From NCBI GenBank assembly GCA_016206805.1, contig JACQQX010000029.1, positions 1 to 51,715 on the forward strand: 51,715 nt of DNA, in the 5' to 3' direction. Numbering within the stretch: position 1 is the first letter of the stretch; each line of letters opens with the position of its first letter. The notes beneath the pieces were generated by a model that saw nothing but the letters and a program-made list of their open reading frames with translations, made no database searches and was not told where the DNA came from. The translations under genes and the position numbers were made by a program. Positions 1 through 51,715 of the stretch are shown here, piece by piece. The DNA comes from Candidatus Omnitrophota bacterium (GTDB lineage: Bacteria > Omnitrophota > Gorgyraeia > 2-02-FULL-51-18).

Positions 1-52
1 CCAATTTTTCAAATTTCAATGCTCTAAACCTCTTGTTTGATATTTTGGTCAT
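1..52 (-). CDS. partial hypothetical protein, 5' end only (possibly another four-helix-bundle/IVS-type protein)
   Basis: ATG at 52-50 reads MTKISNKRFRALKFEKL and runs off the window edge. A TCGTG-type heptamer array (70-97) lies just upstream, as for the 4HB gene at 3143-3526. Only 17 codons are visible. Confidence 0.2.
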   Translation of the reverse strand, partial: MTKISNKRFRALKFEKL

Positions 53-69
53 TTTAATTTTGAATTTGT

Positions 70-97
70 TTCGTGCTTCGTGCTTCGGATTTCGTGC
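70..97. repeat. tandem heptamer array TTCGTGC x4 (third unit degenerate, TTCGGAT)
   Basis: Read directly: ttcgtgc ttcgtgc ttcggat ttcgtgc. It has the same 7-nt period and TCGTG core as the arrays at 959-986, 3097-3124 and 3522-3552. Confidence 0.75.
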
Positions 98-103
98 TTG
101 CCC

Positions 104-943
104 TCATATATTGCTCCCAACATTCCGGTCTACCGGTGTCAAAACGCCATCTTTGGACAGTGCGTAGTCCGTGTCGAGTTCCTGCCGCGCCACTTTCTCG
201 ATCTCATCTTTCAAAGACCCCATGATTTTAGTTTGAAGCATCAAAAGCGCCGGGTCCTGCTCCTTGCGAGGACGCGGAACAGGGATGGGGTATTCTTTTT
301 TGATCGTGCCGGGGCGCGCGGTGATTTCAAAAACACGGTCGGACAAAAATGTCGCTTCGCGCACGTTGTGCGTGACAAATAAAATCGTTTTCTTCGTTTT
401 CTGCCAGATCTCTTGAAGCTCGACTTGCAAAAGATTGCGGGTCTGGGCGTCCAGGGCGGCAAAAGGCTCGTCCATCAATAGAATCCGGGGATTCATCACC
501 AGCGCCCGCGCGATGGCCGCGCGCTGCTTCATGCCACCGGAAAGCTCATGCGGATGCGCGTTCACAAAACGCGCCAAATGCACCATCTTGATGGCGGCCA
601 GCGCACGCTCCCTTCTTTCTTTTTCAGGCACACCAGCCAGCTTTAAGCCAAATTCGACATTGCCAAGGACGCTGAGCCAGGGAAATAAAGCCGCTTCTTG
701 GAAAACCACAAGCCTGTCGCGGGAGGGCCCTTCCACACGTTTGGAATCGACAAACACTTCGCCGGAATCGGGAAATTCCAGCCCCGCAATCAATGAAATC
801 AGAGTCGATTTTCCGCATCCGGAAGGCCCGATCACGCAGATGAACTCCCCTTCTTCAATAGTAAAATTCACATCGGAAAGGACTTGAACCCTCTGCCCTT
901 TTTGCTCGAAACTCTTATGCACTCGCCGTAAAACTACTCTCAT
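104..943 (-). CDS. ABC transporter ATP-binding protein, NitT/TauT (nitrate/sulfonate/taurine) type
   Basis: Walker A GPSGCGKST, signature LSGGMKQR, Walker B ILLMDEPFAALD and an H-loop (FVTHN). Overall resemblance to SsuB/TauB. ATG at 943. Confidence 0.9.
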   Translation of the reverse strand: MRVVLRRVHKSFEQKGQRVQVLSDVNFTIEEGEFICVIGPSGCGKSTLISLIAGLEFPDSGEVFVDSKRVEGPSRDRLVVFQEAALFPWLSVLGNVEFGLKLAGVPEKERRERALAAIKMVHLARFVNAHPHELSGGMKQRAAIARALVMNPRILLMDEPFAALDAQTRNLLQVELQEIWQKTKKTILFVTHNVREATFLSDRVFEITARPGTIKKEYPIPVPRPRKEQDPALLMLQTKIMGSLKDEIEKVARQELDTDYALSKDGVLTPVDRNVGSNI

Positions 944-955
944 TGCAAAACCTCG

Positions 956-1702
956 TTAGTCGTGAGTCGTGGGTCGTGGGTCGTGAGCGAACGGTTTTGG
1001 TTTCAGATGTAAACCGCACTCCTTGTGTTCAGGATTTTCCCACCACCACCGGCCGGAACGAAGGTCTTCGCCGGGTTTCACCGCGCGCGTGCAAGGCGCG
1101 CAGCCGATGGAAGGATAGCCCTGGTCATGCAATTTATTGTAAGGAACATTGTTTTTCTTGATGTAATTCCAAACGTCGTCATTGGTCCAATCCGCCAGCG
1201 GGCTGATCTTCACGATACCGCCGTTAGCTTCATCGATTTCGATTTTCTGAATGTCTGTTCGCGTCACCGACTGGTCACGCCTTAAACCCGTCACCCAGGC
1301 TTCAACGCCCTGCAGCGCGCGCTTGAGCGGCTCGACCTTGCGGATCCCGCAGCATTCTTTGCGATTCTCGACGGATTCCCGAAAGGAATGAAAACCTTTG
1401 GCCCGTTCCAATGCTTCGACTTTTTTGAAATCGGGAAAATAACTTTCGATGCTGATGTGGTATTTCTCGCGGATGCGGTCCATGACGTCATACGTCTCTT
1501 CGTTGAGACGGCCCGTGTCGAGCGTGAAAATCCTGATCTTGGGATCCAACTTCACGAGAATGTCGATCAACACCACATCCTCCGCGCCAAAAGAAGAGGC
1601 CACCGTTATCTTGGAGCCAAATGTCCTCAGCGCCCATTGCAACAACGCCACCGCCGAGGACTTTTCAAATTCCTTATTAAGTTGTTGTAAGTTAAGTTTC
1701 AT
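956..1702 (-). CDS. cysH: adenylylsulfate (APS) reductase, thioredoxin-dependent, Fe-S type CysH
   Basis: Carries the catalytic ECGLH motif plus the Fe-S cysteine pairs KECCGIRKVEPL and SIGCAPCT, which distinguish APS from PAPS reductases. The C-terminal tail AHDPRPTTHD is encoded by the heptamer array. Confidence 0.9.
   Translation of the reverse strand: MKLNLQQLNKEFEKSSAVALLQWALRTFGSKITVASSFGAEDVVLIDILVKLDPKIRIFTLDTGRLNEETYDVMDRIREKYHISIESYFPDFKKVEALERAKGFHSFRESVENRKECCGIRKVEPLKRALQGVEAWVTGLRRDQSVTRTDIQKIEIDEANGGIVKISPLADWTNDDVWNYIKKNNVPYNKLHDQGYPSIGCAPCTRAVKPGEDLRSGRWWWENPEHKECGLHLKPKPFAHDPRPTTHD
959..986. repeat. heptamer array GTCGTGA GTCGTGG GTCGTGG GTCGTGA
   Basis: tagtcgtgagtcgtgggtcgtgggtcgtgag is nearly identical to 3095-3125. 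It lies at the cysH 3' end, 13 nt from the ABC ATPase start. Confidence 0.9.
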
Positions 1703-1714
1703 GGTTTTATGTCT

Positions 1715-1819
1715 GCGGTAGCGGTAACGAAGCCCGTATCGTTCGGCGGCTTGCGTCTTTCGTTGTGCTTTTGACGATACCGAAACCGACCAACGATACG
1801 GGCTTCGTTACCGCCACCG
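1715..1819. repeat. long inverted repeat (about 28-bp arms, about 48-nt spacer) in the cysN-cysH intergenic region
   Basis: The left arm gcggtagcggtaacgaagcccgtatcgtt (1715-1743) is the reverse complement of aacgatacgggcttcgttaccgccaccg (1792-1819) with one mismatch. Confidence 0.85.
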
Positions 1820-1832
1820 TTTAACGAGCGGT

Positions 1833-3146
1833 TCATATCGCCACCATGGGCTCGGCGGCCTTTAAAATAATCCCTCCGCCCCTCACCTGCCTGTCATGGA
1901 CCAGGACAAAACGGCCCGTTTCGGTCACGGCGTCAAAGGGGTCAAATACAATGGGTTTTTTAGTCACTAAGATCAACTCCGCCACTTCATTTTTGGCGAC
2001 CGAGCGGGAGCTTTTGGAAATCTCATCCAACGTCGAAGAGTTGATGACTTTTAAAATCGCCTCCACAACGCACTCCACTTCTTGTGTAGTGAGTTTCAAA
2101 ATGCATTTGGCGCCTTTCTCCAGATGAAGATTGCCCATCCAGAAAATATGCACAAAAAGGGAGTTGGTCACCTGCGCGGCGGTATCCGGCCGGCAGGCCA
2201 CTTCTCCGCGCTCCACAAATATCTGGTCTTCCAACACAATTCCGATGGATTCTCCGGCGGACGCTTTCTGTCGCGCCTGCCCGCCAGCGCTTTTTGGCGG
2301 GTGCCATTTTTCAATGGACTTCACCACGCCCGTTTTCTTGGACGGCAAAAATAAAAGTTCTTCTCCCACCGAAAGACTCCCGGACTCGATACGGCCGGCG
2401 AAAATCCTCTGCTTGTCAAATTTGTAAACATCCTGCAACGGAAAACGAAGCGGCTTGTCAACACTGGATGCCGGAGGATCGAGGCTATCCAGCGTTTCCA
2501 AAAGCGAAGGCCCCTGATACCAGGACATTTTTTGGCTTCTTTTGATCAGGTTTTCGCCGTAATAGGCGGCCAGCGGAATAAAAGCGTGTGGGGTGACCTT
2601 GATCGAGGCCAGGTGCTTTTCATATTCGGCGCGGATGGCGTCGAATACTTCTTTTTTGTAATCGACCAAGTCCATTTTATTGATCACGATGAGAATCGTT
2701 TTGACGCCCAAAAGCGAAAGCAGTGTCGCGTGACGCTTGGATTGTTCGCGCAGGCCCTCTTCGGCGTCAATCAACAAAATCGCCACATCCGCCGTCGAGG
2801 CGCCGGAAATCATATTCTTCAAAAACTCCTTATGTCCGGGCGCGTCGATAATGCTGTAAGGACGCTTGGAAGATTTGAAAAAAACCTGCGAAACGTCAAT
2901 GGTAACGCCCTGGTCCTGCTCTTCTTCCAAAGCGTCCAGCAAAAACGCGTATTCAAACTTCATGCCCTTTTCTTTGCAAATCTCCTCAACGTTACGGATA
3001 CGCTGCGGCGTCAGGGAATTGGTCTCCGCCAAAAGCCGCCCCACCAGCGTCGACTTCCCGTGATCCACATGCCCGACAAAAACAATGCGCAGGCTAGTCG
3101 TGAGTCGTGGGTCGTGGGTCGTGGGCAAGCCGGATGAGCTTGTCAT
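1833..3146 (-). CDS. cysN: sulfate adenylyltransferase subunit 1 (GTPase)
   Basis: GTPase motifs GHVDHGKST, DAPGH and NKMD with an EF-Tu-like fold. I place the start at ATG 3146, which overlaps the TGA of the upstream 4HB gene (ATGA). The track start at 3179 is less likely. Confidence 0.9.
   Translation of the reverse strand: MTSSSGLPTTHDPRLTTSLRIVFVGHVDHGKSTLVGRLLAETNSLTPQRIRNVEEICKEKGMKFEYAFLLDALEEEQDQGVTIDVSQVFFKSSKRPYSIIDAPGHKEFLKNMISGASTADVAILLIDAEEGLREQSKRHATLLSLLGVKTILIVINKMDLVDYKKEVFDAIRAEYEKHLASIKVTPHAFIPLAAYYGENLIKRSQKMSWYQGPSLLETLDSLDPPASSVDKPLRFPLQDVYKFDKQRIFAGRIESGSLSVGEELLFLPSKKTGVVKSIEKWHPPKSAGGQARQKASAGESIGIVLEDQIFVERGEVACRPDTAAQVTNSLFVHIFWMGNLHLEKGAKCILKLTTQEVECVVEAILKVINSSTLDEISKSSRSVAKNEVAELILVTKKPIVFDPFDAVTETGRFVLVHDRQVRGGGIILKAAEPMVAI
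3097..3124. repeat. heptamer array GTCGTGA GTCGTGG x3 (one arm of the inverted pair flanking the 4HB gene)
   Basis: Read directly. It lies inside the 5' end of cysN, where it encodes PTTHDPRLTT, and is inverted relative to 3522-3552. Confidence 0.9.
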
Positions 3147-3526
3147 AGTTTTTTGATTAGAGATTGGATCATCTTGCATATATACTCCAGTTTATTTAAA
3201 AGAATTGTCGCTTGTTCTGTGCTTAGGTAGCTCAGTCGTCTGGCTATTTCAATTTGCGTTTCCAATTCCCCACACGAACCAAGGGAAATGCCTAAAAACT
3301 GCTTATATTCTTTGGCGTAGTTTCTACGAAAACCTTCTGCTATATTCGAGGGTATCGAAATCGCCGCTCTTTGCATTTGTGAAGTTAAACTATACACTTC
3401 GGTTTTTGGAAAAGAAGTAGTTATTTTGTATATCTCTTCTACAAAAACCATACTTTCCTGCCATATTCTCAAATCCCTGAAACTTTTTATTCTCGGCTCG
3501 CTCACAACCGCCTTTCGTTCGCTCAC
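3143..3526 (-). CDS. four-helix-bundle protein (23S rRNA intervening-sequence protein / Avd-like family)
   Basis: The N-terminus has FRDLRIWQES, followed by QMQRAAISIPSNIAEGF and GSCGELETQIEIA, which are typical of this family. It is inserted between cysD and cysN. A GTG start at 3526 or at 3505 is possible. Confidence 0.85.
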   Translation of the reverse strand: MSERKAVVSEPRIKSFRDLRIWQESMVFVEEIYKITTSFPKTEVYSLTSQMQRAAISIPSNIAEGFRRNYAKEYKQFLGISLGSCGELETQIEIARRLSYLSTEQATILLNKLEYICKMIQSLIKKL

Positions 3527-3552
3527 AACTCACGACCCACGACTCACGACTA
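3522..3552. repeat. inverted copy of the heptamer array (ctcacaa ctcacga cccacga ctcacga cta)
   Basis: Its reverse complement tagtcgtgagtcgtgggtcgtgagttgtgag matches 3095-3124. It abuts the cysD stop codon (3550-3552). Confidence 0.9.
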
Positions 3553-4353
3553 CATATACCCTTTCGCTCTTAATTTTTGCATAGCGTAGCGCTGGGAATG
3601 GTCCTGTTCACGCCCTACGCGCTCGGAAACTTTTGTATTTTTTAGCTCTTCGACTATTTTTTCAATCGTGTCCGCGTCCGACTCCACGGGCTTAGTGATC
3701 GGCATGCAACCGAGCGTGCGGTAGCGCTTGCCGTTTTTGGCGAAATACAAATCGACTACCGGAATGTTTTCGCGCTGGACATAACGCCACACGTCGATCT
3801 CCGTCCACTCCAAAAGCGGGTGGATCCTCACATGCGTGTCCTTGTCATAGTCGGACTGAAACTGATTCCAAAGCTCCGGAGGCTGATCCTTGTAGTCCCA
3901 TTCAAAATCGATGTTGCGCGGCGAAAAAAACTTTTCCTTCGCGCGCGTGCCGTCCTCGTCGCGCCGGATGCCGACAATGAGGCCATTCCACTTTTCCTTG
4001 GCCAGCATCTGCTGGAGGCCCACGGTCTTCATCTCGTGGCACACCGTCACGGGGTCATTGTTCTGGTAATTGATCCCGCGCCGGATCGCGTCTTGATTGG
4101 TGCCGACGATAAGGTTCAGGTCCCATTCTTTGGCGTATTTCTCGCGGTAGGCGTACATCTCGGGAAATTTAAAAGTCGTATCAATATGCACGGCCGGAAA
4201 TGGCACCCGCCCGAAAAACGCCTTGCGCGCCAGCCAAATCAAAACCGTCGAATCCTTCCCCATCGACCAGAGCATGGCCAGCTTATCAAACTTCTTGTAA
4301 GCTTCTCTCAAAATAAAAATCGACTGATTTTCAAGCTTATCCAACTGATCCAT
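3550..4353 (-). CDS. cysD: sulfate adenylyltransferase subunit 2
   Basis: PAPS-reductase-like fold with SMGKDSTVL, and full-length resemblance to CysD. Confidence 0.92.
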   Translation of the reverse strand: MDQLDKLENQSIFILREAYKKFDKLAMLWSMGKDSTVLIWLARKAFFGRVPFPAVHIDTTFKFPEMYAYREKYAKEWDLNLIVGTNQDAIRRGINYQNNDPVTVCHEMKTVGLQQMLAKEKWNGLIVGIRRDEDGTRAKEKFFSPRNIDFEWDYKDQPPELWNQFQSDYDKDTHVRIHPLLEWTEIDVWRYVQRENIPVVDLYFAKNGKRYRTLGCMPITKPVESDADTIEKIVEELKNTKVSERVGREQDHSQRYAMQKLRAKGYM

Positions 4354-4398
4354 AGCCCGCCTCTATATAAGTATATTAGTCATATATATTACTAATAA

Positions 4399-4427
4399 AA
4401 CGTACCATACATAACCATTTTTGTCAA
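4399..4427 (-). promoter_or_regulatory. candidate sigma70 promoter for cysD (TTGACA-17-TACGTT)
   Basis: On the minus strand, TTGACA lies at 4427-4422 and TACGTT at 4404-4399, within an AT-rich 76-nt gap. The -10 box is weak. Confidence 0.3.
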
Positions 4428-4429
4428 AT

Positions 4430-4972
4430 TTAAACTCTGGCGGGAAGCGGGTGGGGTAGAACGGTCTCCAAATACGCCTCGATGGCATCAAGGCTCTCCT
4501 GAACGCTTATTAAATGAGTGTCAATGGTGATTTCGGGATAAAGAGGCTCTTCGTAAATATCCGATATGCCCGTAAAATTTCTGATCCTTCCGCTGCGCGC
4601 CGAGCGGTACATGCCCTTCACGTCCCTTTGCTCGCAGATTTCAACGGGGCAGCGTAAATAGATTTCGATAAAACGCCCTATCCGTTTCCGCGCGTCTTGA
4701 CGCGCCTGACGATAAGGTGACACCAGAGACACCAAAACCCATCGGCCTTCTTTCAAATGCCGGGCGGCCAGGATTGAAACGCGCCGAATGTGAACCATCC
4801 GGTCCACGGCGGAAAAATCCAGATCGGGCGAAAGCGTTTTTCTCAGATCATCGCCATCCAGCTGCGCGACCGGGAGTCCCGAGGCGGCCAGTTTTTTCTC
4901 GAGAGCCAAAGCGATGGTTGTCTTTCCGGAGCAAGGCAGACCTGTAAACCACAAAACGAAATTTTCACTCAC
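4430..4972 (-). CDS. cysC: adenylylsulfate kinase
   Basis: P-loop GLPCSGKTT and a DGDDLR motif. The start overlaps the stop of the upstream sulfotransferase gene by 4 nt. Confidence 0.9.
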   Translation of the reverse strand: MSENFVLWFTGLPCSGKTTIALALEKKLAASGLPVAQLDGDDLRKTLSPDLDFSAVDRMVHIRRVSILAARHLKEGRWVLVSLVSPYRQARQDARKRIGRFIEIYLRCPVEICEQRDVKGMYRSARSGRIRNFTGISDIYEEPLYPEITIDTHLISVQESLDAIEAYLETVLPHPLPARV

Positions 4973-5754
4973 AAAGCCGCCATGCGCAAAATAGCGTAAT
5001 GCTCTTGTCCGAGCAAAGCCAAAACTTCGTTATAATTTTGGACTAGGGCATGTCCCTGGCGGTTTTGTTTTCGAAGCGCGCTTGAAACCTTCGAAACCGG
5101 CAGGCGGAGAAACGGAAAAATCATGGCGTTAAAAATACCCTGAGGACTTTCCACTAAACTCTCATAGTCCACCATGATGGAACATTCTCTCAACCATGCA
5201 TGTCGGAGCAAATCACCGTAATAAGACCGGATTGTTGAGCAAAAAGCTCGGTATTCCTCCGTATCGACCCGCAGCGATTGGGGCAGCGGCGTTTCGTCCG
5301 TCGACTGCCAGATACCGCTCCCCTCGGCGATCTTTAAGGACACGAATTGATCAAAAAGCGAGCGCCGGTAAAGAATAATGAAGCGCGCTTTCGGAAAAAG
5401 GCTTCTGACATCTTCCACCGTCACCCCATGAGCCTCCATTTGAAACATGAGAAGCTTGGCCCCGCAAACCGCTTGATCACCGTCATAAATCGAATGCCGG
5501 ATATGCCGCAATACCGCCTTTTTTGAAAGTCCGGACCAGCGGAGGCCGTAATACATGTCCGGATTCAAAATCTCGGCTGCCATCTCCACGGCTGGAACGG
5601 AATTCAGGAGACTCAAAAGAAAATTACTGCCGGAACGCCGAGTCGCGATAATGAATAGGGGCTCCCTGACTTCTCTTTTTCTAAAGAGATACTTAAAATG
5701 GATTCTGGTCCGGTGGAGTAACCTTTTTTTAATGAGTTTGAGTCTTCTTTTCAT
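4969..5754 (-). CDS. sulfotransferase family protein
   Basis: The N-terminal segment IIATRRSGSNFLLSLL resembles a PAPS 5'-phosphosulfate-binding loop. The size is right and the gene is coupled to cysC. Confidence 0.65.
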   Translation of the reverse strand: MKRRLKLIKKRLLHRTRIHFKYLFRKREVREPLFIIATRRSGSNFLLSLLNSVPAVEMAAEILNPDMYYGLRWSGLSKKAVLRHIRHSIYDGDQAVCGAKLLMFQMEAHGVTVEDVRSLFPKARFIILYRRSLFDQFVSLKIAEGSGIWQSTDETPLPQSLRVDTEEYRAFCSTIRSYYGDLLRHAWLRECSIMVDYESLVESPQGIFNAMIFPFLRLPVSKVSSALRKQNRQGHALVQNYNEVLALLGQEHYAILRMAAL

Positions 5755-5813
5755 GAAACACCCTTGACATCTATTTGTTTAAAATTGATATGGGGAATTA
5801 AATTAGAGCGAAA

Positions 5814-6131
5814 TCAGGCGATTGAGGACGGAGGAGATCGGAGAAACCGAAAAAAAAGAACGGGGAAGATGATGAAAAAGAGAAGGACCGGAAACAGAAA
5901 ATGGTTGAAGGGCATCCACTCACGAAAATGCGGGTCGTCAACCACAGCGTTGCTTTTGATTTTATTATAAAGTGCCCGGCGGACAAAATGATAGCCCGAC
6001 GATGATTTAAGGCTGGTTTGTCCTTTAAGCTCCAGATTCTTTTCGTTCTGATGCCGGATCTCCGCCAAACCAAAACGGAGAGGAAAGATAAAATAAACGA
6101 AAAGAATAAGAGACGCCAGAACTCTCTTCAT
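5814..6131 (-). CDS. hypothetical membrane/secreted protein
   Basis: Hydrophobic N-terminus and a C-terminal TM-like segment. No recognisable family. Confidence 0.35.
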   Translation of the reverse strand: MKRVLASLILFVYFIFPLRFGLAEIRHQNEKNLELKGQTSLKSSSGYHFVRRALYNKIKSNAVVDDPHFREWMPFNHFLFPVLLFFIIFPVLFFRFLRSPPSSIA

Positions 6132-6180
6132 GCCGCTATTCTACAAAAATCGCTCTTGCTCAACAAGGTTTTTTATAATG

Positions 6181-6729
6181 CTACCGAGACTTTCCGAAGG
6201 CTTGGCGGATGAAGAGTTTGGCTAGGCGGTCGTTGATTTTGGCGGGGCTGTTTTCGGGGGTGATGTCGTCGGCGGTCAGGGTGGCTGCCAGTGAGTCTTC
6301 CCAGAGCGGTTGGCCTGACTTTAAGTCTGTTACAATGATGTCGGCCTCCAGGCGCACGTAATGTTGATTCCTGGCCGCGTCCATGGCCGCCATTCCCAAA
6401 CCTCCAATCATGTCGATGGGATCATTGTCCTGGTAAAGAAAGCCTTTGATCCGGGACTCAATGAATAGCTCCGCCTGTTCGCGGCTATTCACGATTTCAA
6501 ACATGATGCTTTTCCGGGCGGCCAAAGCTTCCTCGAGGCTCTTTTTCAGGCCCAAAGCGTCGGCTTTTTTCTCGATAGACAAATCCGCGGCCTCCCCCAC
6601 ATACACTTTTACGGAGGCAGCGCGGCTAAAACGGCTGTATAAACTGCTATTTTGGGCATAAACAAGCGTTATTGATAGGTTTGATAATAATATTGCCCAT
6701 AATATTGACATAAAAACACGTTTTATCAT
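6181..6729 (-). CDS. hypothetical secreted protein
   Basis: Signal peptide MIKRVFMSILWAILLSNLSITLVYA. No recognisable family. Confidence 0.5.
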   Translation of the reverse strand: MIKRVFMSILWAILLSNLSITLVYAQNSSLYSRFSRAASVKVYVGEAADLSIEKKADALGLKKSLEEALAARKSIMFEIVNSREQAELFIESRIKGFLYQDNDPIDMIGGLGMAAMDAARNQHYVRLEADIIVTDLKSGQPLWEDSLAATLTADDITPENSPAKINDRLAKLFIRQAFGKSR

Positions 6730-6937
6730 GTTATTCTCCCACTATTTAGTTAATATTCTATTTAAAGTGGTTCACTTTACCCATATTAAACCATTATCTA
6801 AAGTTTTAGGTTTATTAAGTATTTAACAAAATTTCTAATTTCACACCATAACGGATTAAAATTAGATTAAAACCATTCCCAAATGGAATAATCTCGAACT
6901 ATTTTCTTCCTAATTTTCCTATTGAAGCAAGTATACA

Positions 6938-7756
6938 CTATCCATCTTTAAATTTTTGAAAAAGTCCCAGCAGTATCAGCAGCGCCCCAAAGACACACAC
7001 CACACTGGCGCCCGTCGGCCAATCAAAAAAGTAAGACGCGGTCATCCCCAACGCACTGGCAATGACTCCCACCAGCCAACCAATCCAAAGGCGGGTCTTG
7101 ATCGCCGTTGAAAAAAGAAGCGCGGCGGCCGATGGCACGATGAGGAAAGAAAAGACAAGAAGCACGCCGGCGATCTTCACGGAACTGGTCACCACCACTC
7201 CGAAGGATGCGTAAAATAGAAAGTCCCAGAAACGCACGCGTAGTCCCTGGCGGTACGCCTCTTCCGGATTTTGTGAAATAAGAAGAAATTGGCGCCTGAA
7301 TATATAATGCATAATTCCCACCGCTGAATAGATCCACACAATCTTGATAAGCTCTGACGGAGTAACCAGGAGAATATTCCCGGTAAAAGCCTGGCGAATG
7401 TGTTCGTCGCCTTCACCGAAACGACTGAGGACTAAGAAAAGAAAAGCCGCCGAGACCGCATAGGCGATGCCAATCACCGCTTCTTGGGGGATGCGCTGTT
7501 TTTTGCGACGCGTGAGCGAAAAAAATAACGCGCCTAGAATGGTGAAGCCCAGAGACACCGCATAAGACAGGCCGCTATCCATTCCAAGACCGAAAACCAG
7601 CGCCAGCCCCGCGCCGAGGGCGGCGATTTGAGCGAGCGCCAGGTCGACAAAAATCACCTGGCGCTCGATCACATGAAGCCCTAGATACGCATGAATGCCC
7701 GTCAAAATCAGGCAGGCCAGAAACGGCATAGCCATCGCGTGCAGGAATTCGTTCAA
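6938..7756 (-). CDS. metal (Zn/Mn/Fe) ABC transporter permease, ABC-3 (ZnuB/TroD-like)
   Basis: Polytopic membrane protein with ABC-3 family resemblance. It overlaps the stop of the binding-protein gene by 4 nt. Confidence 0.85.
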   Translation of the reverse strand: MNEFLHAMAMPFLACLILTGIHAYLGLHVIERQVIFVDLALAQIAALGAGLALVFGLGMDSGLSYAVSLGFTILGALFFSLTRRKKQRIPQEAVIGIAYAVSAAFLFLVLSRFGEGDEHIRQAFTGNILLVTPSELIKIVWIYSAVGIMHYIFRRQFLLISQNPEEAYRQGLRVRFWDFLFYASFGVVVTSSVKIAGVLLVFSFLIVPSAAALLFSTAIKTRLWIGWLVGVIASALGMTASYFFDWPTGASVVCVFGALLILLGLFQKFKDG

Positions 7757-8670
7757 CGGAGCGCTTCTGTCATTTGACTGAAATTATAATCAAAGAAGCT
7801 CAAGATGTCATCCGTTCCAGGCAGCTCTCCGATATGCTGGGCTATCATCACTACTTTCGCGTCTATCCGCTTGGCCAGCGCTTCCACCGGACCTTTGGGA
7901 TAATAAGTCGGCATCGCAATCGCCCGGATATGGTTTTCTTTGCCATAACGCTCCAGAAACTGCAGGTGCTTGGGGGTCGGCGGAATCCCGGGCTTGGGTT
8001 CTAAAAACTGCTCGGCCTTGATGCCCAAAAAGTCGGCCATGTATTCGAAGTCATCATGATAGGAAATGACTTCCTTTCCGCGAATCGGATCGGAAAGCGC
8101 TTTCCATCCGGCGATTTTTTGGTCCAGGCGAGAAATAAAATCCCGCGCATTCGCTTCGTAATCATGAGCGTTCGCGGAATCGATTTCTTTGAGTTTCAGA
8201 AGCAGTGTGCCGGCCACGATCCGGATATTTTCCGGATTCATCGCATAATGCGGGTTTCCGAAAACATGGATATCGCCGGAAGCGCGGGACAGGTTTCCCC
8301 GCGGCACCTTTAAAAGCCGGATCCCAAGTGACAAGTCCACATTTCTCGGGCCGCCCCTGAAAAGATCGGCTTTCCCGGCCGCTTCCAAGAGCGGATCCAC
8401 CCACGCCTCCAAGTCCAGTCCCGTGAAAATAAACAGATCCGCGCGAGCGGTGTTCCGGACGTCGCTGGGACGCGGCTGGATAAAGTGAATATTGAACTTC
8501 GGCGAAGCGATGGACTTCACATTCACTTTATCGCGACCGATTTGCCGCGCCAGATCCGCGAAAGTCGTCGTCGTGGCCACGATTTGCAACTTAGCTTCCG
8601 CGTGAAGGGGACTTGTCAGGGTTATTGAAAGAACGCCCAATAAAAATAAAGTTCTGATTTTATGAAACAT
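7753..8670 (-). CDS. metal ABC transporter substrate-binding protein (ZnuA/TroA-like)
   Basis: Signal peptide plus HVFGNPHY and SYHDDFEY ligand-type motifs, consistent with the TroA fold family. Confidence 0.85.
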   Translation of the reverse strand: MFHKIRTLFLLGVLSITLTSPLHAEAKLQIVATTTTFADLARQIGRDKVNVKSIASPKFNIHFIQPRPSDVRNTARADLFIFTGLDLEAWVDPLLEAAGKADLFRGGPRNVDLSLGIRLLKVPRGNLSRASGDIHVFGNPHYAMNPENIRIVAGTLLLKLKEIDSANAHDYEANARDFISRLDQKIAGWKALSDPIRGKEVISYHDDFEYMADFLGIKAEQFLEPKPGIPPTPKHLQFLERYGKENHIRAIAMPTYYPKGPVEALAKRIDAKVVMIAQHIGELPGTDDILSFFDYNFSQMTEALR

Positions 8671-8689
8671 GTTTTTCTCCTATAAAGAT

Positions 8690-8778
8690 GTCATCTCGAG
8701 GAGCGTAGCGACGAGAGATCTGTTTTGAAACAAGTTTAAAACGGATTTCTCGGCCGCCTGCGGCGCCCTCGAAATGAC
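8690..8778. repeat. inverted pair of GTCAT(T/C)TCGAGG...GAGA(A/G)ATC palindromic units
   Basis: Units are gtcatctcgaggagcgtagcgacgagagatc (8690-8720) and gatttctcggccgcctgcggcgccctcgaaatgac (8744-8778, inverted). Same family as 10841-10914 and 42403-42485. Confidence 0.85.
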
Positions 8779-8807
8779 AATAATGCCCCTTGAGATGACA
8801 ACAATGC

Positions 8808-9932
8808 TTATTGAATCTTGTGTTTGTGGTCGCCGATGGCGAAAGCGCCTTGAATGAGCACCTGGTCGTCGTCCTTGCCGTTGGCGATTTCCCGGTGCGT
8901 CAGCTGCAGCCTCCACCGCGCGAATTCACTTTGATGAAAAGTAAGGTAGCCCGAGATTCCCTTGTCCGCGTCCGCGTAATCCAGTCGTCCGCCCGCCGAC
9001 CAAAGGGTATGAAAACGCCAGTCCGCCAGGAAATAAGCTCCCCACAGCGTCTCTTCCCGATTCATGAAAAAACTTTCGCCCTGCAGCTTGAATGTCTGAA
9101 CCGGATTCAAGCGCTGAATCCATGTGGCATCTATACCCAGGACATTCACTTCAAAATGCGCGTCACTGTCCTTGGAGCCCACCAGATGCGACGCGCCCAG
9201 TTCAAACCCAGCGCTGTCAGTGACATCCCAATAATTTTTAAGATGGCTGTAAATCGTAGGGTGTCGGCGGGTGCTTCCAAAAACCGTTCCCCCCTCCCCT
9301 ACACCCCCCTCCAAAATTCCCAGCGAAACTTCATGTGTCGAAGACCAGGGCAAATCAAGGATTTTTTTTAAATCCGCGCCGGTTTTATTGTATCCTTCCA
9401 CACCAAAGTATTTTTCAATCGCTAGCGGCTCATCCACCGTCTCCAGACTATCGCGGTGCATGGGAATGGCCTTGCCCACTCTGGGTTTAAAGCGCCCGAC
9501 ACGCGCCGTCAAATCCCATGGCAATTCAAAATGCGTGTAATAGGCTTCTTCTAGCGACGCCTCTTCAAAATCCGAAAAGGCTATCGTGGCATCGAGCCGC
9601 GAGTACGGGTCAACAGCGCTGCCCAGCACAAGCTCCAATTCCCGCACGCTAACGCGGTCAGCCCCCTCCTCATCCACTTTGGGACTATCGAGCTTAGCCA
9701 CTACATCGGCGATCACACCGATTTCAGGAGTCCATCTCGCTGGAGTAGAAGCGGAAGAAATTACCGCTGGAGGGGAAGTCTTGGCGCTAGATACGTCATT
9801 TTTGAGTTCGGACACCATTTGACGGAGCTCGGCCACTTCCCGTCTCAACGCTTCGACTTCACTTTCGGCATAAGACGGCGGCGCGCACAATAAACATAAA
9901 AATGATAAAAAAACAGCACGAAATTTTTTCAT
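8808..9932 (-). CDS. putative outer-membrane beta-barrel protein with N-terminal coiled coil
   Basis: Signal peptide ending SYA, then the heptad-like EVEALRREVAELRQMVSELK, then alternating beta-strand-like sequence. It sits upstream of the metal ABC genes. Confidence 0.5.
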   Translation of the reverse strand: MKKFRAVFLSFLCLLCAPPSYAESEVEALRREVAELRQMVSELKNDVSSAKTSPPAVISSASTPARWTPEIGVIADVVAKLDSPKVDEEGADRVSVRELELVLGSAVDPYSRLDATIAFSDFEEASLEEAYYTHFELPWDLTARVGRFKPRVGKAIPMHRDSLETVDEPLAIEKYFGVEGYNKTGADLKKILDLPWSSTHEVSLGILEGGVGEGGTVFGSTRRHPTIYSHLKNYWDVTDSAGFELGASHLVGSKDSDAHFEVNVLGIDATWIQRLNPVQTFKLQGESFFMNREETLWGAYFLADWRFHTLWSAGGRLDYADADKGISGYLTFHQSEFARWRLQLTHREIANGKDDDQVLIQGAFAIGDHKHKIQ

Positions 9933-9983
9933 GGAATACTCCCTAGTTTTGAGTAATAAATCTGTTTGATTAAAAAAACAGGT

Positions 9984-10268
9984 TTAAGCTAGAGGAGGCG
10001 CCCGGAGGGAATGGAAAAAATGGGAAACGCTTCTGAAAGAAAGCATTCCCATAAGAAACAAAAAAGCGACGATAAAGAAAAGAGGCGCGGCCTGAAAATC
10101 CACCGCTTCGGCCTGAAATCCCTGCAAACCGAATTGATGGATAGGGCAAGTAGTGTGCTGGGAGTGATCAACGTCATCGCCATGCGTGTGCGGCAATAAA
10201 GACAAGCCGCCCATGACGCCGGCGGCCAGCACGGCGGCCACCGCCAAACAGAGAATGGTTTTTTTCAT
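9984..10268 (-). CDS. small His-rich membrane/secreted protein, DUF2946-like
   Basis: Internal ATG at 10268 gives MKKTILCLAVAAVLAAG with a signal/TM segment, then HTHGDDVDHSQHTTCPIH, and a C-terminal SLRAPP as I recall for DUF2946. The longer track ORF has an implausible N-terminus. Confidence 0.4.
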   Translation of the reverse strand: MKKTILCLAVAAVLAAGVMGGLSLLPHTHGDDVDHSQHTTCPIHQFGLQGFQAEAVDFQAAPLFFIVAFLFLMGMLSFRSVSHFFHSLRAPPLA

Positions 10269-10381
10269 AGTGAAGACATTAGGCCAACTACCACGATTTG
10301 TCAAGCGGAGGACATTAAAAACATCAGCCTCGAAAGTACGGTCATGATTCGTAACCGACTGACGAGGCTGATGAAGGAATA

Positions 10382-10726
10382 TTACCCAGCAGTGGGAGCA
10401 GTTGCGGGAGCAGACATGGCATCCGGCGTCGTCACCTCGACGGTTTTGGCGACCCATACTCCGCCCGCCTTGTCTTCCTTAGCGTCGACTTTGACTTCCT
10501 GGCCCACTTGGAGATCTTTCAAAGTCGCGACATTTTTGGTTTTGGTGTCACGGGTGACTTTGACATTGACCTCTTGAGGCTGGGTGCCTGCCGCGTCGGA
10601 GCGCGTAATTCCTACCATATCCCTGGCAGCATCAATCGTATTGATCATGCCGCGAATGGTTTCCGCGTAAGCCACCGAAGATCCGGCTATCAATCCGGCA
10701 AGCACGAGTATCGTGTAACGTTTCAT
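10382..10726 (-). CDS. hypothetical secreted protein
   Basis: ATG at 10726 follows a GAGGAG ribosome-binding site. Signal peptide MKRYTILVLAGLIAGSSVAYA. Confidence 0.5.
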   Translation of the reverse strand: MKRYTILVLAGLIAGSSVAYAETIRGMINTIDAARDMVGITRSDAAGTQPQEVNVKVTRDTKTKNVATLKDLQVGQEVKVDAKEDKAGGVWVAKTVEVTTPDAMSAPATAPTAG

Positions 10727-10840
10727 GAGTGGTTCTCCTCTCATTTGTGTATTGATGTTTCTTAAAGCCATGCTACCAACGCGCAAATGAAAAGAGAATT
10801 AAGATAGGATTAATTTAACTTAACCCTCTGATGCCCAGCT

Positions 10841-10914
10841 GTCATTTCGAGGTCGCCGTGGCGGCCGAGAAATCTTTTTTTATGAGATTTCTCGGCCTTC
10901 GGCCTCGAAATGAC
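10841..10914. repeat. inverted pair of GTCATTTCGAGG...GAGAAATC units (hairpin-forming)
   Basis: Units are gtcatttcgaggtcgccgtggcggccgagaaatc (10841-10874) and gatttctcggccttcggcctcgaaatgac (10886-10914). The pair lies between two co-directional genes. Confidence 0.85.
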
Positions 10915-10927
10915 AAAGGGGGGAACT

Positions 10928-13423
10928 TTACGCCACTACCTGCAGTTTATCCCACGGAAATTCCTTCATCACATCCGTCAGGGACTTGCCGCCATAGTAC
11001 TGCGTATAGGGGTTGGTGGAGCCATATTGCGTCCAGTCTTCCCCGTAGAACACCACCGCGCCGGCCCGGTCTCTCAAAATCATCCCGTAGTCGCGAACAG
11101 CCGTGACCATCATTTTCATCATCGGGGTCCAGTTGGGATCGATTTGCGTATCCGCCGGGAAGCGAAATGTCATTCCTTCCGGAATCGCATTGGCTACCGT
11201 TGAAGTGCCGTCGGTTCTATTGGCTGGATCCACAAAGACACCGGCTTTGGGCGTCGGAATGGCAAACGCCAAAGCATGTTCAATCACACCGGCGGCCAAT
11301 TCTTCCAGCAGCATCGTTCCCCCAATAGCCGGAAGACCGGATGCTGTCGCGCCCCAATACTCCTTACTGCCGTTGGCATTGATTTTGATGGGCATCACGC
11401 CATTGGACTGACTGGCGTTTTCGATAATGCCGCCCCAGTTGGCCTGCCATTGGCCGTTGACGTTCTGGAATTTCCAGAATTCATACAGCGTATCGGTGGA
11501 CTTATCATAAATCGTGATGTGCCCGTCCGTACCCGCGGCCGGAAGCGCATTCACGGGAATAGGAACCCCCTTTTGGGTTTCCACATGCAACACGGTCCAT
11601 GTCAGGGTGACGCCATTTTGAACGATAGACACCGGCACGCGCTGTGTTGACGAGTCAACGATATAAAGCGGCGTGCTGTATCTATTGGTGTTGATCCACG
11701 TTCCCCACTGAAGCTGGGTTTGAGCGATCAACTCATTCACGTAATTAGCGGAATTGGAATGAATCTGCTCGTTATCCGTCAAATGGGTCTTCCAGAACGA
11801 AGTGTCGCTGAACAGCATATCCGGTATCGTTTTCGGTGTTGGATCGGGATCCGGATCTTCCGTGATGGGCTCCAAGCTATGGAGAAAAGATGCCAGCTCA
11901 TAGCCCGAGGCGTTCACAATCGACACCACGGCGTTACGATCGGCGTCTGTTGGTCTAACGCCGACAACGAGATTGGCGCCGAACTTCTCATTGAAAAGCG
12001 CCAGCTTCACCGCATCCGCCGACAACGCATCCACCAATTCCACCGCTTTCACGGTTTGGCTGATAAAGCCCGGCTGATCATAGCCGGAGGCTCTGACAAT
12101 CGTTTGCAAAGCGCGGCGATTGTCCGTGCCGGGAGTGCCTGACGCTTCGATGGCCGTGCCGTACAGGAAGTTAAAGCTCTCCCGAAGCGCTTCATCGGCC
12201 TGAATGGCGCGATAAAGATTCGCGGTTTGAGCCACGTCCGCCAGGAAGGAGCTGACCGTAAAACCGGACATGTTGGCCAACCCGACGACAGCCGAACGGG
12301 AACCGGCGTCCGGAGAACCGGATACAGGAACGTTCGTGTTGTACATCAGGTTGAAATTATCCCGATCGACGGAGCTGGCTTGCAGTGCCTTGTATAGGCC
12401 GGCGGCCTTATTCGTTTTCCAAACAAAATCCGACACGCCATAATAGTTGGCGCCAGTGATAGACGTCAGCGCCTGGATATCATTCGTGTTGGAAGCGCCA
12501 GTCGCTTGAATGTTCGTGCCGTAAAGCAGATTGACGTTCGCGCGATTGGTGGAATTGGACTGCAAGTTCTTATACAGAGCCACATTCTTCGCCGTCTGGC
12601 TGAAGAAAGCGCTTTCCGTATAACCGGGCGCGCTGGTAATTCCCATCAGCTTCTTACGATTATCCGTGCCGGGGTAACCGGTTGTGGAAATCGTCGTGCC
12701 GTACAGCGTGTTGACATTGTTCCGGTTTGTGGTATCCCATTGAAGCCGGCGATAAAGCGCGGCCGCGCGGTTGACGTTGCCCAGAAACGCGGCTTGGTCA
12801 AACGTGGGATAGTCCGAAAGACCAATAAGGGTCGTTCGCTGGTAACTTGCCGGAGGACCGCTGGTCGGAATCGTCGTCCAATACAGCAGGTTGAAATCCG
12901 CCCGCGTGGCGCTATTGGCCTGTAAAGCCCGGTACAGATTCGAGGCTCTGGAGGTTTGCGCCAGGAAATACGACAGCGTGTAGCTGGAGCTGGAAGTTAC
13001 GGTGGACAGTGTTTGAAGATCCGTGGCGCTCAAAGAGCCGGTCGCCTGGATATTCGTTCCGTAAAGCAAATTCACATTCGCCCGATCGGGTGAGCTGGCT
13101 TGTAAAACGCTCTGAAGTTCCACCACCTTGGTTTGAGTGTCCATGGTCGACATCGTGGCGGCGGCCAGCATCATCGTTTCCGACCCGGAACCGGCGCGGC
13201 GGGACGCTTGCGCTTCCCGGACACTTTGATGGAGCATGGCGTTATTTTTGGCTTGGATGAGACTCAGGTTCTTCAGAAAAGCATCTCGAACCTGTTTCAC
13301 GGAAAGCCCCGGGTTGCCTTTTTCTTCCTTTTTCAACTTCACCACCTCGGCGGAAAAAGCCAATGTGGTTGTTAAAAAGTACAAAAAAGCAACATTTAAA
13401 GACAATAGTTTTCTTTTGTTCAT
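10928..13423 (-). CDS. secreted repeat protein with a C-terminal domain of unknown (possibly hydrolytic) function
   Basis: Signal peptide, then seven 60-aa repeats (xNVNLLYGTxIxxTG...LYxALQ), a PDPDPTP linker, and a 300-aa C-terminal domain I cannot assign. Confidence 0.8.
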   Translation of the reverse strand: MNKRKLLSLNVAFLYFLTTTLAFSAEVVKLKKEEKGNPGLSVKQVRDAFLKNLSLIQAKNNAMLHQSVREAQASRRAGSGSETMMLAAATMSTMDTQTKVVELQSVLQASSPDRANVNLLYGTNIQATGSLSATDLQTLSTVTSSSSYTLSYFLAQTSRASNLYRALQANSATRADFNLLYWTTIPTSGPPASYQRTTLIGLSDYPTFDQAAFLGNVNRAAALYRRLQWDTTNRNNVNTLYGTTISTTGYPGTDNRKKLMGITSAPGYTESAFFSQTAKNVALYKNLQSNSTNRANVNLLYGTNIQATGASNTNDIQALTSITGANYYGVSDFVWKTNKAAGLYKALQASSVDRDNFNLMYNTNVPVSGSPDAGSRSAVVGLANMSGFTVSSFLADVAQTANLYRAIQADEALRESFNFLYGTAIEASGTPGTDNRRALQTIVRASGYDQPGFISQTVKAVELVDALSADAVKLALFNEKFGANLVVGVRPTDADRNAVVSIVNASGYELASFLHSLEPITEDPDPDPTPKTIPDMLFSDTSFWKTHLTDNEQIHSNSANYVNELIAQTQLQWGTWINTNRYSTPLYIVDSSTQRVPVSIVQNGVTLTWTVLHVETQKGVPIPVNALPAAGTDGHITIYDKSTDTLYEFWKFQNVNGQWQANWGGIIENASQSNGVMPIKINANGSKEYWGATASGLPAIGGTMLLEELAAGVIEHALAFAIPTPKAGVFVDPANRTDGTSTVANAIPEGMTFRFPADTQIDPNWTPMMKMMVTAVRDYGMILRDRAGAVVFYGEDWTQYGSTNPYTQYYGGKSLTDVMKEFPWDKLQVVA
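11870..13141 (-). repeat. seven in-frame tandem repeats of 180 bp (coding)
   Basis: The NxN(L/T)LY motif recurs at residues 116, 176, 236, 296, 356, 416 and 476, exactly 60 aa apart. The DNA copies have diverged. Confidence 0.8.
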
Positions 13424-13573
13424 GGTAAACCCCTTCGTTCAGTTAACGTGCTTGTTACGATACTATGGTTTGGATCTTCTGATTCTTCGGCAGCAATTCT
13501 GACGTGAGCGAAACAACGAACGTACTCTCTGGCGAGAAAACAACTAGAAGAAACTCAACTACTAATGAGGGTC

Positions 13574-13602
13574 ACTGTAGCTGAACTTCCCTTTTTTGTC
13601 AA
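13574..13602 (-). promoter_or_regulatory. candidate sigma70 promoter TTGACA-17-TACAGT for the repeat-protein gene
   Basis: On the minus strand, TTGACA lies at 13602-13597 and TACAGT at 13579-13574. An A/T tract and the direct repeats ttgtattgcg x2 (13621-13640) lie upstream. Confidence 0.5.
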
Positions 13603-13671
13603 CAAAAAAATATAAAATAATTGTATTGCGTTGTATTGCGCTTAAATGCGCTTAATTAGAATTAAATTGAG

Positions 13672-13821
13672 TCAAAAGGGCCTTTGCCCGTAAATAAGGC
13701 GAATCAAAACGGCTATTATCGCTAAAACCAACAAAATGTGGATAAAGCCGTTTATGGTGTAGGATGAAACAACCCCCAAAAGCCACAGCACAAACAACAC
13801 CACCGCAATGGTCCATAACAT
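13672..13821 (-). CDS. lmo0937-family small membrane protein (49 aa), absent from the ORF track
   Basis: Hand translation: MLWTIAVVLFVLWLLGVVSSYTINGFIHILLVLAIIAVLIRLIYGQRPF. A GGAGGAGGG ribosome-binding site lies upstream. Confidence 0.75.
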   Translation of the reverse strand: MLWTIAVVLFVLWLLGVVSSYTINGFIHILLVLAIIAVLIRLIYGQRPF

Positions 13822-13901
13822 AGGAAAATCCCTCCTCCTGTTATTATTGAGGTTTCATCAAATTCTGACTTCTATTGTGCCCATTATTTAATGAAGCCTC
13901 A

Positions 13902-14063
13902 TTAGTCAAGGGCGTCTTTGGCCGCATGTTCCACTTCCTGAGCGCCGCGCTCGATATCACGGCCGACATCCCGGCCCAGTTCCTCAGCGCTTCGCTGCGA
14001 ATCCCGCGTACAACCGGCAAGCACCACCATCAACAGCATTGCGCCCATCAGAGTTTGTTTCAT
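13902..14063 (-). CDS. small lipoprotein (53 aa), absent from the ORF track
   Basis: Hand translation: MKQTLMGAMLLMVVLAGCTRDS..., with a lipobox LAGC. An AAGGAGG ribosome-binding site lies 5 nt upstream. This replaces the spurious plus-strand ORF 13875-14117. Confidence 0.65.
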   Translation of the reverse strand: MKQTLMGAMLLMVVLAGCTRDSQRSAEELGRDVGRDIERGAQEVEHAAKDALD

Positions 14064-14171
14064 TGTTTCCTCCTTTTGATTGGACTGATGCTCTCACCAT
14101 ACAAAAAAAGATATTAAGCGGGCATTAAAACAGAATTATGAAATTTTAATCCTATTTAACGTTTTATTAAT

Positions 14172-14750
14172 TTAATTCCGGGGTATTTTTTCTATGATGG
14201 AGTGCCGAAAACAGGTCACCAGATGGTCATTCACCATGCCGGTCGCCTGCATGTGCGCGTAACAAATCGTCGAGCCGACGAAACGAAATCTTTTTTCCTT
14301 GAGCGCTTGGCTCATGGCGTCGGACTCGGGCGACGTGGCGGGGAGGTTTTTTAAACTCTTCCAACGATTTTGAATGGGCCTGCCGCCGGTAAATTGCCAG
14401 ATATACCGGCTGAAGCTTTTTTCTTTGGACTGAATGTCCAAAAAAGCGCGGGCATTGGCACGGGCCGCTTCTATTTTCAGGCGATTGCGGATTATTCCTT
14501 CATTCCGCATCAGCCGGGAAATCTTCGCGCTTTTATATCGCGCCACTTTCTCCGGATCAAACCCGTCGAAAGCTTTTCTAAAATTCTCCCGTTTATGGAG
14601 AACGCAGCGCCAGCTTAAACCCGCCTGCATGCCCTCCAGAATAAGAAATTCAAAGAGTTTTCGGTCATCATAAAGCGGCACGCCCCATTCCCGGTCATGG
14701 TAGGCCACCATCAGCGGATCGTTCGCGGGCCAGGGACAAGTCTTTCGCAT
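14172..14750 (-). CDS. tag: DNA-3-methyladenine glycosylase I
   Basis: CPWPANDPLMVAYHDREWGVP and the rest resemble Tag. I prefer the ATG at 14750 over the GTG at 14768. Confidence 0.88.
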   Translation of the reverse strand: MRKTCPWPANDPLMVAYHDREWGVPLYDDRKLFEFLILEGMQAGLSWRCVLHKRENFRKAFDGFDPEKVARYKSAKISRLMRNEGIIRNRLKIEAARANARAFLDIQSKEKSFSRYIWQFTGGRPIQNRWKSLKNLPATSPESDAMSQALKEKRFRFVGSTICYAHMQATGMVNDHLVTCFRHSIIEKIPRN

Positions 14751-14768
14751 AGTGTATAATTCTATCAC

Positions 14769-15989
14769 ATGGAAAAATCACCTTTCGATATTGTCATTGT
14801 CGGCGCAGGCGCGGCGGGTCTGACAACCGCTATCGCGGCAGGGCGGGGCCAGTCAAAAAATCTTAAAATTCTGCTCGTGGATTCGCGCGGCAAAGTCGGC
14901 GCCAAGATCCTTGTCTCCGGCGGAACGCGCTGCAATGTCACCAACCGAAAAGTCACTCCTTTTGACTTTCAGGGGGGTCCGTCTCATTTTATTAAACACG
15001 TGCTGGAGGCTTTCACCCCCGATCAAACCAAGCGTTTTTTTGAAGAAATAGGTGTGGATCTGATTCTAGAATCCACTGGCAAATATTTTCCCGTTACGCG
15101 CTCGGGCAAGACCGTGCTCGAAGCGCTTTTAAAAGAAAGCGAAAAATGCGGCGTGTCTTTAAAAACGGGGTTTCGCGTCACTGGGATTGAAAAAAAGGGC
15201 GATGTGTTTTTGCTTCGGGGTGAGACCGGAGATCTTCTGGCGCGGCGTGTGGTTCTGGCTACCGGAGGATTGTCTCTGCCGGAAACCGGCAGTGACGGGA
15301 TGGGACTTTCGATGGCCGCCAGCCTAGGGCATACCCTTATTAAAACCACGCCGGCGTTGACGCCGCTGACTACCAACGATAAAGACTGGATGGAACTAAG
15401 CGGCATCACTTTAAATGCCGCGCTGACTTTTTTCGAAGACGGGAAAAAGAAGGCCGAATGCGAAGGCTCTCTGCTTTTCACGCACTTTGGCTATAGCGGC
15501 CCTGTGGCGCTGGATATCAGCCGTTTTTTCGCTTACTCGGATCCTAAACATTCCCCGGAGATCGAAGCAAACTTTTTGCCGGGGCACACACCGGAAGCGC
15601 TGAATAAGCGCTTGGAGATTTTCCGGAAAAAACATCCGAATAAACAGCCTAAGAGTTTCTTCATCGAAGAATTCGGATTGCCGGAGCGCTTCGTTGAAAC
15701 TTTTTTGCGCAAGAATGAAGGAAAAAACCCGCGGCAACTGCTCCACCCCATCGCCCATACGCCGCTTTCAGTGACGGGAGTCGTAGGATACAGGAAAGCC
15801 GAGGTCACCGCGGGCGGCGTGGACCTTAAAGAGGTCCGGGTTTCTACCATGGAGTCTAAAATCATTCCCGGACTTTATTTTGCCGGGGAAATCCTCGATG
15901 TGGATGGCCGCATCGGCGGATTCAATTTCCAATGGTCCTGGTCCAGCGGCACCGTCGCCGGCCGAAGTGCTGTGCTGAAGCTTCCTTAA
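14769..15989 (+). CDS. HI0933/BaiN-family FAD-dependent oxidoreductase
   Basis: Dinucleotide-binding motif VIVGAGAAGL, the GGTRCNVTN signature, and a C-terminal GEILDVDGRIGGFNFQ. Confidence 0.85.
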   Translation: MEKSPFDIVIVGAGAAGLTTAIAAGRGQSKNLKILLVDSRGKVGAKILVSGGTRCNVTNRKVTPFDFQGGPSHFIKHVLEAFTPDQTKRFFEEIGVDLILESTGKYFPVTRSGKTVLEALLKESEKCGVSLKTGFRVTGIEKKGDVFLLRGETGDLLARRVVLATGGLSLPETGSDGMGLSMAASLGHTLIKTTPALTPLTTNDKDWMELSGITLNAALTFFEDGKKKAECEGSLLFTHFGYSGPVALDISRFFAYSDPKHSPEIEANFLPGHTPEALNKRLEIFRKKHPNKQPKSFFIEEFGLPERFVETFLRKNEGKNPRQLLHPIAHTPLSVTGVVGYRKAEVTAGGVDLKEVRVSTMESKIIPGLYFAGEILDVDGRIGGFNFQWSWSSGTVAGRSAVLKLP

Positions 15990-16025
15990 ATTATGGGCAC
16001 AATGGCTGAGACAAGTAAGGAAACC

Positions 16026-16631
16026 TCAGTAATCTCTTTCATGATCCGTTAATTTCAATAACTCTTGTGGGGAATTGACATTCACTAGCGCCTGATCCTC
16101 ATCGCAGGGAACGGTCTTGCAAGAAACCCGCTCCAATAAATCACGCATGGACAATCGGTTATTTCTGAATTGCCCACGAATAATGTCGGCAACGGATGGC
16201 TCGTAAATTCCAGGAAAAGGCTGCATCGTTCCTTTCCGGTCGGCATAGGCAGTAATCAGCGCGTGAGAGGCTCGCTCGGTTAAAAGCTTCGACAACATCG
16301 AGGACGTCAGAGCCGGCATGTCGCACGTCAGCACCAAAAAAGAAGTCTGGGGGAAAATCGTCAAAGCCGTGTAAAGACCGCCCAGAGGCCCTTGATCCGG
16401 CAACTGATCGTGAATGGTCGCGCAGTTTAGAAAAGCATAATCGACGTCTTTGCGGCTGGAAACAATCGGCTCAAGATCCAGTTCCTTGAAAAGCGAGACG
16501 GCATGCTCGATCAAACGCGCTCCCCGATACATCGCCAAGGCTTTATTGGAACCAAAACGGGAACTTTTACCGCCAGCTAACACTAGTCCCCGAACGCATG
16601 CAGGATACCCACTCACTGGTGCCATCTTCAA
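16026..16631 (-). CDS. mobA: molybdenum cofactor guanylyltransferase
   Basis: LVLAGGKSSRFGSNKA motif. The start is uncertain (ATG 16631 or 16625, or GTG 16616). It overlaps the moaE 3' end. Confidence 0.85.
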   Translation of the reverse strand: MKMAPVSGYPACVRGLVLAGGKSSRFGSNKALAMYRGARLIEHAVSLFKELDLEPIVSSRKDVDYAFLNCATIHDQLPDQGPLGGLYTALTIFPQTSFLVLTCDMPALTSSMLSKLLTERASHALITAYADRKGTMQPFPGIYEPSVADIIRGQFRNNRLSMRDLLERVSCKTVPCDEDQALVNVNSPQELLKLTDHERDY

Positions 16632-17001
16632 AGACTTCCTTTTTCCAGATTGGAACTGTTTTTTTGATTTGTTCGATCAAAAACCTGCAGGCTTCAAAGG
16701 CTTCGGCCCGATGGGCAGAGCCCACGGAAATCGCGACCGCGGCTTCGCCTATTTCTAAATGACCGACACGATGGACGATGCGAATCTCATCAACTGCCCA
16801 TTGAGATCGCGCCTGATCGGCCAAAACTTGCAAAACCTTCTCGGCCATTGAACGGTAACAGTCGTAATGCAGGCTTTTCACACGACAGCCATGGTCATGA
16901 TTGCGGACCATTCCCACAAAAGACGCCGCCGCGCCGCAAGAGGGGTCAAAAGGCCGCGAAAAAAACTCTACCAAGTCAATCGGCTGATCGGTGATCATCA
17001 C
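16567..17001 (-). CDS. moaE: molybdopterin synthase catalytic subunit
   Basis: MoaE-like sequence (GAAASFVGMVRNH, VPIWKKE). Confidence 0.88.
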   Translation of the reverse strand: MMITDQPIDLVEFFSRPFDPSCGAAASFVGMVRNHDHGCRVKSLHYDCYRSMAEKVLQVLADQARSQWAVDEIRIVHRVGHLEIGEAAVAISVGSAHRAEAFEACRFLIEQIKKTVPIWKKEVFEDGTSEWVSCMRSGTSVSWR

Positions 17002-17240
17002 TAGCCGCCGGACATGGGCGTCATCAGCGCCAGCTCATCATTATTGGACAATTTTTTATCGGGTGTTTCAAAGTTTTCATTCAGCGCATAGCGTAAAGAA
17101 GCGGCGTTTAAAGGAAACCGGCCCGACTGGGCCAAAAGATGGACAGCGTCCTGGATCGTCGCGCCTTCCCGGATGTCGACGAGGCACGATGAACCAAACA
17201 TTTCCTTCAGTTCGGCGAAAAAAATCACTTTGATTCTCAT
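17001..17240 (-). CDS. moaD: molybdopterin synthase sulfur-carrier subunit
   Basis: 79 aa, ubiquitin-like, with a C-terminal GG. Confidence 0.85.
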   Translation of the reverse strand: MRIKVIFFAELKEMFGSSCLVDIREGATIQDAVHLLAQSGRFPLNAASLRYALNENFETPDKKLSNNDELALMTPMSGG

Positions 17241-18436
17241 GGCAGTGAATGGACCAGCACCATTTGGCTTTCTTCCAATACTCCACTGGAATTGGGCAAA
17301 ACCACGAAACTATCGGCTTCGCATAACGATGAGATCATATGGGATTTTTGATGTTGGAGAGGAATAACCGACTGCCCGTTTTCCATCTTACTTTTGATAA
17401 ATGAGAATTTATCCGGATCCGGTCTCAGAGATCCTTTTAACTCCCGATGAGACCAGGCCAGATAAGGCCGGGGATGTCCCATAAAATGCCGCAAAGCGGG
17501 ATAAACGTATTCGTAAAAACAGGTGAATACGCTGGCGGGGTTGCCGGGAAGACCAAACACCAAAGCGTTCTTTTTCTTGCCCGCATAAAGCGGTTTTCCC
17601 GGTTTTTGGCTGACTTTCCAAAACAGAGTCCTAACCCCTTCCTTTCCAAGAATTTCTTTCACAAAGTCATAATCCCCCACCGAGACCCCGCCCATCAAAA
17701 TCACAAAGTCACTCTCCTTTAAAACCAAATGGAGCGTTTTCTGAATTGATCGGGGCTCGTCCCGGAGTTTTCGAACCAAAAAAGGCCGTATTCTCATCTG
17801 GTCAAGCGCTGCCGTTATCATGGCCGTGTTGGAATCGTAAATTTTGCCCGGCGCTAGGGGGTTTCCGGGGGTTACCAGTTCATTTCCCGTCGCGATCAGA
17901 GAAACCATCGGCTTCTTATAAACTTTGATCCGGGTCATTCCCATCGACGCCAAAAAACCAATGCCGCCCGGATTCAAAACGGAGCCTTTGGACAACACCA
18001 GCTGTCCTTTTTCGATTTCCTCCGCCTGGTATCGGATATTTTTTCCTTTTCCAAGAGGCTGGCTGATGACCAGATGGCCGTTCCGGATGACCGCCCTCTC
18101 CTTTTCCAGAACCGCATCGGCTCCCAAGAGAATCGATGCGCCCGTCATGACGCGATAAGTCTCATTCGGAGAGAGCGTTTTATGGACGGAGTCGCCCGCC
18201 TTGATCGTTCCGCGGATGCGCAGCGCCACCGGCTGATCAGGCGTGGCACCAGCCGTATCTTGAGAGCGCAGCACAAAACCATCCATCGCCGAATTATCCG
18301 CCAAAGGCAAATGAACCGGTGACTTCACGTCTTGAGCGCACACAGCCCCCAACGCGGTCAAGAGAGCGATTTCTTCAATGGGAGCGGCAGGAGCATGCCT
18401 TTTGATTATTTTTTGAGCTTCTTGGAAAGAAACCAT
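17237..18436 (-). CDS. moeA: molybdopterin molybdenumtransferase
   Basis: MoeA domains are present (SAMDGF, TGNEL, GGVSVGDYD). I place the start at ATG 18436 (MVSFQEAQ), 2 nt after the upstream stop. Confidence 0.9.
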   Translation of the reverse strand: MVSFQEAQKIIKRHAPAAPIEEIALLTALGAVCAQDVKSPVHLPLADNSAMDGFVLRSQDTAGATPDQPVALRIRGTIKAGDSVHKTLSPNETYRVMTGASILLGADAVLEKERAVIRNGHLVISQPLGKGKNIRYQAEEIEKGQLVLSKGSVLNPGGIGFLASMGMTRIKVYKKPMVSLIATGNELVTPGNPLAPGKIYDSNTAMITAALDQMRIRPFLVRKLRDEPRSIQKTLHLVLKESDFVILMGGVSVGDYDFVKEILGKEGVRTLFWKVSQKPGKPLYAGKKKNALVFGLPGNPASVFTCFYEYVYPALRHFMGHPRPYLAWSHRELKGSLRPDPDKFSFIKSKMENGQSVIPLQHQKSHMISSLCEADSFVVLPNSSGVLEESQMVLVHSLP

Positions 18437-18438
18437 CG

Positions 18439-19191
18439 TCAGAAAATTTTCCCTAAGAGGTTTATGGAAACCAAAAGCAGTAAAAGCGCCGCAACTCGTT
18501 GCAGCCCCAGAACGGGCAAGCGACAAGCCCCTATTCGCGCGCCCAACTGGCCTCCCAAGAAAACCGCCAAAACCAGCAGCGGCAGGGATTCTATCGAAAT
18601 CATCATCCCTTTTTGGGCATGGCCCAAGAAGCCTGAAAGGGAATTAACAAAGATGAAAAAACTTCCAGCCGCGGCAATTTGTTTGGTGTCGAGCCAACGC
18701 GTTAGAAATAAAATGGGGCTTAAGAAAATACCGCCACCGATGCCTATGAGGCCGGACAGAAAACCCAAAATTCCCCCAATAGGCACTCCGATAGCCCAAA
18801 CGCGTGGAGTAGAAATGCGGCGCTTCTCCGTCAGATCTCGCCCAGCCAAAAGAATTCGGGAACTGGCTATCAGAAGCGAAAACCCTAGCAATAAATAAAA
18901 AAAATCTTTGCCAATGTCTATTTGAGCGCCCACAAAAGCCATGGGAACCGACAATAAGGCAAAAGGAAGCGTCCTTTGAGGACTAAAATGTCCTGCCCGA
19001 TAAAAACACCAGAAAGTTGAAGCGGAAACAATGAGATTGCAGACCAAGACAACCGATGGCGCCTGCTGATAAGAAAAACCGGCCATTAGAAGCAACGCCA
19101 GATAAGACGAGCCGCCGGCAAAGCCCGCCATGGAATAAACCAGCGCCACTCCAAAGAAGGCCATGGGCAGCCAAAGCGGGATATCCGTCAT
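18439..19191 (-). CDS. TSUP (TauE/SafE) family anion-transporter-like membrane protein
   Basis: About 8 TM segments and a duplicated GIGGG-type motif. It is embedded in the Moco gene string. Confidence 0.7.
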   Translation of the reverse strand: MTDIPLWLPMAFFGVALVYSMAGFAGGSSYLALLLMAGFSYQQAPSVVLVCNLIVSASTFWCFYRAGHFSPQRTLPFALLSVPMAFVGAQIDIGKDFFYLLLGFSLLIASSRILLAGRDLTEKRRISTPRVWAIGVPIGGILGFLSGLIGIGGGIFLSPILFLTRWLDTKQIAAAGSFFIFVNSLSGFLGHAQKGMMISIESLPLLVLAVFLGGQLGARIGACRLPVLGLQRVAALLLLLVSINLLGKIF

Positions 19192-20102
19192 GTGTTCACC
19201 TCATGTCCCAAGCCCTTCATCATTCCGTAGGCATGAAAGAGCGCCGGAAAAAGCGCGTCAAGCGACTCCTCGACTCCTTTGGAAGATCCTGGGAGATTAA
19301 TAATCAGTGTTTTGCCTTTTTGGCCGGCCAGTCCGCGCGACAGCATGGCATAAGGCGTCCGGCGCTGGCCATGGGACCGGGCGGCTTCCATGATGCCTGG
19401 AATGACGCGGTCTATCACGGCTTCAGTCGCCTCAACAGTGACATCCCGACCACTGAGCCCCGTTCCGCCGGTCGTCATCACAAGGTCTACCCCCTCCTCA
19501 CAATAAGAGCTCATGGCGGAAGCGATTAAAATCTTCTCATCGGCAATGACTTGATAATCCGGCTCGAGCCCAAACGACCTCAGTTTCTCAACAATCAAAC
19601 GGCCCGATTTATCCGAACGCGTGCCGCGCGAGGTGCTGTCGGAAGTCACGATCACGGCGGTTTTGAATCCGGGCGGAATTATTTCCTTAAAACCGCTTTT
19701 TCCGCCTGTTTTCTTAAGAAGCTTGGCGCCAAGAATTTCCAGAGAATCGTCGATGGGCTTTAACATGTCATAAACCGTTAACGCCGCAACGCTCGCGGCG
19801 GTTAAAGTTTCCATTTCCACGCCGGTTTTAGCCACCGCTTCCACGGTCGCGCGAATCGTGATCAGGGTTTCTTGGGTTTCAAACTCGATCTGGACCCAAT
19901 CAATGAGAATGGGATGGCAATACGGCAAAAGGTCGGGCGTTTTCTTGGCCGCCATGACGCCGGCCGCCCGCGCGATTGGCAGAATATCTTTTTTGGGGAC
20001 ATCATTGGCCAGAAGTCTCTTAATCGTGTCCGGCTGGGCCTGAATCCGGCTTTCGGCGACAGCCCGGCGCAGCGTTTCTATTTTGTGAGTAATGGAACGC
20101 AT
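19188..20102 (-). CDS. moaC: bifunctional cyclic pyranopterin monophosphate synthase MoaC / MogA-MoaB-type domain
   Basis: The N-terminal half has MoaC features (KKDILPIARAAGVMAAKKT, PYCHP). The C-terminal half is MogA/MoaB-like (TTGGTG, INLPGS). Confidence 0.88.
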   Translation of the reverse strand: MRSITHKIETLRRAVAESRIQAQPDTIKRLLANDVPKKDILPIARAAGVMAAKKTPDLLPYCHPILIDWVQIEFETQETLITIRATVEAVAKTGVEMETLTAASVAALTVYDMLKPIDDSLEILGAKLLKKTGGKSGFKEIIPPGFKTAVIVTSDSTSRGTRSDKSGRLIVEKLRSFGLEPDYQVIADEKILIASAMSSYCEEGVDLVMTTGGTGLSGRDVTVEATEAVIDRVIPGIMEAARSHGQRRTPYAMLSRGLAGQKGKTLIINLPGSSKGVEESLDALFPALFHAYGMMKGLGHEVNT

Positions 20103-20104
20103 GT

Positions 20105-21088
20105 TTATCCTCCCACCGCTGTCATGACAAAATCATGGTGCGCCACCGATGGCTGATTTAAAAAATGCTCTTCGGGACGATCGAACACTACCGACGCGAT
20201 TTGCCGCTTAATGCTTTCCCGGGAAAGCCCTTGGCGGAGCAAGGATCGAATATCCAAGTCTTCTTTTCCATGAAGACAGGTCTTCAGCATCCCATTGGCT
20301 TTAAGGCGCAAACGATTGCATTGGGCGCAGAACGCGTTGGACAAGGGGCTGATGAAGCCAACCCGAGACGCGGAGCCCTGAATAAAAAAACTTCTGGCCG
20401 GCGCATGGGGGCTTGAATGATCCGGCATTAAAGAATATTTTTCCTCGATCGCCTTTTGGGCGAATTCAGCGCTCAGAAAACGATTCTCTCTTATCGACTG
20501 AATTTCAGAGGCCGTCGGCATCCATTCAATGAATCGGATTTGAAACGCGTTTTCAACCGCAAACCGGACAAGATCCAGGATTTCATGGTCATTGACGCCT
20601 TTCATGAGCACCGCGTTGATCTTGATAGGGCCAATCCCCGCTTGGCCGGCGGCCTGGATGCCTTCCAGGACTTCGTTTAATTTATCCGCTCCCGTAATGC
20701 GCTTAAAATTATCCCGATCCAAGGTGTCCAAGCTGACATTGATGCGATCAAGGCCCGCTTTTTTTAAATCTCCGGCAAAATGCTTGAGCAGAACGCCATT
20801 GGTCGTCATCACCACTTCTTGCATCCCCGGAAAACCTTTGACGCGCTCCACCAGTTCCGGCACCCCTTTTTTGAGAAGGGGCTCCCCTCCTGTCAAACGC
20901 ACTTTGGAAATCCCCAGCTCCGCAAAAAGCGAGATAATGGCTACTGTTTCCTCCATATTCAAAAACTCATCCTCACCCAGAGGATGGAGAGGCCCCTTGG
21001 GCATGCAATAAAAGCATCGCAAATTGCAGCGATCGATTAAAGACACCCGTAAATAAGTCAGTTTTCGCCCGAATTTATCCCGCATCAT
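20105..21088 (-). CDS. moaA: GTP 3',8-cyclase (radical SAM)
   Basis: CNLRCFYCMP radical-SAM motif and a C-terminal CxxCNRLR motif. ATG at 21088 overlaps the porin TGA (ATGA). Confidence 0.92.
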   Translation of the reverse strand: MMRDKFGRKLTYLRVSLIDRCNLRCFYCMPKGPLHPLGEDEFLNMEETVAIISLFAELGISKVRLTGGEPLLKKGVPELVERVKGFPGMQEVVMTTNGVLLKHFAGDLKKAGLDRINVSLDTLDRDNFKRITGADKLNEVLEGIQAAGQAGIGPIKINAVLMKGVNDHEILDLVRFAVENAFQIRFIEWMPTASEIQSIRENRFLSAEFAQKAIEEKYSLMPDHSSPHAPARSFFIQGSASRVGFISPLSNAFCAQCNRLRLKANGMLKTCLHGKEDLDIRSLLRQGLSRESIKRQIASVVFDRPEEHFLNQPSVAHHDFVMTAVGG

Positions 21089-22524
21089 CAGAAATGAACC
21101 GTAACCTCCAGGAAAAATAAATCGTTGCGGCGTTGTGTCGTAAAAAACCGTTTGACCACGTCCTCTCCCCAAAAATGGCCGTAATACGCCATCACGGACA
21201 CATCGCTTGTCGCGTTCCAGATAACCGTAAGGTCTAAAAGCTTTCCCAGGTCATCCTGACCGTTGGAGGAGCGCGCCGCGAAATCGTCAAATGCGTTGCT
21301 ATGCGAAGCGCCTGAACCCAAATACCAGCGGTCAGCGCCTTCGGAAAGGCTCACGGCGTGAAATTCCGGCCGCAAGACAATATTGTCCTTGGGTTTAAGA
21401 ATGAGCGATAAAAACGTGTCTTTGGTATTCATCAGGTTATAGAGAATGGAAAAGGAATAAAGCCTGGCCGTCGGCAGCATTTGATAAAAAGTCTCGTGGT
21501 CGCCGTCGGCGGGATCATCATCCCCGGAGCCGACATTGAAACCGGCGCGCGCCCAAGGCTGCCAGGGCAGGGCATTGAGTTGATAGCCGGTTTCCACGGC
21601 GTAAGCATAAGCCGAGTGATTCAACTCAAACCAGTCTCCGGTTTGCCGGGCCGCCCATCCCAAAATATCCCACGTGCCCGGGCCGATATCATAACGGCCC
21701 GCCAGATGCCCGCCAAAAACGTGAAAATCCGCCTGGCTTGCCGTATGAGCCGGGATCGAGCGGCCGGTATTGTCCAAACGGGTTGTCGTGGCAATAATGT
21801 CCCGATGGTCGTCATAACGGTAATAAAAAAGCTGCTCTTCCATGCCGGGAATAAAAGCGTCTTTTTTGATATTGGCTTCCAGGGCAAGGACATCAATGCC
21901 TTGAACGGAACGATGGGCATGTTCCTCAAACCCTCCCTGGGTGGGACTAAAAGCCGCCCAATTGATATTGGACCAGTCGTTTTCGTAAGCGATTTTGGCG
22001 CCATCAAAGGAACGGCCGTAATGAGACCATTCAAAACCGCCGATAAGCCTGTCAGCGACGCGCATATTCTTGAGCCATCCGATTTTCTTGTCGGTCGATT
22101 TCATTTCATTGCCGCTGGAATAATTGAACCGTCCAACGGTCCCGGTAACTCCCGCCGGCCATTTCAAATCCAGATTCAAATATTTGACAAAAACGTCATA
22201 GGAATTCCTGTCGTTGGCATTGGAAAAATAGAGGGCGCCGGCGCCCGCTCCCGCGCTGGCGCCTACGGGAAGATTTGAAAGCTGCGTGTACTGGCCAACG
22301 GCATTTAACGCAAATAAATCATGAGCCCACTTCCCGCCCAGGCGCAGCTGATTGGCCGCGAAGGCATAGTCATTGTCGGCGCCGGATGCCAAAGCATCCC
22401 AGACTTCAACCCGCAGTCGATCCCTTCCAAAAAAGGACAAGGCGTTGTGCGATTCTTCCGCTTTCGCCGCGATACCGGACAAAATAACCGCTCCAGCGAT
22501 GGCTAGTCTTGCCGTTTTTTTCAA
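21088..22524 (-). CDS. putative outer-membrane porin (alginate-export-like beta-barrel)
   Basis: A TTG start at 22524 gives the signal peptide (M)KKTARLAIAGAVILSGIAAKA, preceded by GGAGA. The sequence is rich in beta-strand pattern and ends in a terminal F. The track N-terminus, which overlaps narK, is rejected. Confidence 0.55.
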   Translation of the reverse strand: MKKTARLAIAGAVILSGIAAKAEESHNALSFFGRDRLRVEVWDALASGADNDYAFAANQLRLGGKWAHDLFALNAVGQYTQLSNLPVGASAGAGAGALYFSNANDRNSYDVFVKYLNLDLKWPAGVTGTVGRFNYSSGNEMKSTDKKIGWLKNMRVADRLIGGFEWSHYGRSFDGAKIAYENDWSNINWAAFSPTQGGFEEHAHRSVQGIDVLALEANIKKDAFIPGMEEQLFYYRYDDHRDIIATTTRLDNTGRSIPAHTASQADFHVFGGHLAGRYDIGPGTWDILGWAARQTGDWFELNHSAYAYAVETGYQLNALPWQPWARAGFNVGSGDDDPADGDHETFYQMLPTARLYSFSILYNLMNTKDTFLSLILKPKDNIVLRPEFHAVSLSEGADRWYLGSGASHSNAFDDFAARSSNGQDDLGKLLDLTVIWNATSDVSVMAYYGHFWGEDVVKRFFTTQRRNDLFFLEVTVHF

Positions 22525-23714
22525 GAAGTCTCCGTTAAAACGACAAATGTCCACCCTTTTTGCACCGCCCTCAATAAAATCAGAGCGCCAGCGCTGGTTA
22601 GCGCGAACACGGCGAAACCAACCCCATAGGAGCCGAGCTGATCCTTGAAATAACCCAAAAGTGTGGGCAGGAAAAATCCTCCCAATCCCCCGGCCGCTCC
22701 GACGATGCCCGTCATGACGCCGAGCTCTTTCCGAAAACGCAGCGGCACCAGCTGAAACACGGCGCCATTGCCCATCCCCAGGCACGCCATGCTCAAAAAA
22801 ATAAGAAGCGTGACGACGTAGAGCGGAGGGAGAAAAGAAACCCCCATCATGAGAACCGCCACCGCTCCGTAAAGCGCGGTGAGGATACGAATACCCCCGA
22901 ACCGGTCTGAAAGATAGCCGCCAATCGGGCGGACAAAACTGCCCGCGGCCACACACAATGCGGTGAAATACCCGGCCGTAACCTTGGAAAGACCGTATTG
23001 ATCATGGAAGAAAATACCCAGAAAGCTCGCCAGCCCCACGAATCCTCCAAAGGTGATGCTATAGAAAAAACAAAACCAGTAGGTGTCGTTTTCCTTGCAA
23101 ACAGACCAGTAGTCGGAAAACTTTTTCGGGGCGGGACGATCCGGGCTTTCTTTGGCAAAGACGCAAAAAAATAAAAGCGTGGCTAGAACCGGGATGAGCG
23201 CGAGACCGAAAACATTGTGCCAGCCAAAAGCCTCCGCCAGCTTAGGCGCGAAGAGACTGGCCAATACGGTGCCGCTATTGCCCGCGGCGGCGATGCCCAT
23301 CGCCATCCCCTGATGTTGGGGAGGATACCAGCGGCTGGCCAGCGGCAGCGCCACGGCAAAACTGCCGCCGGCGACACCCAAGAGCAGTCCCAACAACAGA
23401 ACTTCGTTAAAAGTATTGGCGAAGAGCCAAACGCAAAGCAGCGGAATGATGACGATGAGCTGGGCCACAACGCCTGTTTTCTTGGGGCCGATATGATCGA
23501 CGAGAAATCCAAGCGGAATGCGCGCCAGAGATCCGCCTAAAAGCGGTATAGCGGCAATAAGCCCTTTTTGCGTGGATGTGAGGCCGAAATCCTTCGAGAT
23601 ATAAACCCCCAATACGCCCAGTAAAACCCAAACCATGAAACTGATATCGAAATACAAAAAAGCCGAAAAAAGCGTCGGCGGATGCCCGCTTTTCAAAAAG
23701 TCCTTGATGCGCAT
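22521..23714 (-). CDS. narK: MFS nitrate/nitrite transporter (NNP family)
   Basis: 12-TM MFS with glycine-rich NNP-type motifs (AAAGNSGT, GAAGGLGGF). Confidence 0.85.
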   Translation of the reverse strand: MRIKDFLKSGHPPTLFSAFLYFDISFMVWVLLGVLGVYISKDFGLTSTQKGLIAAIPLLGGSLARIPLGFLVDHIGPKKTGVVAQLIVIIPLLCVWLFANTFNEVLLLGLLLGVAGGSFAVALPLASRWYPPQHQGMAMGIAAAGNSGTVLASLFAPKLAEAFGWHNVFGLALIPVLATLLFFCVFAKESPDRPAPKKFSDYWSVCKENDTYWFCFFYSITFGGFVGLASFLGIFFHDQYGLSKVTAGYFTALCVAAGSFVRPIGGYLSDRFGGIRILTALYGAVAVLMMGVSFLPPLYVVTLLIFLSMACLGMGNGAVFQLVPLRFRKELGVMTGIVGAAGGLGGFFLPTLLGYFKDQLGSYGVGFAVFALTSAGALILLRAVQKGWTFVVLTETS

Positions 23715-23748
23715 GAGTGCGCTCCTCTTCCTTGTTTAAGTTCTTTGT

Positions 23749-25926
23749 TTAATTTCTTTTCTCGACGCGAACGGCCGCCTGTTTATAATTCGGCTCCCTC
23801 GAAAACGGGTCGCAGTCGCTGACCGTCAGATGGTTGGCGTTGGCCTCGGCGTAATGAAACGGCATGAACACCTGCCCCGGCGCCACCGTTTGCGTGACAC
23901 GCAGAACCACGCGTTCCACCGAGCCGCGCCGCGAGACAAGCCGCACATAGTCGCCGTGCTCCACTTTCAACTTTTCGGCGTCGTGCGGGTTCATTTCCAC
24001 CCACGCCTCGGGCGACAGACGGTTGAGAAGCGGAATCTGCCCCGTTTTGGTGCGCGTGTGCCAATGCTCGACCGTGCGGCCCGTATTCAGCCAAAACGGG
24101 TAGCCCTCGTCCGGCGTTTCTGGGGCCGGCGCCCATTCAACCGGCCAGAGCTTCGCGCGCCCGTCGCCGGTTTGAAAAATCCCGTCTTCGTAAAGCCGGG
24201 AGGCCTGGCCGGGATCGCGCGGGCTGTCCGCGCCGAAAGGCCATTGGATGCCGCCGTGCTTTTCCAAAAGCTCATACGTGATTCCCGAATAATCACAAAG
24301 CCTGCCGCGGCTTATTTTTTGCCATTCTTGAAACGCGTGCCGAGGCTCGGTCCAGCCGGGAAAAAGCGTGTCGTAAACGCCCATCTGCCTGGCCACCGCC
24401 AGAAAAATGTCAAAGTCGGACCTGGCTTCGCCCGGAGGCTCCACCGCCTTATTGACTTTGCTCACGCGCCGCTCGGAGTTGGTGTACGTTCCCTCCTTCT
24501 CGCCCCACACGGCCGCCGGCAGAATCAGGTCCGCCACTTCGGTGGTAGGAATGGGGTGATACCCGTCCTGAACCACGAGAAAGTCAAGTCGGTCCAGACA
24601 ATCCAAAAGATAATTCTGATTCGGAAAAGAAACCAGCGGGTTTGTCGCGATGATCCAAAGCCCTCTGATCTTCCCGCCTAGCACCGCTTCGATAATGTCT
24701 GGGTACGCCAGGCCGCGCGAGGAGGGGATCGATTCTTCGGCCACGCCCCATAGGCCCGCCAGTTCCGCGCGGTGGGACGGCTCCTCAAATTTGCGATAAC
24801 CCGGAAGCGAGGACGTAAATCCGGACTCGCGCGTGCCCATGGCGTTGCACTGCCCGGTGATGGAAAAAGGAGAAGCGCCCACCTTCCCGACATGCCCCGT
24901 GATGAGCGCGAGATTGCAGATGGCGTTCACCGTTTCCGTGCCCTGCGTGCTGTGATTGACGCCCATCGTCCAGCCGATGAAGGGCGCCCTCGCGCCGGCG
25001 TAGAGATGCGCCGTCCGGCGGATGTCGGAAACGGAAAGCCCCGTGATTTCACCGACGCGCTCGGGCGTGTAAGTTTCCAGGCGCTCCTTGAGCTCCCGAA
25101 AACCGGTGGTGTGATTTTCGATGTAGCCGGGATCGATCCTTTTTTCTTTTATGAGAATATGCATGATGCCGTTCAAAAGCGCGATGTCGGTGCGCGGCTT
25201 GAGCGGCAGGTGCAGGTCCGCCATCATGGCGGTTTTGGTGACGCGCGGATCGGCGACGATGACCGTCCGCTTTTGGTTTTTCTCCATCCGGTAGCAGAGA
25301 ATCGGGTGGTTATCGGCGATATTCGCGCCGATGAGAAATAAAAGATCGGATTTCTCAAGGTCCTCGTAAGCGCCGGGCGGCCCGTCACTGCCGAAAGAGC
25401 GTTTGTACCCCGCCACGGCGCTGGACATGCAAAGGGTGGTGTTGCCGTCAAAATTTTTTGTCTTAAAACCCAGCTGAATGAGCTTGCCCAGCGTGTAAAA
25501 TTCTTCCGTCACCAACTGCCCCGTGCTGATGACGCCCACCGACTCGTTGCCGTATCGGTGCTGAATGGTTTGAAAACGGCCCACCATCTCGCGAATGGCC
25601 CACTCCCAATCGATGCGGCGAAATTTCCCTTTTTTCACGCGCAGGAGCGGGTAGCGGGCGCGGTTGGGGGACGTGATCGCGTAATGCTCGGCCAGCCCCT
25701 TGGGACAGAGCCGCCCTTCGTTGACCGGATGAGCGGCGTCGCCCTGCACGCTCACGGGCTTGCCGTCCTTGACGCCGATAAACATCCCGCAACCGACGGA
25801 GCAATACCCGCAAGTCGTCGCCACCCAGCGATCGGGGATCTTCGCCCGCGACATAAAGCCAAACTGCTCATCCACGCCGTAGGCGTATTTTTCCTTCTCG
25901 ATATCCAGACCGAGCGACTTTTTCAA
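23749..25926 (-). CDS. nasA: molybdopterin oxidoreductase, assimilatory nitrate reductase-like catalytic subunit
   Basis: N-terminal 4Fe-4S motif CGYCSVGCG...C. No twin-arginine signal. Size and overall similarity match NasA/NarB, and narK and nirBD are neighbours. Confidence 0.8.
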   Translation of the reverse strand: MKKSLGLDIEKEKYAYGVDEQFGFMSRAKIPDRWVATTCGYCSVGCGMFIGVKDGKPVSVQGDAAHPVNEGRLCPKGLAEHYAITSPNRARYPLLRVKKGKFRRIDWEWAIREMVGRFQTIQHRYGNESVGVISTGQLVTEEFYTLGKLIQLGFKTKNFDGNTTLCMSSAVAGYKRSFGSDGPPGAYEDLEKSDLLFLIGANIADNHPILCYRMEKNQKRTVIVADPRVTKTAMMADLHLPLKPRTDIALLNGIMHILIKEKRIDPGYIENHTTGFRELKERLETYTPERVGEITGLSVSDIRRTAHLYAGARAPFIGWTMGVNHSTQGTETVNAICNLALITGHVGKVGASPFSITGQCNAMGTRESGFTSSLPGYRKFEEPSHRAELAGLWGVAEESIPSSRGLAYPDIIEAVLGGKIRGLWIIATNPLVSFPNQNYLLDCLDRLDFLVVQDGYHPIPTTEVADLILPAAVWGEKEGTYTNSERRVSKVNKAVEPPGEARSDFDIFLAVARQMGVYDTLFPGWTEPRHAFQEWQKISRGRLCDYSGITYELLEKHGGIQWPFGADSPRDPGQASRLYEDGIFQTGDGRAKLWPVEWAPAPETPDEGYPFWLNTGRTVEHWHTRTKTGQIPLLNRLSPEAWVEMNPHDAEKLKVEHGDYVRLVSRRGSVERVVLRVTQTVAPGQVFMPFHYAEANANHLTVSDCDPFSREPNYKQAAVRVEKRN

Positions 25927-27593
25927 CGCGCGCTCCCGCTTACGGTGAAAAATGAACCCGGCATATTTTTCGGCACGACCGTCACAAAGAAAAGATAGCG
26001 CCCCAGAAATTCTCCGGTCAGCGCGATCAAAAACGAGACGCCGGCAAAAACCAAAAGCTGCGCCGCTCCGGCGGCCGCGTGCGTGAGAAAATAAATAAGA
26101 TAAACCAGCGGCAGGATGAAGCTTCCCAGCACCAGAAGTCCGATGCGCGTCAGAAAATGACGGTTAAAACGGCGAACCAGGAGCACGGCTGAGTCATAAA
26201 GTTCGGGTGTCTTCTCGCCGCTCAAATGAAACAGTCTCGCGAAAAGGACGAGTAACTGCGCTAAAGCGGCCAAGCCCGACACCCCCAGCCATCCAAAAAT
26301 AGGCCCCAACGTCGAAGCGGAAATTTTTTCATGGCCGCTCATCAAAACATAAATCGAATAAACCACGAAACTAAAAAGAGGCCCCAGAATAAAACCGGTC
26401 AGAAAAAATCGAAGCGGTGTGCGAATCGTGTTCCACGACGGCCGCGCGGGAACCAGGTAAATTTTGGCGCTCGCGTAGATTCCGGCCATGCCGGAGGCGG
26501 CCACGATGCCACCCAAAACCAGCCGGGCCGCCGCCGGAACGGGAAATTGAAAAAAGTTCGCGGCCAGCAGCAAAGTCGCGTATCCTCCTCCCAGAAATGA
26601 GAATATCGTGAAAAAAAGAACTTCGCGTGAAAGCCAGGACCGTTTCCACATGCGCAGCGCTTTGTAGGCAAAAAGCGGCCGGCCCAGATGAAACACCGAC
26701 GCTGAAAGCGCGCCACCGGTGACAATGAGAATGCCGCAAGCGCCGTAAACGAGAAACTCCCGGAGCGGCTGAAGAAATCGAAACACGCCCGATAATAGAT
26801 CTCCCAGCCATAGCGTCAGAAATCCCCCGGCGGCCAGCTGTGTCAGAACGGTCATAAAAATCAGCGAAGTGTGCGGATGTTCCGGCTGAACCCGGTGCCG
26901 GTTGAGCTTGAGCGTCTTGCCGGGCATGTCATCGGGAAGCGTGATCCTTGTCGTGGAAAGGGTGATGCCGGAGTCCGGCAAATAAGGCGCGTCCGCTGAC
27001 GCGTGATTTTCACGCCAGTCTGCGGTGGAAACGGTTTCAATCCGTATCGCCGACTCGGGGCACGCGGCGACACAGGCCGGAGCCATACCGTCGGCGAGCC
27101 TGGAGTGACACATGTCGCACTTGGTCACGATATTCCGCTCGGGATTGAACTGCGGCACGCCATACGGGCAATTCCAGGTGCAGTACTGACAGCCGATGCA
27201 TTCGTCGGCTTTATGCTTGACGATGCCCGTGACTTTATCTTTTTCATAAGCGTCCGTCGGGCATCCCGTCAGGCAGGAGGGGTCCAGGCAATGGTTGCAG
27301 GCCATGGAAAAATGATGACGCTTCGCGTGGGGATAAACGCCCCCCTCAATCTCCCCCACCCGCCGCCAGTTGACGACGGAGGGGTTATTGTTCTGCTCGT
27401 TGCAGGCCACCACACAGCACTGGCACCCCACACAGCGCGACATGTCAAAGTGAAACCGGTACTGCTGGCCCTCCTTGAGCGGCTCCGAGGGGATGAGAAC
27501 GGCGGGAGCGTAAATCCCCTCCTTGTTGACGCGGTTTTTGAGAGGAAGATTGTTGGTGTCGAGCATATCGACCAGCGAAAACGTTTCAGACAT
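25923..27593 (-). CDS. fusion of a DmsB-like 4x[4Fe-4S] ferredoxin domain and a DmsC-like 8-TM membrane anchor
   Basis: Four Cys clusters (CVGCQCCVVAC, CNHCLDPSC, CIGCQYCTWNC, CDMC...CVAAC) are followed by eight hydrophobic helices. Confidence 0.75.
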   Translation of the reverse strand: MSETFSLVDMLDTNNLPLKNRVNKEGIYAPAVLIPSEPLKEGQQYRFHFDMSRCVGCQCCVVACNEQNNNPSVVNWRRVGEIEGGVYPHAKRHHFSMACNHCLDPSCLTGCPTDAYEKDKVTGIVKHKADECIGCQYCTWNCPYGVPQFNPERNIVTKCDMCHSRLADGMAPACVAACPESAIRIETVSTADWRENHASADAPYLPDSGITLSTTRITLPDDMPGKTLKLNRHRVQPEHPHTSLIFMTVLTQLAAGGFLTLWLGDLLSGVFRFLQPLREFLVYGACGILIVTGGALSASVFHLGRPLFAYKALRMWKRSWLSREVLFFTIFSFLGGGYATLLLAANFFQFPVPAAARLVLGGIVAASGMAGIYASAKIYLVPARPSWNTIRTPLRFFLTGFILGPLFSFVVYSIYVLMSGHEKISASTLGPIFGWLGVSGLAALAQLLVLFARLFHLSGEKTPELYDSAVLLVRRFNRHFLTRIGLLVLGSFILPLVYLIYFLTHAAAGAAQLLVFAGVSFLIALTGEFLGRYLFFVTVVPKNMPGSFFTVSGSAR

Positions 27594-27894
27594 GGATGTG
27601 TATTTTTCCGTCTTTTAATTTCACAGGATATGATTTCACCTGCCCCGTCCCCCCGGAAAGCGCGCAGCCGGTTTCCAGGCTGATCTTCCAATTATGCAGC
27701 GGACAAAAAACCGCCTTTCCGGCGACGATGCCGTCGGCCAGAGGCCCCTCCTTGTGGGGACAGCGGTTATCGACGGCGAGGAAATCGCCGCCCAGATTAA
27801 AAAGCGCGATCTCATTTTCCCCGATTTTCACGCGGCGGCCTTCCTTCGCCGGGATGAGTTCCGCGTCCTTCACGACTCTCCAGCCTTTTTCCAC
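27586..27894 (-). CDS. nirD: nitrite reductase small subunit (Rieske-type)
   Basis: CPHKEGPL and CPLHNWK motifs. The GTG start overlaps the nirB TAG by 1 nt. Confidence 0.85.
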   Translation of the reverse strand: MEKGWRVVKDAELIPAKEGRRVKIGENEIALFNLGGDFLAVDNRCPHKEGPLADGIVAGKAVFCPLHNWKISLETGCALSGGTGQVKSYPVKLKDGKIHIHV

Positions 27895-30332
27895 TAGTGA
27901 GCCCCCATCAGCGCGTCGGCGTCCTTCGGCAGGACGAAGTCGCTGAACTGAAGCGGCTGCGCGGGTTTTTTATGCTCGTCCCAGGGATTGACGACTTTGG
28001 CGCGCGCTCTGCTCAGACGCTCCAGGAGCGCTTTTTTCTTTTCTTCGGGAGCCAGCGTCGTCTCGCGGCGGATTTTTTCAAGGCCCACGCGCGGAATAAA
28101 ATCATACGTGCGCTCCAGATACTCGCCGTTTTCGCGGTAATACTGAAAGAAAAGAAGCGCCGCCTCGAAGGCCTCCTCGGTGGTCTTGACGGCGCAAAGA
28201 ATGTCGGCCGAGCGCACGATTTTGCCGGCCGCGCCGCCGATGACCACCTGCCAGCCGCCTTCCATTCCGACGAGACCGATGTCTTTCACTGTCGCCTCGG
28301 CGCAGTTGCGCGGACAGCCGACGACACCCATCTTCACCTTCGCCGGCGTGTAAAGTCCCTCCAGCAGTGTTTCCAGGCGAATGCCCGCCGCGATGGAATC
28401 CTGCGTGCCGTAGCGGCAAAAGTCGGTGCCCACGCAGGACTTGACCATGCGCACGGCCTTGGCGTAGGCGTATCCCGATGTCATGCCCAGGTCCGCCCAG
28501 ATTTTCGGCAGGTCCTCTTTTTTGACGCCCAAAAGGTCGATGCGCTGACTTCCGGTGACCTTGACCATCCGCACGTTGTATTTTTCGGCGGCGTCGGCGA
28601 TTTTCCGAAGCTCACTCGGGGTCGTCACACCGCCGCGCATCCGCGGAATAACGGAAAAAGTGCCGTCTTTTTGAATATTGGCGTGAACGCGGTCGTTGAT
28701 GAAACGCGCCGAGCGGTCTTCCTCATGATCGCCCAGCCACACCTCATCCACGATGAAACTCAACGCCGGCTTGCAGAGGGAACAGCCGACGCCGTCACCG
28801 TAAATATCCAGAACGTCCTGCGCTTTCCTGATTTTTTGCGTTTGAATCATCGTCCGGATCCGCTCTTTCGGGAAAGGAACGCAGGGGCACAAAACGTCTT
28901 TTTTCTCCTCCTCAAACTCGCCGCCGCAAACGGCTTTTAAAATATCCTGCACAAGCCCGGCGCACGTGCCGCAGCCCGTGGAGGCCTTGGTGCAGGTCTT
29001 GACGGCCGAGAAAGTTTTGAGGCCGTTGTCGCGAACGGCCGACACGATCTGCCCCTTGGTCACGCCGATGCATCCGCAAATCGTGTCCGAATCCGCCCGC
29101 GACATGACATCCGACGGCGAGCCCGCCACGGCGGGCGGCGTGTCAAAAAGAAGACGCTGGCGCTTTTCATCCACAAGAGCGCGGCTTCGAATCATTTCCA
29201 AAATCCGGTTGGCGTCCGAGGCGTCGCCGATCAAAATCGTCCCGATCACGCGCTCGTTTTGGACCACCACTTTTTTGTAAATGCCGAAAGCGTGGTCCTG
29301 GTAGGAGACGATCTCCTTGTCCGGCTCCTCGCCCTTAAAGTCTCCCGCCGAAAAAAGCTCGATGCCCATCACCTTGAGTTTCGTGGCCAAAACCGATCCC
29401 TCATAAACCGGCCCCTTGTTGCCGGTGATTGTCGCGGCCAGCACTTTGCCCTGGTCGTAGAGCGGCGCCACCAGACCATACACTTTTTCGCGGTGCTCCA
29501 CGCATTCCCCGACGGCGAAGATATCCGGATCGCTTGTTTCCATAAAATCATTCACCACGACGCCGCGGTTGATTTTAAGGCCCGCCGTTTTGGCCAGCTC
29601 CACATGGGGGCGTATCCCGCAGGCGATGACGACCATGTCCGCCTCGACGATGGAACCGTCCTTGAACATCACGCCTTCCGCGCGGGCCTCGCCCATCACG
29701 CGCGCGGTGCTTTTATTGAGCAGAACGTCGATGCCGAGCTTTTCGATCTCGCGCTTCAAAAACTGCCCTCCGACGGCGTCCAGCTGGACTTCCATGAGGC
29801 GGTCCATTAAATGCACGACCGTGACGTGAACGCCGTGATTGGAAATGCCGCGCGCCGCCTCAAGGCCCAGAAGCCCGCCGCCGATCACCACCGCCTTTTT
29901 GGCGCTTTCGCAGGACTCCAAAATCGCGGCCGTGTCGGCCATATTCCGGAAAGTGAAAACACCCTCTTTTTTGACGCCATCGATGGGAGGGATGAAGGGA
30001 ACGCTTCCCGTCGCCAAAAGAAGCCGGTCGTATGGATGGGGCATTCCGTCCGCGGTGGTGACGATTTTCTTTTGAGCGTCAATCTCCGCCGCGCGGGTAT
30101 TCAAACAAAGTGTGATGCCGCTGGAGCGGTACCACTCCTCCGTGTTGATGGTGATCTCCTCGACGGACTTCTCCCCGGCCAGCACCGCGGACAAAAGGAT
30201 GCGGTTATAATTCAAATAAGGCTCCTCGCTCAGAACCTTCACCTCAAAACCGGGCTTAAATTTTAAAATGGCGTCCAGGCAGGCCATGCCCGCCATTCCG
30301 TTTCCGATTACTAGAAGTTTTGGTTTTTCCAT
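27894..30332 (-). CDS. nirB: NAD(P)H-dependent assimilatory nitrite reductase large subunit
   Basis: FAD/NAD fold (VIGNGMAG), a BFD-like 2Fe-2S domain, and a sulfite/nitrite reductase siroheme domain (CPRNCAEA). I place the start at ATG 30332 (MEKPKLLVIG), preceded by AAGGGTGG. Confidence 0.9.
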   Translation of the reverse strand: MEKPKLLVIGNGMAGMACLDAILKFKPGFEVKVLSEEPYLNYNRILLSAVLAGEKSVEEITINTEEWYRSSGITLCLNTRAAEIDAQKKIVTTADGMPHPYDRLLLATGSVPFIPPIDGVKKEGVFTFRNMADTAAILESCESAKKAVVIGGGLLGLEAARGISNHGVHVTVVHLMDRLMEVQLDAVGGQFLKREIEKLGIDVLLNKSTARVMGEARAEGVMFKDGSIVEADMVVIACGIRPHVELAKTAGLKINRGVVVNDFMETSDPDIFAVGECVEHREKVYGLVAPLYDQGKVLAATITGNKGPVYEGSVLATKLKVMGIELFSAGDFKGEEPDKEIVSYQDHAFGIYKKVVVQNERVIGTILIGDASDANRILEMIRSRALVDEKRQRLLFDTPPAVAGSPSDVMSRADSDTICGCIGVTKGQIVSAVRDNGLKTFSAVKTCTKASTGCGTCAGLVQDILKAVCGGEFEEEKKDVLCPCVPFPKERIRTMIQTQKIRKAQDVLDIYGDGVGCSLCKPALSFIVDEVWLGDHEEDRSARFINDRVHANIQKDGTFSVIPRMRGGVTTPSELRKIADAAEKYNVRMVKVTGSQRIDLLGVKKEDLPKIWADLGMTSGYAYAKAVRMVKSCVGTDFCRYGTQDSIAAGIRLETLLEGLYTPAKVKMGVVGCPRNCAEATVKDIGLVGMEGGWQVVIGGAAGKIVRSADILCAVKTTEEAFEAALLFFQYYRENGEYLERTYDFIPRVGLEKIRRETTLAPEEKKKALLERLSRARAKVVNPWDEHKKPAQPLQFSDFVLPKDADALMGAH

Positions 30333-30466
30333 ACCACCCTTAAAAAAAATCCCCGCCCTGAGGGAGCACCATTGCTCCGCCAAAGCGAGGACATCTTTAT
30401 CCTTGACGATGAATCGTTATAAGCCAGAGTTTATCCGGCCCGTATTACAGTTGGATTAAGCGGAGG

Positions 30467-32929
30467 TTAATTTGGCGATACTCTCACTTTTTCCGGAATG
30501 CGCATTCCGTAAAAGGACTTCCAGACGAAGAATAGGCCGATCAAGAAAAAGACAAAGCCGCCCATGCGGGTAGTGGCGGGATTCATCTTGATCGCGATCT
30601 CGACAGCCAGCATGCCGAACAAGGTCGAGAATTTGATAATGGGGTTCAGTGAAACGGAAGTCGTGTCTTTGAAAGGATCCCCAACGGTGTCGCCGATAAC
30701 GGTTGCGGCGTGGACCGGAGTGTTCTTTTCGCCAAAGTCGACTTCCACCAACTTCTTGGCATTGTCCCAAGCGCCGCCGGCATTGGCCATGTACATGGCC
30801 TGGAATAGCCCAAATACGGCGATCGCGATCAGATAAGCGATAAAGAAATAAGGATCAAAGAGAGCAAAAGCCAGCGTGAAGCATAAAAGGCCGAGAAAGA
30901 TATTCCACATGCCCTTCTGGGCATATTCGGTGCAGATTTTAACCACCATGATCGAATCCTCGCGCCGAGCCTCTTTCTTGTCGAGATTCAAGTGCTTCTT
31001 GATGTATTCCACGGCCGAATAAGCTCCCGTCGTTACCGCCTGAATGGAAGCGCCGCAGAACCAGTAAATCACGGCGCCGCCGCAGAGAAAGCCAAGCAAA
31101 ACCGGCGCCGCGGTGAGTGAGAGTTTTTGATAAAGCAGGCTCTCGCCGATATTCTCGGCCACAGCGCTTCCTCCGGCGGCCGCGACAGCCGCCTCCTGGA
31201 GATGCTCTTGCAACAGGAGGATAATCGAAAAAATCATGGTTGTGGCGCCGGCAACAGCGGTTCCGATGAGCACTGGTTTTGCCGTTGCTTTGAAAGTATT
31301 GCCCGCCGAATCATTGGCTTCCAGATAATGCTTGCCCGTTTTAAAATCCGGCTTGAAACCAAAGTCTTTTTCGATTTCTTTCTCGATGCCGGGTATGTGT
31401 TCGGTCTGGGCCAATTCAAAAATGGACTGGGCATTGTCGGTGACCGGGCCATAGGAGTCGACGGCGATATTCACAGGGCCCATGCAGAGAAAGCCATAGG
31501 CGACAAGACCGAAAGCGAAAATGGAGGCATGCGGCATGATGTTTTGCAATCCCATTCCCGAGATGAGATAGGCCGCGAACATCAAGCTCGCGATGAGAAT
31601 GCCCTTCCAAAATGCTGAGAAAGAACCGGCGACGATACCCGATAAAATGGTCAGCGACGCTCCCCCCTCCCGAGAAGCTGTTACGATTTCGTGGACATGC
31701 TTGGAATGGGAAGACGTAAAGATCTTCGTAAACTCCGGAATAAGAAAAGCGGCCATCGTTCCGCAGGCGATAATGGAAGCCAGCTTCCACCACAACGTGG
31801 GGTCCGGAAGATCGCCAACCAGAAGGTACGACATGCCATAAGAGGTGGAGATGCAAAGAGCCGTTGCGATCATGATAAGGCGCGTCAGCGGCTGTTCAAA
31901 ATCAAACTTCTTGAGCCCCTTGTACTGCCGCTCGGATATGATTTTATTAATGAAATAGGACACGCCCGACATAAAGTCCATCAAGAAACGCATCGCGAAT
32001 ATCCAGACAATCAGCTTGGCTTGAAGCGTCGGGTCCTTAATCGCCAGCGTGATAAAGGAAATAAGCGCCACACCGGTCACGCCATAAGTTTCAAAACCAT
32101 CGGCGGTCGGCCCCACCGAGTCGCCGGCATTGTCGCCGGCGCAATCGGCGATAACCCCGGGATTGCGCGGATCATCTTCCTTGACCTTAAAGACGATTTT
32201 CATGAGATCCGAACCGATATCGGCGATCTTCGTGAAAATGCCGCCGGCGATGCGAAGCGCGCTCGCCCCCAGCGACTCGCCGATGGCGAAACCCAGGAAA
32301 CAATACCCCACGATATCGCGCGGCACAAAAAGAAGGATAGTGACCATCATCACCAGTTCCACCGAAATGAGAAAAAGCCCCACCGACATGCCGGCCCGCA
32401 GCGGAATATTCACCACGTCCCAGGGAATCCCGCGCAAAGAGGCAAAAGCGGTCCGCGCGTTGGCGTAGGTATTCACGCGAATGCCGTACCAAGCCACCAG
32501 CGTTGATCCGGCCATGCCCACGACGGAAAAAAACAGCACCAGGCCCAAAGTGCTCATGGACTCATGCTGAAGCCCGACAAAGTAATACGCCATGGCCAGC
32601 GCGATGATTCCAAAAAGCATGGCCAGGAATTTCACTTGCTGCTTGAGATAAGTCGTGCAGGTTTGGAAAATCGTTTCGGCGACATCCAGCATCGACCGAT
32701 GCGAAGGAAGGGCTTTGATCCGGATAAACTGATAAAGGGACAGCCCTACGGTCCCCAAGATAATCATCGCCCCATAAAGGAGGATTTGAAAACCGGTCAG
32801 TCCGCCAAATAATTCAAAGCGCCCCTCATGCAGATCCGGAATCTTAAGATCCGCTTCACTGGCCCAAGCGGCCCCCTGCGCCGCGAAAAACGTGGCAAAC
32901 CCCATAGCCCGGCGGAAAAAAATCTTCAT
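30467..32929 (-). CDS. hppA: membrane-bound proton/sodium-translocating pyrophosphatase
   Basis: Polytopic protein with H+-PPase motifs (GGIFTKIADIGSDL, DNAGDSVGP, GDTVGDPFKD). Confidence 0.92.
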   Translation of the reverse strand: MKIFFRRAMGFATFFAAQGAAWASEADLKIPDLHEGRFELFGGLTGFQILLYGAMIILGTVGLSLYQFIRIKALPSHRSMLDVAETIFQTCTTYLKQQVKFLAMLFGIIALAMAYYFVGLQHESMSTLGLVLFFSVVGMAGSTLVAWYGIRVNTYANARTAFASLRGIPWDVVNIPLRAGMSVGLFLISVELVMMVTILLFVPRDIVGYCFLGFAIGESLGASALRIAGGIFTKIADIGSDLMKIVFKVKEDDPRNPGVIADCAGDNAGDSVGPTADGFETYGVTGVALISFITLAIKDPTLQAKLIVWIFAMRFLMDFMSGVSYFINKIISERQYKGLKKFDFEQPLTRLIMIATALCISTSYGMSYLLVGDLPDPTLWWKLASIIACGTMAAFLIPEFTKIFTSSHSKHVHEIVTASREGGASLTILSGIVAGSFSAFWKGILIASLMFAAYLISGMGLQNIMPHASIFAFGLVAYGFLCMGPVNIAVDSYGPVTDNAQSIFELAQTEHIPGIEKEIEKDFGFKPDFKTGKHYLEANDSAGNTFKATAKPVLIGTAVAGATTMIFSIILLLQEHLQEAAVAAAGGSAVAENIGESLLYQKLSLTAAPVLLGFLCGGAVIYWFCGASIQAVTTGAYSAVEYIKKHLNLDKKEARREDSIMVVKICTEYAQKGMWNIFLGLLCFTLAFALFDPYFFIAYLIAIAVFGLFQAMYMANAGGAWDNAKKLVEVDFGEKNTPVHAATVIGDTVGDPFKDTTSVSLNPIIKFSTLFGMLAVEIAIKMNPATTRMGGFVFFLIGLFFVWKSFYGMRIPEKVRVSPN

Positions 32930-33036
32930 ACTCCCCCTCGATTTTTTAGGTTCTTATTTACTGACCAACAGTTAAGTAAGATCAATCGGCCCCTATGTTA
33001 CCCCAACACCGCCAAATCTGGCAAATAGGTTTATAC

Positions 33037-33065
33037 TTGGCCAAACCCCACAGATGCTTTACAAT
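33037..33065 (+). promoter_or_regulatory. candidate promoter TTGGCC-17-TACAAT for tRNA-Glu
   Basis: The -35 box is at 33037-33042 and the -10 box at 33060-33065, 14 nt upstream of the tRNA 5' end. Confidence 0.5.
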
Positions 33066-33079
33066 AGCCTCACTTTTCA

Positions 33080-33154
33080 GACCCCATCGTCTAGCCTGGC
33101 TTAGGACATTACCCTTTCACGGTAAGAACACGGGTTCGAATCCCGTTGGGGTCG
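33080..33154 (+). tRNA. tRNA-Glu (anticodon UUC)
   Basis: Hand-folded cloverleaf: acceptor GACCCCA/TGGGGTC, D stem GTCT/GGAC, anticodon stem TTACC/GGTAA with loop CTTTCAC, T stem ACGGG/CCCGT, T loop TTCGAAT. CCA is not encoded. Confidence 0.9.
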
Positions 33155-33181
33155 CTTTTCGTTTCCCCAGCGGGATTCGAA
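33135..33181 (+). repeat. 17-bp hairpin formed by the tRNA 3' half and an inverted copy of it
   Basis: ttcgaatcccgttgggg (33135-33151) pairs with ccccagcgggattcgaa (33165-33181) with one G-U pair and a 13-nt loop. Confidence 0.8.
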
Positions 33182-33318
33182 AAGAGCATTGCGGCCCGCA
33201 GATAAAAGCGACGTGCCACAAAGGCACGTCGCAAATTCCATCCGCAATGCGACTGGCCGACCCGGAACGAGCACAGCTGAGCGGCCGGAGGCCGCGAAGA
33301 CTGCGCAGTGCAGGGCGC

Positions 33319-33336
33319 CGAATCCCGTTGGGGTCG
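33319..33336 (+). repeat. 18-nt direct duplicate of the tRNA-Glu 3' end (att-like scar)
   Basis: cgaatcccgttggggtcg is identical to 33137-33154. Confidence 0.85.
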
Positions 33337-33464
33337 TGGATTCGACTCGGCCCGCTTCATGAAAAATGGAGCGGGCCTCGCTCACCACTGGCGTGGCTCA
33401 CTTATATGGCCGAGGCGAATCCATGGTGAGCGAACGACGAGCCTAGCGAGGAGTGAGTCGAACC

Positions 33465-33728
33465 ATGTGGTATACCTACATTCTTTTGTGCTCAGACCAA
33501 AGCCTCTACGTCGGTTCAACTTCAAATGTCCTTCGTAGATTCGAAGAACACTCGACTGGCCATGGAGGAGACTATACTCGTCAGCGTTTGCCGTTAAAGC
33601 TTATACATTCAGAAAAGCATGTTGATAAGACCATCGCCGAAAACCGCGAAGCCCAAATCAAACGCTGGACTTATCGAAAAAAACTGGCATTGGTGGAGGG
33701 AAATCTCGGTTTACTCAAGAAGCTTTAA
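33465..33728 (+). CDS. GIY-YIG nuclease family protein (YhbQ/UPF0213-like)
   Basis: Contains the MWYTYILLCSDQSLYVGSTSNVLRRFEEH and REAQIKRW motifs. ATG at 33465 (the track gives GTG 33453). Confidence 0.8.
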   Translation: MWYTYILLCSDQSLYVGSTSNVLRRFEEHSTGHGGDYTRQRLPLKLIHSEKHVDKTIAENREAQIKRWTYRKKLALVEGNLGLLKKL

Positions 33729-33830
33729 GTGCTAAATCAATCCGGCCAACAAGCAGTCAAAAAAAGACTTGACCCCTTTACGACCCCTTTACCACTACAG
33801 ATTTGGTATACCACGCCTAAAATAGGTCAA

Positions 33831-33873
33831 AAATCAAAAGAAAAGAGGCAAGGCCAAAAATTCTGACCTTGCC
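33831..33873 (-). terminator. intrinsic terminator after the YjzC-like ORF
   Basis: Stem ggcaagg/ccttgcc (33847-33853 / 33867-33873), followed on the minus strand by tcttttcttttgattt. Confidence 0.5.
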
Positions 33874-33884
33874 CCCGGCTTGAA

Positions 33885-34058
33885 TTAATGCTTAGTCTTG
33901 TCGACTAAGATATAAGTCTCACCTGATCTGCGGGTCGGTGGAAGAGGCTCGTTTTTTACGACGGTCCTTTCAACACCGCTTCGACCGCCTCGTGTTCCAA
34001 TAATTTCATATTGGCCAGAACGAGGGGCAGAAGCACCCGGCTTTAATTGCTTGGGCAT
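33885..34058 (-). CDS. YjzC-like small protein (57 aa), absent from the ORF track
   Basis: Hand translation: MPKQLKPGASAPRSGQYEIIGTRGGRSGVERTVVKNEPLPPTRRSGETYILVDKTKH. This fits the KPG..AP.SG.Y...G.RG...LPPT pattern of YjzC-type proteins. An AGGTGA ribosome-binding site is present. Confidence 0.6.
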   Translation of the reverse strand: MPKQLKPGASAPRSGQYEIIGTRGGRSGVERTVVKNEPLPPTRRSGETYILVDKTKH

Positions 34059-34113
34059 GTTTCACCTGAGCTTTTGAGTTGATCGCCGACTCCAAGAACA
34101 AGAGAACTTTCTC

Positions 34114-34141
34114 TTGACCTTCTTAGAAGCTTACTTATAAT
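34114..34141 (+). promoter_or_regulatory. near-consensus sigma70 promoter TTGACC-16-TATAAT
   Basis: The -35 box is at 34114-34119 and the -10 box at 34136-34141. Confidence 0.6.
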
Positions 34142-34145
34142 ACCG

Positions 34146-34212
34146 AGCCATAGGTTGCAACTATGGCCGAGAGTTATGGGGAGTCGCTAGGCTTCCCTAC
34201 TCTCGGTTTTTT
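34146..34212 (+). ncRNA. candidate small RNA of about 65 nt (promoter, two hairpins, U-tract terminator)
   Basis: Hairpin 1 is gccatag/ctatggc (34147-34167). Hairpin 2 is ccgagagt...actctcgg (34167-34206) with an inner gggga/ttccc extension, followed by TTTTTT (34207-34212). No ORF. Confidence 0.45.
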
Positions 34213-34280
34213 ATTTTACTTCTAATATGTCAATAATTCAAACTTAAAATTAAGTCATTACTGCAAACATGTTTACACCG

Positions 34281-34309
34281 TTGACATCTATCAACCTATA
34301 TGATATAAA
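34281..34309 (+). promoter_or_regulatory. promoter TTGACA-17-TATAAA placed for a leaderless XRE transcript, with overlapping 5-6-5 inverted repeats
   Basis: The -10 box ends 7 nt before ATG 34317. The inverted repeats gttga-n6-tcaac (34280-34295) and tgata-n6-tatca (34301-34316) could be operators. Confidence 0.5.
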
Positions 34310-34316
34310 GTTATCA

Positions 34317-34634
34317 ATGCAAACCCTTCCATTCTATGCCTCGATAGGCCAGCGCATTCAAGCATTTAGGAAGAAAAAAGGTCTGACCCAGAAACAATTA
34401 GCCGATGCGACTAAGCTCAGTCGGACTTCTATTACTAATATAGAAAAAGGACGTCAGAAAATTTTAGTGCATACTTTGTTTGAGCTTGCTTCTGCTTTAG
34501 CAATAGAAGTACCCACCCTTTTTCCTGAAAAAGAAAACCCTAAAGGGTTATCAATGACATCAGAAAAAATCAAGAAGCTCCCAAAAGAGGAAAAAAATTG
34601 GGTCATGAAAATTAAAAGTAGAGAGGTGATCTGA
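34317..34634 (+). CDS. XRE-family helix-turn-helix transcriptional regulator
   Basis: HTH_3-type sequence IGQRIQAFRKKKGLTQKQLADATKLSRTSITNIEKGRQ. I prefer ATG 34317 (MQTLPF) over the track start at 34269. Confidence 0.85.
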   Translation: MQTLPFYASIGQRIQAFRKKKGLTQKQLADATKLSRTSITNIEKGRQKILVHTLFELASALAIEVPTLFPEKENPKGLSMTSEKIKKLPKEEKNWVMKIKSREVI

Positions 34635-35158
34635 TGGGTATTTCGCAGAAAAAAATCAGAGAAAAAACAGAAGATATTTTACGATGGGCAAAAATTAATG
34701 AGCCAGCGGTTCCTGTTGAAAAAATTGCGGAACAACTGAATCTCCAGATTATTTATGAACCGTTCGAAGGTACTTTGTCAGGTTGTGTGATCAGGGAAGA
34801 TGGCAAAGCGAGGATTGGCGTGAATTCAAACGACCATGAAAATAGACAGCGTTTTACAATTGCCCATGAAATAGGCCATTTTTTGCTACATGAAGGAGAA
34901 GAAGTATTTGTAGATCATGGATTTAGGATCAATCGCCGGGATGTAAATTCTAGTTTGGTCCAAGAACCGGAAGAAATAGAAGCGAATGATTTCGCGGCAG
35001 AATTATTAATGCCAGTAAAATTTATAAAACGAGATATTGAAGAGAAACAAATAGACCTTGAAAATGATAAGACGGTCCAAGCTTTAGCGAAGAAATACAA
35101 AGTTAGTGTGCGGGCTTTTAGTTATCGACTTGCGAATTTAGGTTACATTCTTGCGTAA
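34634..35158 (+). CDS. ImmA/IrrE-family (COG2856, DUF955) zinc metallopeptidase
   Basis: HEIGH motif in FTIAHEIGHFLLHEG, a downstream EANDFAAELLMP, and a TGATG overlap with the XRE gene. Confidence 0.85.
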   Translation: MGISQKKIREKTEDILRWAKINEPAVPVEKIAEQLNLQIIYEPFEGTLSGCVIREDGKARIGVNSNDHENRQRFTIAHEIGHFLLHEGEEVFVDHGFRINRRDVNSSLVQEPEEIEANDFAAELLMPVKFIKRDIEEKQIDLENDKTVQALAKKYKVSVRAFSYRLANLGYILA

Positions 35159-36281
35159 CTCACGGGTTATTAATTCTCCCTCGGTTGTGGGTTTATTTTC
35201 TGGATGTGGCGGTCTTGATCTTGGTTTTAAAAGGGCGGGTTATCAAACAATTTGGGCGAATGATATAGACCCTGATGCGTGTGAAACTTATAAAAAAAAT
35301 GTCGGTGAAAAGATTATAACAGGGGATATTTGGCAATTATTAAACAAAGTGCCAAAAGCAGACATAGTTATAGGTGGTCCTCCTTGTCAGGCTTTTTCTT
35401 TGGTTGGTAAAAGGCTAGAAAATGACCCTAGGGGCAGATTAGTTTTTGCTTTTTCAGAAATAATAGAACGCCTTAATCCTCGCGTTTTTGTTATGGAAAA
35501 CGTTCCTGGATTAGCAGCATCTGAAATTGATGGCAAACGGTTAACCCAAGTACTTGCTAAGAAATTTATGAGGGCTGGATATGAGGTTAAAATTTGTAAA
35601 TTAACAGCTACAGATTTTTTTGTACCTCAAAAACGTAGTCGGATTGTTATGCTTGGTTTTAGACCAAAGAAATCTTATAAACACCAATTTTTAACGCAAT
35701 TAGAATTTTCTTCAGTTTTGGGTGATAAAGATCTTTCAGCTCCTGTATCGGCTCACGAAGCCTTGGACGATTTACCACCACCCTCCTTAGAAAAATTTGT
35801 CGAATTAAGAAGTTATAAAAAAATGCCACATTCCCCTTATGCGCGTCTTATGAGGCAAACTTCTAATGGTAAAGTATCTCTCCAAGTTATGCCGACGATG
35901 TCGGACAAGGATAAAGAATTTGTCCGCCATATAAAACCGGGCGGTAATTACATGGATATTCCTAACTCTGTATCAACGCCACGTATTTTAAAATTCAAAA
36001 AAAGTGGGGGCCGAACAACTACTTATGGTCGTTTACATCCAAATAGGCCTGCATATACAATCAACACTTTTTTTAACAGGCCAAATGTAGGTGCTAATTA
36101 TCATTATTCTGAGGAACGTTTGATTACACCAAGAGAAGCATTACGACTTCAATCTTTCCACGACTCTTTTGAAGTGGTATATCGGTCACAAAGGAGTTTG
36201 CATATGCAAATAGGCAATGCTGTACCACCCTTAATGGCAAGGGCTATTGCAGAATCGATAAAAGGATACTTTAAGAATTGA
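35151..36281 (+). CDS. dcm: DNA (cytosine-5)-methyltransferase
   Basis: Motifs I FSGCGGLDLGF, IV PPCQAFS, VI ENV, VIII QKRSR and X QIGNAVPP. The start is uncertain (TTG 35151 or GTG 35187). Confidence 0.9.
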   Translation: MRNSRVINSPSVVGLFSGCGGLDLGFKRAGYQTIWANDIDPDACETYKKNVGEKIITGDIWQLLNKVPKADIVIGGPPCQAFSLVGKRLENDPRGRLVFAFSEIIERLNPRVFVMENVPGLAASEIDGKRLTQVLAKKFMRAGYEVKICKLTATDFFVPQKRSRIVMLGFRPKKSYKHQFLTQLEFSSVLGDKDLSAPVSAHEALDDLPPPSLEKFVELRSYKKMPHSPYARLMRQTSNGKVSLQVMPTMSDKDKEFVRHIKPGGNYMDIPNSVSTPRILKFKKSGGRTTTYGRLHPNRPAYTINTFFNRPNVGANYHYSEERLITPREALRLQSFHDSFEVVYRSQRSLHMQIGNAVPPLMARAIAESIKGYFKN

Positions 36282-37642
36282 TTGTAGAGAATCTAACAGA
36301 CATAAACCAACGTCCAGAGTTAGGCCAAGTGTGGACACCTGCCAATATTGCAGAGGCTATGGTTATCAGTGCCTTCAAAGAATATGGAGATTCTTTGCCA
36401 GAAACAGTGGTTGACCCAGCATGTGGACCAGCTACATTTGAAATCGCAATGCATCGAACTGGGTATATTCCTAACCAAATATTAGCAATAGATTGTGACA
36501 ACCAATTAGTAGGGTATACGGAAAAAGTAGCGAATGATTTACAATTACCCGTTATCGCCCATAAATCCGATTATTTGTTGATGTTTAAATTAAAGGGAAC
36601 AGCAGATATAGTGATTATGAACCCTCCTTATATTAGGCATGAAAACCTCTCAGATCAGATTAAAGGGCAGGTTTTTGAATATTTATCCGAAGAATTAGAT
36701 TTTTCCTTTGATCGTCGATCTAATTTGTATTGTTATTTTTTATTAAAGGCAATTTTAGATTTGAAAGTCGGTGGTGTGCTTTGTGCCATCGTATACGATT
36801 CATTAAAGAATACAATGTATGGTAAGAGAGTCTCTGAAATATTGAGGCAGTATACGGATTTAATATCTTCTCAAAATACTCTTGCCCCTTTTCAAAACGT
36901 CTTAGTCGATGCCCAAATCCTTATTTGCCGAAAACGCCTAGATAGGAATAAAAAAATAGACGAAAAGAACGAAGAAGTTTGTAAAAGGGGCCATACAAAG
37001 TTATCAGATTTACTTGTTATGCAGCGTGGTACGGCTATCCCTTTTAGGAAAGTATTTATAGCTAAACCGGAAGATCCTTATTTTGAAACCTCTCGGCCTT
37101 TTTTTGCAAAACAAAATAAGATAGATGGCCTTCTGCTCAATAAAGCACCGGAAAGGTGTTACATGGTTAATGATAACATTAACCCATTGGTTAAGCGGTG
37201 GATAAGAAATCGCCTCAAGGTTTTTGGGAAAGAAGTCAATTCAATAAATGTCCGTCCGGTTAAAGGGAAGATCCTTTTTAATTATTATGTTCGAAGCAGG
37301 CCGCGGCATTTATTTAACCCCACACAAATTCCTGTTTCGGATAATTTTTATGTATCTGAACCAATTAACGGGTTTCCAGCGGAGGCTGCATGGCTCCTAT
37401 TGAATAGTAGTGGTTACATAAAGCCTATATTGGAAGCGGGTAGGAGCCAGGGTAGCGGTTTAACGAAATTGCAACTTTTCGAATATAGAAATTCTATTGT
37501 TCCAGATTGGCGTTTGCTAACTTCCAAAAAAATAAATACAATCCAAACAGAAGCCGTTGGTTTATTAAAAAAAGCAACAAGTTTTGACAAAGTCCAAGAG
37601 TGCGCTAACCAGGCATATTCCGATGTTTCAAAACATTTTTAG
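36278..37642 (+). CDS. gamma-class N6-adenine DNA methyltransferase (Eco57I-M/TaqI-like)
   Basis: GQVWTP, DPACGPATF (motif I) and IMNPPYIRHE (motif IV), with a C-terminal recognition-type region. The TTG start overlaps the dcm stop. Confidence 0.8.
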   Translation: MIVENLTDINQRPELGQVWTPANIAEAMVISAFKEYGDSLPETVVDPACGPATFEIAMHRTGYIPNQILAIDCDNQLVGYTEKVANDLQLPVIAHKSDYLLMFKLKGTADIVIMNPPYIRHENLSDQIKGQVFEYLSEELDFSFDRRSNLYCYFLLKAILDLKVGGVLCAIVYDSLKNTMYGKRVSEILRQYTDLISSQNTLAPFQNVLVDAQILICRKRLDRNKKIDEKNEEVCKRGHTKLSDLLVMQRGTAIPFRKVFIAKPEDPYFETSRPFFAKQNKIDGLLLNKAPERCYMVNDNINPLVKRWIRNRLKVFGKEVNSINVRPVKGKILFNYYVRSRPRHLFNPTQIPVSDNFYVSEPINGFPAEAAWLLLNSSGYIKPILEAGRSQGSGLTKLQLFEYRNSIVPDWRLLTSKKINTIQTEAVGLLKKATSFDKVQECANQAYSDVSKHF

Positions 37643-37655
37643 GGCGCATTAAATA

Positions 37656-40277
37656 ATGTCTTCTATAACACCTGACCGCTTACCTTCATATACTGACGAC
37701 GAGATTGAGTATTTCCACCCGTTCTTTGAATTTGCTGGCCGCAAAGCCTTGCATTCTTCTGGCCTCGAATCATCAATTATTTTAGTCCACCATAAAGATA
37801 TCAATGGTATTACTGTTGATTTTTCATTTGAGAGAACAGAAAACAAAAGAATAGTCCTATTGGTAGAGATTAAACGTACCCCTGCTGCAATGTCGTCAAC
37901 CCGTTACAGATATCAAGCCCTAAGTTACCGAAAAGAGGCTGATGCTAATGCTGACACACCTTATTACGTTTTAACTAACCTTGAGAAAGCCGATATTTTT
38001 AAATACGATCCTAATAGACCAAGGGTTGCAAGCCAAATTATTTACGGCTCCCCATTTAATATCGGTAGTTTCCAAACTACGGCTTTACCTGAATTTTTAG
38101 TTAACTTAGAAAGGTTTATAAAAACATCTTTAGAAATAGCCCTGAATAATACCGGTGAATATGAAGAAAATTTAGATAAATTGAACGATGTTTTGATTAC
38201 CAATATTTCCTCTGCTGGCAATTGGCACAAAATTTTAATGCCTATATCTTACGAATATGTACGTGGCGCATCAATCCATTACCCCTCATTAAAAGCTCGT
38301 TTGAGAGAAGGGCATTGGGAAGTGGCAGACCGTTACAAGTCTCAGCCGTTAAGGTTGAGGGAAAAAGGGTCGTCGGTTGATTTTGAAAATATTTTTCGAG
38401 ACCCTTTACCAGACCCGGATCATCCTATTGCATTTGATAGGGATCTTTTACACAGTGGGCATATATCGGGTCAGCTAAGGGCAAATGGAGAGGACCTGGC
38501 TAGTTTAGTACAGGAATTAATCGAAAAACATAGCACGCTTCCCGATGGTCCTGGTATCGTAGAAACTGATGATGAATTGGCTCGTTTGCTTGCTATAAGT
38601 GCTTCTGATGCTCTTGATAGGCAGCTTATTCCAAATGACATAGTGTGCGACCCGGCAGCTGGAACGGGAAGGCTTTTAACGGCTGCACATTCTTTGATAT
38701 TCCAAAGTTTGGGGCCTCAGCAATGGTGGGCAAATGAAATTAACCCGTTTTTCTCAGAGCCACTTTGTTTAAGGTTGGGTTTGGATCATGCTAATGAATT
38801 GCGCCAAGGCAATGTTCCAAAAATTACAATTGCAGATATAGTGGATTTAGAACGTTCTGATTTTACAAATGTAAAAGTAATCCTAATGAATCCACCCTTC
38901 CTTTCCGGAATACAAGCCACAAATGAGAAAAGACGTTTTGCGCAAGCCATTGAAAGGGTAACAGGAAGCAGATCATTAGTTAATGCAGGTCAGATTGGAC
39001 TTGAGGCTCTTTTCCTGGAATTAGTTTGGGGGCTTGCTCCAGAAGATGCAGTTATAGCTTGCATCTTGCCTTTTCAAATTTTAATGAGGAAAAGCGATGA
39101 AATGCAATTGTTTAGGCGTTTTTTGGTTGAAAAATTTGGGTTAACACATTTAATCTCATATCCAAGAGAAGGTCTATTTGAAAGGGTAATGAAAAGGACA
39201 TTGATAGCAGTAGGTAGAAAAAATTTTGGTGGAACATCTGTTAAATGCATAGATGTAAGGATGCCGCTTGAACGAGTCGATTATCACGATTTACTTTCTG
39301 CGCTTCAAAATGCTAGGACCCAACTAGGTCGCGCTGCCACTTTAAAAATAACACCTAAACAAGAATTGCAAAATTCGATACCGAACGGGTGGGGGTTAGG
39401 GAGTGTGTTAGCACGGGCAAATGAATGGGTTGAAACAAATTTGTCAAATTTTAGGCAACTAGACAGAGTTGCTGCTGGCCTCAAGCGTGGTACGTCAGGC
39501 AACTCAGGTTGTTCGGATTTATCAGCTATTAAACCAAATGGTCCTATTTCTGCACTCCTCCCCTTAATCCCCCAAAACTGGCGTTGTCCGTCCATTAATA
39601 ATTCAGACGATTTTCCTAAAGTCCTTACTCAAGAAAACCCGCAAACATTATCCCCATTACTGCCTAATGAAGCTTGGACAACGGGTAGTTCCGAAAGTGC
39701 TACTTTGGATAAAATAATAAATGAATATCTAAGGATTAAAAGCGCGAGGCCTAACGCACGAGGAACTCAGGCGGTAGCTGAACGTAGCCTTGAGACGGCG
39801 CGCAGAGCAATTTATAGGGATGTAAAAATATTTTCAGCTAATTCGGTGCTAATCCCAAGGGCATCCCGTATTTTAGCAAGAATAGGTGTGTTACGAGATC
39901 CGTATGTTGTCTCAACGAATTTTATTGTGGTTAGTATGAACGACTTCGAAAACACCCTCTTAACCGCTAGTTGGCTATCGAGTGTTTTTTCACAAATCCA
40001 GATGGAAGCTTTAAATAATGATCAAGAAGGAATGCGAAAATTAGAAAAAAGACAAATTGCCCTTCTTCATATACCTGATTTTTCTAGGATGTCTAATGAG
40101 GAAAAACAATCAGCAACTCAGGCATTTCATAATGATCCACCGCTTAATTCACAACATCCAACACTAAGAAATTTAGATATGGTTTGGTTGAAATTAGCCT
40201 TCCCTGGGAAACCTAATAGTTTTTTAAACGACGCCTTTGCATTAATGGCAGATCTTTGCGAGGAAAGGTCTTCGTGA
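37656..40277 (+). CDS. type IIG-like fused restriction endonuclease / N6-adenine methyltransferase (873 aa)
   Basis: The N-terminus has a PD-(D/E)XK pattern, D55 ... E71-I-K73 (TVDFSFE...LLVEIKR), like HSDR_N-type nucleases. Methylase motifs CDPAAGTGRLL and LMNPPF follow, then a long C-terminal region. Confidence 0.7.
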   Translation: MSSITPDRLPSYTDDEIEYFHPFFEFAGRKALHSSGLESSIILVHHKDINGITVDFSFERTENKRIVLLVEIKRTPAAMSSTRYRYQALSYRKEADANADTPYYVLTNLEKADIFKYDPNRPRVASQIIYGSPFNIGSFQTTALPEFLVNLERFIKTSLEIALNNTGEYEENLDKLNDVLITNISSAGNWHKILMPISYEYVRGASIHYPSLKARLREGHWEVADRYKSQPLRLREKGSSVDFENIFRDPLPDPDHPIAFDRDLLHSGHISGQLRANGEDLASLVQELIEKHSTLPDGPGIVETDDELARLLAISASDALDRQLIPNDIVCDPAAGTGRLLTAAHSLIFQSLGPQQWWANEINPFFSEPLCLRLGLDHANELRQGNVPKITIADIVDLERSDFTNVKVILMNPPFLSGIQATNEKRRFAQAIERVTGSRSLVNAGQIGLEALFLELVWGLAPEDAVIACILPFQILMRKSDEMQLFRRFLVEKFGLTHLISYPREGLFERVMKRTLIAVGRKNFGGTSVKCIDVRMPLERVDYHDLLSALQNARTQLGRAATLKITPKQELQNSIPNGWGLGSVLARANEWVETNLSNFRQLDRVAAGLKRGTSGNSGCSDLSAIKPNGPISALLPLIPQNWRCPSINNSDDFPKVLTQENPQTLSPLLPNEAWTTGSSESATLDKIINEYLRIKSARPNARGTQAVAERSLETARRAIYRDVKIFSANSVLIPRASRILARIGVLRDPYVVSTNFIVVSMNDFENTLLTASWLSSVFSQIQMEALNNDQEGMRKLEKRQIALLHIPDFSRMSNEEKQSATQAFHNDPPLNSQHPTLRNLDMVWLKLAFPGKPNSFLNDAFALMADLCEERSS

Positions 40278-40558
40278 GATTGGGCCAATCTAAACAAACC
40301 ATTAACAAAAGATCTAAAAAAATAGTTAGCTATACTATGTCTTGCATTGGAAATGTGTCAGTTGTTGACAATTGACACGCTCTGTCTATCTTATATGGCA
40401 TCCCAGATCCGCCAAAAGAGACATGTTCAAAAAATTGAATTCCTCGGATAAAATTATCCGGCATTGCTCAGTTCTCTGGTGTAAACCGGACGCCGCCCCG
40501 CTGGGAAGCGTTGAGCTTATAGAATTCTGGCGCATCCCGTTTAGATATTGTCCACGCC

Positions 40559-40596
40559 CCCCCGCCAATTTAAAAAGTTGCCGGGGGTATTTTTTT
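40559..40596 (+). terminator. intrinsic terminator-like hairpin plus T-tract
   Basis: cccccgccaa (40559-40568) pairs with ttgccggggg (40578-40587) with one mismatch, followed by tattttttt. Confidence 0.45.
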
Positions 40597-40743
40597 GGAA
40601 TAGACTTGGAGCGATTGGCCAACGTGTCCATCCGGACTTATGTGTCAAGGGCGCGAATTAGGTTCAATTAGATGTATCAGGAGTTTAATTCCTTATACAC
40701 CAATGAGTTATGAATTTTGAATTAAATTAAAACTAAAGATATT

Positions 40744-41445
40744 ATGCAGATGAAACGATTCGTTATTGGTGACATTCATGGAGGCCACAAGGCTCTCGTA
40801 CAGTGTCTCAAGAGATCAAAATTTGATCCGGAGAAGGATCTATTGATCTCGCTTGGGGATATCTGTGACGGCTGGCCTGAAGTCAACAAAGTGATTGATG
40901 AGTTTTTGCGTATTAAGAATCTCAAGGTTATTCTGGGAAACCACGACGAATGGACCCTTCGCTGGATGAAAGACGGATGGATGGAAGATATCTGGACTAG
41001 CCAAGGCGGACTAGCAACAATGGAGTCCTACCAGCGCGACAGAGCCCGTGTTCCAAAATCTCATAAAAATATTTTACAATCAGCTTTGCTTTTCCTCGAG
41101 CTAGACAATAAATTATTCGTCCACGGCGGAGTCAATCCGGGTGTGGAACTGACGAAGCAGGACCCGCAGTTTCTCCTGTGGGACAGGGATTTACTGAATG
41201 ATGCTGTCCGGGTCAGCAAGAAGAGCCCCGATCATCGTTATGGAAAATGGGATGATATTTTTGTTGGGCACACCACGACGGAGGTTTACAAAACGCTGAA
41301 GCCGGTGCATGCTTGCAACATGTGGGCTTTGGACACTGGCGGCGGTTGGAGCGGCAAACTCACGATCATGGACATCGACAGCCATGAATACTGGCAGTCG
41401 GATCTTGTGCCGGATTTATATCCGCACATTCCTGGGCGGCGTTGA
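40744..41445 (+). CDS. metallophosphoesterase, lambda-phosphatase/PrpA-like Ser/Thr phosphatase
   Basis: GDIHG, GDICDGW, GNHDE and VGHT motifs in the canonical order. Confidence 0.8.
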   Translation: MQMKRFVIGDIHGGHKALVQCLKRSKFDPEKDLLISLGDICDGWPEVNKVIDEFLRIKNLKVILGNHDEWTLRWMKDGWMEDIWTSQGGLATMESYQRDRARVPKSHKNILQSALLFLELDNKLFVHGGVNPGVELTKQDPQFLLWDRDLLNDAVRVSKKSPDHRYGKWDDIFVGHTTTEVYKTLKPVHACNMWALDTGGGWSGKLTIMDIDSHEYWQSDLVPDLYPHIPGRR

Positions 41446-41602
41446 TCAAAGGCGAGGCGATTGCTCAACACCCGGCTGGATTGGATGGCGGATCCGTCCC
41501 GAAGCAGGACGCTTTGCATTGTTCGCTGGGGTCGCCATTCGGATGGCCCAAAGCGTCCGGTTAAACCGGATTGAAAGTCGGGTTGGCGGGGCGCTTTGTT
41601 AT

Positions 41603-41631
41603 TTGAAAAGTATTCCGCTCTGTGGTACACT
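41603..41631 (+). promoter_or_regulatory. candidate promoter TTGAAA-17-TACACT (TGn-extended -10) for the AbrB/PIN pair
   Basis: The -35 box is at 41603-41608 and the -10 box at 41626-41631, with TGG immediately upstream of the -10. Confidence 0.4.
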
Positions 41632-41674
41632 TTAGTAAGAAAGTAGGAATAAGTCAGAAAATAGGAGAAAAGTG

Positions 41675-41917
41675 ATGGTAACCCGAATGAGAGAGAAAGG
41701 GCAAGTGACGATCCCGATGAGCATACGAAAAGCGCTTCACCTTTCGAAGGATTCGATCTTGTCGGTGGCGAAGGTGGGCAATGGCATTTTCATCGCTCCT
41801 GGGCCTTCGAAGTTTGAAGCCTTTGCCAACAAGTTTTCGAAAGAGGCCGAGAAAAAAGGCATTACTCTGGAGGAGCTTCTGCGGGATCTAAGAAAAGTCC
41901 GCAAAGAAAAAACCTGA
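41675..41917 (+). CDS. AbrB/MazE/SpoVT-family antitoxin
   Basis: MREKGQVTIPMSIRKAL is a swapped-hairpin motif. An AGGAG ribosome-binding site lies 7 nt upstream of ATG 41675. TGATG overlap with the PIN gene. Confidence 0.75.
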   Translation: MVTRMREKGQVTIPMSIRKALHLSKDSILSVAKVGNGIFIAPGPSKFEAFANKFSKEAEKKGITLEELLRDLRKVRKEKT

Positions 41918-42381
41918 TGGGCGCTCCGCCATACAGGATTTTCTTTGATACCAGCGCATACATCGCCGGGTTACATTCGCCTGAGAGCGCGGCGCGGGAG
42001 CTTTTAAATATGGCGGCGTCGGAAACGATCGCCATGGTCGTTTCTGAAAAGGTTATCACGGAAATTGACCGCGTGATGACTAGAAAATTTCCCGATTTGG
42101 TTCAGGAAAGCCGGCAGATTTGGAAAAACCTGAAGCCGGAAGTTGTTCCAAATCCATCGACAAGCGCCGTCAAGCCCTTCTTGGAAAAGCTCGATAAAGC
42201 CGACGCCGCTATTTTGTGCTCCGCGCATTTGGCTAAAGTTTCGGCATTCGTGACCTGGAACACGCGTGACTTCATGGCGCATGGGATAAGCGCCCTTGTT
42301 GATTTCCCTATAGTGGTCCCGGCGAACGCGCTGAAGCTGTTCAGAAAATGGATAGAGCCGTTTTTAGATTACCATAATTAA
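41917..42381 (+). CDS. PIN-domain toxin (ribonuclease)
   Basis: FFDTSAY with an acidic residue, ADAAILCSA, and VTWNTRDF, typical of PIN toxins. Confidence 0.75.
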   Translation: MGAPPYRIFFDTSAYIAGLHSPESAARELLNMAASETIAMVVSEKVITEIDRVMTRKFPDLVQESRQIWKNLKPEVVPNPSTSAVKPFLEKLDKADAAILCSAHLAKVSAFVTWNTRDFMAHGISALVDFPIVVPANALKLFRKWIEPFLDYHN

Positions 42382-42514
42382 CCGTTTGCTGAAAAACCCC
42401 GTGTCATTTCGAAGTCGCCTCGGCGACTGAGAAATCTCGATCTGAAAAACGAGATCTCTCAGCCCATCCTGGGCTTCGAGATGACGACTTGGGGGTTTTT
42501 CAGCAGACTGTTAA
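42378..42514. mobile_element. 137-bp nested-palindrome MITE-like element with TTAA ends
   Basis: Outer inverted repeats are ttaaccgtttgctgaaaaacccc (42378-42400) and gggggtttttcagcagactgttaa (42491-42514), matching 21/23. Inner units are gtcatttcgaag...gagaaatc (42403-42436) and gagatctctc...cttcgagatgac (42451-42485). The centre is atctcg/cgagat. Confidence 0.75.
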
Positions 42515-42587
42515 TTTATGCGTACTCCCGACAGCGCCGTGGTGGCTTTGATTTGCGCGCTGTTTAACACAGCTTAACTCGATAATC

Positions 42588-45500
42588 TTAGGCGGGAGGC
42601 GGAACAGCCGCTTCTACGTCTTCAGGCTCAACCTTAGCGACGGTGGTGACGCGGTCGTTTTCTTTTTTGAGGTTAATGAGGCGGACGCCCTGGGCAACCC
42701 GGCCAGTTTCGCGGATGTCCTTGACGGAGCAGCGCACGACCATGCCTTCTTTGGTCATGATCATGACGTCATCTTTGCCGCCGACGCATTTGAGACCGAC
42801 GACTTCGCCGTTTTTCTCGGTGACCTTGATGTTGGTGACCCCCTTGCCGCCGCGGGAAGTGACGCGGTATTCATTCACGAGCGACCGCTTGCCAAACCCT
42901 TTTTCGGTGACGGAAAGCAGCGTCGCGTCCTTATCCACCACTTCCATGCCGATCAAATAGTCTTTTCCATCCAGCGTAATGCCGCGCACACCGCCGGCGG
43001 CGCGCCCCATGCTGCGCACCAAAGTCTCAGGGAAACGAATGGCCTTGCCTTCGCGAGTGGCCAGAAAGATTTCCTGCTTGCCATCGGTTAGCTCGGCTTC
43101 GATGAGCTCATCTTTGGGGTCAAGTCCGATAGCGACGATGCCGCTGCGGCGGGTATTCTCAAAGTCGGTCAAATCGCATTTTTTAATCTGCCCTAAACGC
43201 GTGGCCATCACGATGTACTGCCCTTCCGTAAACTGGCGCACCGGCATGTAGGAGGTGATCTTCTCCCCTTGCGCCAATGAGACAAAGTTGGCGATGAATT
43301 TGCCCTTGGAAATACGGCTGGCCTGAGGAATCTCATGCACCTTGATGACAAAGGCTTTGCCTTTCGAGGTGAAAAGCAGCAGGTTGTCATGGGTAGAAGC
43401 GACAAAAAGGTGCTCAACAAAGTCCTCTTCGACGCCGCCCGAACCCACGCCCACGCCGCCGCGCTTTTGTTTGCGGTAAGTCGTCACCGGCAGGCGCTTC
43501 ACATAGTTTTGATGGCTGATCGTGACCACCACGTCTTCGTCGGCGATCAAGTCTTCGACATCAAACTCGGTATCCAGGCTGCGGGCGATCTCCGTGCGGC
43601 GCTCATCGCCGTATTTTTCCTTCAGCTGAGCGAGCTCTTCCTTCACAATTTCAAGAACTTTCTTTTCGGACTTCAAAATCGACTCGAGATACTCGATTCG
43701 TTTCAGAAGCTCTTTGTATTCCTCTTCGAGCTTATGAATTTCAAGGCCGGTGAGCTTTTGAAGCTGCATTTCCAGGATCGCCTGGGCCTGCTTGTCTGAA
43801 AACTCATAGGTTTCCACGAGCGCGACTTTCGCCTCGGCGGGATTCTTGGACTTCCGGATGGTTTTGATGATTTTGTCGAGAATGTCAACGGCTTTTTTCA
43901 AACCCTCGACGATATGCGCGCGGGCCTTGGCTTTTTCCAGGTCAAACTGGGTGCGGCGGATGATGATTTCCTTGCGATGACGGATGTATTCGTGAATGAT
44001 TTCCTTGAGTTTCAAAACCTTGGGGCTGCCGTCCACCAGCGCCAGCAGGATAATGCCAAAAGTCGTCTGCATCTGCGTGTGCTTGTACAAAAGATTGAGC
44101 ACCACCTGCGCGTTGGCGTCCCGCTTCAAATCAATCACAAGCCTCATGCCGTCTTTATCCGACTCATCGCGCACGTCGGAGATGCCTTCGATCTTTTTGT
44201 CGTTGACGAGAGCCGCGATATTTTCGATCAGATTGGCCTTATTCACCTGATAGGGAATTTCGGTGATCACAATGGCCTGTTTGTTGTTTCTGATCTCTTC
44301 CACACCGGCCTTGGCGCGAATCTTGAGCAGTCCCCGGCCGGTTTCGTAAGCGGACTTGATGCCTTCGGTCCCGCAAATCGTGGCCGCCGTCGGGAAATCG
44401 GGACCCTTGATATGTTTCATCAATTCTTTGGTCTCGATCTCGGGGTTGTCGATTTGCGCGGCGATGGCGTCGGCTACTTCTTTCAAATTGTGCGGCGGAA
44501 TGTTGGTCGCCATGCCCACGGCGATGCCGCTGGAGCCGTTGCAAAGGAGGTTGGGAAGTGTCGCCGGCAACAGCGTGGGCTCTTCCAGCGTCTCGTCGAA
44601 ATTGGGCGCAAAATTGACCGTCTCCTTCTCAATGTCCCCCAGCATCGCGTCCGTGATGCCGGCCAGCCGCGCTTCGGTGTTGTGGTTAATAAAACCATTG
44701 GCGACAAATGAGTGACAGTCACTATCAACTTTTATGGAGTAGACCCGCGCGGGCGCGGTTTTTTCTATTTGGCAGACGGGGTCAAAGAAATACCGATTCC
44801 TCAAGAGATCCTCCATCAGCGCCGACGCTTCAGGCTGGGTTCGCGGCGCCAGGGCAAAGGCGACGGAAGCGGCGTGCTCTTGGAGACCGGCATACCGGTC
44901 AAAGTTGTGCTTCCTCACAAAATCGCGTTTGGACCATGCCGTCTTTTTGTCAAGCCTTGATCGAACGAAGCGGCTTAGAAAGGGGATGAAGTCCGTGCGC
45001 GACGAAACTTTGTGATATCGACTCAGCGCCATCTGAAGCCTTTCGTTCTTGCGCATGGAGACAAAACCGATTTCTTTCTGGAAATTCCGATAATTGTCCA
45101 TGCCCCTGATGTACAGTTTGTGCATCGCGCGGTGCTTATCAAAACGCTTGGTGGAAGCGATGCCAAATCTTAGAAGCAAAATCTGAATCTGCCGAATAAG
45201 CGTCTGGCTCGAAGAAACGCAAGAAAGCTCCGCCATCTTTTGTCCGCTGACAGACACACCGCCGTCACCCTCAAAATAAGCGCGAAGGAATGCCGCGACC
45301 ATCGCGCGGGGGGATCTGAGAAGAAGATGCGGTATCTCCCGATACGGGGACTTGGCGGGCGAAAGGCCTATCGCCCGCAGGAACGCGATCACCTGCCCCG
45401 AATGGATCTCCCGCGTCTGGTAAGGTTTCTTGCCGTAAGAGCTGGGTCGTCGCGTGAAAGCATGCAGTCGGCAGTCAGGAAACACGCGCCGCCAGCGCGC

Positions 45501-46430
45501 GTCGAACTCTTCCAGCCACTGAGGATCGCTGTTGCAAAATTCAAGCTCCTTTTCTTTGAGCGTGCCCTCGGAAACAAGGGCGCCTAAAATAAAAGCCAGA
45601 TCCTCCGAGAAGAGCTTGGGAAGTATTTTGGGCTGTGTTCGTCCCCGCGCTTCCGGCCAATAACCAACCAAAGACGCGGGCTCTTCCGGCCACAGCTGAT
45701 CCGGAGTCCTGTCGATCACCGCGACATCGCCGACGCCCAGTTGACTCAATAGCTTCCACCGAAAATCCGGCCGGCCCGTCTGGGGGTCAGCCGCCCATGT
45801 CAGAATGGGATGATTATAAGACCCCCGCAGGGAGAAGCCCCGCCCCGTTGTAATTTTGAGCGTGGGATGCGTTCCGCTGTCGAACCATTTTGAAGCCGAA
45901 TGAACCCTGCCCTCGCGTGAAAGAACCAGCGTATCGATCTCTTCGGTGCCGCCGGAATACTCCCGGCGGGACAATAATTCCGCGATGGGAATAAGTCCCT
46001 GATCCGTGACCATCAAGGTATCCCCGGTCACGCAATAGCGCATCGCGGCCGGGCTGTCGCCGTCGACGGAGCCGAAATTACCCTGGCCGTCGACCAACGG
46101 ATAGCGCAGGGAGAAATCCTGAACCATGCGCACCAGCGTGTCATACACCGCCGTGTCCCCGTGAGGATGGAATTTTCCAAGGACCTCGCCTACGATGCGG
46201 GCGGATTTCTTGTAAGGTTTGGAGTGGTCCAGCCCCAGCTCGCGCATCGCGTAAAGGATGCGGCGATGCACCGGCTTCAGGCCGTCGCGGACATCCGGCA
46301 GGGCGCGCCCGACGATGACGCTCATCGCGTAATTGAGGTAGGACGTTTTCATCTCCTGCTCGATGAAAACGGGGACTATTTTTTCGTTCTTGGCGTATTT
46401 ATTTTCCGTTTTTTCTGTTTTATCGGCCAT
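42588..46430 (-). CDS. gyrA: DNA gyrase subunit A (intein-containing precursor)
   Basis: GyrA motifs [12 protein letters not shown] and AAMRY/TEARL, plus the C-terminal beta-pinwheel. I place the start at ATG 46430 (MADKTEK). Confidence 0.95.
44679..46034 (-). mobile_element. GyrA intein (452 aa) with LAGLIDADG homing-endonuclease domain
   Basis: It is inserted directly after the catalytic Tyr: AAMRY | CVTGDTLMV ... [11 protein letters not shown] | TEARL. Block B is SYNHP. LAGLIDADG-type motifs are [12 protein letters not shown] and [12 protein letters not shown]. Confidence 0.9.
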
Positions 46431-46490
46431 GCTAAATATCCAGGTTCCGCACCTCGCGCGCGTCCGCCACAAAGCACGGCGGATGCGCTG

Positions 46491-50595
<4,105 letters not shown>

Positions 50596-50599
<4 letters not shown>

Positions 50600-51708
50600 G
50601 TCACCTGCATGGGAAGAACGATATAGGTGTAATCACGGCCATTGCGGATAATCGCCGGTTTTTCAGGGTCCGTCAAACCCAGATGAATATTTTCAGCGTC
50701 GATATTTTTAAGCACATCGATCAAAAAGATGGGATTAAAACCGATGGCAAACTCGCCGCCCTTATAATCCACTTCCAATTCCTCATGCGCTTCCCCCACA
50801 TCCGGCGTATTTTTAGTGATAATCATCCGATCTTTGATGAAATTAATTTTAATCGACTGAGAATCCTGACTCGTTAAAATGCTCGCGCGGCGGGCGGCTT
50901 GCAAAAAATCCTGCGTATTGATTTTTAACTCTTCCTTTGTTTTTTTGGGAATGACTTGTTCGTAATTAGGGTATTCTCCCTCGATAAGCCTGGAAGTGAT
51001 GAATAAACTCCCCAATCCCATCTGAACTTGATTTTCTTTAAAACAAAACATCACATCCCCTTCTTCACCGAGATTTCTGGAGAGTTCCTGAGTGGTTTTC
51101 ATGGGAATAATGACGTCTTTCTTAAAACTCCCAATCTCTTCCATCGCCTTTTCAATAATCGCCAGGCGACGTCCGTCCGTGGCGACGAGTTTTAAACCCT
51201 TATCTTTAAAACTAAAAAGAATTCCGTTTAAAACATAGCGTGATTCGTCATGGCTCATGGCGAAGGAAGTCAGCTGAATCATATTTTTCAACGTTTTTTG
51301 GGACAATTTCACCCAGTCGGCGTTTTTAGAGCCTTGGGAAGGAAATTCCGGCAGCTGCGGAAATTCATCCTTTAAAAGTCCCATCAAACGAAAATAACTT
51401 TTACCGGAATCGATTTGGATCGACTGATTTTTCTTAACGGATAGATGAATCGGGTTTTGAGGATGAAGTTCTTTAATAATTTCACTAAACTTTCTGGCTG
51501 GAACGGTGACGGCGCCTTCTTCACTCACATCACTTTCCACTTTTATAGAAACGCCTATTTCCAAATCCGTAGCGGTTAAGGTTAATTCATTTTTCCTGGA
51601 TTCTAAAAGAATGTGGGAAAGAATGGGTAAGGTGCTTTTATTGCTAACCGCGTTTTGTACGGCTTGAATGCCTCTTAAGAGATTTTCTTTCGATATGCTG
51701 ATTTTCAT
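50596..51708 (-). CDS. dnaN: DNA polymerase III beta sliding clamp
   Basis: 370 aa with three-domain clamp resemblance (LPILSHILL, ATDGRRLA, YIVLPM). Confidence 0.93.
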
Positions 51709-51715
51709 CTTCTTC

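Follow-up and report, generated by a model that had tools for sequence, protein, structure and literature searches.

A four-helix-bundle gene cassette, probably of the rRNA intervening-sequence type, at the cysD/cysN junction of an Omnitrophota bacterium

Here, we describe a gene cassette in the cys operon of a Candidatus Omnitrophota bacterium (contig JACQQX010000029.1; its 51,715 nucleotides, the whole stretch of DNA analyzed, are called the window below). The cassette occupies positions 3095-3552 on the minus strand and is probably an intervening sequence (IVS) of the kind found in 23S rRNA that has settled in an mRNA instead. As a unit, it comprises a G-rich tandem heptamer array, a four-helix-bundle (4HB) gene of the PF05635/TIGR02436 family, and a C-rich array complementary to the first. 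A sequence-only reading of this DNA had proposed a 4HB cassette between cysD and cysN, bracketed by inverted heptamer arrays, and both the sequence and a repeat search bear this out.

The minus-strand order is cysD, the G-rich (GUCGUGR)n array, the 4HB gene, and the complementary C-rich array, which lies within cysN. The upstream host gene, cysD, spans 3550..4353 (NF003587 CysD, 368 bits), and the downstream host gene, cysN, spans 1833..3146 (TIGR02034, 349 bits, with the match beginning at residue 30 of the long ORF). The cysN AUG (3146..3144) sits on the 4HB stop codon (TGA, 3145..3143) to form an ATGA overlap at 3143..3146, and the C-rich arm is read as CysN residues ~8-17 (PTTHDPRLTT); the sequence-only reading had given both details correctly. 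The CysN family model starts at LRIVFVGHVDHGKS, and the tail of 18 residues ahead of it is evidently cassette-derived. No ATG, GTG, or TTG that could serve as an alternative cysN start lies between the arm and the P-loop, except for a GTG inside the HVDHGKS motif, which would be too late. Since the cysN AUG overlaps the 4HB stop, the cysN start would lie inside the looped-out segment.

A promoter and terminator scan returned promoter-like sites at chance level, none of them usable ahead of the 4HB gene. The cassette leaves no space for its own promoter and is presumably transcribed within the cys operon RNA. PADLOC gave no defence-system match, and blastn with Escherichia coli 16S and 23S detected no rRNA, either in the window or at the 80 homologue loci. 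Rfam searches of positions 1-6000 found no known RNA families, rRNA included; the sole matches were sub-threshold, to a miRNA model, on both strands of a hairpin at 1716-1819.

The 4HB gene, the only one in the window, lies at 3143..3505 on the minus strand, within an ORF that extends to an upstream in-frame GTG (3143..3526). The product of the longer ORF matches PF05635 over model positions 1-105 of 106 (E 8e-41, 139 bits against a cutoff of 33.8) and TIGR02436 with 135.4 bits (cutoff, 24). Judged by these matches, the 4HB protein is a member of the 23S rRNA IVS protein (S23p) family. The 127-aa ORF of the sequence-only reading does exist from the GTG at 3526, but the GTG at 3505 is the more likely start (120 aa, MSEPRIKSFRDL...), because it agrees with the N-termini of homologues and has GAAAGG ahead of it. 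Homologues with E ≤ 1e-10 number 3587, and the nearest named matches come from Omnitrophota MAGs. Among PDB sequences, phmmer places 2GSC (XCC0516, E 2.1e-24) as the nearest solved structure and also retrieves 2RLD (E 1.8e-4). dN/dS is 0.06-0.11 in related cassettes, which indicates strong purifying selection and thus a function for the 4HB protein, be it the element's or the host's.

The protein could also be taken for the Avd accessory protein of a diversity-generating retroelement, given weak matches to PF22296 (31.2 bits), NF033474 (30.7 bits), and phrog_3206 (E 2.7e-10). This identification is hardly credible. Both curated models score under their cutoffs (40 and 80 bits, respectively), no reverse-transcriptase domain is present among the larger ORFs scanned up to ~18.5 kb, no template/variable repeat was noticed, and the gene is located inside the cys operon.

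Repeat search and folding define two arms on the mRNA, both on the minus strand. The 5' arm (3504..3552, core 3522-3552) is a G/U-rich heptamer array (UAG UCGUGAG UCGUGGG UCGUGAG UUGUGAG...), and the 3' arm (3095..3143, core 3095-3124) is a C/A-rich array complementary to it. Positions 3095-3124 read TAGTCGTGAGTCGTGGGTCGTGGGTCGTGG, with a near reverse complement at 3522-3552. The first triplet of the 5' arm, UAG (3552..3550), is the cysD stop codon, and the 4HB ribosome-binding region falls within the inner part of the same arm. The repeat finder reports a 21-nt core with 95% complementarity (3103-3123 / 3531-3551) and extended arms of 49 nt with 78% complementarity (3095-3143 / 3504-3552). 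From shuffled sequence, 0.03 occurrences of the two-unit pattern GTCGTGRGTCGTGR would be expected; the window contains 9, all of them within three arrays. TRF assigns a period of 7 to the stretches 953-987, 3097-3125, and 3522-3551 (4.1-5.0 copies). The arrays have the defining form of heptameric tandem repeats, namely at least three head-to-tail 7-nt units at a gene junction.

Folding of the minus-strand RNA (3080-3570), a check that the sequence-only reading had called for, closes the long stem (MFE -147.6 kcal/mol, z = -5.8). Positions 3551-3531 are predicted to pair with 3096-3116 (21 bp) at a pair probability of ~1.0. The expected stem that loops out the whole ORF is thus recovered, but not the ~28 bp proposed for it: uninterrupted pairing covers 21-22 bp, beyond which mismatched pairing reaches as far as the starts of 4HB and cysN, one on each side.

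At the cysH/ABC-ATPase junction (957..993, plus strand), the repeat search also revealed a solo inverted copy of the cassette 5' end (TAGTCGTGAGTCGTGGGTCGTGGGTCGTGAGCGAACG), which was absent from the sequence-only reading. It comprises the array followed by GTGAGCGAACG, a match to the 4HB ORF sequence at its upstream in-frame GTG (3526). As a reverse complement of the 5' arm, this copy differs at 2 of 37 positions, and it is identical to the 3' arm over 29 nt; its calculated duplex with the 5' arm has an energy of -73.6 kcal/mol. It is read as an extra CysH tail (...FAHDPRPTTHD), while the CysH of relatives stops soon after ECGLH. The related locus L210 likewise has a solo 5'-arm copy at a neighbouring junction.

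We find that the cassette is sporadically distributed among the cysDN loci of relatives, the comparison of which had also been suggested from the sequence. Orthologous cassettes occupy the same cysD/cysN junction in L209 (arms GTCGTGA) and L210/L211 (in L210, arms GTCGCGG on both sides). The sites in L202, L203, and L204/L205 are empty, with a cysD stop (TGA or TAA) that overlaps or adjoins the cysN start, and L201 has a different insert there. Nucleotide homology between the window and its relatives stops at 3551/3552 and resumes at 3092-3095, with both breaks at the arms' outer ends. These breaks, together with the empty sites, identify the cassette as a discrete insertion. In L209 and L210, as in the window, the cysD stop is the arm's TAG, the loop encloses the cysN AUG, and translation of the 3' arm contributes to the CysN N-terminal tail. 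Relative to the window, L210 has a compensatory change of U-A to C-G that involves both arms.

CysD identity is 92-94% among carriers vs 79-88% to other relatives, and the 4HB proteins of orthologous cassettes are 68-69% identical. By these comparisons, the insertion is not recent and is inherited within a small clade; the cassette would have reached the cysD/cysN junction a single time, in that clade's ancestor, and been passed on since. Of the mobile, IVS-like cassette colonising mRNAs that the sequence-only reading envisaged, the insertion itself is upheld by the empty sites, and the occurrence in protein-coding operons extends across phyla.

We surveyed other 4HB loci for the same layout. 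Bracketing inverted repeats are present at 49 of 73 4HB homologue loci, compared with 6 of 170 control ORFs (Fisher p ~1e-26), 2 of which are further PF05635 genes; the other 24 homologue loci had no significant arms in this test. The repeat period is 7 in 40 of the bracketed loci and 8 in 9. Repeat units vary between loci, and the arms of each cassette are always complementary to one another. The G-rich arm is almost always upstream (G exceeds C in the 5' arm at 45/49 loci), the upstream gene is co-directional at 35 of 40 loci (the window itself left out), and the gaps to flanking genes are mostly ≤ ~20 nt. Cassettes of this type occur in protein-coding operons of many phyla, and none of those sampled lies in rRNA. 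The closest 4HB relatives are found in chemotaxis operons, with arms of the same heptamer family as those of the window. One operon in L159 has up to three cassettes at consecutive junctions. Cultured organisms also have this layout: Anabaena sp. 90 (ANA_RS23230, at the cas6/cas4 junction), Nostoc punctiforme (NPUN_RS35280, on pNPUN02), Geminocystis, and Riemerella (K6T44_RS09915).

Might slippage-prone heptamer microsatellites simply flank an unrelated small gene by chance? Bacterial intergenic DNA does contain an excess of heptameric repeats (PMC4692102), and the heptamer array as such is not 4HB-specific. GTCGTGR arrays occur at no fewer than 119 places in other genomes of many phyla, almost never beside a 4HB gene; ~7 of the 128 arrays listed from elsewhere have a same-unit partner within 900 nt, and many arrays are mixed. 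Even so, the excess of bracketed 4HB loci over controls, the complementarity of arms whose unit differs by locus, the constant polarity, and the co-change of both arms in L210 make such a coincidence very improbable.

A more serious, though still tentative, alternative is that the arms act in DNA, as terminal inverted repeats or as hairpin/cruciform sites, with the RNA stem as a by-product; this is compatible with a cassette of the IVS type. With similar caution, we consider as possible routes a trans-acting enzyme, recombination with "empty" heptamer hairpins, or template-switch repair that keeps the arms alike. Fold energies are equal for the sense and antisense strands, and the mismatches in the 49 stems (48 of G-U type, 61 of A-C type, and 128 other) show no sense-strand wobble bias, so complementarity could be kept at the DNA level. 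Furthermore, paralogous cassettes within one contig resemble each other only in the part between the arms, the same heptamer family accompanies closely related 4HB genes into different operons, and solo 5'-arm copies stand at neighbouring junctions in both the window and L210. Against this, the outermost paired dinucleotides of the 49 cassettes vary (AG 12, GG 7, TA 2, and others), inspection of the flanks by eye showed no direct repeat consistent with a target-site duplication, and no transposase gene lies in or beside the cassettes, which encode no mobility enzyme. The bias in host-gene orientation and the constant G-rich-upstream polarity would be unexpected for a purely DNA-level repeat, and the rRNA precedent is one of RNA processing.

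Several further candidates were rejected. A TA target-site duplication, with TA on either side of GTCGTGAG...CTCACGAC in the window, L209, and L207, is not general, as the outer dinucleotides vary. A second idea, that GTGAGCGAA in the 5' arm preserves an ancestral cysN start (relatives begin theirs with ATGAGCGAA), fails because the 4HB genes of homologue cassettes in other operons open with the same V/M-S-E codons. Finally, the 7-nt periodicity might have placed stops in every frame of the 5' arm while leaving the 3' arm free of them. This is a tendency only (stops in at least two frames of the 5' arm in 33/49 cassettes, and a stop-free 3' arm in 25/49), and it also follows from base composition.

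Under the preferred reading, an IVS-type cassette carried in mRNA, the arrays could pair within the cys transcript to give a duplex of at least 21 bp, with the 4HB reading frame predicted to be looped out. Evolution appears to have kept this duplex, as the heptamers vary with matching arms and both arms have co-changed in an orthologous copy. By analogy with the rRNA IVSs, RNase III would likely cleave the stem on untranslated transcripts. Given the cysN AUG inside the loop and the translated 3' arm, the stem would compete with ribosomes, and the cassette would not be quantitatively removed. Complete excision at cysDN is unlikely, because it would sever the cysN start codon, and the AUG is inside the loop in all three orthologous loci. 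Its presence there in three lineages suggests that efficient RNase III excision would be harmful at cysDN. The class probably behaves as a low-cost selfish or duplicative element that fits, in sense orientation, exactly between a stop and the next start.

The stem could instead serve the host, as a regulatory device that sets the CysD:CysN ratio by hiding the 4HB and cysN starts until ribosomes finishing cysD open it, with the 4HB protein as cofactor or passenger. In the predicted fold, the ribosome-binding region of the 4HB gene does pair with the start region of cysN in the upper stem, translation of cysN is coupled to that of 4HB through the ATGA overlap, and the arrangement is conserved in three lineages. 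We nevertheless regard this as quite unlikely: sister lineages do well without the cassette, with a direct cysD-cysN overlap, and the same cassette type is found in unrelated operons (che, cas, and many others), at up to three consecutive junctions in L159.

Returning to the IVS-type cassette, we also put forward a bolder, and doubtful, extension. The 4HB cassettes might be an autonomous, previously unrecognised class of mobile element, in which an Avd-like 4HB pentamer recognises its own heptamer-array stem and promotes copying into gene junctions and rRNA helices. Solo or empty heptamer arrays (STRR-type) would then be footprints or landing pads. If this holds, one mechanism would account for the origin of rRNA IVSs, the function of S23p/PF05635, and the excess of heptameric repeats.

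Our results tie together rRNA IVSs, the S23p/"four helix bundle protein" family, and the intergenic heptamer excess, which have been reported separately and left unexplained. In the sampled loci, the typical home of the 4HB family is the operon junction rather than rRNA, and the heptamer arrays are halves of a conserved stem. If this stem is processed or controls translation, the cassettes would alter the expression of many operons (cys, che, and cas among them) and represent overlooked processing sites in polycistronic mRNA. The arms also account for unusual low-complexity tails in the annotation of neighbouring proteins, among them ...THDPRLTT... (CysN) and ...HDPRPTTHD (CysH). Cultured carriers (Nostoc punctiforme, Anabaena sp. 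90, and Riemerella anatipestifer) make direct bench testing possible.

Among known systems, the ORF-bearing 23S rRNA IVSs of Coxiella burnetii and Leptospira share with the cassette the protein family S23p (PF05635) and a similar size of ~430-460 nt (PMC4990558). Both are embedded in a longer host transcript, with terminal inverted repeats that give a 20-30 bp stem around the whole ORF and with tandem heptamers in the 5' part, just ahead of the ORF. In Coxiella, RNase III excises the IVS, whose terminal stem is 28 bp long and which contains an S23p ORF and, on its 5' side, three GACAGAT tandem heptamers (PMC4990558); this agrees with the sequence-only reading's view that the cassette has IVS architecture and the same protein family. 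The cassette has the terminal stem and sporadic distribution of an IVS, but its host is a protein-coding operon junction instead of helix 25 or 45 of a 23S rRNA gene. Unlike those of the rRNA IVSs, its arms adjoin or overlap the stop and start codons of the host genes, and part of their sequence is translated. The Coxiella S23p copy is reported to be decaying (PMC4990558), whereas the 4HB gene of the cassette is under purifying selection. Furthermore, RNase III excision has been shown for the Coxiella IVS, while cleavage of the cysDN cassette is a prediction.

The solved family members 2GSC (XCC0516) and 2RLD (BT_0352-like) are sequence homologues of the cassette 4HB protein, and we know of no function for either. 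The 2GSC entry, from Xanthomonas campestris, contains five chains, and in its crystal structure (Lin et al. 2006, as cited in PMC4990558), the X. campestris S23p is a toroidal homopentamer of four-helix bundles. The Avd proteins of diversity-generating retroelements are distant relatives in the same four-helix-bundle fold family, with the cassette protein below Avd cutoffs.

Heptameric repeats have been reported as tandem heptanucleotides in Calothrix, GGGAATC in Xanthomonas, and GGGGA(C/T)T in Nostoc (in sections of PMC4692102), and as heptanucleotide elements of Geobacter (in sections of PMC2700814). As described there, they resemble the cassette arms in being 7-nt tandem repeats that are G-rich on one strand, lie at gene junctions near the end of the upstream gene, and often form convergent inverted pairs. 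Those sections treat the repeats alone, as G-quadruplexes, regulator sites, or slippage products, with no link to 4HB genes, whereas the arrays described here are the arms of a stem around a 4HB gene.

REP/BIME elements and MITEs are, like the cassette, short palindromic or inverted-repeat elements in intercistronic space. Within operon junctions, they are co-transcribed and able to affect mRNA processing. Of the marks of transposons and MITEs, the cassettes show no target-site duplication on inspection by eye, no conserved termini, and no transposase gene of their own. REP/BIME elements and MITEs are also geneless, whereas the cassette combines a conserved protein gene with periodic arms whose sequence differs by copy.

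The first 5.8 kb of the window are filled by a row of minus-strand genes: a sulfotransferase gene (5754..4972), cysC (4972..4430), cysD (4353..3550), a small open reading frame (ORF; 3526..3143), cysN (3146..1833), cysH (1702..956), and an ABC ATPase gene (943..104). The small ORF belongs to PF05635 (E 8e-41) and also to TIGR02436, “four helix bundle protein” (4HB; 135 bits versus a cutoff of 24), and the closest solved relative of its product is XCC0516 of Xanthomonas campestris (2GSC, E 2e-24). An Avd identity was rejected, the protein scoring under the Avd model cutoffs. Alignment of homologues makes the GTG at 3505, directly preceded by GAAAGG, the likely start, giving MSEPRIKSFRDL... and 120 amino acids. 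The dN/dS of the 4HB gene in related cassettes is 0.06-0.11, a ratio showing that the protein is under selection and has been kept by it.

We find that this gene is bracketed by inverted heptamer arrays, as a sequence-only reading had noted: TAGTCGTGAGTCGTGGGTCGTGGGTCGTGG occupies 3095-3124, and an almost exact reverse complement of it 3522-3552. A repeat finder delimits an inverted-repeat core of 21 nt (95% complementary) and extended arms of 49 nt (78% complementary), and the two-unit heptamer pattern occurs 9 times in the window, versus 0.03 expected. The pairing that had been proposed for the minus strand is reproduced in the predicted RNA fold of 3080-3570, in which both arrays pair (z = -5.8), with computed pair probabilities of ~1.0 for 3551-3531 with 3096-3116. 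Higher up in this fold, where the stem is imperfect, the ribosome-binding region of the 4HB gene is paired with the start region of cysN. The cassette (3095-3552) is also stitched into the operon: the first triplet of its 5' arm is the cysD stop UAG, the 4HB stop overlaps the cysN AUG (ATGA, 3143-3146), and CysN reads the 3' arm as PTTHDPRLTT, the last two as had been read previously.

Five relatives (L201-L205) were retrieved through their CysD proteins and two more (L209 and L210/L211) through 4HB proteins. cysD runs directly into cysN in L202, L203, and L204/L205, its stop adjacent to or overlapping the cysN start, and CysN starts only 4-30 residues ahead of LRIVFVGHVDHGKS. Nucleotide homology between the window and these empty-site relatives ends at 3551/3552 and restarts at 3092-3095, the exact outer ends of the arms. 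At the same junction (6805-7292), L201 carries an unrelated 489-nt repeat-filled insert with no ORF called, made up of two tandem copies of a ~150-nt unit and shorter direct repeats; the junction seems prone to insertions.

L209 and L210/L211, in contrast to the empty-site relatives, carry a 4HB cassette at the cysD/cysN junction. In these and in the window, cysD takes its stop from the TAG of the arm, and cysN has its AUG between the 4HB stop and the 3' arm, the latter being translated. Among the three carriers, CysD identity is 92-94%, versus 79-88% to other relatives, and CysN identity is 72-77%, versus 62-68%. By these identities the carriers form a clade, which points to one gain of a discrete cassette in the ancestor they share. 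At 68-69% identity, their 4HB proteins have diverged about as much as CysN. The suggestion of an inserted cassette is supported: comparison with L202, L203, and L204/L205 identifies it as an insertion, but one inherited within a clade and not recent.

The heptamer is GTCGTGR (5' arm) and YCACGAC (3' arm) in the window and L209, and GTCGCGG and CCGCGAC in L210; there, U-A has been replaced by C-G in each unit of both arms. Comparison of the arms thus shows complementarity maintained while their sequence changes. It may be selected in RNA or kept by a DNA process; a wobble bias was sought among the mismatches of 49 stems, and none was found.

The cassette had been proposed to colonize mRNAs as well as rRNA, and its generality is borne out. 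Among metagenome contigs, 80 loci with homologues of 43-63% identity were recovered, and the 250 nt upstream of each gene were aligned to the reverse complement of the 250 nt downstream, with shuffled controls. A bracketing inverted repeat well over these controls was present in 49 of 73 testable 4HB genes (the window's own included), versus just 6 of 170 other ORFs of the same loci (Fisher p ~1e-26); two of these six are themselves PF05635 genes, though more divergent ones. Each arm is a tandem array; a 7-nt period was seen in 40 loci and an 8-nt one in 9. The unit varies by locus (GTGCGTA, GTGAAGC, AGGGATT, AGGTAAC, GGGACTA, and others), while both arms of each cassette match. No rRNA was found in the window or in any homologue locus. 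Cassettes lie between codirectional genes: leaving the window out, 35 of 40 share the strand of their upstream neighbor. The 5' arm begins within ~20 nt of the upstream stop, the downstream start is close behind the 3' arm, and the upstream arm has G>C in 45 of 49. Across these loci, polarity and orientation are shown to be constant, and the bracketed layout is, on sequence grounds, a property of the 4HB gene family.

Single operons can hold several cassettes: three with different heptamers at consecutive gene junctions in L159 (1128-4376), and two in a cheB-cheA-cheC operon of an Omnitrophota MAG (L207; 486-926 and 2974-3399). In two cases, one contig holds a pair of paralogous cassettes; the members of each pair are ~78% identical, from arm to arm only. 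The closest relatives of the window's 4HB protein reside in che operons and carry the GTCGTGR/GTCTTGR unit found in the window; the arms therefore move together with the gene. Among cultured organisms, Anabaena sp. 90 has AGGTGAC arrays around a 4HB gene on plasmid pANA02 (L214, 1316-1976), between cas6 and cas4 of a type I-D CRISPR-cas operon; Nostoc punctiforme has CAGGAGT arrays in the cassette layout, which is also found in Geminocystis and Riemerella anatipestifer. Nostoc sp. PCC 7120 plasmids gamma and alpha (L212 and L213) carry identical 4HB genes adjoining IS elements. A 3' CTCTGCC heptamer array is retained, but no 5' counterpart could be detected, as if transposon insertions had disrupted the cassettes.

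Heptamer arrays are far commoner than cassettes. Three-unit GTCGTGR arrays occur at at least 119 loci in many phyla (~4 expected by chance; ~185,000 species genomes scanned); among the matches listed, three loci hold a 4HB gene inside the retrieved stretch (≤8 kb) and none holds one adjacent. Many are short “empty” hairpins or mixed arrays. In L044 (604-978), GTCGTGR and CACGACC arrays lie in inverted arrangement in the interval from an rsmD-like gene to coaD, with 342 nt of other direct repeats but no 4HB gene between them; the downstream ORF reads the 3' array as part of its N-terminus. A solo copy of the cassette 5' end, also inverted, occurs in the window at 957-993, at the cysH/ABC-ATPase junction; it comprises the array plus GTGAGCGAACG, the latter matching the 4HB ORF at its upstream in-frame GTG (3526). 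This copy lengthens CysH by ~16 residues (LKPKPFAHDPRPTTHD), adding ...FAHDPRPTTHD, a tail that CysH of relatives lacks, and might form a duplex with the 5' arm at a distance of 2.5 kb (calculated duplex, -73.6 kcal/mol). L210 has solo 5'-arm copies at two neighboring junctions.

Other repeats and inserts were also observed. A TTCGTGC array (70-99; 4.3 copies) directly follows the ABC ATPase gene and precedes the next minus-strand ORF, which runs past the window start. The cysN-cysH spacer is taken up by an “empty” hairpin (1716-1819; 37-nt arms, 89% complementary, 30-nt loop); L201, L203, and L209 also have long hairpins there, but their sequences are unrelated. A palindromic repeat including GTCATTGCGAG...CTCGCAATGAC recurs in intergenic spacers of the relatives' cys regions (L209, ~1930-2040 and ~4660-4735; L201, ~8610-8715); this element is REP-like and differs from the heptamer arrays. 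An inverted repeat (42376-42516; 25-nt arms, 92% complementary, 91-nt loop) lies directly downstream of the gyrA stop. The gyrA (42588-46472; 1294 amino acids) and gyrB (46491-50294; 1267 amino acids) genes are each ~450-600 residues over the usual length; gyrA matches an “intein-containing GyrA” model under its cutoff, the gyrB match is split by a large insert, and both probably bear inteins.

We propose that the cassette would be cotranscribed with its host operon and duplicate as one unit, and that its arms would pair in RNA as a duplex sensitive to RNase III. In all three carriers, the cysN AUG lies inside the loop, so cleavage would sever the cysN start codon, which counts against simple excision at this locus. 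In the window, the stretch from the arm to the P-loop contains no ATG, GTG, or TTG, although L209 has in-frame TTG and GTG codons there. More likely, the stem competes with translating ribosomes, and cleavage, if any, would fall on idle transcripts.

No paper linking heptamer repeats to 4HB genes, and no description of 4HB cassettes in operons, was found in the full-text literature, subscription journals being outside this coverage. The pattern is widespread and apparently undescribed, and is thus of more than local interest. Heptameric repeats are known to be over-represented in bacterial intergenic DNA and often form convergent pairs in Xanthomonas (PMC4692102), and Geobacter has families of four-heptamer elements (PMC2700814). 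The likeness to intervening sequences (IVSs) of 23S rRNA, suspected from the sequence, is close. The Coxiella burnetii IVS (428 nt) combines a terminal stem of 28 bp with an S23p ORF, directly 5' of which GACAGAT is repeated three times in tandem; RNase III excises this IVS, with the 5' cut at the first repeat (PMC4990558). The two share this design of stem, S23p-family ORF, and 5' heptamers, although the Coxiella element resides in 23S rRNA and the cassette in a different host RNA. We rate the cassette as an IVS-type 4HB element resident in mRNAs, with periodic arms.

Follow-up and report, generated by a model that had tools for sequence, protein, structure and literature searches.

How a nitrate reductase of the assimilatory type could draw its electrons from the membrane quinol pool is the question raised by a minus-strand gene string in a 51,715-nucleotide stretch of DNA from a Candidatus Omnitrophota bacterium (the window). 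Its genes are, in order, nirB, nirD, those for a DmsB-DmsC fusion of 556 aa and a Mo-bisPGD enzyme of 725 aa, and narK. Stop and start codons overlap along the run from nirB to the Mo-bisPGD enzyme, and the same string extends to a porin gene near a set of cofactor genes:

27894..30383, minus strand: nirB, NAD(P)H nitrite reductase large subunit (TIGR02374, 895 bits, cut-off 578; Pfam Pyr_redox_2, Fer2_BFD, NIR_SIR); the true start is likely the ATG at 30332
27586..27894, minus strand: nirD, Rieske-type small subunit, 102 aa (Pfam Rieske, 57.7 bits; Rieske_2, 50.8 bits)
25923..27593, minus strand: fused electron-transfer and anchor subunit (DmsB-like plus DmsC-like), 556 aa
27024..27464, minus strand: four-cluster [4Fe-4S] ferredoxin domain of the fusion, residues about 44-190, predicted cytoplasmic (TIGR02951 DMSO_dmsB, 156 bits)
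25983..26873, minus strand: DmsC/NrfD-like 8-TM quinol-anchor domain of the fusion, residues about 241-537 (PF04976, 68.5 bits)
23749..25926, minus strand: putative Nas-type Mo-bisPGD nitrate reductase catalytic subunit, 725 aa, TTG start, lacking a Tat signal
22521..23714, minus strand: narK-type MFS nitrate/nitrite transporter (MFS_1, 174 bits; orthologues adjoin the fusion-NasA pair in other loci)
21088..22524, minus strand: outer-membrane porin gene, Alginate_exp family (PF13372, 94 bits)
16026..21172, minus strand: Moco/bis-PGD cofactor gene block (Pfam matches, as for its members below)
20105..21172, minus strand: moaA
19188..20102, minus strand: moaC-mog
18439..19191, minus strand: TauE-like gene
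17237..18526, minus strand: moeA
16026..16631, minus strand: mobA

Both central reading frames and the overlap between them, as given in a preliminary description of the sequence, were confirmed. At the junction, the fusion gene ends in ...cgt TGA and a TTG begins one base upstream, creating the sequence TTGA and a 4-nt overlap. The TTG is preceded by GGGAG ~6 nt to its 5′ side, and its use as the start agrees with the N-termini of orthologues, which follow the pattern M-x-x-K-x-x-LG-x-D. At the other end, nirD overlaps the start of the fusion gene by 8 nt. This small gene, lying between nirB and the fusion gene, had been missed in the preliminary description.

The 725-aa protein carries the Pfam domains Molybdop_Fe4S4, Molybdopterin and Molydop_binding. 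As had been claimed, it has an N-terminal CxxCxxxC cluster and no Tat leader: the FS0 cysteines are C39, C42, C46 and C74 (CxxCxxxC...C; PF04879, 65 bits) and are invariant across 30 orthologues, while the N-terminus, which forms a conserved extension of ~30 residues, contains neither a twin-arginine motif nor a hydrophobic stretch. The molybdenum ligand is C166, followed by M167. The best solved relative is Desulfovibrio desulfuricans NapA (2NAP family, 479 bits), with which the Cys-Met motif is aligned (TLCMSSA in the catalytic subunit, RLCMASA in NapA).

Phylogenetic analysis placed this protein among nitrate reductases. In a 161-row FastTree phylogeny, enzymes encoded next to the fusion form a single clade (support 100) within a 116-row clade whose named references are NapA of E. 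coli and S. meliloti, NasA of Haladaptatus and plasmid-borne Nas proteins. The Cys ligand is kept in 113 of these 116 rows, nearly always followed by Met. All Cys/Sec-His formate dehydrogenases (C/U-H at the ligand position) lie outside this clade (support 100), as do FdhF and FdsA. A 55-row IQ-TREE phylogeny agrees, with clade support of 100. The catalytic subunit thus groups with Cys-Met nitrate reductases, as the preliminary description had supposed, and not with formate dehydrogenase or Psr/Phs; both the tree and the ligand motif set it apart from Cys/Sec-His formate dehydrogenases. It passed no curated NCBIfam equivalog cut-off (NasC NF047855, 531 bits against 1100; NasA_Halo NF041323, 509 against 1000; NapA TIGR01706, 431 against 931), and the family representative P0124 likewise falls below the NasC, NasA and NapA cut-offs. 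Its top NCBIfam score was to a broad Fdh-alpha model (586, cut-off 666). In a library clustered at 50% identity, the sole full-length representative more than 50% identical to it reaches 66%, and the next full-length one 48%. Ligand motif, clade membership and the nirBD/narK neighbourhood together suggest that the protein is a nitrate reductase with nitrate as its substrate.

The partner encoded upstream was described as four DmsB-type [4Fe-4S] motifs followed by eight DmsC/NrfD-like helices, and this architecture was recovered in full. Sixteen cysteines, all invariant in homologues, are arranged in four CxxCxxCxxxC-type groups (54/57/60/64, 99/102/107/111, 132/135/138/142 and 159/162/174/178). 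Fer4_11 covers residues 94-185, and PF04976 (DmsC) residues 241-536. The DMSO_dmsB score is below its cut-off of 214, and Foldseek matched the FeS domain to PsrB, ArrB and FdnH. An AlphaFold2 model (pLDDT 82.9) contains eight TM helices, and hhalign related the anchor domain to E. coli DmsC with a probability of 98%. H302 and E324 of the fusion correspond to H65 and E87 of the menaquinol site of E. coli DmsC and are invariant in 119/119 sequences; substitutions of H65 block quinol oxidation by the E. coli protein (PMC8076601). Across phyla there is little or no variation in the membrane-domain motifs HLGRP, SWLSRE, PARPxW and GRYLFF. Among the homologues no certain split B/C form was seen, the protein being fused throughout.

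The two proteins are predicted to form a complex, with an ipSAE of 0.89 as compared to 0.07 for the best control, although a pass in such a prediction may reflect only likeness to similar complexes already solved. Among solved complexes, 58 of 80 attain this ipSAE mark; among mismatched pairs, 2 of 110 do. The runs had at least 74% of their contacts in common, and the partner pLDDT was 78. In the predicted complex, the FS0 loop of NasA and its conserved N-terminal extension abut the part of the fusion that holds the first cluster.

Orientation in the membrane determines which side of it the enzyme would serve. No Tat or Sec signal was found on either the catalytic subunit or the fusion. In the fusion, loops on the FeS side carry a mean of 18.2 Lys+Arg against 2.9 on the opposite side, a bias in the same direction in 118/118 homologues; the same comparison gives 2 vs. 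4 for E. coli DmsC. Because neither protein has a signal peptide, the charge bias is consistent and narK is in the operon, the FeS domain is predicted to be cytoplasmic and the anchor inverted relative to E. coli DmsC, where the positive-inside rule and structure prediction are both predictive methods. The topology therefore agrees with the cytoplasm-facing arrangement first proposed, as opposed to a periplasmic FeS domain.

This wiring is found in hundreds of species. In a collection with one genome per species, 529 places were confirmed to carry the fusion, and a NasA orthologue (56-82% identical) directly follows it in 88/88 tabulated loci with downstream sequence, which include Omnitrophota, Chlamydiota, Leptospirales, Nitrospira, Acidobacteriota, Actinomycetota, Dormibacterota and Burkholderiales records. 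Among 41 related genomes, the fusion adjoins the orthologue in all five carriers besides the window's own; in a sixth it is cut off at a contig end. The pairing also holds in a more divergent sister clade, in which the enzyme P0129 (45% identical) directly follows a fused FeS-DmsC protein, and the pairing is thus conserved. In other loci, the neighbouring genes encode NarK together with either NirBD or a nitrite reductase resembling sulfite reductase, the latter accompanied by a CysJ-like flavoprotein. NirBD adjoins the pair in most loci, several have no NirB within reach, and in Turneriella the pair is unchanged beside a nitrite reductase of a different type, without NirBD. A Tat-bearing relative, P0127 (locus L107), has a catalytic subunit 46% identical to that in the window and unfused genes in the order A-B-C. 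We found no published description of a nitrate reductase linked to an FeS/DmsC fusion, and such an enzyme is absent from two reviews of these families.

The host encodes the components that such a system would use. Two MqnA/D-family proteins, UbiA, two NuoD, COX1 and an Sdh/Frd flavoprotein were identified, pointing to futalosine-pathway menaquinone synthesis, complex I and a haem-copper oxidase. The 725-aa protein is the sole full Mo-bisPGD enzyme found in the 1.39-Mb genome (87.6% complete); a partial PF00384 match on contig 22 is presumably NuoG-like.

Taken together, these data argue that the locus probably encodes a complex iron-sulfur molybdoenzyme made of two polypeptides and attached to the inner membrane at its cytoplasmic side, which reduces imported nitrate with electrons from (mena)quinol. 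NarK would carry nitrate into the cytoplasm, and quinol would bind at a Q site (H302, E324) that the first bundle of four helices in the DmsC-like domain forms, a site that the predicted inversion of the entire anchor, compared with E. coli DmsC, would turn towards the cytoplasm. Electrons would pass through the four [4Fe-4S] clusters of the DmsB-like domain to FS0 and then to Mo-bisPGD, and the co-transcribed NirBD would reduce nitrite to ammonium. As a single side of the membrane would host both quinol oxidation and nitrate reduction, the enzyme is not expected to be electrogenic in its own right; if so, electron flow from NADH to nitrate could still run through proton-pumping complex I. The idea that the quinol pool feeds a cytoplasm-facing enzyme, put forward in the preliminary description, is thus supported by clade, topology and pairing, with quinol suggested as the donor by the invariant H65/E87 equivalents and the menaquinone pathway in the genome. 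An assimilatory role is suggested by gene context alone.

The same complex and electron path could instead be respiratory, acting as a cytoplasm-facing quinol:nitrate terminal reductase, a NarGHI analogue without the redox loop that, with NirBD, would carry out nitrate ammonification and conserve energy only at complex I. The lack of a second full Mo-bisPGD enzyme among those found in the small genome, the complex I and menaquinone genes, and the presence of Tat-exported respiratory-type enzymes among the nearest relatives all fit this role, and NirBD can also serve dissimilatory nitrite ammonification, enterobacteria using it for fermentative nitrite reduction. We nevertheless consider it unlikely, as nitrate-assimilation partners (NirBD or the sulfite-reductase-like enzyme with its CysJ-like flavoprotein, and NarK) adjoin in other loci, the haem-copper oxidase implies that the organism respires oxygen, and many carriers are records of Acidobacteriota, which are largely aerobic soil bacteria. 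Assimilatory and respiratory roles are not mutually exclusive. A broader proposal, which we advance only tentatively, is that the family represents a previously unrecognised third link between nitrate reduction and the respiratory chain: an A-B-C quinol:nitrate reductase of the L107 type, originally periplasmic, would have been flipped into the cytoplasm with B fused to C, would serve small-genome aerobes or microaerobes such as this Omnitrophota bacterium both as assimilatory enzyme and as terminal quinol oxidase, and might be electrogenic at this step via conserved NrfD-type ion pathways.

Other alternatives alter the electron donor or the compartment. In Paracoccus the Rieske protein NasG passes NADH-derived electrons to NasC, and by analogy with NasB-NasG-NasC the electrons could come from NADH via NirB and NirD, the fusion being a mere membrane tether and FeS relay whose DmsC-like domain does not oxidise quinol. 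Such a route would account for nirB and a Rieske-type nirD directly upstream, translationally coupled to the fusion, and for NirBD adjoining in most loci. It is rendered quite improbable by the unchanged Turneriella pair, by the loci with no NirB within reach and by the (near-)invariance across phyla of H302, E324 and the four membrane motifs, which is hard to explain for a passive tether. Least of all do we expect the complex to face the periplasm, like DmsABC or Nap, or to act on a substrate other than nitrate (e.g. chlorate, selenate or formate). The anchor is homologous to that of periplasm-facing E. coli DmsC, the closest solved catalytic subunit is the periplasmic NapA, the best NCBIfam score is to the Fdh-alpha model, and Nap enzymes can reduce chlorate and perchlorate (PMC12769810). 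A periplasmic location is, however, opposed by the lack of Tat or Sec signals on both proteins, where the relative P0127 has a textbook one, by the uniform charge bias in 118/118 homologues and by the nitrate importer in the operon; a different substrate is opposed by the Cys-Met rather than Cys/Sec-His ligand motif and by the nitrite reductase adjoining in most loci.

The preferred reading, a cytoplasm-facing quinol-linked nitrate reductase, shares features with several known systems. Classical Nas enzymes are served by soluble donors, either ferredoxin or flavodoxin, or else NADH by way of NasB/NasC/NasG or of fused flavin domains. Like NasA, NasC and NarB of Klebsiella, Paracoccus, Bacillus, cyanobacteria and haloarchaea, the protein studied here is a Mo-bisPGD enzyme predicted to be cytoplasmic, has FS0 at its N-terminus and a Cys-Met ligand motif, and lacks a Tat signal; it is encoded with a nitrite reductase and a nitrate transporter and placed in the same large clade. 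It differs in that its constant, overlapping partner is a membrane-integral four-cluster FeS/DmsC fusion, with NirB/NirD present but not constant; in forming its own tight clade below the equivalog cut-offs; and in the N-terminal extension that touches the FeS domain in the predicted complex. NarG comes from another clade and binds molybdenum through Asp, and quinol is oxidised on the periplasmic side by the dihaem cytochrome b NarI, creating a redox loop. With NarGHI the system would share quinol-dependent nitrate reduction at a cytoplasmic active site fed by NarK, but its anchor is of the DmsC family, not NarI, and the narH model scored only 43 bits against the fusion. The proposed wiring is therefore distinct from textbook Nas and NarGHI, as first claimed, the partner being neither a soluble donor nor a NarH/NarI pair and the catalytic subunit not a NarG.

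DmsAB is exported by Tat to the periplasm, and both termini of DmsC lie outside. As in DmsABC, PsrABC, ArrAB(C) and FdnGHI, a Mo-bisPGD subunit is combined here with a four-cluster ferredoxin and an 8-TM haem-free quinol anchor. E. coli DmsB and DmsC are 37.5% and 31% identical to the matching halves of the fusion, the Q-site residues are conserved, and folds match PsrB, PsrC, ArrB and FdnH. The present system departs from DmsABC in joining B and C in a single polypeptide encoded ahead of A (order BC-A), in lacking a Tat signal, in its inverted loop charges and in having a catalytic subunit of the Nas/Nap rather than the DmsA clade. According to the review PMC8076601, a cytoplasm-facing orientation with an inverted anchor has been proposed for just one described NrfD/DmsC-type complex, the sulfite:quinone oxidoreductase SoeABC of Allochromatium vinosum and Aquifex aeolicus, whose SoeC also carries H65 and E87. 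By that description it resembles the present system in its anchor and in a catalytic subunit without a Tat signal. SoeABC differs in having three separate subunits instead of two polypeptides, a catalytic subunit of a separate Mo-enzyme family, bSreA/SoeA (Wells 2023), where ours falls in the Nas/Nap clade (in trees without a SoeA reference), and electron flow from substrate to quinone, which here would run from quinol to substrate. In the Tat-dependent P0127 system, the B subunit is 43% identical to the FeS domain of the fusion and the DmsC-family C subunit keeps HLGRP and the Glu, whereas a canonical twin-arginine signal on A and separate B and C genes after A set it apart. In its C subunit, loop 3-4, on the far side from the FeS subunit, is rich in Arg; this charge pattern is opposite to that of the fusion and agrees with the usual periplasm-facing orientation.

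The window carries a minus-strand gene string, hppA through mobA, with short gaps or overlaps between genes, in which a fused iron-sulfur/membrane-anchor protein lies directly upstream of a nitrate reductase-like molybdoenzyme, here called NasA.

Genes of the minus-strand string in the window
30467-32929, minus strand, hppA, H+-translocating pyrophosphatase
27894-30383, minus strand, nirB (TIGR02374, 895 bits)
27586-27894, minus strand, nirD, Rieske-type
25923-27593, minus strand, DmsB-DmsC-like fusion protein, 556 aa
23749-25926, minus strand, molybdoenzyme (NasA), 725 aa
22521-23714, minus strand, narK, MFS transporter
21088-22524, minus strand, Alginate_exp-family outer-membrane porin (PF13372, 94 bits), between narK and moaA
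end of the string, minus strand, Moco/bis-PGD synthesis genes: moaA, moaC-mog, TauE-like, moeA, mobA

The preliminary description, which proposed that a Nas-type enzyme is paired with a DmsB-DmsC fusion and possibly linked to quinol, placed and described both ORFs correctly as they are found in the window; its gene layout holds for these two but omitted nirD, whose stop overlaps the fusion start by 8 nt. The fusion stop and the TTG start of the NasA gene overlap within TTGA, a four-base stretch closely preceded by GGGAG. hppA lies on the same strand, 83 nt upstream of the nirB ORF as listed (134 nt if nirB begins at ATG 30332), and co-transcription is possible but not certain. The porin is possibly nitrate-specific. 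A TauE/SafE-family membrane protein amid the Moco genes (18439-19191, minus strand) may be an anion (molybdate?) transporter; no modABC genes were seen within the window.

NasA contains the three Pfam domains of Mo-bisPGD enzymes, with the cysteines of its N-terminal [4Fe-4S] cluster, FS0, at C39/42/46/74. The closest solved relative is monomeric NapA of Desulfovibrio desulfuricans (479 bits), in which the Mo-ligand cysteine and the following methionine are aligned with those of NasA (RLCMASA vs. TLCMSSA). No curated NCBIfam equivalog is passed (scores/cut-offs: Fdh-alpha 586/666, NasC 531/1100, NasA_Halo 509/1000, NapA 431/931); Fdh-alpha gives the top score, but a formate dehydrogenase identity is ruled out by the Cys-Met motif and by tree position. 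In a search of 1.8 billion proteins grouped into clusters at 50% identity, a single full-length representative was more than 50% identical to NasA (P0124, 66%), the next full-length one being 48% identical. A tree of 161 proteins combined the library representatives with 16 orthologues encoded next to a fusion and with named references, drawn from annotated plasmids and from E. coli, comprising nitrate-type enzymes (NapA of E. coli and S. meliloti, NasA of Haladaptatus, and Nas-type enzymes of Paracoccus, Ralstonia, Erwinia and S. meliloti pSymB) and formate dehydrogenase types (FdhF of E. coli, FdsA-type of Skermanella). A 116-row, mostly Cys-Met clade was recovered with support of 100, leaving all Cys/Sec-His formate dehydrogenases outside, and nested within it the fusion-adjacent enzymes formed a single clade, also with support of 100. 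An IQ-TREE analysis of 55 rows agreed. By its Cys-Met motif and this position, NasA is assigned to the nitrate reductase type, as a subfamily of its own and not a formate dehydrogenase, in keeping with the preliminary description.

The NasA N-terminus (MKKSLGLDIEKEKYAYGVDEQFGF...) is kept among orthologues; a twin-arginine motif and a hydrophobic core are both absent from it. In a few orthologues a "TAT" flag arose from a loose regular expression that matched RRRLGID of the N-terminal extension, where there is no hydrophobic core. Residues 1-30 carry a motif, LG-x-D-x3-EKY-x-Y-x2-D-x2-FG, that lies ahead of FS0 in every fusion-adjacent orthologue; it stands where periplasmic relatives have their Tat signal and rests on the FeS domain in the predicted complex described below.

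Residues 44-190 of the fusion match a DmsB-type four-cluster ferredoxin (TIGR02951, 156 bits), and none of its 16 cysteines varies among 78 homologues. Pfam DmsC matches residues 241-536, which align with E. coli DmsC at 98% hhalign probability. In DmsC, His65 and Glu87 have been placed in the quinol site, and substitution of His65 blocks quinol oxidation (PMC8076601); their counterparts in the fusion, H302 and E324, are invariant in 119/119 sequences. An AlphaFold2 model (pLDDT 82.9, pTM 0.84) has eight TM helices, and Foldseek likened its FeS part to PsrB, ArrB and FdnH and its membrane part to ActC and PsrC. A search among shorter proteins for a split B/C form returned mostly contig-end fragments and no certain case: at one locus (L108) the FeS part lies in another frame, which may reflect a frameshift, and a second candidate begins at a contig edge.

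TM1 of the fusion and TM1 of DmsC correspond in the alignment, so that both termini, the quinol site and the FeS domain share one side, as function would require. Lys+Arg residues average 18.2 on the FeS side (13.3 without the linker) and 2.9 on the other, and the same bias is present in 118/118 full-length homologues; for E. coli DmsC, which has periplasmic termini, the same count gives 2 vs. 4. Because of this bias, the positive-inside rule predicts that the whole fusion module is inverted relative to E. coli DmsC and that its FeS domain is cytoplasmic, the side presumed in the preliminary description. Neither NasA nor the fusion has an export signal. A cytoplasmic FeS domain fits the Tat-less catalytic subunit and the nitrate importer encoded in the operon.

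When NasA was modeled with fusion residues 1-240, the predicted complex gave an ipSAE of 0.89 (best control, 0.07), passing a mark reached by 58/80 solved complexes and 2/110 mismatched pairs, although this may reflect mere likeness to known complexes, since PsrAB, FdnGH and ArrAB have already been solved. Three runs agreed in at least 74% of contacts, with a partner pLDDT of 78. The FS0 loop (59-79) and N-terminal extension (6-29) of NasA face the first-cluster region of the fusion (53-92, 150-181), a predicted interface with the usual A-B geometry.

Homologues of the fusion number in the thousands, and scanning one genome per species by pattern confirmed relatives at no fewer than 529 places. 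Record labels among the best 80 of these include Omnitrophota, "Planctomycetia", Chlamydiae, Turneriella, Nitrospira, many Acidobacteriota, Actinomycetes, Acidimicrobiia, Dormibacterota and Burkholderiales. At every tabulated locus with downstream sequence (88/88), a protein 56-82% identical to the window NasA directly follows the fusion; NirB is encoded at most tabulated loci and NarK at many. Among 41 related genomes, the fusion adjoins the orthologue in all five that bear one besides the window's own, and another fusion is truncated by the end of its contig. On plasmids, tblastn gave only ordinary unfused DmsB+DmsC pairs at ~34% identity.

A sister-clade enzyme 45% identical to NasA (P0129) also directly follows a fused FeS-DmsC protein, which is 36% identical to the window fusion, has a K+R distribution of 14 vs. 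3 and retains both the H and the E. Just outside the fusion clades, P0127 (46% identical) bears a textbook Tat signal, DRRAFLK, and its operon (L107:6001-9764) encodes A followed by a separate 198-aa four-cluster ferredoxin B, 43% identical to the fusion FeS domain, and a 311-aa DmsC-family C whose loop 3-4 is Arg-rich. By sequence this is the ordinary periplasm-facing A-B-C version and resembles a periplasmic, DmsABC-style quinol:nitrate reductase; no description of such an enzyme was found in the literature. The presence of this Tat-bearing, unfused operon near the fused clades points to an origin of the fused form by topological inversion from the A-B-C form, or the reverse; the fused module may be either Soe-like or L107-like in descent.

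P0131 (929 aa, sister clade) joins a NasA-like domain to an N-terminal extension of ~245 residues resembling an SdhB/FrdB-type iron-sulfur subunit (CRGAVCGSC..., CILCAAC...), and may be another wiring of the clade to a quinone-linked module. The nearest non-orthologous relative, P0126 (L106:661-8173, 48% identical), has a long N-terminal extension that is not Tat-looking, and differs in its partners, with neighboring genes for a GltD-like FeS flavoprotein, a Rieske protein, cytochrome b and cytochrome c. In a neighboring clade, annotated "nitrate reductases" on Deinococcus (L094:5917-8836) and Hymenobacter (L095:5902-8676) plasmids have Cys-Thr (RLCTATA) where others have Cys-Met; a small gene of ~150 aa comes next in each case, annotated "molybdopterin oxidoreductase" in Hymenobacter.

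The host genome (1.39 Mb, 87.6% complete) encodes two MqnA/D-family proteins (futalosine pathway), one UbiA prenyltransferase, two NuoD, a heme-copper oxidase and an Sdh/Frd flavoprotein, and because of these genes a complex I-fed quinone pool is plausible. Cytochrome bd, NrfD and a second full Mo-bisPGD enzyme were not found in this 87.6% complete genome. Gene architecture, clade membership, conservation and the topology prediction are results of the present analysis; from there we infer that quinol is the donor, nitrate the substrate and assimilation the physiological role. Nitrate would enter through the porin and then NarK; (mena)quinol would be oxidized at the cytoplasm-facing Q site (H302 + E324), electrons would pass through the four [4Fe-4S] clusters to FS0 and Mo-bisPGD, and the nitrite produced would go to NirBD. 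With E°' of ~ -74 mV for menaquinone and ~ +420 mV for nitrate/nitrite, the quinol:nitrate step would be strongly exergonic. It would itself conserve no energy, because both half-reactions would be cytoplasmic, and flow from NADH to nitrate would still pass via complex I.

The same complex might instead have a respiratory or dissimilatory role, which we consider unlikely. Electrons could also arrive from NADH via the adjacent NirB/NirD, leaving the anchor as a passive tether. The Q-site residues are invariant, however, and in Turneriella the nitrite reductase is of another type (sulfite reductase-like with a CysJ-like flavoprotein), yet the fusion-NasA pair is unchanged; this route therefore seems improbable. 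A periplasmic orientation, which E. coli DmsC exemplifies and the Lys+Arg bias opposes, or a substrate other than nitrate, is very improbable.

Classical nitrate assimilation uses soluble reductants. If this enzyme is instead quinol-fed, nitrate assimilation would, in hundreds of species, many Acidobacteriota included, compete directly with respiration for quinol; the NADH required would first pass via proton-pumping complex I, altering the energetics of growing on nitrate, and gene surveys scoring "nasA" would merge two differently wired enzymes. The fusion and its Tat-bearing unfused relative also offer a natural test case for evolutionary flips of membrane-complex topology. Wells et al. 2020 (PMC7331816) state that canonical four-cluster or membrane-anchor subunits accompany no member of the Fdh/Nas/Aio/Nap clade, and a 2021 review of NrfD-like complexes lists twelve kinds in its abstract, none a nitrate reductase, and uses "nitrate" once in its whole text (PMC8076601). 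Our literature search found no description of a membrane-bound or quinol-dependent assimilatory nitrate reductase; a "cytoplasmic nitrate reductase" of Thermogutta is ordinary NarGHI. The present system is, as judged from its genes, a widespread complex iron-sulfur molybdoenzyme whose catalytic subunit is Nas-type and whose anchor module is fused and predicted to be inverted. SoeC is the sole subunit named as inverted in the review (PMC8076601); an inverted DmsC-type anchor would be common to the sulfite:quinone oxidoreductase SoeABC and the fusion, of which the latter would be a second example.

Follow-up and report, generated by a model that had tools for sequence, protein, structure and literature searches.

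The mechanism of the repressor/peptidase protein family, in which cleavage by the COG2856 members CapP, IrrE, and ImmA answers DNA damage or other signals, has been described (bioRxiv 10.1101/2022.04.27.489752; 10.64898/2026.05.16.725639; PMC6868357). The characterised case of such a pair gating a defence operon is CapH/CapP of CBASS (Lau et al. 2022, from the Corbett laboratory; bioRxiv 10.1101/2022.04.27.489752). Relatives of this pair adjoin DISARM and ubiquitin-like operons, and in all published cases, CapH/CapP-like regulators and their target operon are on opposite strands (bioRxiv 10.1101/2022.04.27.489752). A GAF domain and a cysteine switch couple CapP to ssDNA (10.64898/2026.05.16.725639), and binding without cleavage has been reported for Rir/Crh (PMC6868357). 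The BpuSI restriction-modification (RM) system, in its prototype form, is an operon of an amino-methyltransferase (amino-MTase), a C5-MTase, and an RM fusion enzyme (PMC3185434).

Here, we describe a locus in which these two kinds of system are joined. The window—the whole stretch of 51,715 nucleotides that was analysed, from a Candidatus Omnitrophota bacterium—contains five tightly packed open reading frames on the + strand (34269/34317–40277; Table 1). Successive genes meet in a TGATG overlap (34632–34636), an 8-nt overlap (35151–35158, given the TTG start of dcm), a 4-nt overlap (36278–36281, with a TTG start), and a 13-nt gap ahead of 37656, i.e. spacings of about −8 to +13 nt overall. Direct reading of the sequence confirmed the five frames and junctions listed in a first-pass annotation of this DNA; every motif quoted there is found in the translations, and its gene identities are correct, with Pfam profile searches agreeing for all five proteins. 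A scan of the + strand found no terminator-like site between the five genes, whichever dcm start holds. The five genes have a GC3 of 0.26–0.36, versus 0.40–0.74 in the flanking genes, and the low-GC segment begins abruptly ~100 nt upstream of the XRE gene; ImmA-family genes elsewhere have a GC content of 0.33 to 0.66. Promoter-like sites occur within the operon (e.g. 36032–36061), from which the methylase or RM genes could be expressed independently of XRE. A tRNA-Glu gene lies next to the locus, where a tRNA 3′ end is repeated and mobile-type genes (GIY-YIG, VapBC) occur; inspection of open reading frames and Pfam matches found no integrase, excisionase, or conjugation genes in 30–44 kb.

Table 1. 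Genes and candidate regulatory sites of the locus (window positions).
Feature	Position	Strand	Description
XRE-family repressor	34317–34634 (alternative start 34269)	+	105 aa; HTH, linker, short conserved C-terminal helix; CapH-like
M78 peptidase (ImmA/IrrE family, COG2856)	34634–35158	+	174-aa zinc metallopeptidase
C5-cytosine DNA methyltransferase (dcm)	35151–36281	+	Counterpart of the BpuSI C5 companion; start uncertain
N6-adenine DNA methyltransferase, Eco57I-type	36278–37642	+	Counterpart of the BpuSI amino-MTase companion
BpuSI-family type IIS/IIG RM fusion	37656–40277	+	873 aa; PD-(D/E)xK nuclease, N6A methylase, target-recognition domain
Candidate operon promoter	34281–34309	+	TTGACA 34281–34286, 17 nt, TATAAA 34304–34309; sequence reading
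Candidate XRE operator cluster	34229–34324		Four 15-nt units; position weight matrix (PWM) from relatives
Candidate operator unit	34229–34243	+	
Candidate operator unit	34254–34268	+	
Candidate operator unit	34271–34285	−	
Candidate operator unit	34310–34324	+	

By its sequence matches, the 873-aa protein is a BpuSI-family type IIS/IIG enzyme: it matches PDB 3S1S (RM.BpuSI) over its full length (E 3.5e-164) as well as Pfam BpuSI_N (2.8e-26) and BpuSI_TRD (9.1e-23), and its E16, H21, H45, H46, D55, E71, and K73 correspond to E21, H26, H50, H51, D60, E76, and K78 of BpuSI (catalytic residues from PMC3185434). The nuclease motif named in the first-pass annotation, D55/E71/K73, thus aligns with D60/E76/K78, and 20 family members carry it without variation. 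The protein also contains DPAAGTG and NPPF, and all nuclease and methylase catalytic residues are intact. The m5C MTase matches Pfam DNA_methylase (7.3e-68) and PADLOC MTase_II (1.4e-92), and its gene adjoins the RM gene in nearly all BpuSI-family loci. The N6A MTase matches Pfam Eco57I (1.6e-12) and N6_Mtase (1.2e-5), contains GQVWTP, DPACGPATF, and NPPY, and is encoded by a gene conserved across family loci. The m5C methylase had been taken for an unusual addition, wrongly: BpuSI itself has a C5-MTase (PMC3185434), and the three-gene set is the standard layout across 75 BpuSI-family loci, nearly every one of which has all three genes. An asymmetric site like the GGGAC of BpuSI would need a cytosine methylase for the second strand because such a site has adenine on one strand only. 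The start of dcm is uncertain. TTG 35151, for whose product the protein collection has no entry, is favoured because relatives carry 5–14 residues ahead of the GLFxGCGG motif; with the sole other in-frame start, GTG 35187, the overlap would become a 28-nt gap.

The controller is another matter. The first-pass annotation considered a repressor/metallopeptidase pair unusual for this kind of RM system, and the neighbourhood survey bears this out, with the pair found at 0/75 BpuSI-family loci and absent from the nearest RM relatives, which are 53% and 44% identical. The linkage of pair and RM genes is therefore a single observation. Among the 61 family loci with room upstream, the operon head serves as a ‘controller slot’ in 17, which have a small DNA-binding protein gene there (HTH_17 in 12, RHH in 3, XRE-type in 2).

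The XRE protein matches Pfam HTH_3 (1.3e-13); its best PADLOC match is capH (1.1e-14), RM control proteins being second (2.5e-9), and a weak NCBIfam match is to the spr1629 repressor/antitoxin family. Among solved structures, C.BclI and C.AhdI, both controller proteins, are closest to its HTH, and its recognition helix and a C-terminal E/K-x-W motif, within a helix containing …EEKNWVMKI…, are conserved among relatives. Its start is most likely ATG 34317 because the protein collection contains precisely this 105-aa product and relatives start at the same place; 34281–34316 would therefore be the promoter region, in agreement with the first-pass placing of a promoter there. An automatic promoter scan missed the candidate of Table 1 only because it accepts no −10 hexamer without a final T. 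Transcription would begin at or beside ATG 34317, giving a leaderless mRNA, and neither XRE ATG is preceded by a Shine–Dalgarno sequence.

The candidate operator was located with a PWM (consensus GTCAATAATACAAAC) trained solely on regions upstream of relatives’ XRE genes, the window being excluded. The PWM matches 35/39 relatives’ loci, at 9.9 hits/kb upstream of XRE versus 0.099/kb elsewhere in the same loci (~100-fold), and its four top-scoring matches in the whole window are the four units of Table 1; repeats at the XRE promoter are also seen independently of the PWM. The two middle units form a 32-bp imperfect palindrome (34254–34285), the right arm of which extends into the −35 hexamer, and the last unit spans the −10/start-codon region. 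In relatives, the motif is confined to the region upstream of XRE and absent before the downstream gene, so any control of downstream genes must be by read-through.

The peptidase matches Pfam Peptidase_M78 (3.1e-24), and its best PADLOC match is capP (6.1e-38), spanning only positions 3–154 of the 242-position profile. H78-E79-x-x-H82 and E116 are invariant across 22 relatives. An AF2 model (pLDDT 80.8) has CapP (7T5T) as its best fold match, followed by IrrE, with the model fully covered and ~60% of each target covered (TMq 0.63, TMt 0.41). The gene, preceded by a good Shine–Dalgarno sequence (GAGAGGTGA), encodes a short form, i.e. a peptidase and a small helical domain, in which GAF domain and cysteine switch are absent. 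The trigger need not be ssDNA because the ssDNA-binding domain of CapP and IrrE is missing from the peptidase; the enzyme could also act constitutively, or by binding without cleavage.

The pair belongs to a large family of CapH/CapP-like pairs with short (~174 aa), GAF-less peptidases that are 50–60% identical over thousands of members, and small open reading frames upstream of the relatives’ peptidases match the window XRE in 61 of 64 cases. Most of these pairs are divergent from ubiquitin-like (Bub/Bil) defence operons; the closest peptidase relatives flank divergent ThiF/E2/JAB/DUF2188 operons, the published CapH/CapP arrangement. In six of ~65 relatives, a DNA methylase gene follows the pair on the same strand: type I HsdM (L095, 21-nt gap), type III Mod (L092, 59 nt; L002, 304 nt), MT-A70 (L098, 47 nt), a fused m6A/m5C methylase with a convergent Alw26I-type nuclease (L160, 82 nt), and a D12 methylase with a convergent NotI-type nuclease (L171, 39 nt). 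The gaps of L160 and L171 contain no terminators, and in L002, L092, L160, and L171 the pair sits between a Bub/Bil-type operon and the RM methylase. Whether linkage is conserved in relatives, a question raised in the first-pass annotation, has a divided answer: the pair is unlinked to other BpuSI-type systems, but similar pairs precede other RM methylases.

The most economical reading is a protease-gated control circuit, as the first-pass annotation had proposed. The analysis shows the gene identities, intact catalytic residues, tight junctions, shared composition, family-wide XRE–peptidase pairing, and the operator motif of the family at the window promoter; our account of co-transcription and repression of the operon, of XRE cleavage, of the signal, and of the site recognised is inferential. 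We consider it on balance probable that a horizontally acquired BpuSI-family RM system has come under a joined CapH/CapP-like pair in one XRE-autoregulated operon that the peptidase derepresses. The pair would have been added at the front of the RM operon, where relatives have a small controller protein or nothing. An XRE dimer would bind the palindromic operator over its own −35 hexamer, together with the flanking units, and keep the whole five-gene operon transcribed at a low, self-limited level. Upon a signal, the co-translated peptidase would inactivate XRE, the expected cleavage site being the linker that precedes the C-terminal helix, by analogy with CapH, ImmR, and DdrO, and the two methylases and the restriction enzyme would rise together. 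When the system first enters a naive cell, transcription from the promoter would be unchecked until enough XRE had accumulated, as in C-protein-controlled systems. A pair so placed suggests restriction inducible by a stress signal.

Other histories and functions have to be weighed against this. The pair may be half of a ‘sandwich’, the regulator of a divergent Bub/Bil-type operon that was lost or never transferred, with incidental read-through into the RM genes and a position reflecting defence-island packing instead of adaptive control. The neighbours of the nearest peptidase relatives, from which the pair may have been carried along, are consistent with this, as are the 219 of 544 Bub operons reported to have CapW or CapH+CapP (PMC13373217), the four relatives in which the pair separates such an operon from an RM methylase, the absence of the pair from the 75 BpuSI loci, and the abrupt low-GC onset, as though the intergenic region was cut. 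We nevertheless think it rather unlikely: the dcm junction (−8 nt, at most +28 nt) is tighter than that of any sandwich locus (21–304 nt), the full operator set and promoter are kept, and the five genes are of one composition. This alternative also concerns history more than present function, and the RM genes would be under XRE control whatever the origin of the pair because no terminator lies between the genes.

It is less probable still that the pair is an establishment controller only, with XRE acting like a C protein to set and cap RM expression once the system has moved to a new host, the peptidase merely turning XRE over or inactive, and no external signal sensed. The likeness of the XRE HTH to C.BclI and C.AhdI, the matching PADLOC control-protein models, the small DNA-binding proteins in the same position in relatives, and a peptidase without the known sensor domain would fit, but every peptidase catalytic residue is kept, thousands of family members are always paired with this XRE type, and cleavage by CapP, IrrE, and ImmA responds to DNA damage or other signals. 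Quite improbable is a pair independent of the RM genes, whether a toxin–antitoxin/abortive-infection module (Xre antitoxin, COG2856 ‘toxin’) or the ImmR/ImmA of a decayed mobile element. Xre–COG2856 was listed as a candidate toxin–antitoxin-like pair (PMC2701414), and the spr1629 match and the adjoining tRNA and mobile-type features point the same way; yet the same 2009 analysis preferred a protease–repressor regulator of a third component (PMC2701414), toxicity of COG2856 peptidases is poorly documented, genes for integration, excision, or conjugation are missing from 30–44 kb, and the relatives of the pair lie beside defence operons, with an integrase near only L160/L161 and L165/L167.

Compared with known systems, the RM part of this locus is closest to BpuSI of Bacillus pumilus (PDB 3S1S; isoschizomers BsmFI and BspLU11III), with full-length homology (~37% identity by BLASTP) and the same five-domain order, catalytic residues, and content of amino-MTase, C5-MTase, and RM fusion. 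The gene order is Dcm–N6A–RM in the window and its own clade, and N6A–Dcm–RM in most family loci; unlike BpuSI, the window operon is headed by an XRE/M78-peptidase pair, found in no other family locus examined. The first-pass annotation knew of no characterised example, which is too broad for the gating of a defence operon, since CapH/CapP control of CBASS is characterised (bioRxiv 10.1101/2022.04.27.489752). The window pair resembles CapH/CapP in the order of repressor and peptidase genes, in its best profile and fold matches, in its predicted palindromic operator at the promoter, and in its defence-associated relatives, including those at ubiquitin-like operons. It differs in that the 174-aa peptidase lacks the published ssDNA-sensing groove along with GAF domain and cysteine switch, in being co-directional and overlapping with the operon that it heads rather than divergent, and in having a type II RM system as its presumed target.

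As in ImmR/ImmA (Bacillus subtilis ICEBs1, phage phi105), the peptidase gene is downstream of, and presumably co-transcribed with, that of a probably autoregulated XRE repressor; unlike in ICEBs1, genes for integration, excision, or transfer are missing, the genes presumably under control serve defence, and, among the profiles available, the peptidase is nearer in sequence to CapP and IrrE than to those named ImmA. Type II RM systems with C proteins (C.AhdI, C.BclI) likewise encode a small XRE-family HTH protein at the operon head, and the window XRE, whose closest solved HTH relatives these are, has predicted binding sites repeated at its own promoter. Unlike C proteins, it has an extra C-terminal tail of ~30 residues, a dedicated partner peptidase, methylases as well as the nuclease downstream, and the operator motif of the CapH-like family. 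Finally, ~20% of capK+capS loci are reported to have their regulator flanked by an R-M operon and another immune operon (PMC13373217); relatives of the window pair similarly have an RM system on one side and a Bub/Bil-type operon on the other, but the window regulator is a peptidase/XRE pair, not a kinase/STAS pair, and has the RM side only.

The five plus-strand ORFs that the first-pass annotation had described as one unit were borne out by ORF calling and by the Pfam domains listed in the table, and the junctions (a TGATG overlap, an 8-nt overlap, a 4-nt overlap, and a 13-nt gap) and all of the quoted motifs were re-read from the sequence and its translations. They encode an XRE-type candidate repressor and an M78 (ImmA/IrrE, COG2856) peptidase, together called the pair here, followed by a trio consisting of a C5-cytosine methylase (Dcm), an N6-adenine (N6A) methylase, and an 873-aa restriction–modification (RM) fusion. 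No terminator-like sites are predicted on the plus strand between the five genes, and their junctions are closer-packed than those of any relative. Translation of XRE almost certainly starts at ATG 34317 because the exact 105-aa product is on record and relatives begin at the equivalent position; ATG 34269 was rejected as it lies in the centre of a candidate operator palindrome and lacks a ribosome-binding site. The start of the dcm gene is uncertain: the N-termini of relatives favour TTG 35151, the product of which is absent from the protein records searched, and GTG 35187 would leave a 28-nt gap after the peptidase gene in place of the overlap.

Features of the operon and its surroundings in the window
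Feature	Position	Strand	Match or remark
tRNA-Glu	33080-33155		
Exact repeat of tRNA-Glu end	33319-33336		18 nt
GIY-YIG protein	33453-33728	+	91 aa, stand-alone
Small ORF	33885-34058	-	57 aa; own terminator, 33876-33844
Putative small RNA gene	34114-34215	+	hairpins and U-tract, 34146-34215
Candidate operator units 1 to 4	34229, 34254, 34271, 34310		34271 on the minus strand
Candidate palindrome (units 2 and 3)	34254-34285		
Predicted -35 element TTGACA	34281-34286		in right arm of palindrome
Predicted -10 element TATAAA	34304-34309		
XRE	34269/34317-34634	+	Pfam HTH_3, 1.3e-13
M78 peptidase	34634-35158	+	Pfam Peptidase_M78, 3.1e-24
Peptidase loop, residues 94-109	34913-34960		HExxH helix to third zinc ligand
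C5-cytosine methylase	35151-36281	+	Pfam DNA_methylase, 7.3e-68
N6-adenine methylase	36278-37642	+	Pfam Eco57I/N6_Mtase, 1.6e-12
RM fusion, 873 aa	37656-40277	+	Pfam BpuSI_N, 2.8e-26; BpuSI_TRD, 9.1e-23
Metallophos gene	40744-41445	+	calcineurin-like phosphoesterase
Degenerate copy of tRNA-Glu end	41524-41541		15/18
MazE/AbrB-type antitoxin and PIN-domain toxin	41672-42381	+	VapBC-like
GyrA ORF	42588-46472	-	1294 aa

A low-GC stretch from ~34150 to ~40400 coincides with the five operon genes, the GC3 values of which are, in order, 0.36, 0.30, 0.26, 0.32, and 0.31, against 0.40–0.74 for flanking genes and 0.66–0.69 for those that are clearly resident (pyrophosphatase, GyrA). Genes of the peptidase family elsewhere have a GC content of 0.33–0.66 (median 0.51).

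Over its full length, the 873-aa protein aligns with RM.BpuSI (PDB 3S1S; residues 8–871 on 13–869, E 3.5e-164), and it combines an N-terminal PD-(D/E)xK nuclease, an N6-adenine methylase with the central motifs DPAAGTG (332–338) and NPPF (412–415), and a BpuSI-type target recognition domain in one chain. The BpuSI catalytic residues are E21, D60, E76, and K78, with a histidine triad H26/H50/H51, and mutations D60A and E76A end cleavage (PMC3185434). At a constant offset of 5, these are matched by E16, H21, H45, H46, D55, E71, and K73, of which E16, H21, D55, E71, and K73 are invariant, along with N412-P413-P414, in an alignment of 20 family members. The loss of nuclease residues that the first-pass annotation had allowed for is not seen; the full catalytic set is kept.

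A single-protein scan of genome contigs for the RM enzyme returned no loci. Repeated with the 20-sequence alignment, the scan yielded 73, which, with two from metagenome contigs, form the BpuSI-family set used here (n = 75; loci L006 and L007 are on the same contig). In almost every locus with upstream sequence, a C5-methylase, an Eco57I-type methylase, and the RM gene lie side by side, in the order Dcm-N6A-RM in the window's own clade (L005–L009, L012, L013) and N6A-Dcm-RM in most others. Two loci (L024, L074) have no separate Dcm ORF called and an RM-matching ORF of ~1,200 aa, which suggests a Dcm–RM fusion; a 1,216-aa database homologue (P0232) carries both Pfam domains in one chain. The cytosine methylase, which had been thought to fall outside the known layout, is therefore part of it, since the BpuSI operon itself has two extra methylases, an amino-MTase and a C5-MTase, without which the RM gene could not be cloned (PMC3185434), and nearly all family loci have the latter. 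The trio in the window is a divergent new member of the known BpuSI family and is otherwise ordinary.

To look for a recognition domain common to both, the stand-alone N6A methylase was compared by BLASTP with the RM fusion, and no significant match resulted. BpuSI recognises GGGAC, cleaves at 10/14, and is stimulated by SAM. For an asymmetric site of this kind, a cytosine methylase would be expected to serve the second strand because adenine is present on one strand only. At ~37% identity, the specificity of the window enzyme may differ from that of BpuSI. GGGAC/GTCCC is rarer in the window than expected (62 vs 85.4 ± 8.9), and there are zero sites between 32755 and 41180 (8.4 kb), where base composition would predict ~5 in the 6.2-kb low-GC part. 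If the enzyme shares BpuSI specificity, this scarcity could be a weak hint of site avoidance.

The regulator pair is likewise a member of a known broad class, that of COG2856/XRE, CapH/CapP-like proteins, in which an XRE repressor and a peptidase regulate CBASS and other defence operons. The best PADLOC match of XRE is capH (1.1e-14), followed by RM control-protein models (2.5e-9), and among solved structures its HTH domain is closest to the RM controllers C.BclI and C.AhdI. It has an extra tail of ~30 residues with a C-terminal motif, E/K-x-W-hydrophobic, that is conserved across the family. The peptidase matches capP best (6.1e-38), over profile positions 3–154 of 242 only, and a profile of 22 relatives aligns only with residues 86–176 of CapP (7T5T) and 81–183 of IrrE. 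An AlphaFold model (pLDDT 80.8) finds CapP and then IrrE/PprI as best folds, the whole query covering ~60% of each target (TMq 0.63, TMt 0.41). The H78-E79-x-x-H82 motif and E116 are invariant in relatives. Profile and fold matches place no GAF domain in the 174-aa peptidase, and there is no cysteine between H82 and E116. CapP, by comparison, consists of peptidase (1–141), HTH (142–182), and GAF (182–288) domains, with ssDNA sitting between peptidase and GAF domains, and has a cysteine-switch loop, a feature not found in all CapP homologues (10.64898/2026.05.16.725639). Because the ssDNA groove needs the GAF domain, which is missing here, the signal route may differ from that of CapP/IrrE. The peptidase loop of residues 94–109, modelled with pLDDT below 50, is strongly conserved (D94, F97, and R102 are invariant) and is a candidate regulatory element.

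Counting of k-mers revealed strongly recurrent words upstream of the XRE genes of relatives, and a weight matrix derived from these relatives alone (consensus GTCAATAATACAAAC) describes a conserved 15-nt candidate operator. It matches 35 of 39 upstream regions, at 9.9 hits/kb compared with 0.099/kb elsewhere in the same loci, usually as two convergent units that form a palindrome. Where a relative has a same-strand gene downstream of the pair, the motif is confined to the region upstream of XRE and is absent ahead of that gene. The four best matches in the whole 51.7-kb window all fall at the candidate XRE promoter (see the table). As predicted from the promoter elements, transcription would start at ATG 34317 and yield a leaderless mRNA, with the fourth candidate unit spanning the predicted start.

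The peptidase family is large (4,826 proteins at E ≤ 1e-10, mostly 172–176 aa and 50–61% identical), and the neighbourhoods of the pair were sampled in 80 metagenome loci and several longer contigs. Pairing is conserved: 61 of 64 small upstream ORFs match the window XRE. The upstream neighbour on the opposite strand is usually part of a defence-type operon, contributing Bub/Bil (ubiquitin-like defence) genes such as ThiF/E1, E2, JAB/BilC, DUF6791-ThiF, Multi_ubiq, and DUF2188, or else a cNMP-binding cyclase, a SAVED protein, or PDC-M48B. CapW or CapH+CapP has been reported in 219 of 544 Bub operons (PMC13373217).

Downstream neighbours were counted only if at least 150 aa long because greedy ORF calling is noisy on short metagenome contigs. 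Among 58 loci with at least 700 nt available downstream, a same-strand gene begins within 120 nt in 18, a convergent gene follows in 14, and neither is present in 26. The commonest same-strand partner is an SbcB-like exonuclease gene (8 loci in all: L127, L133, L134, L137, L138, L147, L155, L159; PADLOC match RTasSbcB, 2.8e-98), encoding ~470 aa; it begins 8–24 nt beyond the peptidase gene in all of these but L127, where the two overlap by 11 nt. Others encode DprA-like proteins (2), a patatin, an AAA ATPase, and a GNAT-ASCH protein.

An RM methylase gene directly follows the pair in about 6 of 65 distinct loci, several of which have a Bub/Bil operon on the other side. The genes found after the pair are those for a type I HsdM (L095, 21-nt gap), a type III Mod (L092, 59 nt), an MT-A70 methylase (L098, 47 nt), a type III-like methylase (L002–L004, 304 nt), a fused Eco57I+C5 methylase with a convergent Alw26I-type nuclease (L160/L161 of an Elusimicrobia MAG, 82 nt), and a D12 methylase with a convergent NotI-type nuclease (L171, 39 nt). 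The gaps in L160 and L171 contain no predicted terminator. A sandwich recurs among these loci, in which a Bub/Bil operon on the opposite strand is followed by the XRE–peptidase pair and then by an RM methylase gene on the pair's strand (L002–L004, L092, L160/L161, L171); the RM systems are type III-like, Alw26I-type IIS, and NotI-type II.

Viewed from the RM side, no M78 peptidase gene precedes the trio in any of the 75 BpuSI-family loci; the sole M78 match is an unrelated 403-aa protein encoded downstream in L035, and the pair is also missing beside the nearest two homologues of the RM enzyme (53% and 44% identity). The neighbourhood survey suggested by the first-pass annotation finds similar pairs ahead of RM methylase genes of other kinds and in no other BpuSI-family locus. 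A gene for a small DNA-binding protein does, nevertheless, directly precede the first methylase gene in 17 of the 61 loci in which the trio is complete and enough sequence lies ahead of it (HTH_17 in 12, XRE-type HTH in 2, ribbon-helix-helix in 3, one of them weak), and the operon head is thus a slot for interchangeable controllers, filled in the window by XRE and peptidase. The HTH_17 (excisionase/MerR-like) proteins, of 63–74 aa, are encoded by genes that overlap or abut the first methylase gene (L017, L021–L023, L030, L031, L036, L037, L045, L052, L060, L076) and are likely a controller type for BpuSI-family RM; we know of no characterised case.

In the reading that we consider most likely, XRE would repress the promoter from which it is itself expressed and thereby, through read-through transcription, both methylase genes and the RM enzyme gene as well; upon some signal, the peptidase would remove XRE, and all three RM activities would increase together. 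After entry into a naive host, the operon would be expressed freely until enough XRE has built up. Alternatively, the pair may be a remnant Bub/Bil regulator, half of a sandwich, in keeping with the neighbours of its closest relatives and with its absence from all other BpuSI-family loci examined; such an origin would nonetheless leave the predicted read-through control in place. A further alternative is that XRE acts as an establishment controller only. Least supported is a toxin–antitoxin or ICE-immunity module: an Xre-COG2856 toxin–antitoxin-like pair has been proposed, although the same proposal preferred a protease–repressor regulator (PMC2701414), and a weak NCBIfam match also points to such a toxin–antitoxin-like pair, but integrase, excisionase, conjugation, and lytic genes are absent from 30–44 kb of the window, which speaks against a prophage or ICE origin of the pair.

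Beyond the single operon, we raise, as a conjecture that we ourselves rather doubt, that short GAF-less CapH/CapP-like pairs are a general inducible switch for RM genes as well as for abortive-infection operons, governing a complete type IIS/IIG system in the window and, in relatives, a methylase gene of type I, II, IIS, or III with a Bub/Bil operon facing, by sensing unlike the ssDNA-GAF mode of CapP/IrrE. If so, restriction and/or protective methylation would be raised upon a damage or infection signal, and the purpose could be stronger front-line defence or less self-restriction. Type II RM control is thought to be exerted by promoter strength, methylase autoregulation, or small C proteins, and none of these, to our knowledge, makes expression responsive to infection or DNA damage. 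With a cleavable repressor in front of it, a restriction operon would become inducible, and the CapH/CapP logic known from abortive-infection pathways would then extend to front-line defence as well. The recurrence of this regulator family between Bub/Bil operons and RM methylase genes and the conserved candidate operator are leads that could show how first-line and second-line immunity are coordinated and how a GAF-less peptidase is triggered.

The surroundings of the operon have features of their own. On the left margin of the low-GC segment lies an element that may be a small RNA gene (~65 nt), with a promoter close to consensus (TTGACC-16-TATAAT, 11/12 matches) ahead of two stable hairpins and a U-tract (dG -35.1 kcal/mol, z -6.1). 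An Rfam search of 32900–34700 matched tRNA-Glu only, so the element falls outside known RNA families. Its own strong promoter and terminator, its host-like GC content, and the candidate operator cluster between it and the XRE promoter led us to reject it as an operon leader or attenuator. The sole opposite-strand gene nearby, ~260 nt from XRE, is the 57-aa ORF, with a good Shine-Dalgarno sequence (AGGTGA), host-like GC content, and no Pfam family; it may resemble YjzC-type small proteins. An exact copy of the final 18 nt of tRNA-Glu lies 182 nt further downstream and a degenerate one follows the Metallophos gene, and these repeats may be att-site scars of an ~8.4-kb island that has no integrase. 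With the VapBC-like pair and the GIY-YIG protein on the flanks, 33–42 kb therefore looks like a small defence/mobile-gene island. The Metallophos gene stands alone after the RM operon and was rejected as a system member (GC3 0.56; 466 nt downstream; relatives at least 90% identical in an unrelated cluster); those relatives (L168–L170) belong to a conserved metagenome cluster, DUF6788 / NTP_transf_8 / Metallophos / AEP-TOTE / PDDEXK_1. Further right, the GyrA translation (...AAMRY|CVTGDTLM ... |TEARL...) indicates an intein inserted at the catalytic-tyrosine motif of gyrase A.

In the literature searched, neither a type II RM operon headed by a co-directional XRE–peptidase pair nor a short GAF-less pair followed by RM methylase genes is described; the arrangement is seen here at one locus, with suggestive parallels in relatives. 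The nearest published case is a DISARM system with a fused CapH-CapP, and published CapH/CapP-like regulators are all on the strand opposite to their operon (bioRxiv 10.1101/2022.04.27.489752). What the window shares with CapH/CapP is a gene for an XRE-type HTH candidate repressor that is extended at its C-terminus, placed immediately ahead of that for an M78 peptidase with HExxH and a glutamate as third ligand. Missing from its peptidase are the three-domain architecture with the ssDNA groove and the cysteine-switch loop between HExxH and the third ligand, and the pair runs in the same direction as the RM genes, overlapping them, and does not lie upstream on the opposite strand, as it does in many relatives. 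The sandwich seen in relatives resembles that reported for CapK/CapS (PMC13373217). In architecture, the peptidase is like ImmA, which is also GAF-less (PMC6868357), and ImmR/ImmA likewise places a short single-module COG2856 peptidase directly after an XRE repressor; that system, however, sits in a mobile element and governs excision and transfer genes, neighbours that the window pair lacks within 30–44 kb. C proteins, finally, are small XRE-family HTH proteins that are encoded at the head of RM operons and bind repeated sites in their own promoters. The window XRE may be of this kind, given its HTH domain and the repeated candidate sites at its promoter, but it is longer, matches capH by profile, and has a partner peptidase; the scheme proposed here would nonetheless parallel C-protein logic, with the methylase genes ahead of the nuclease gene in the transcript.
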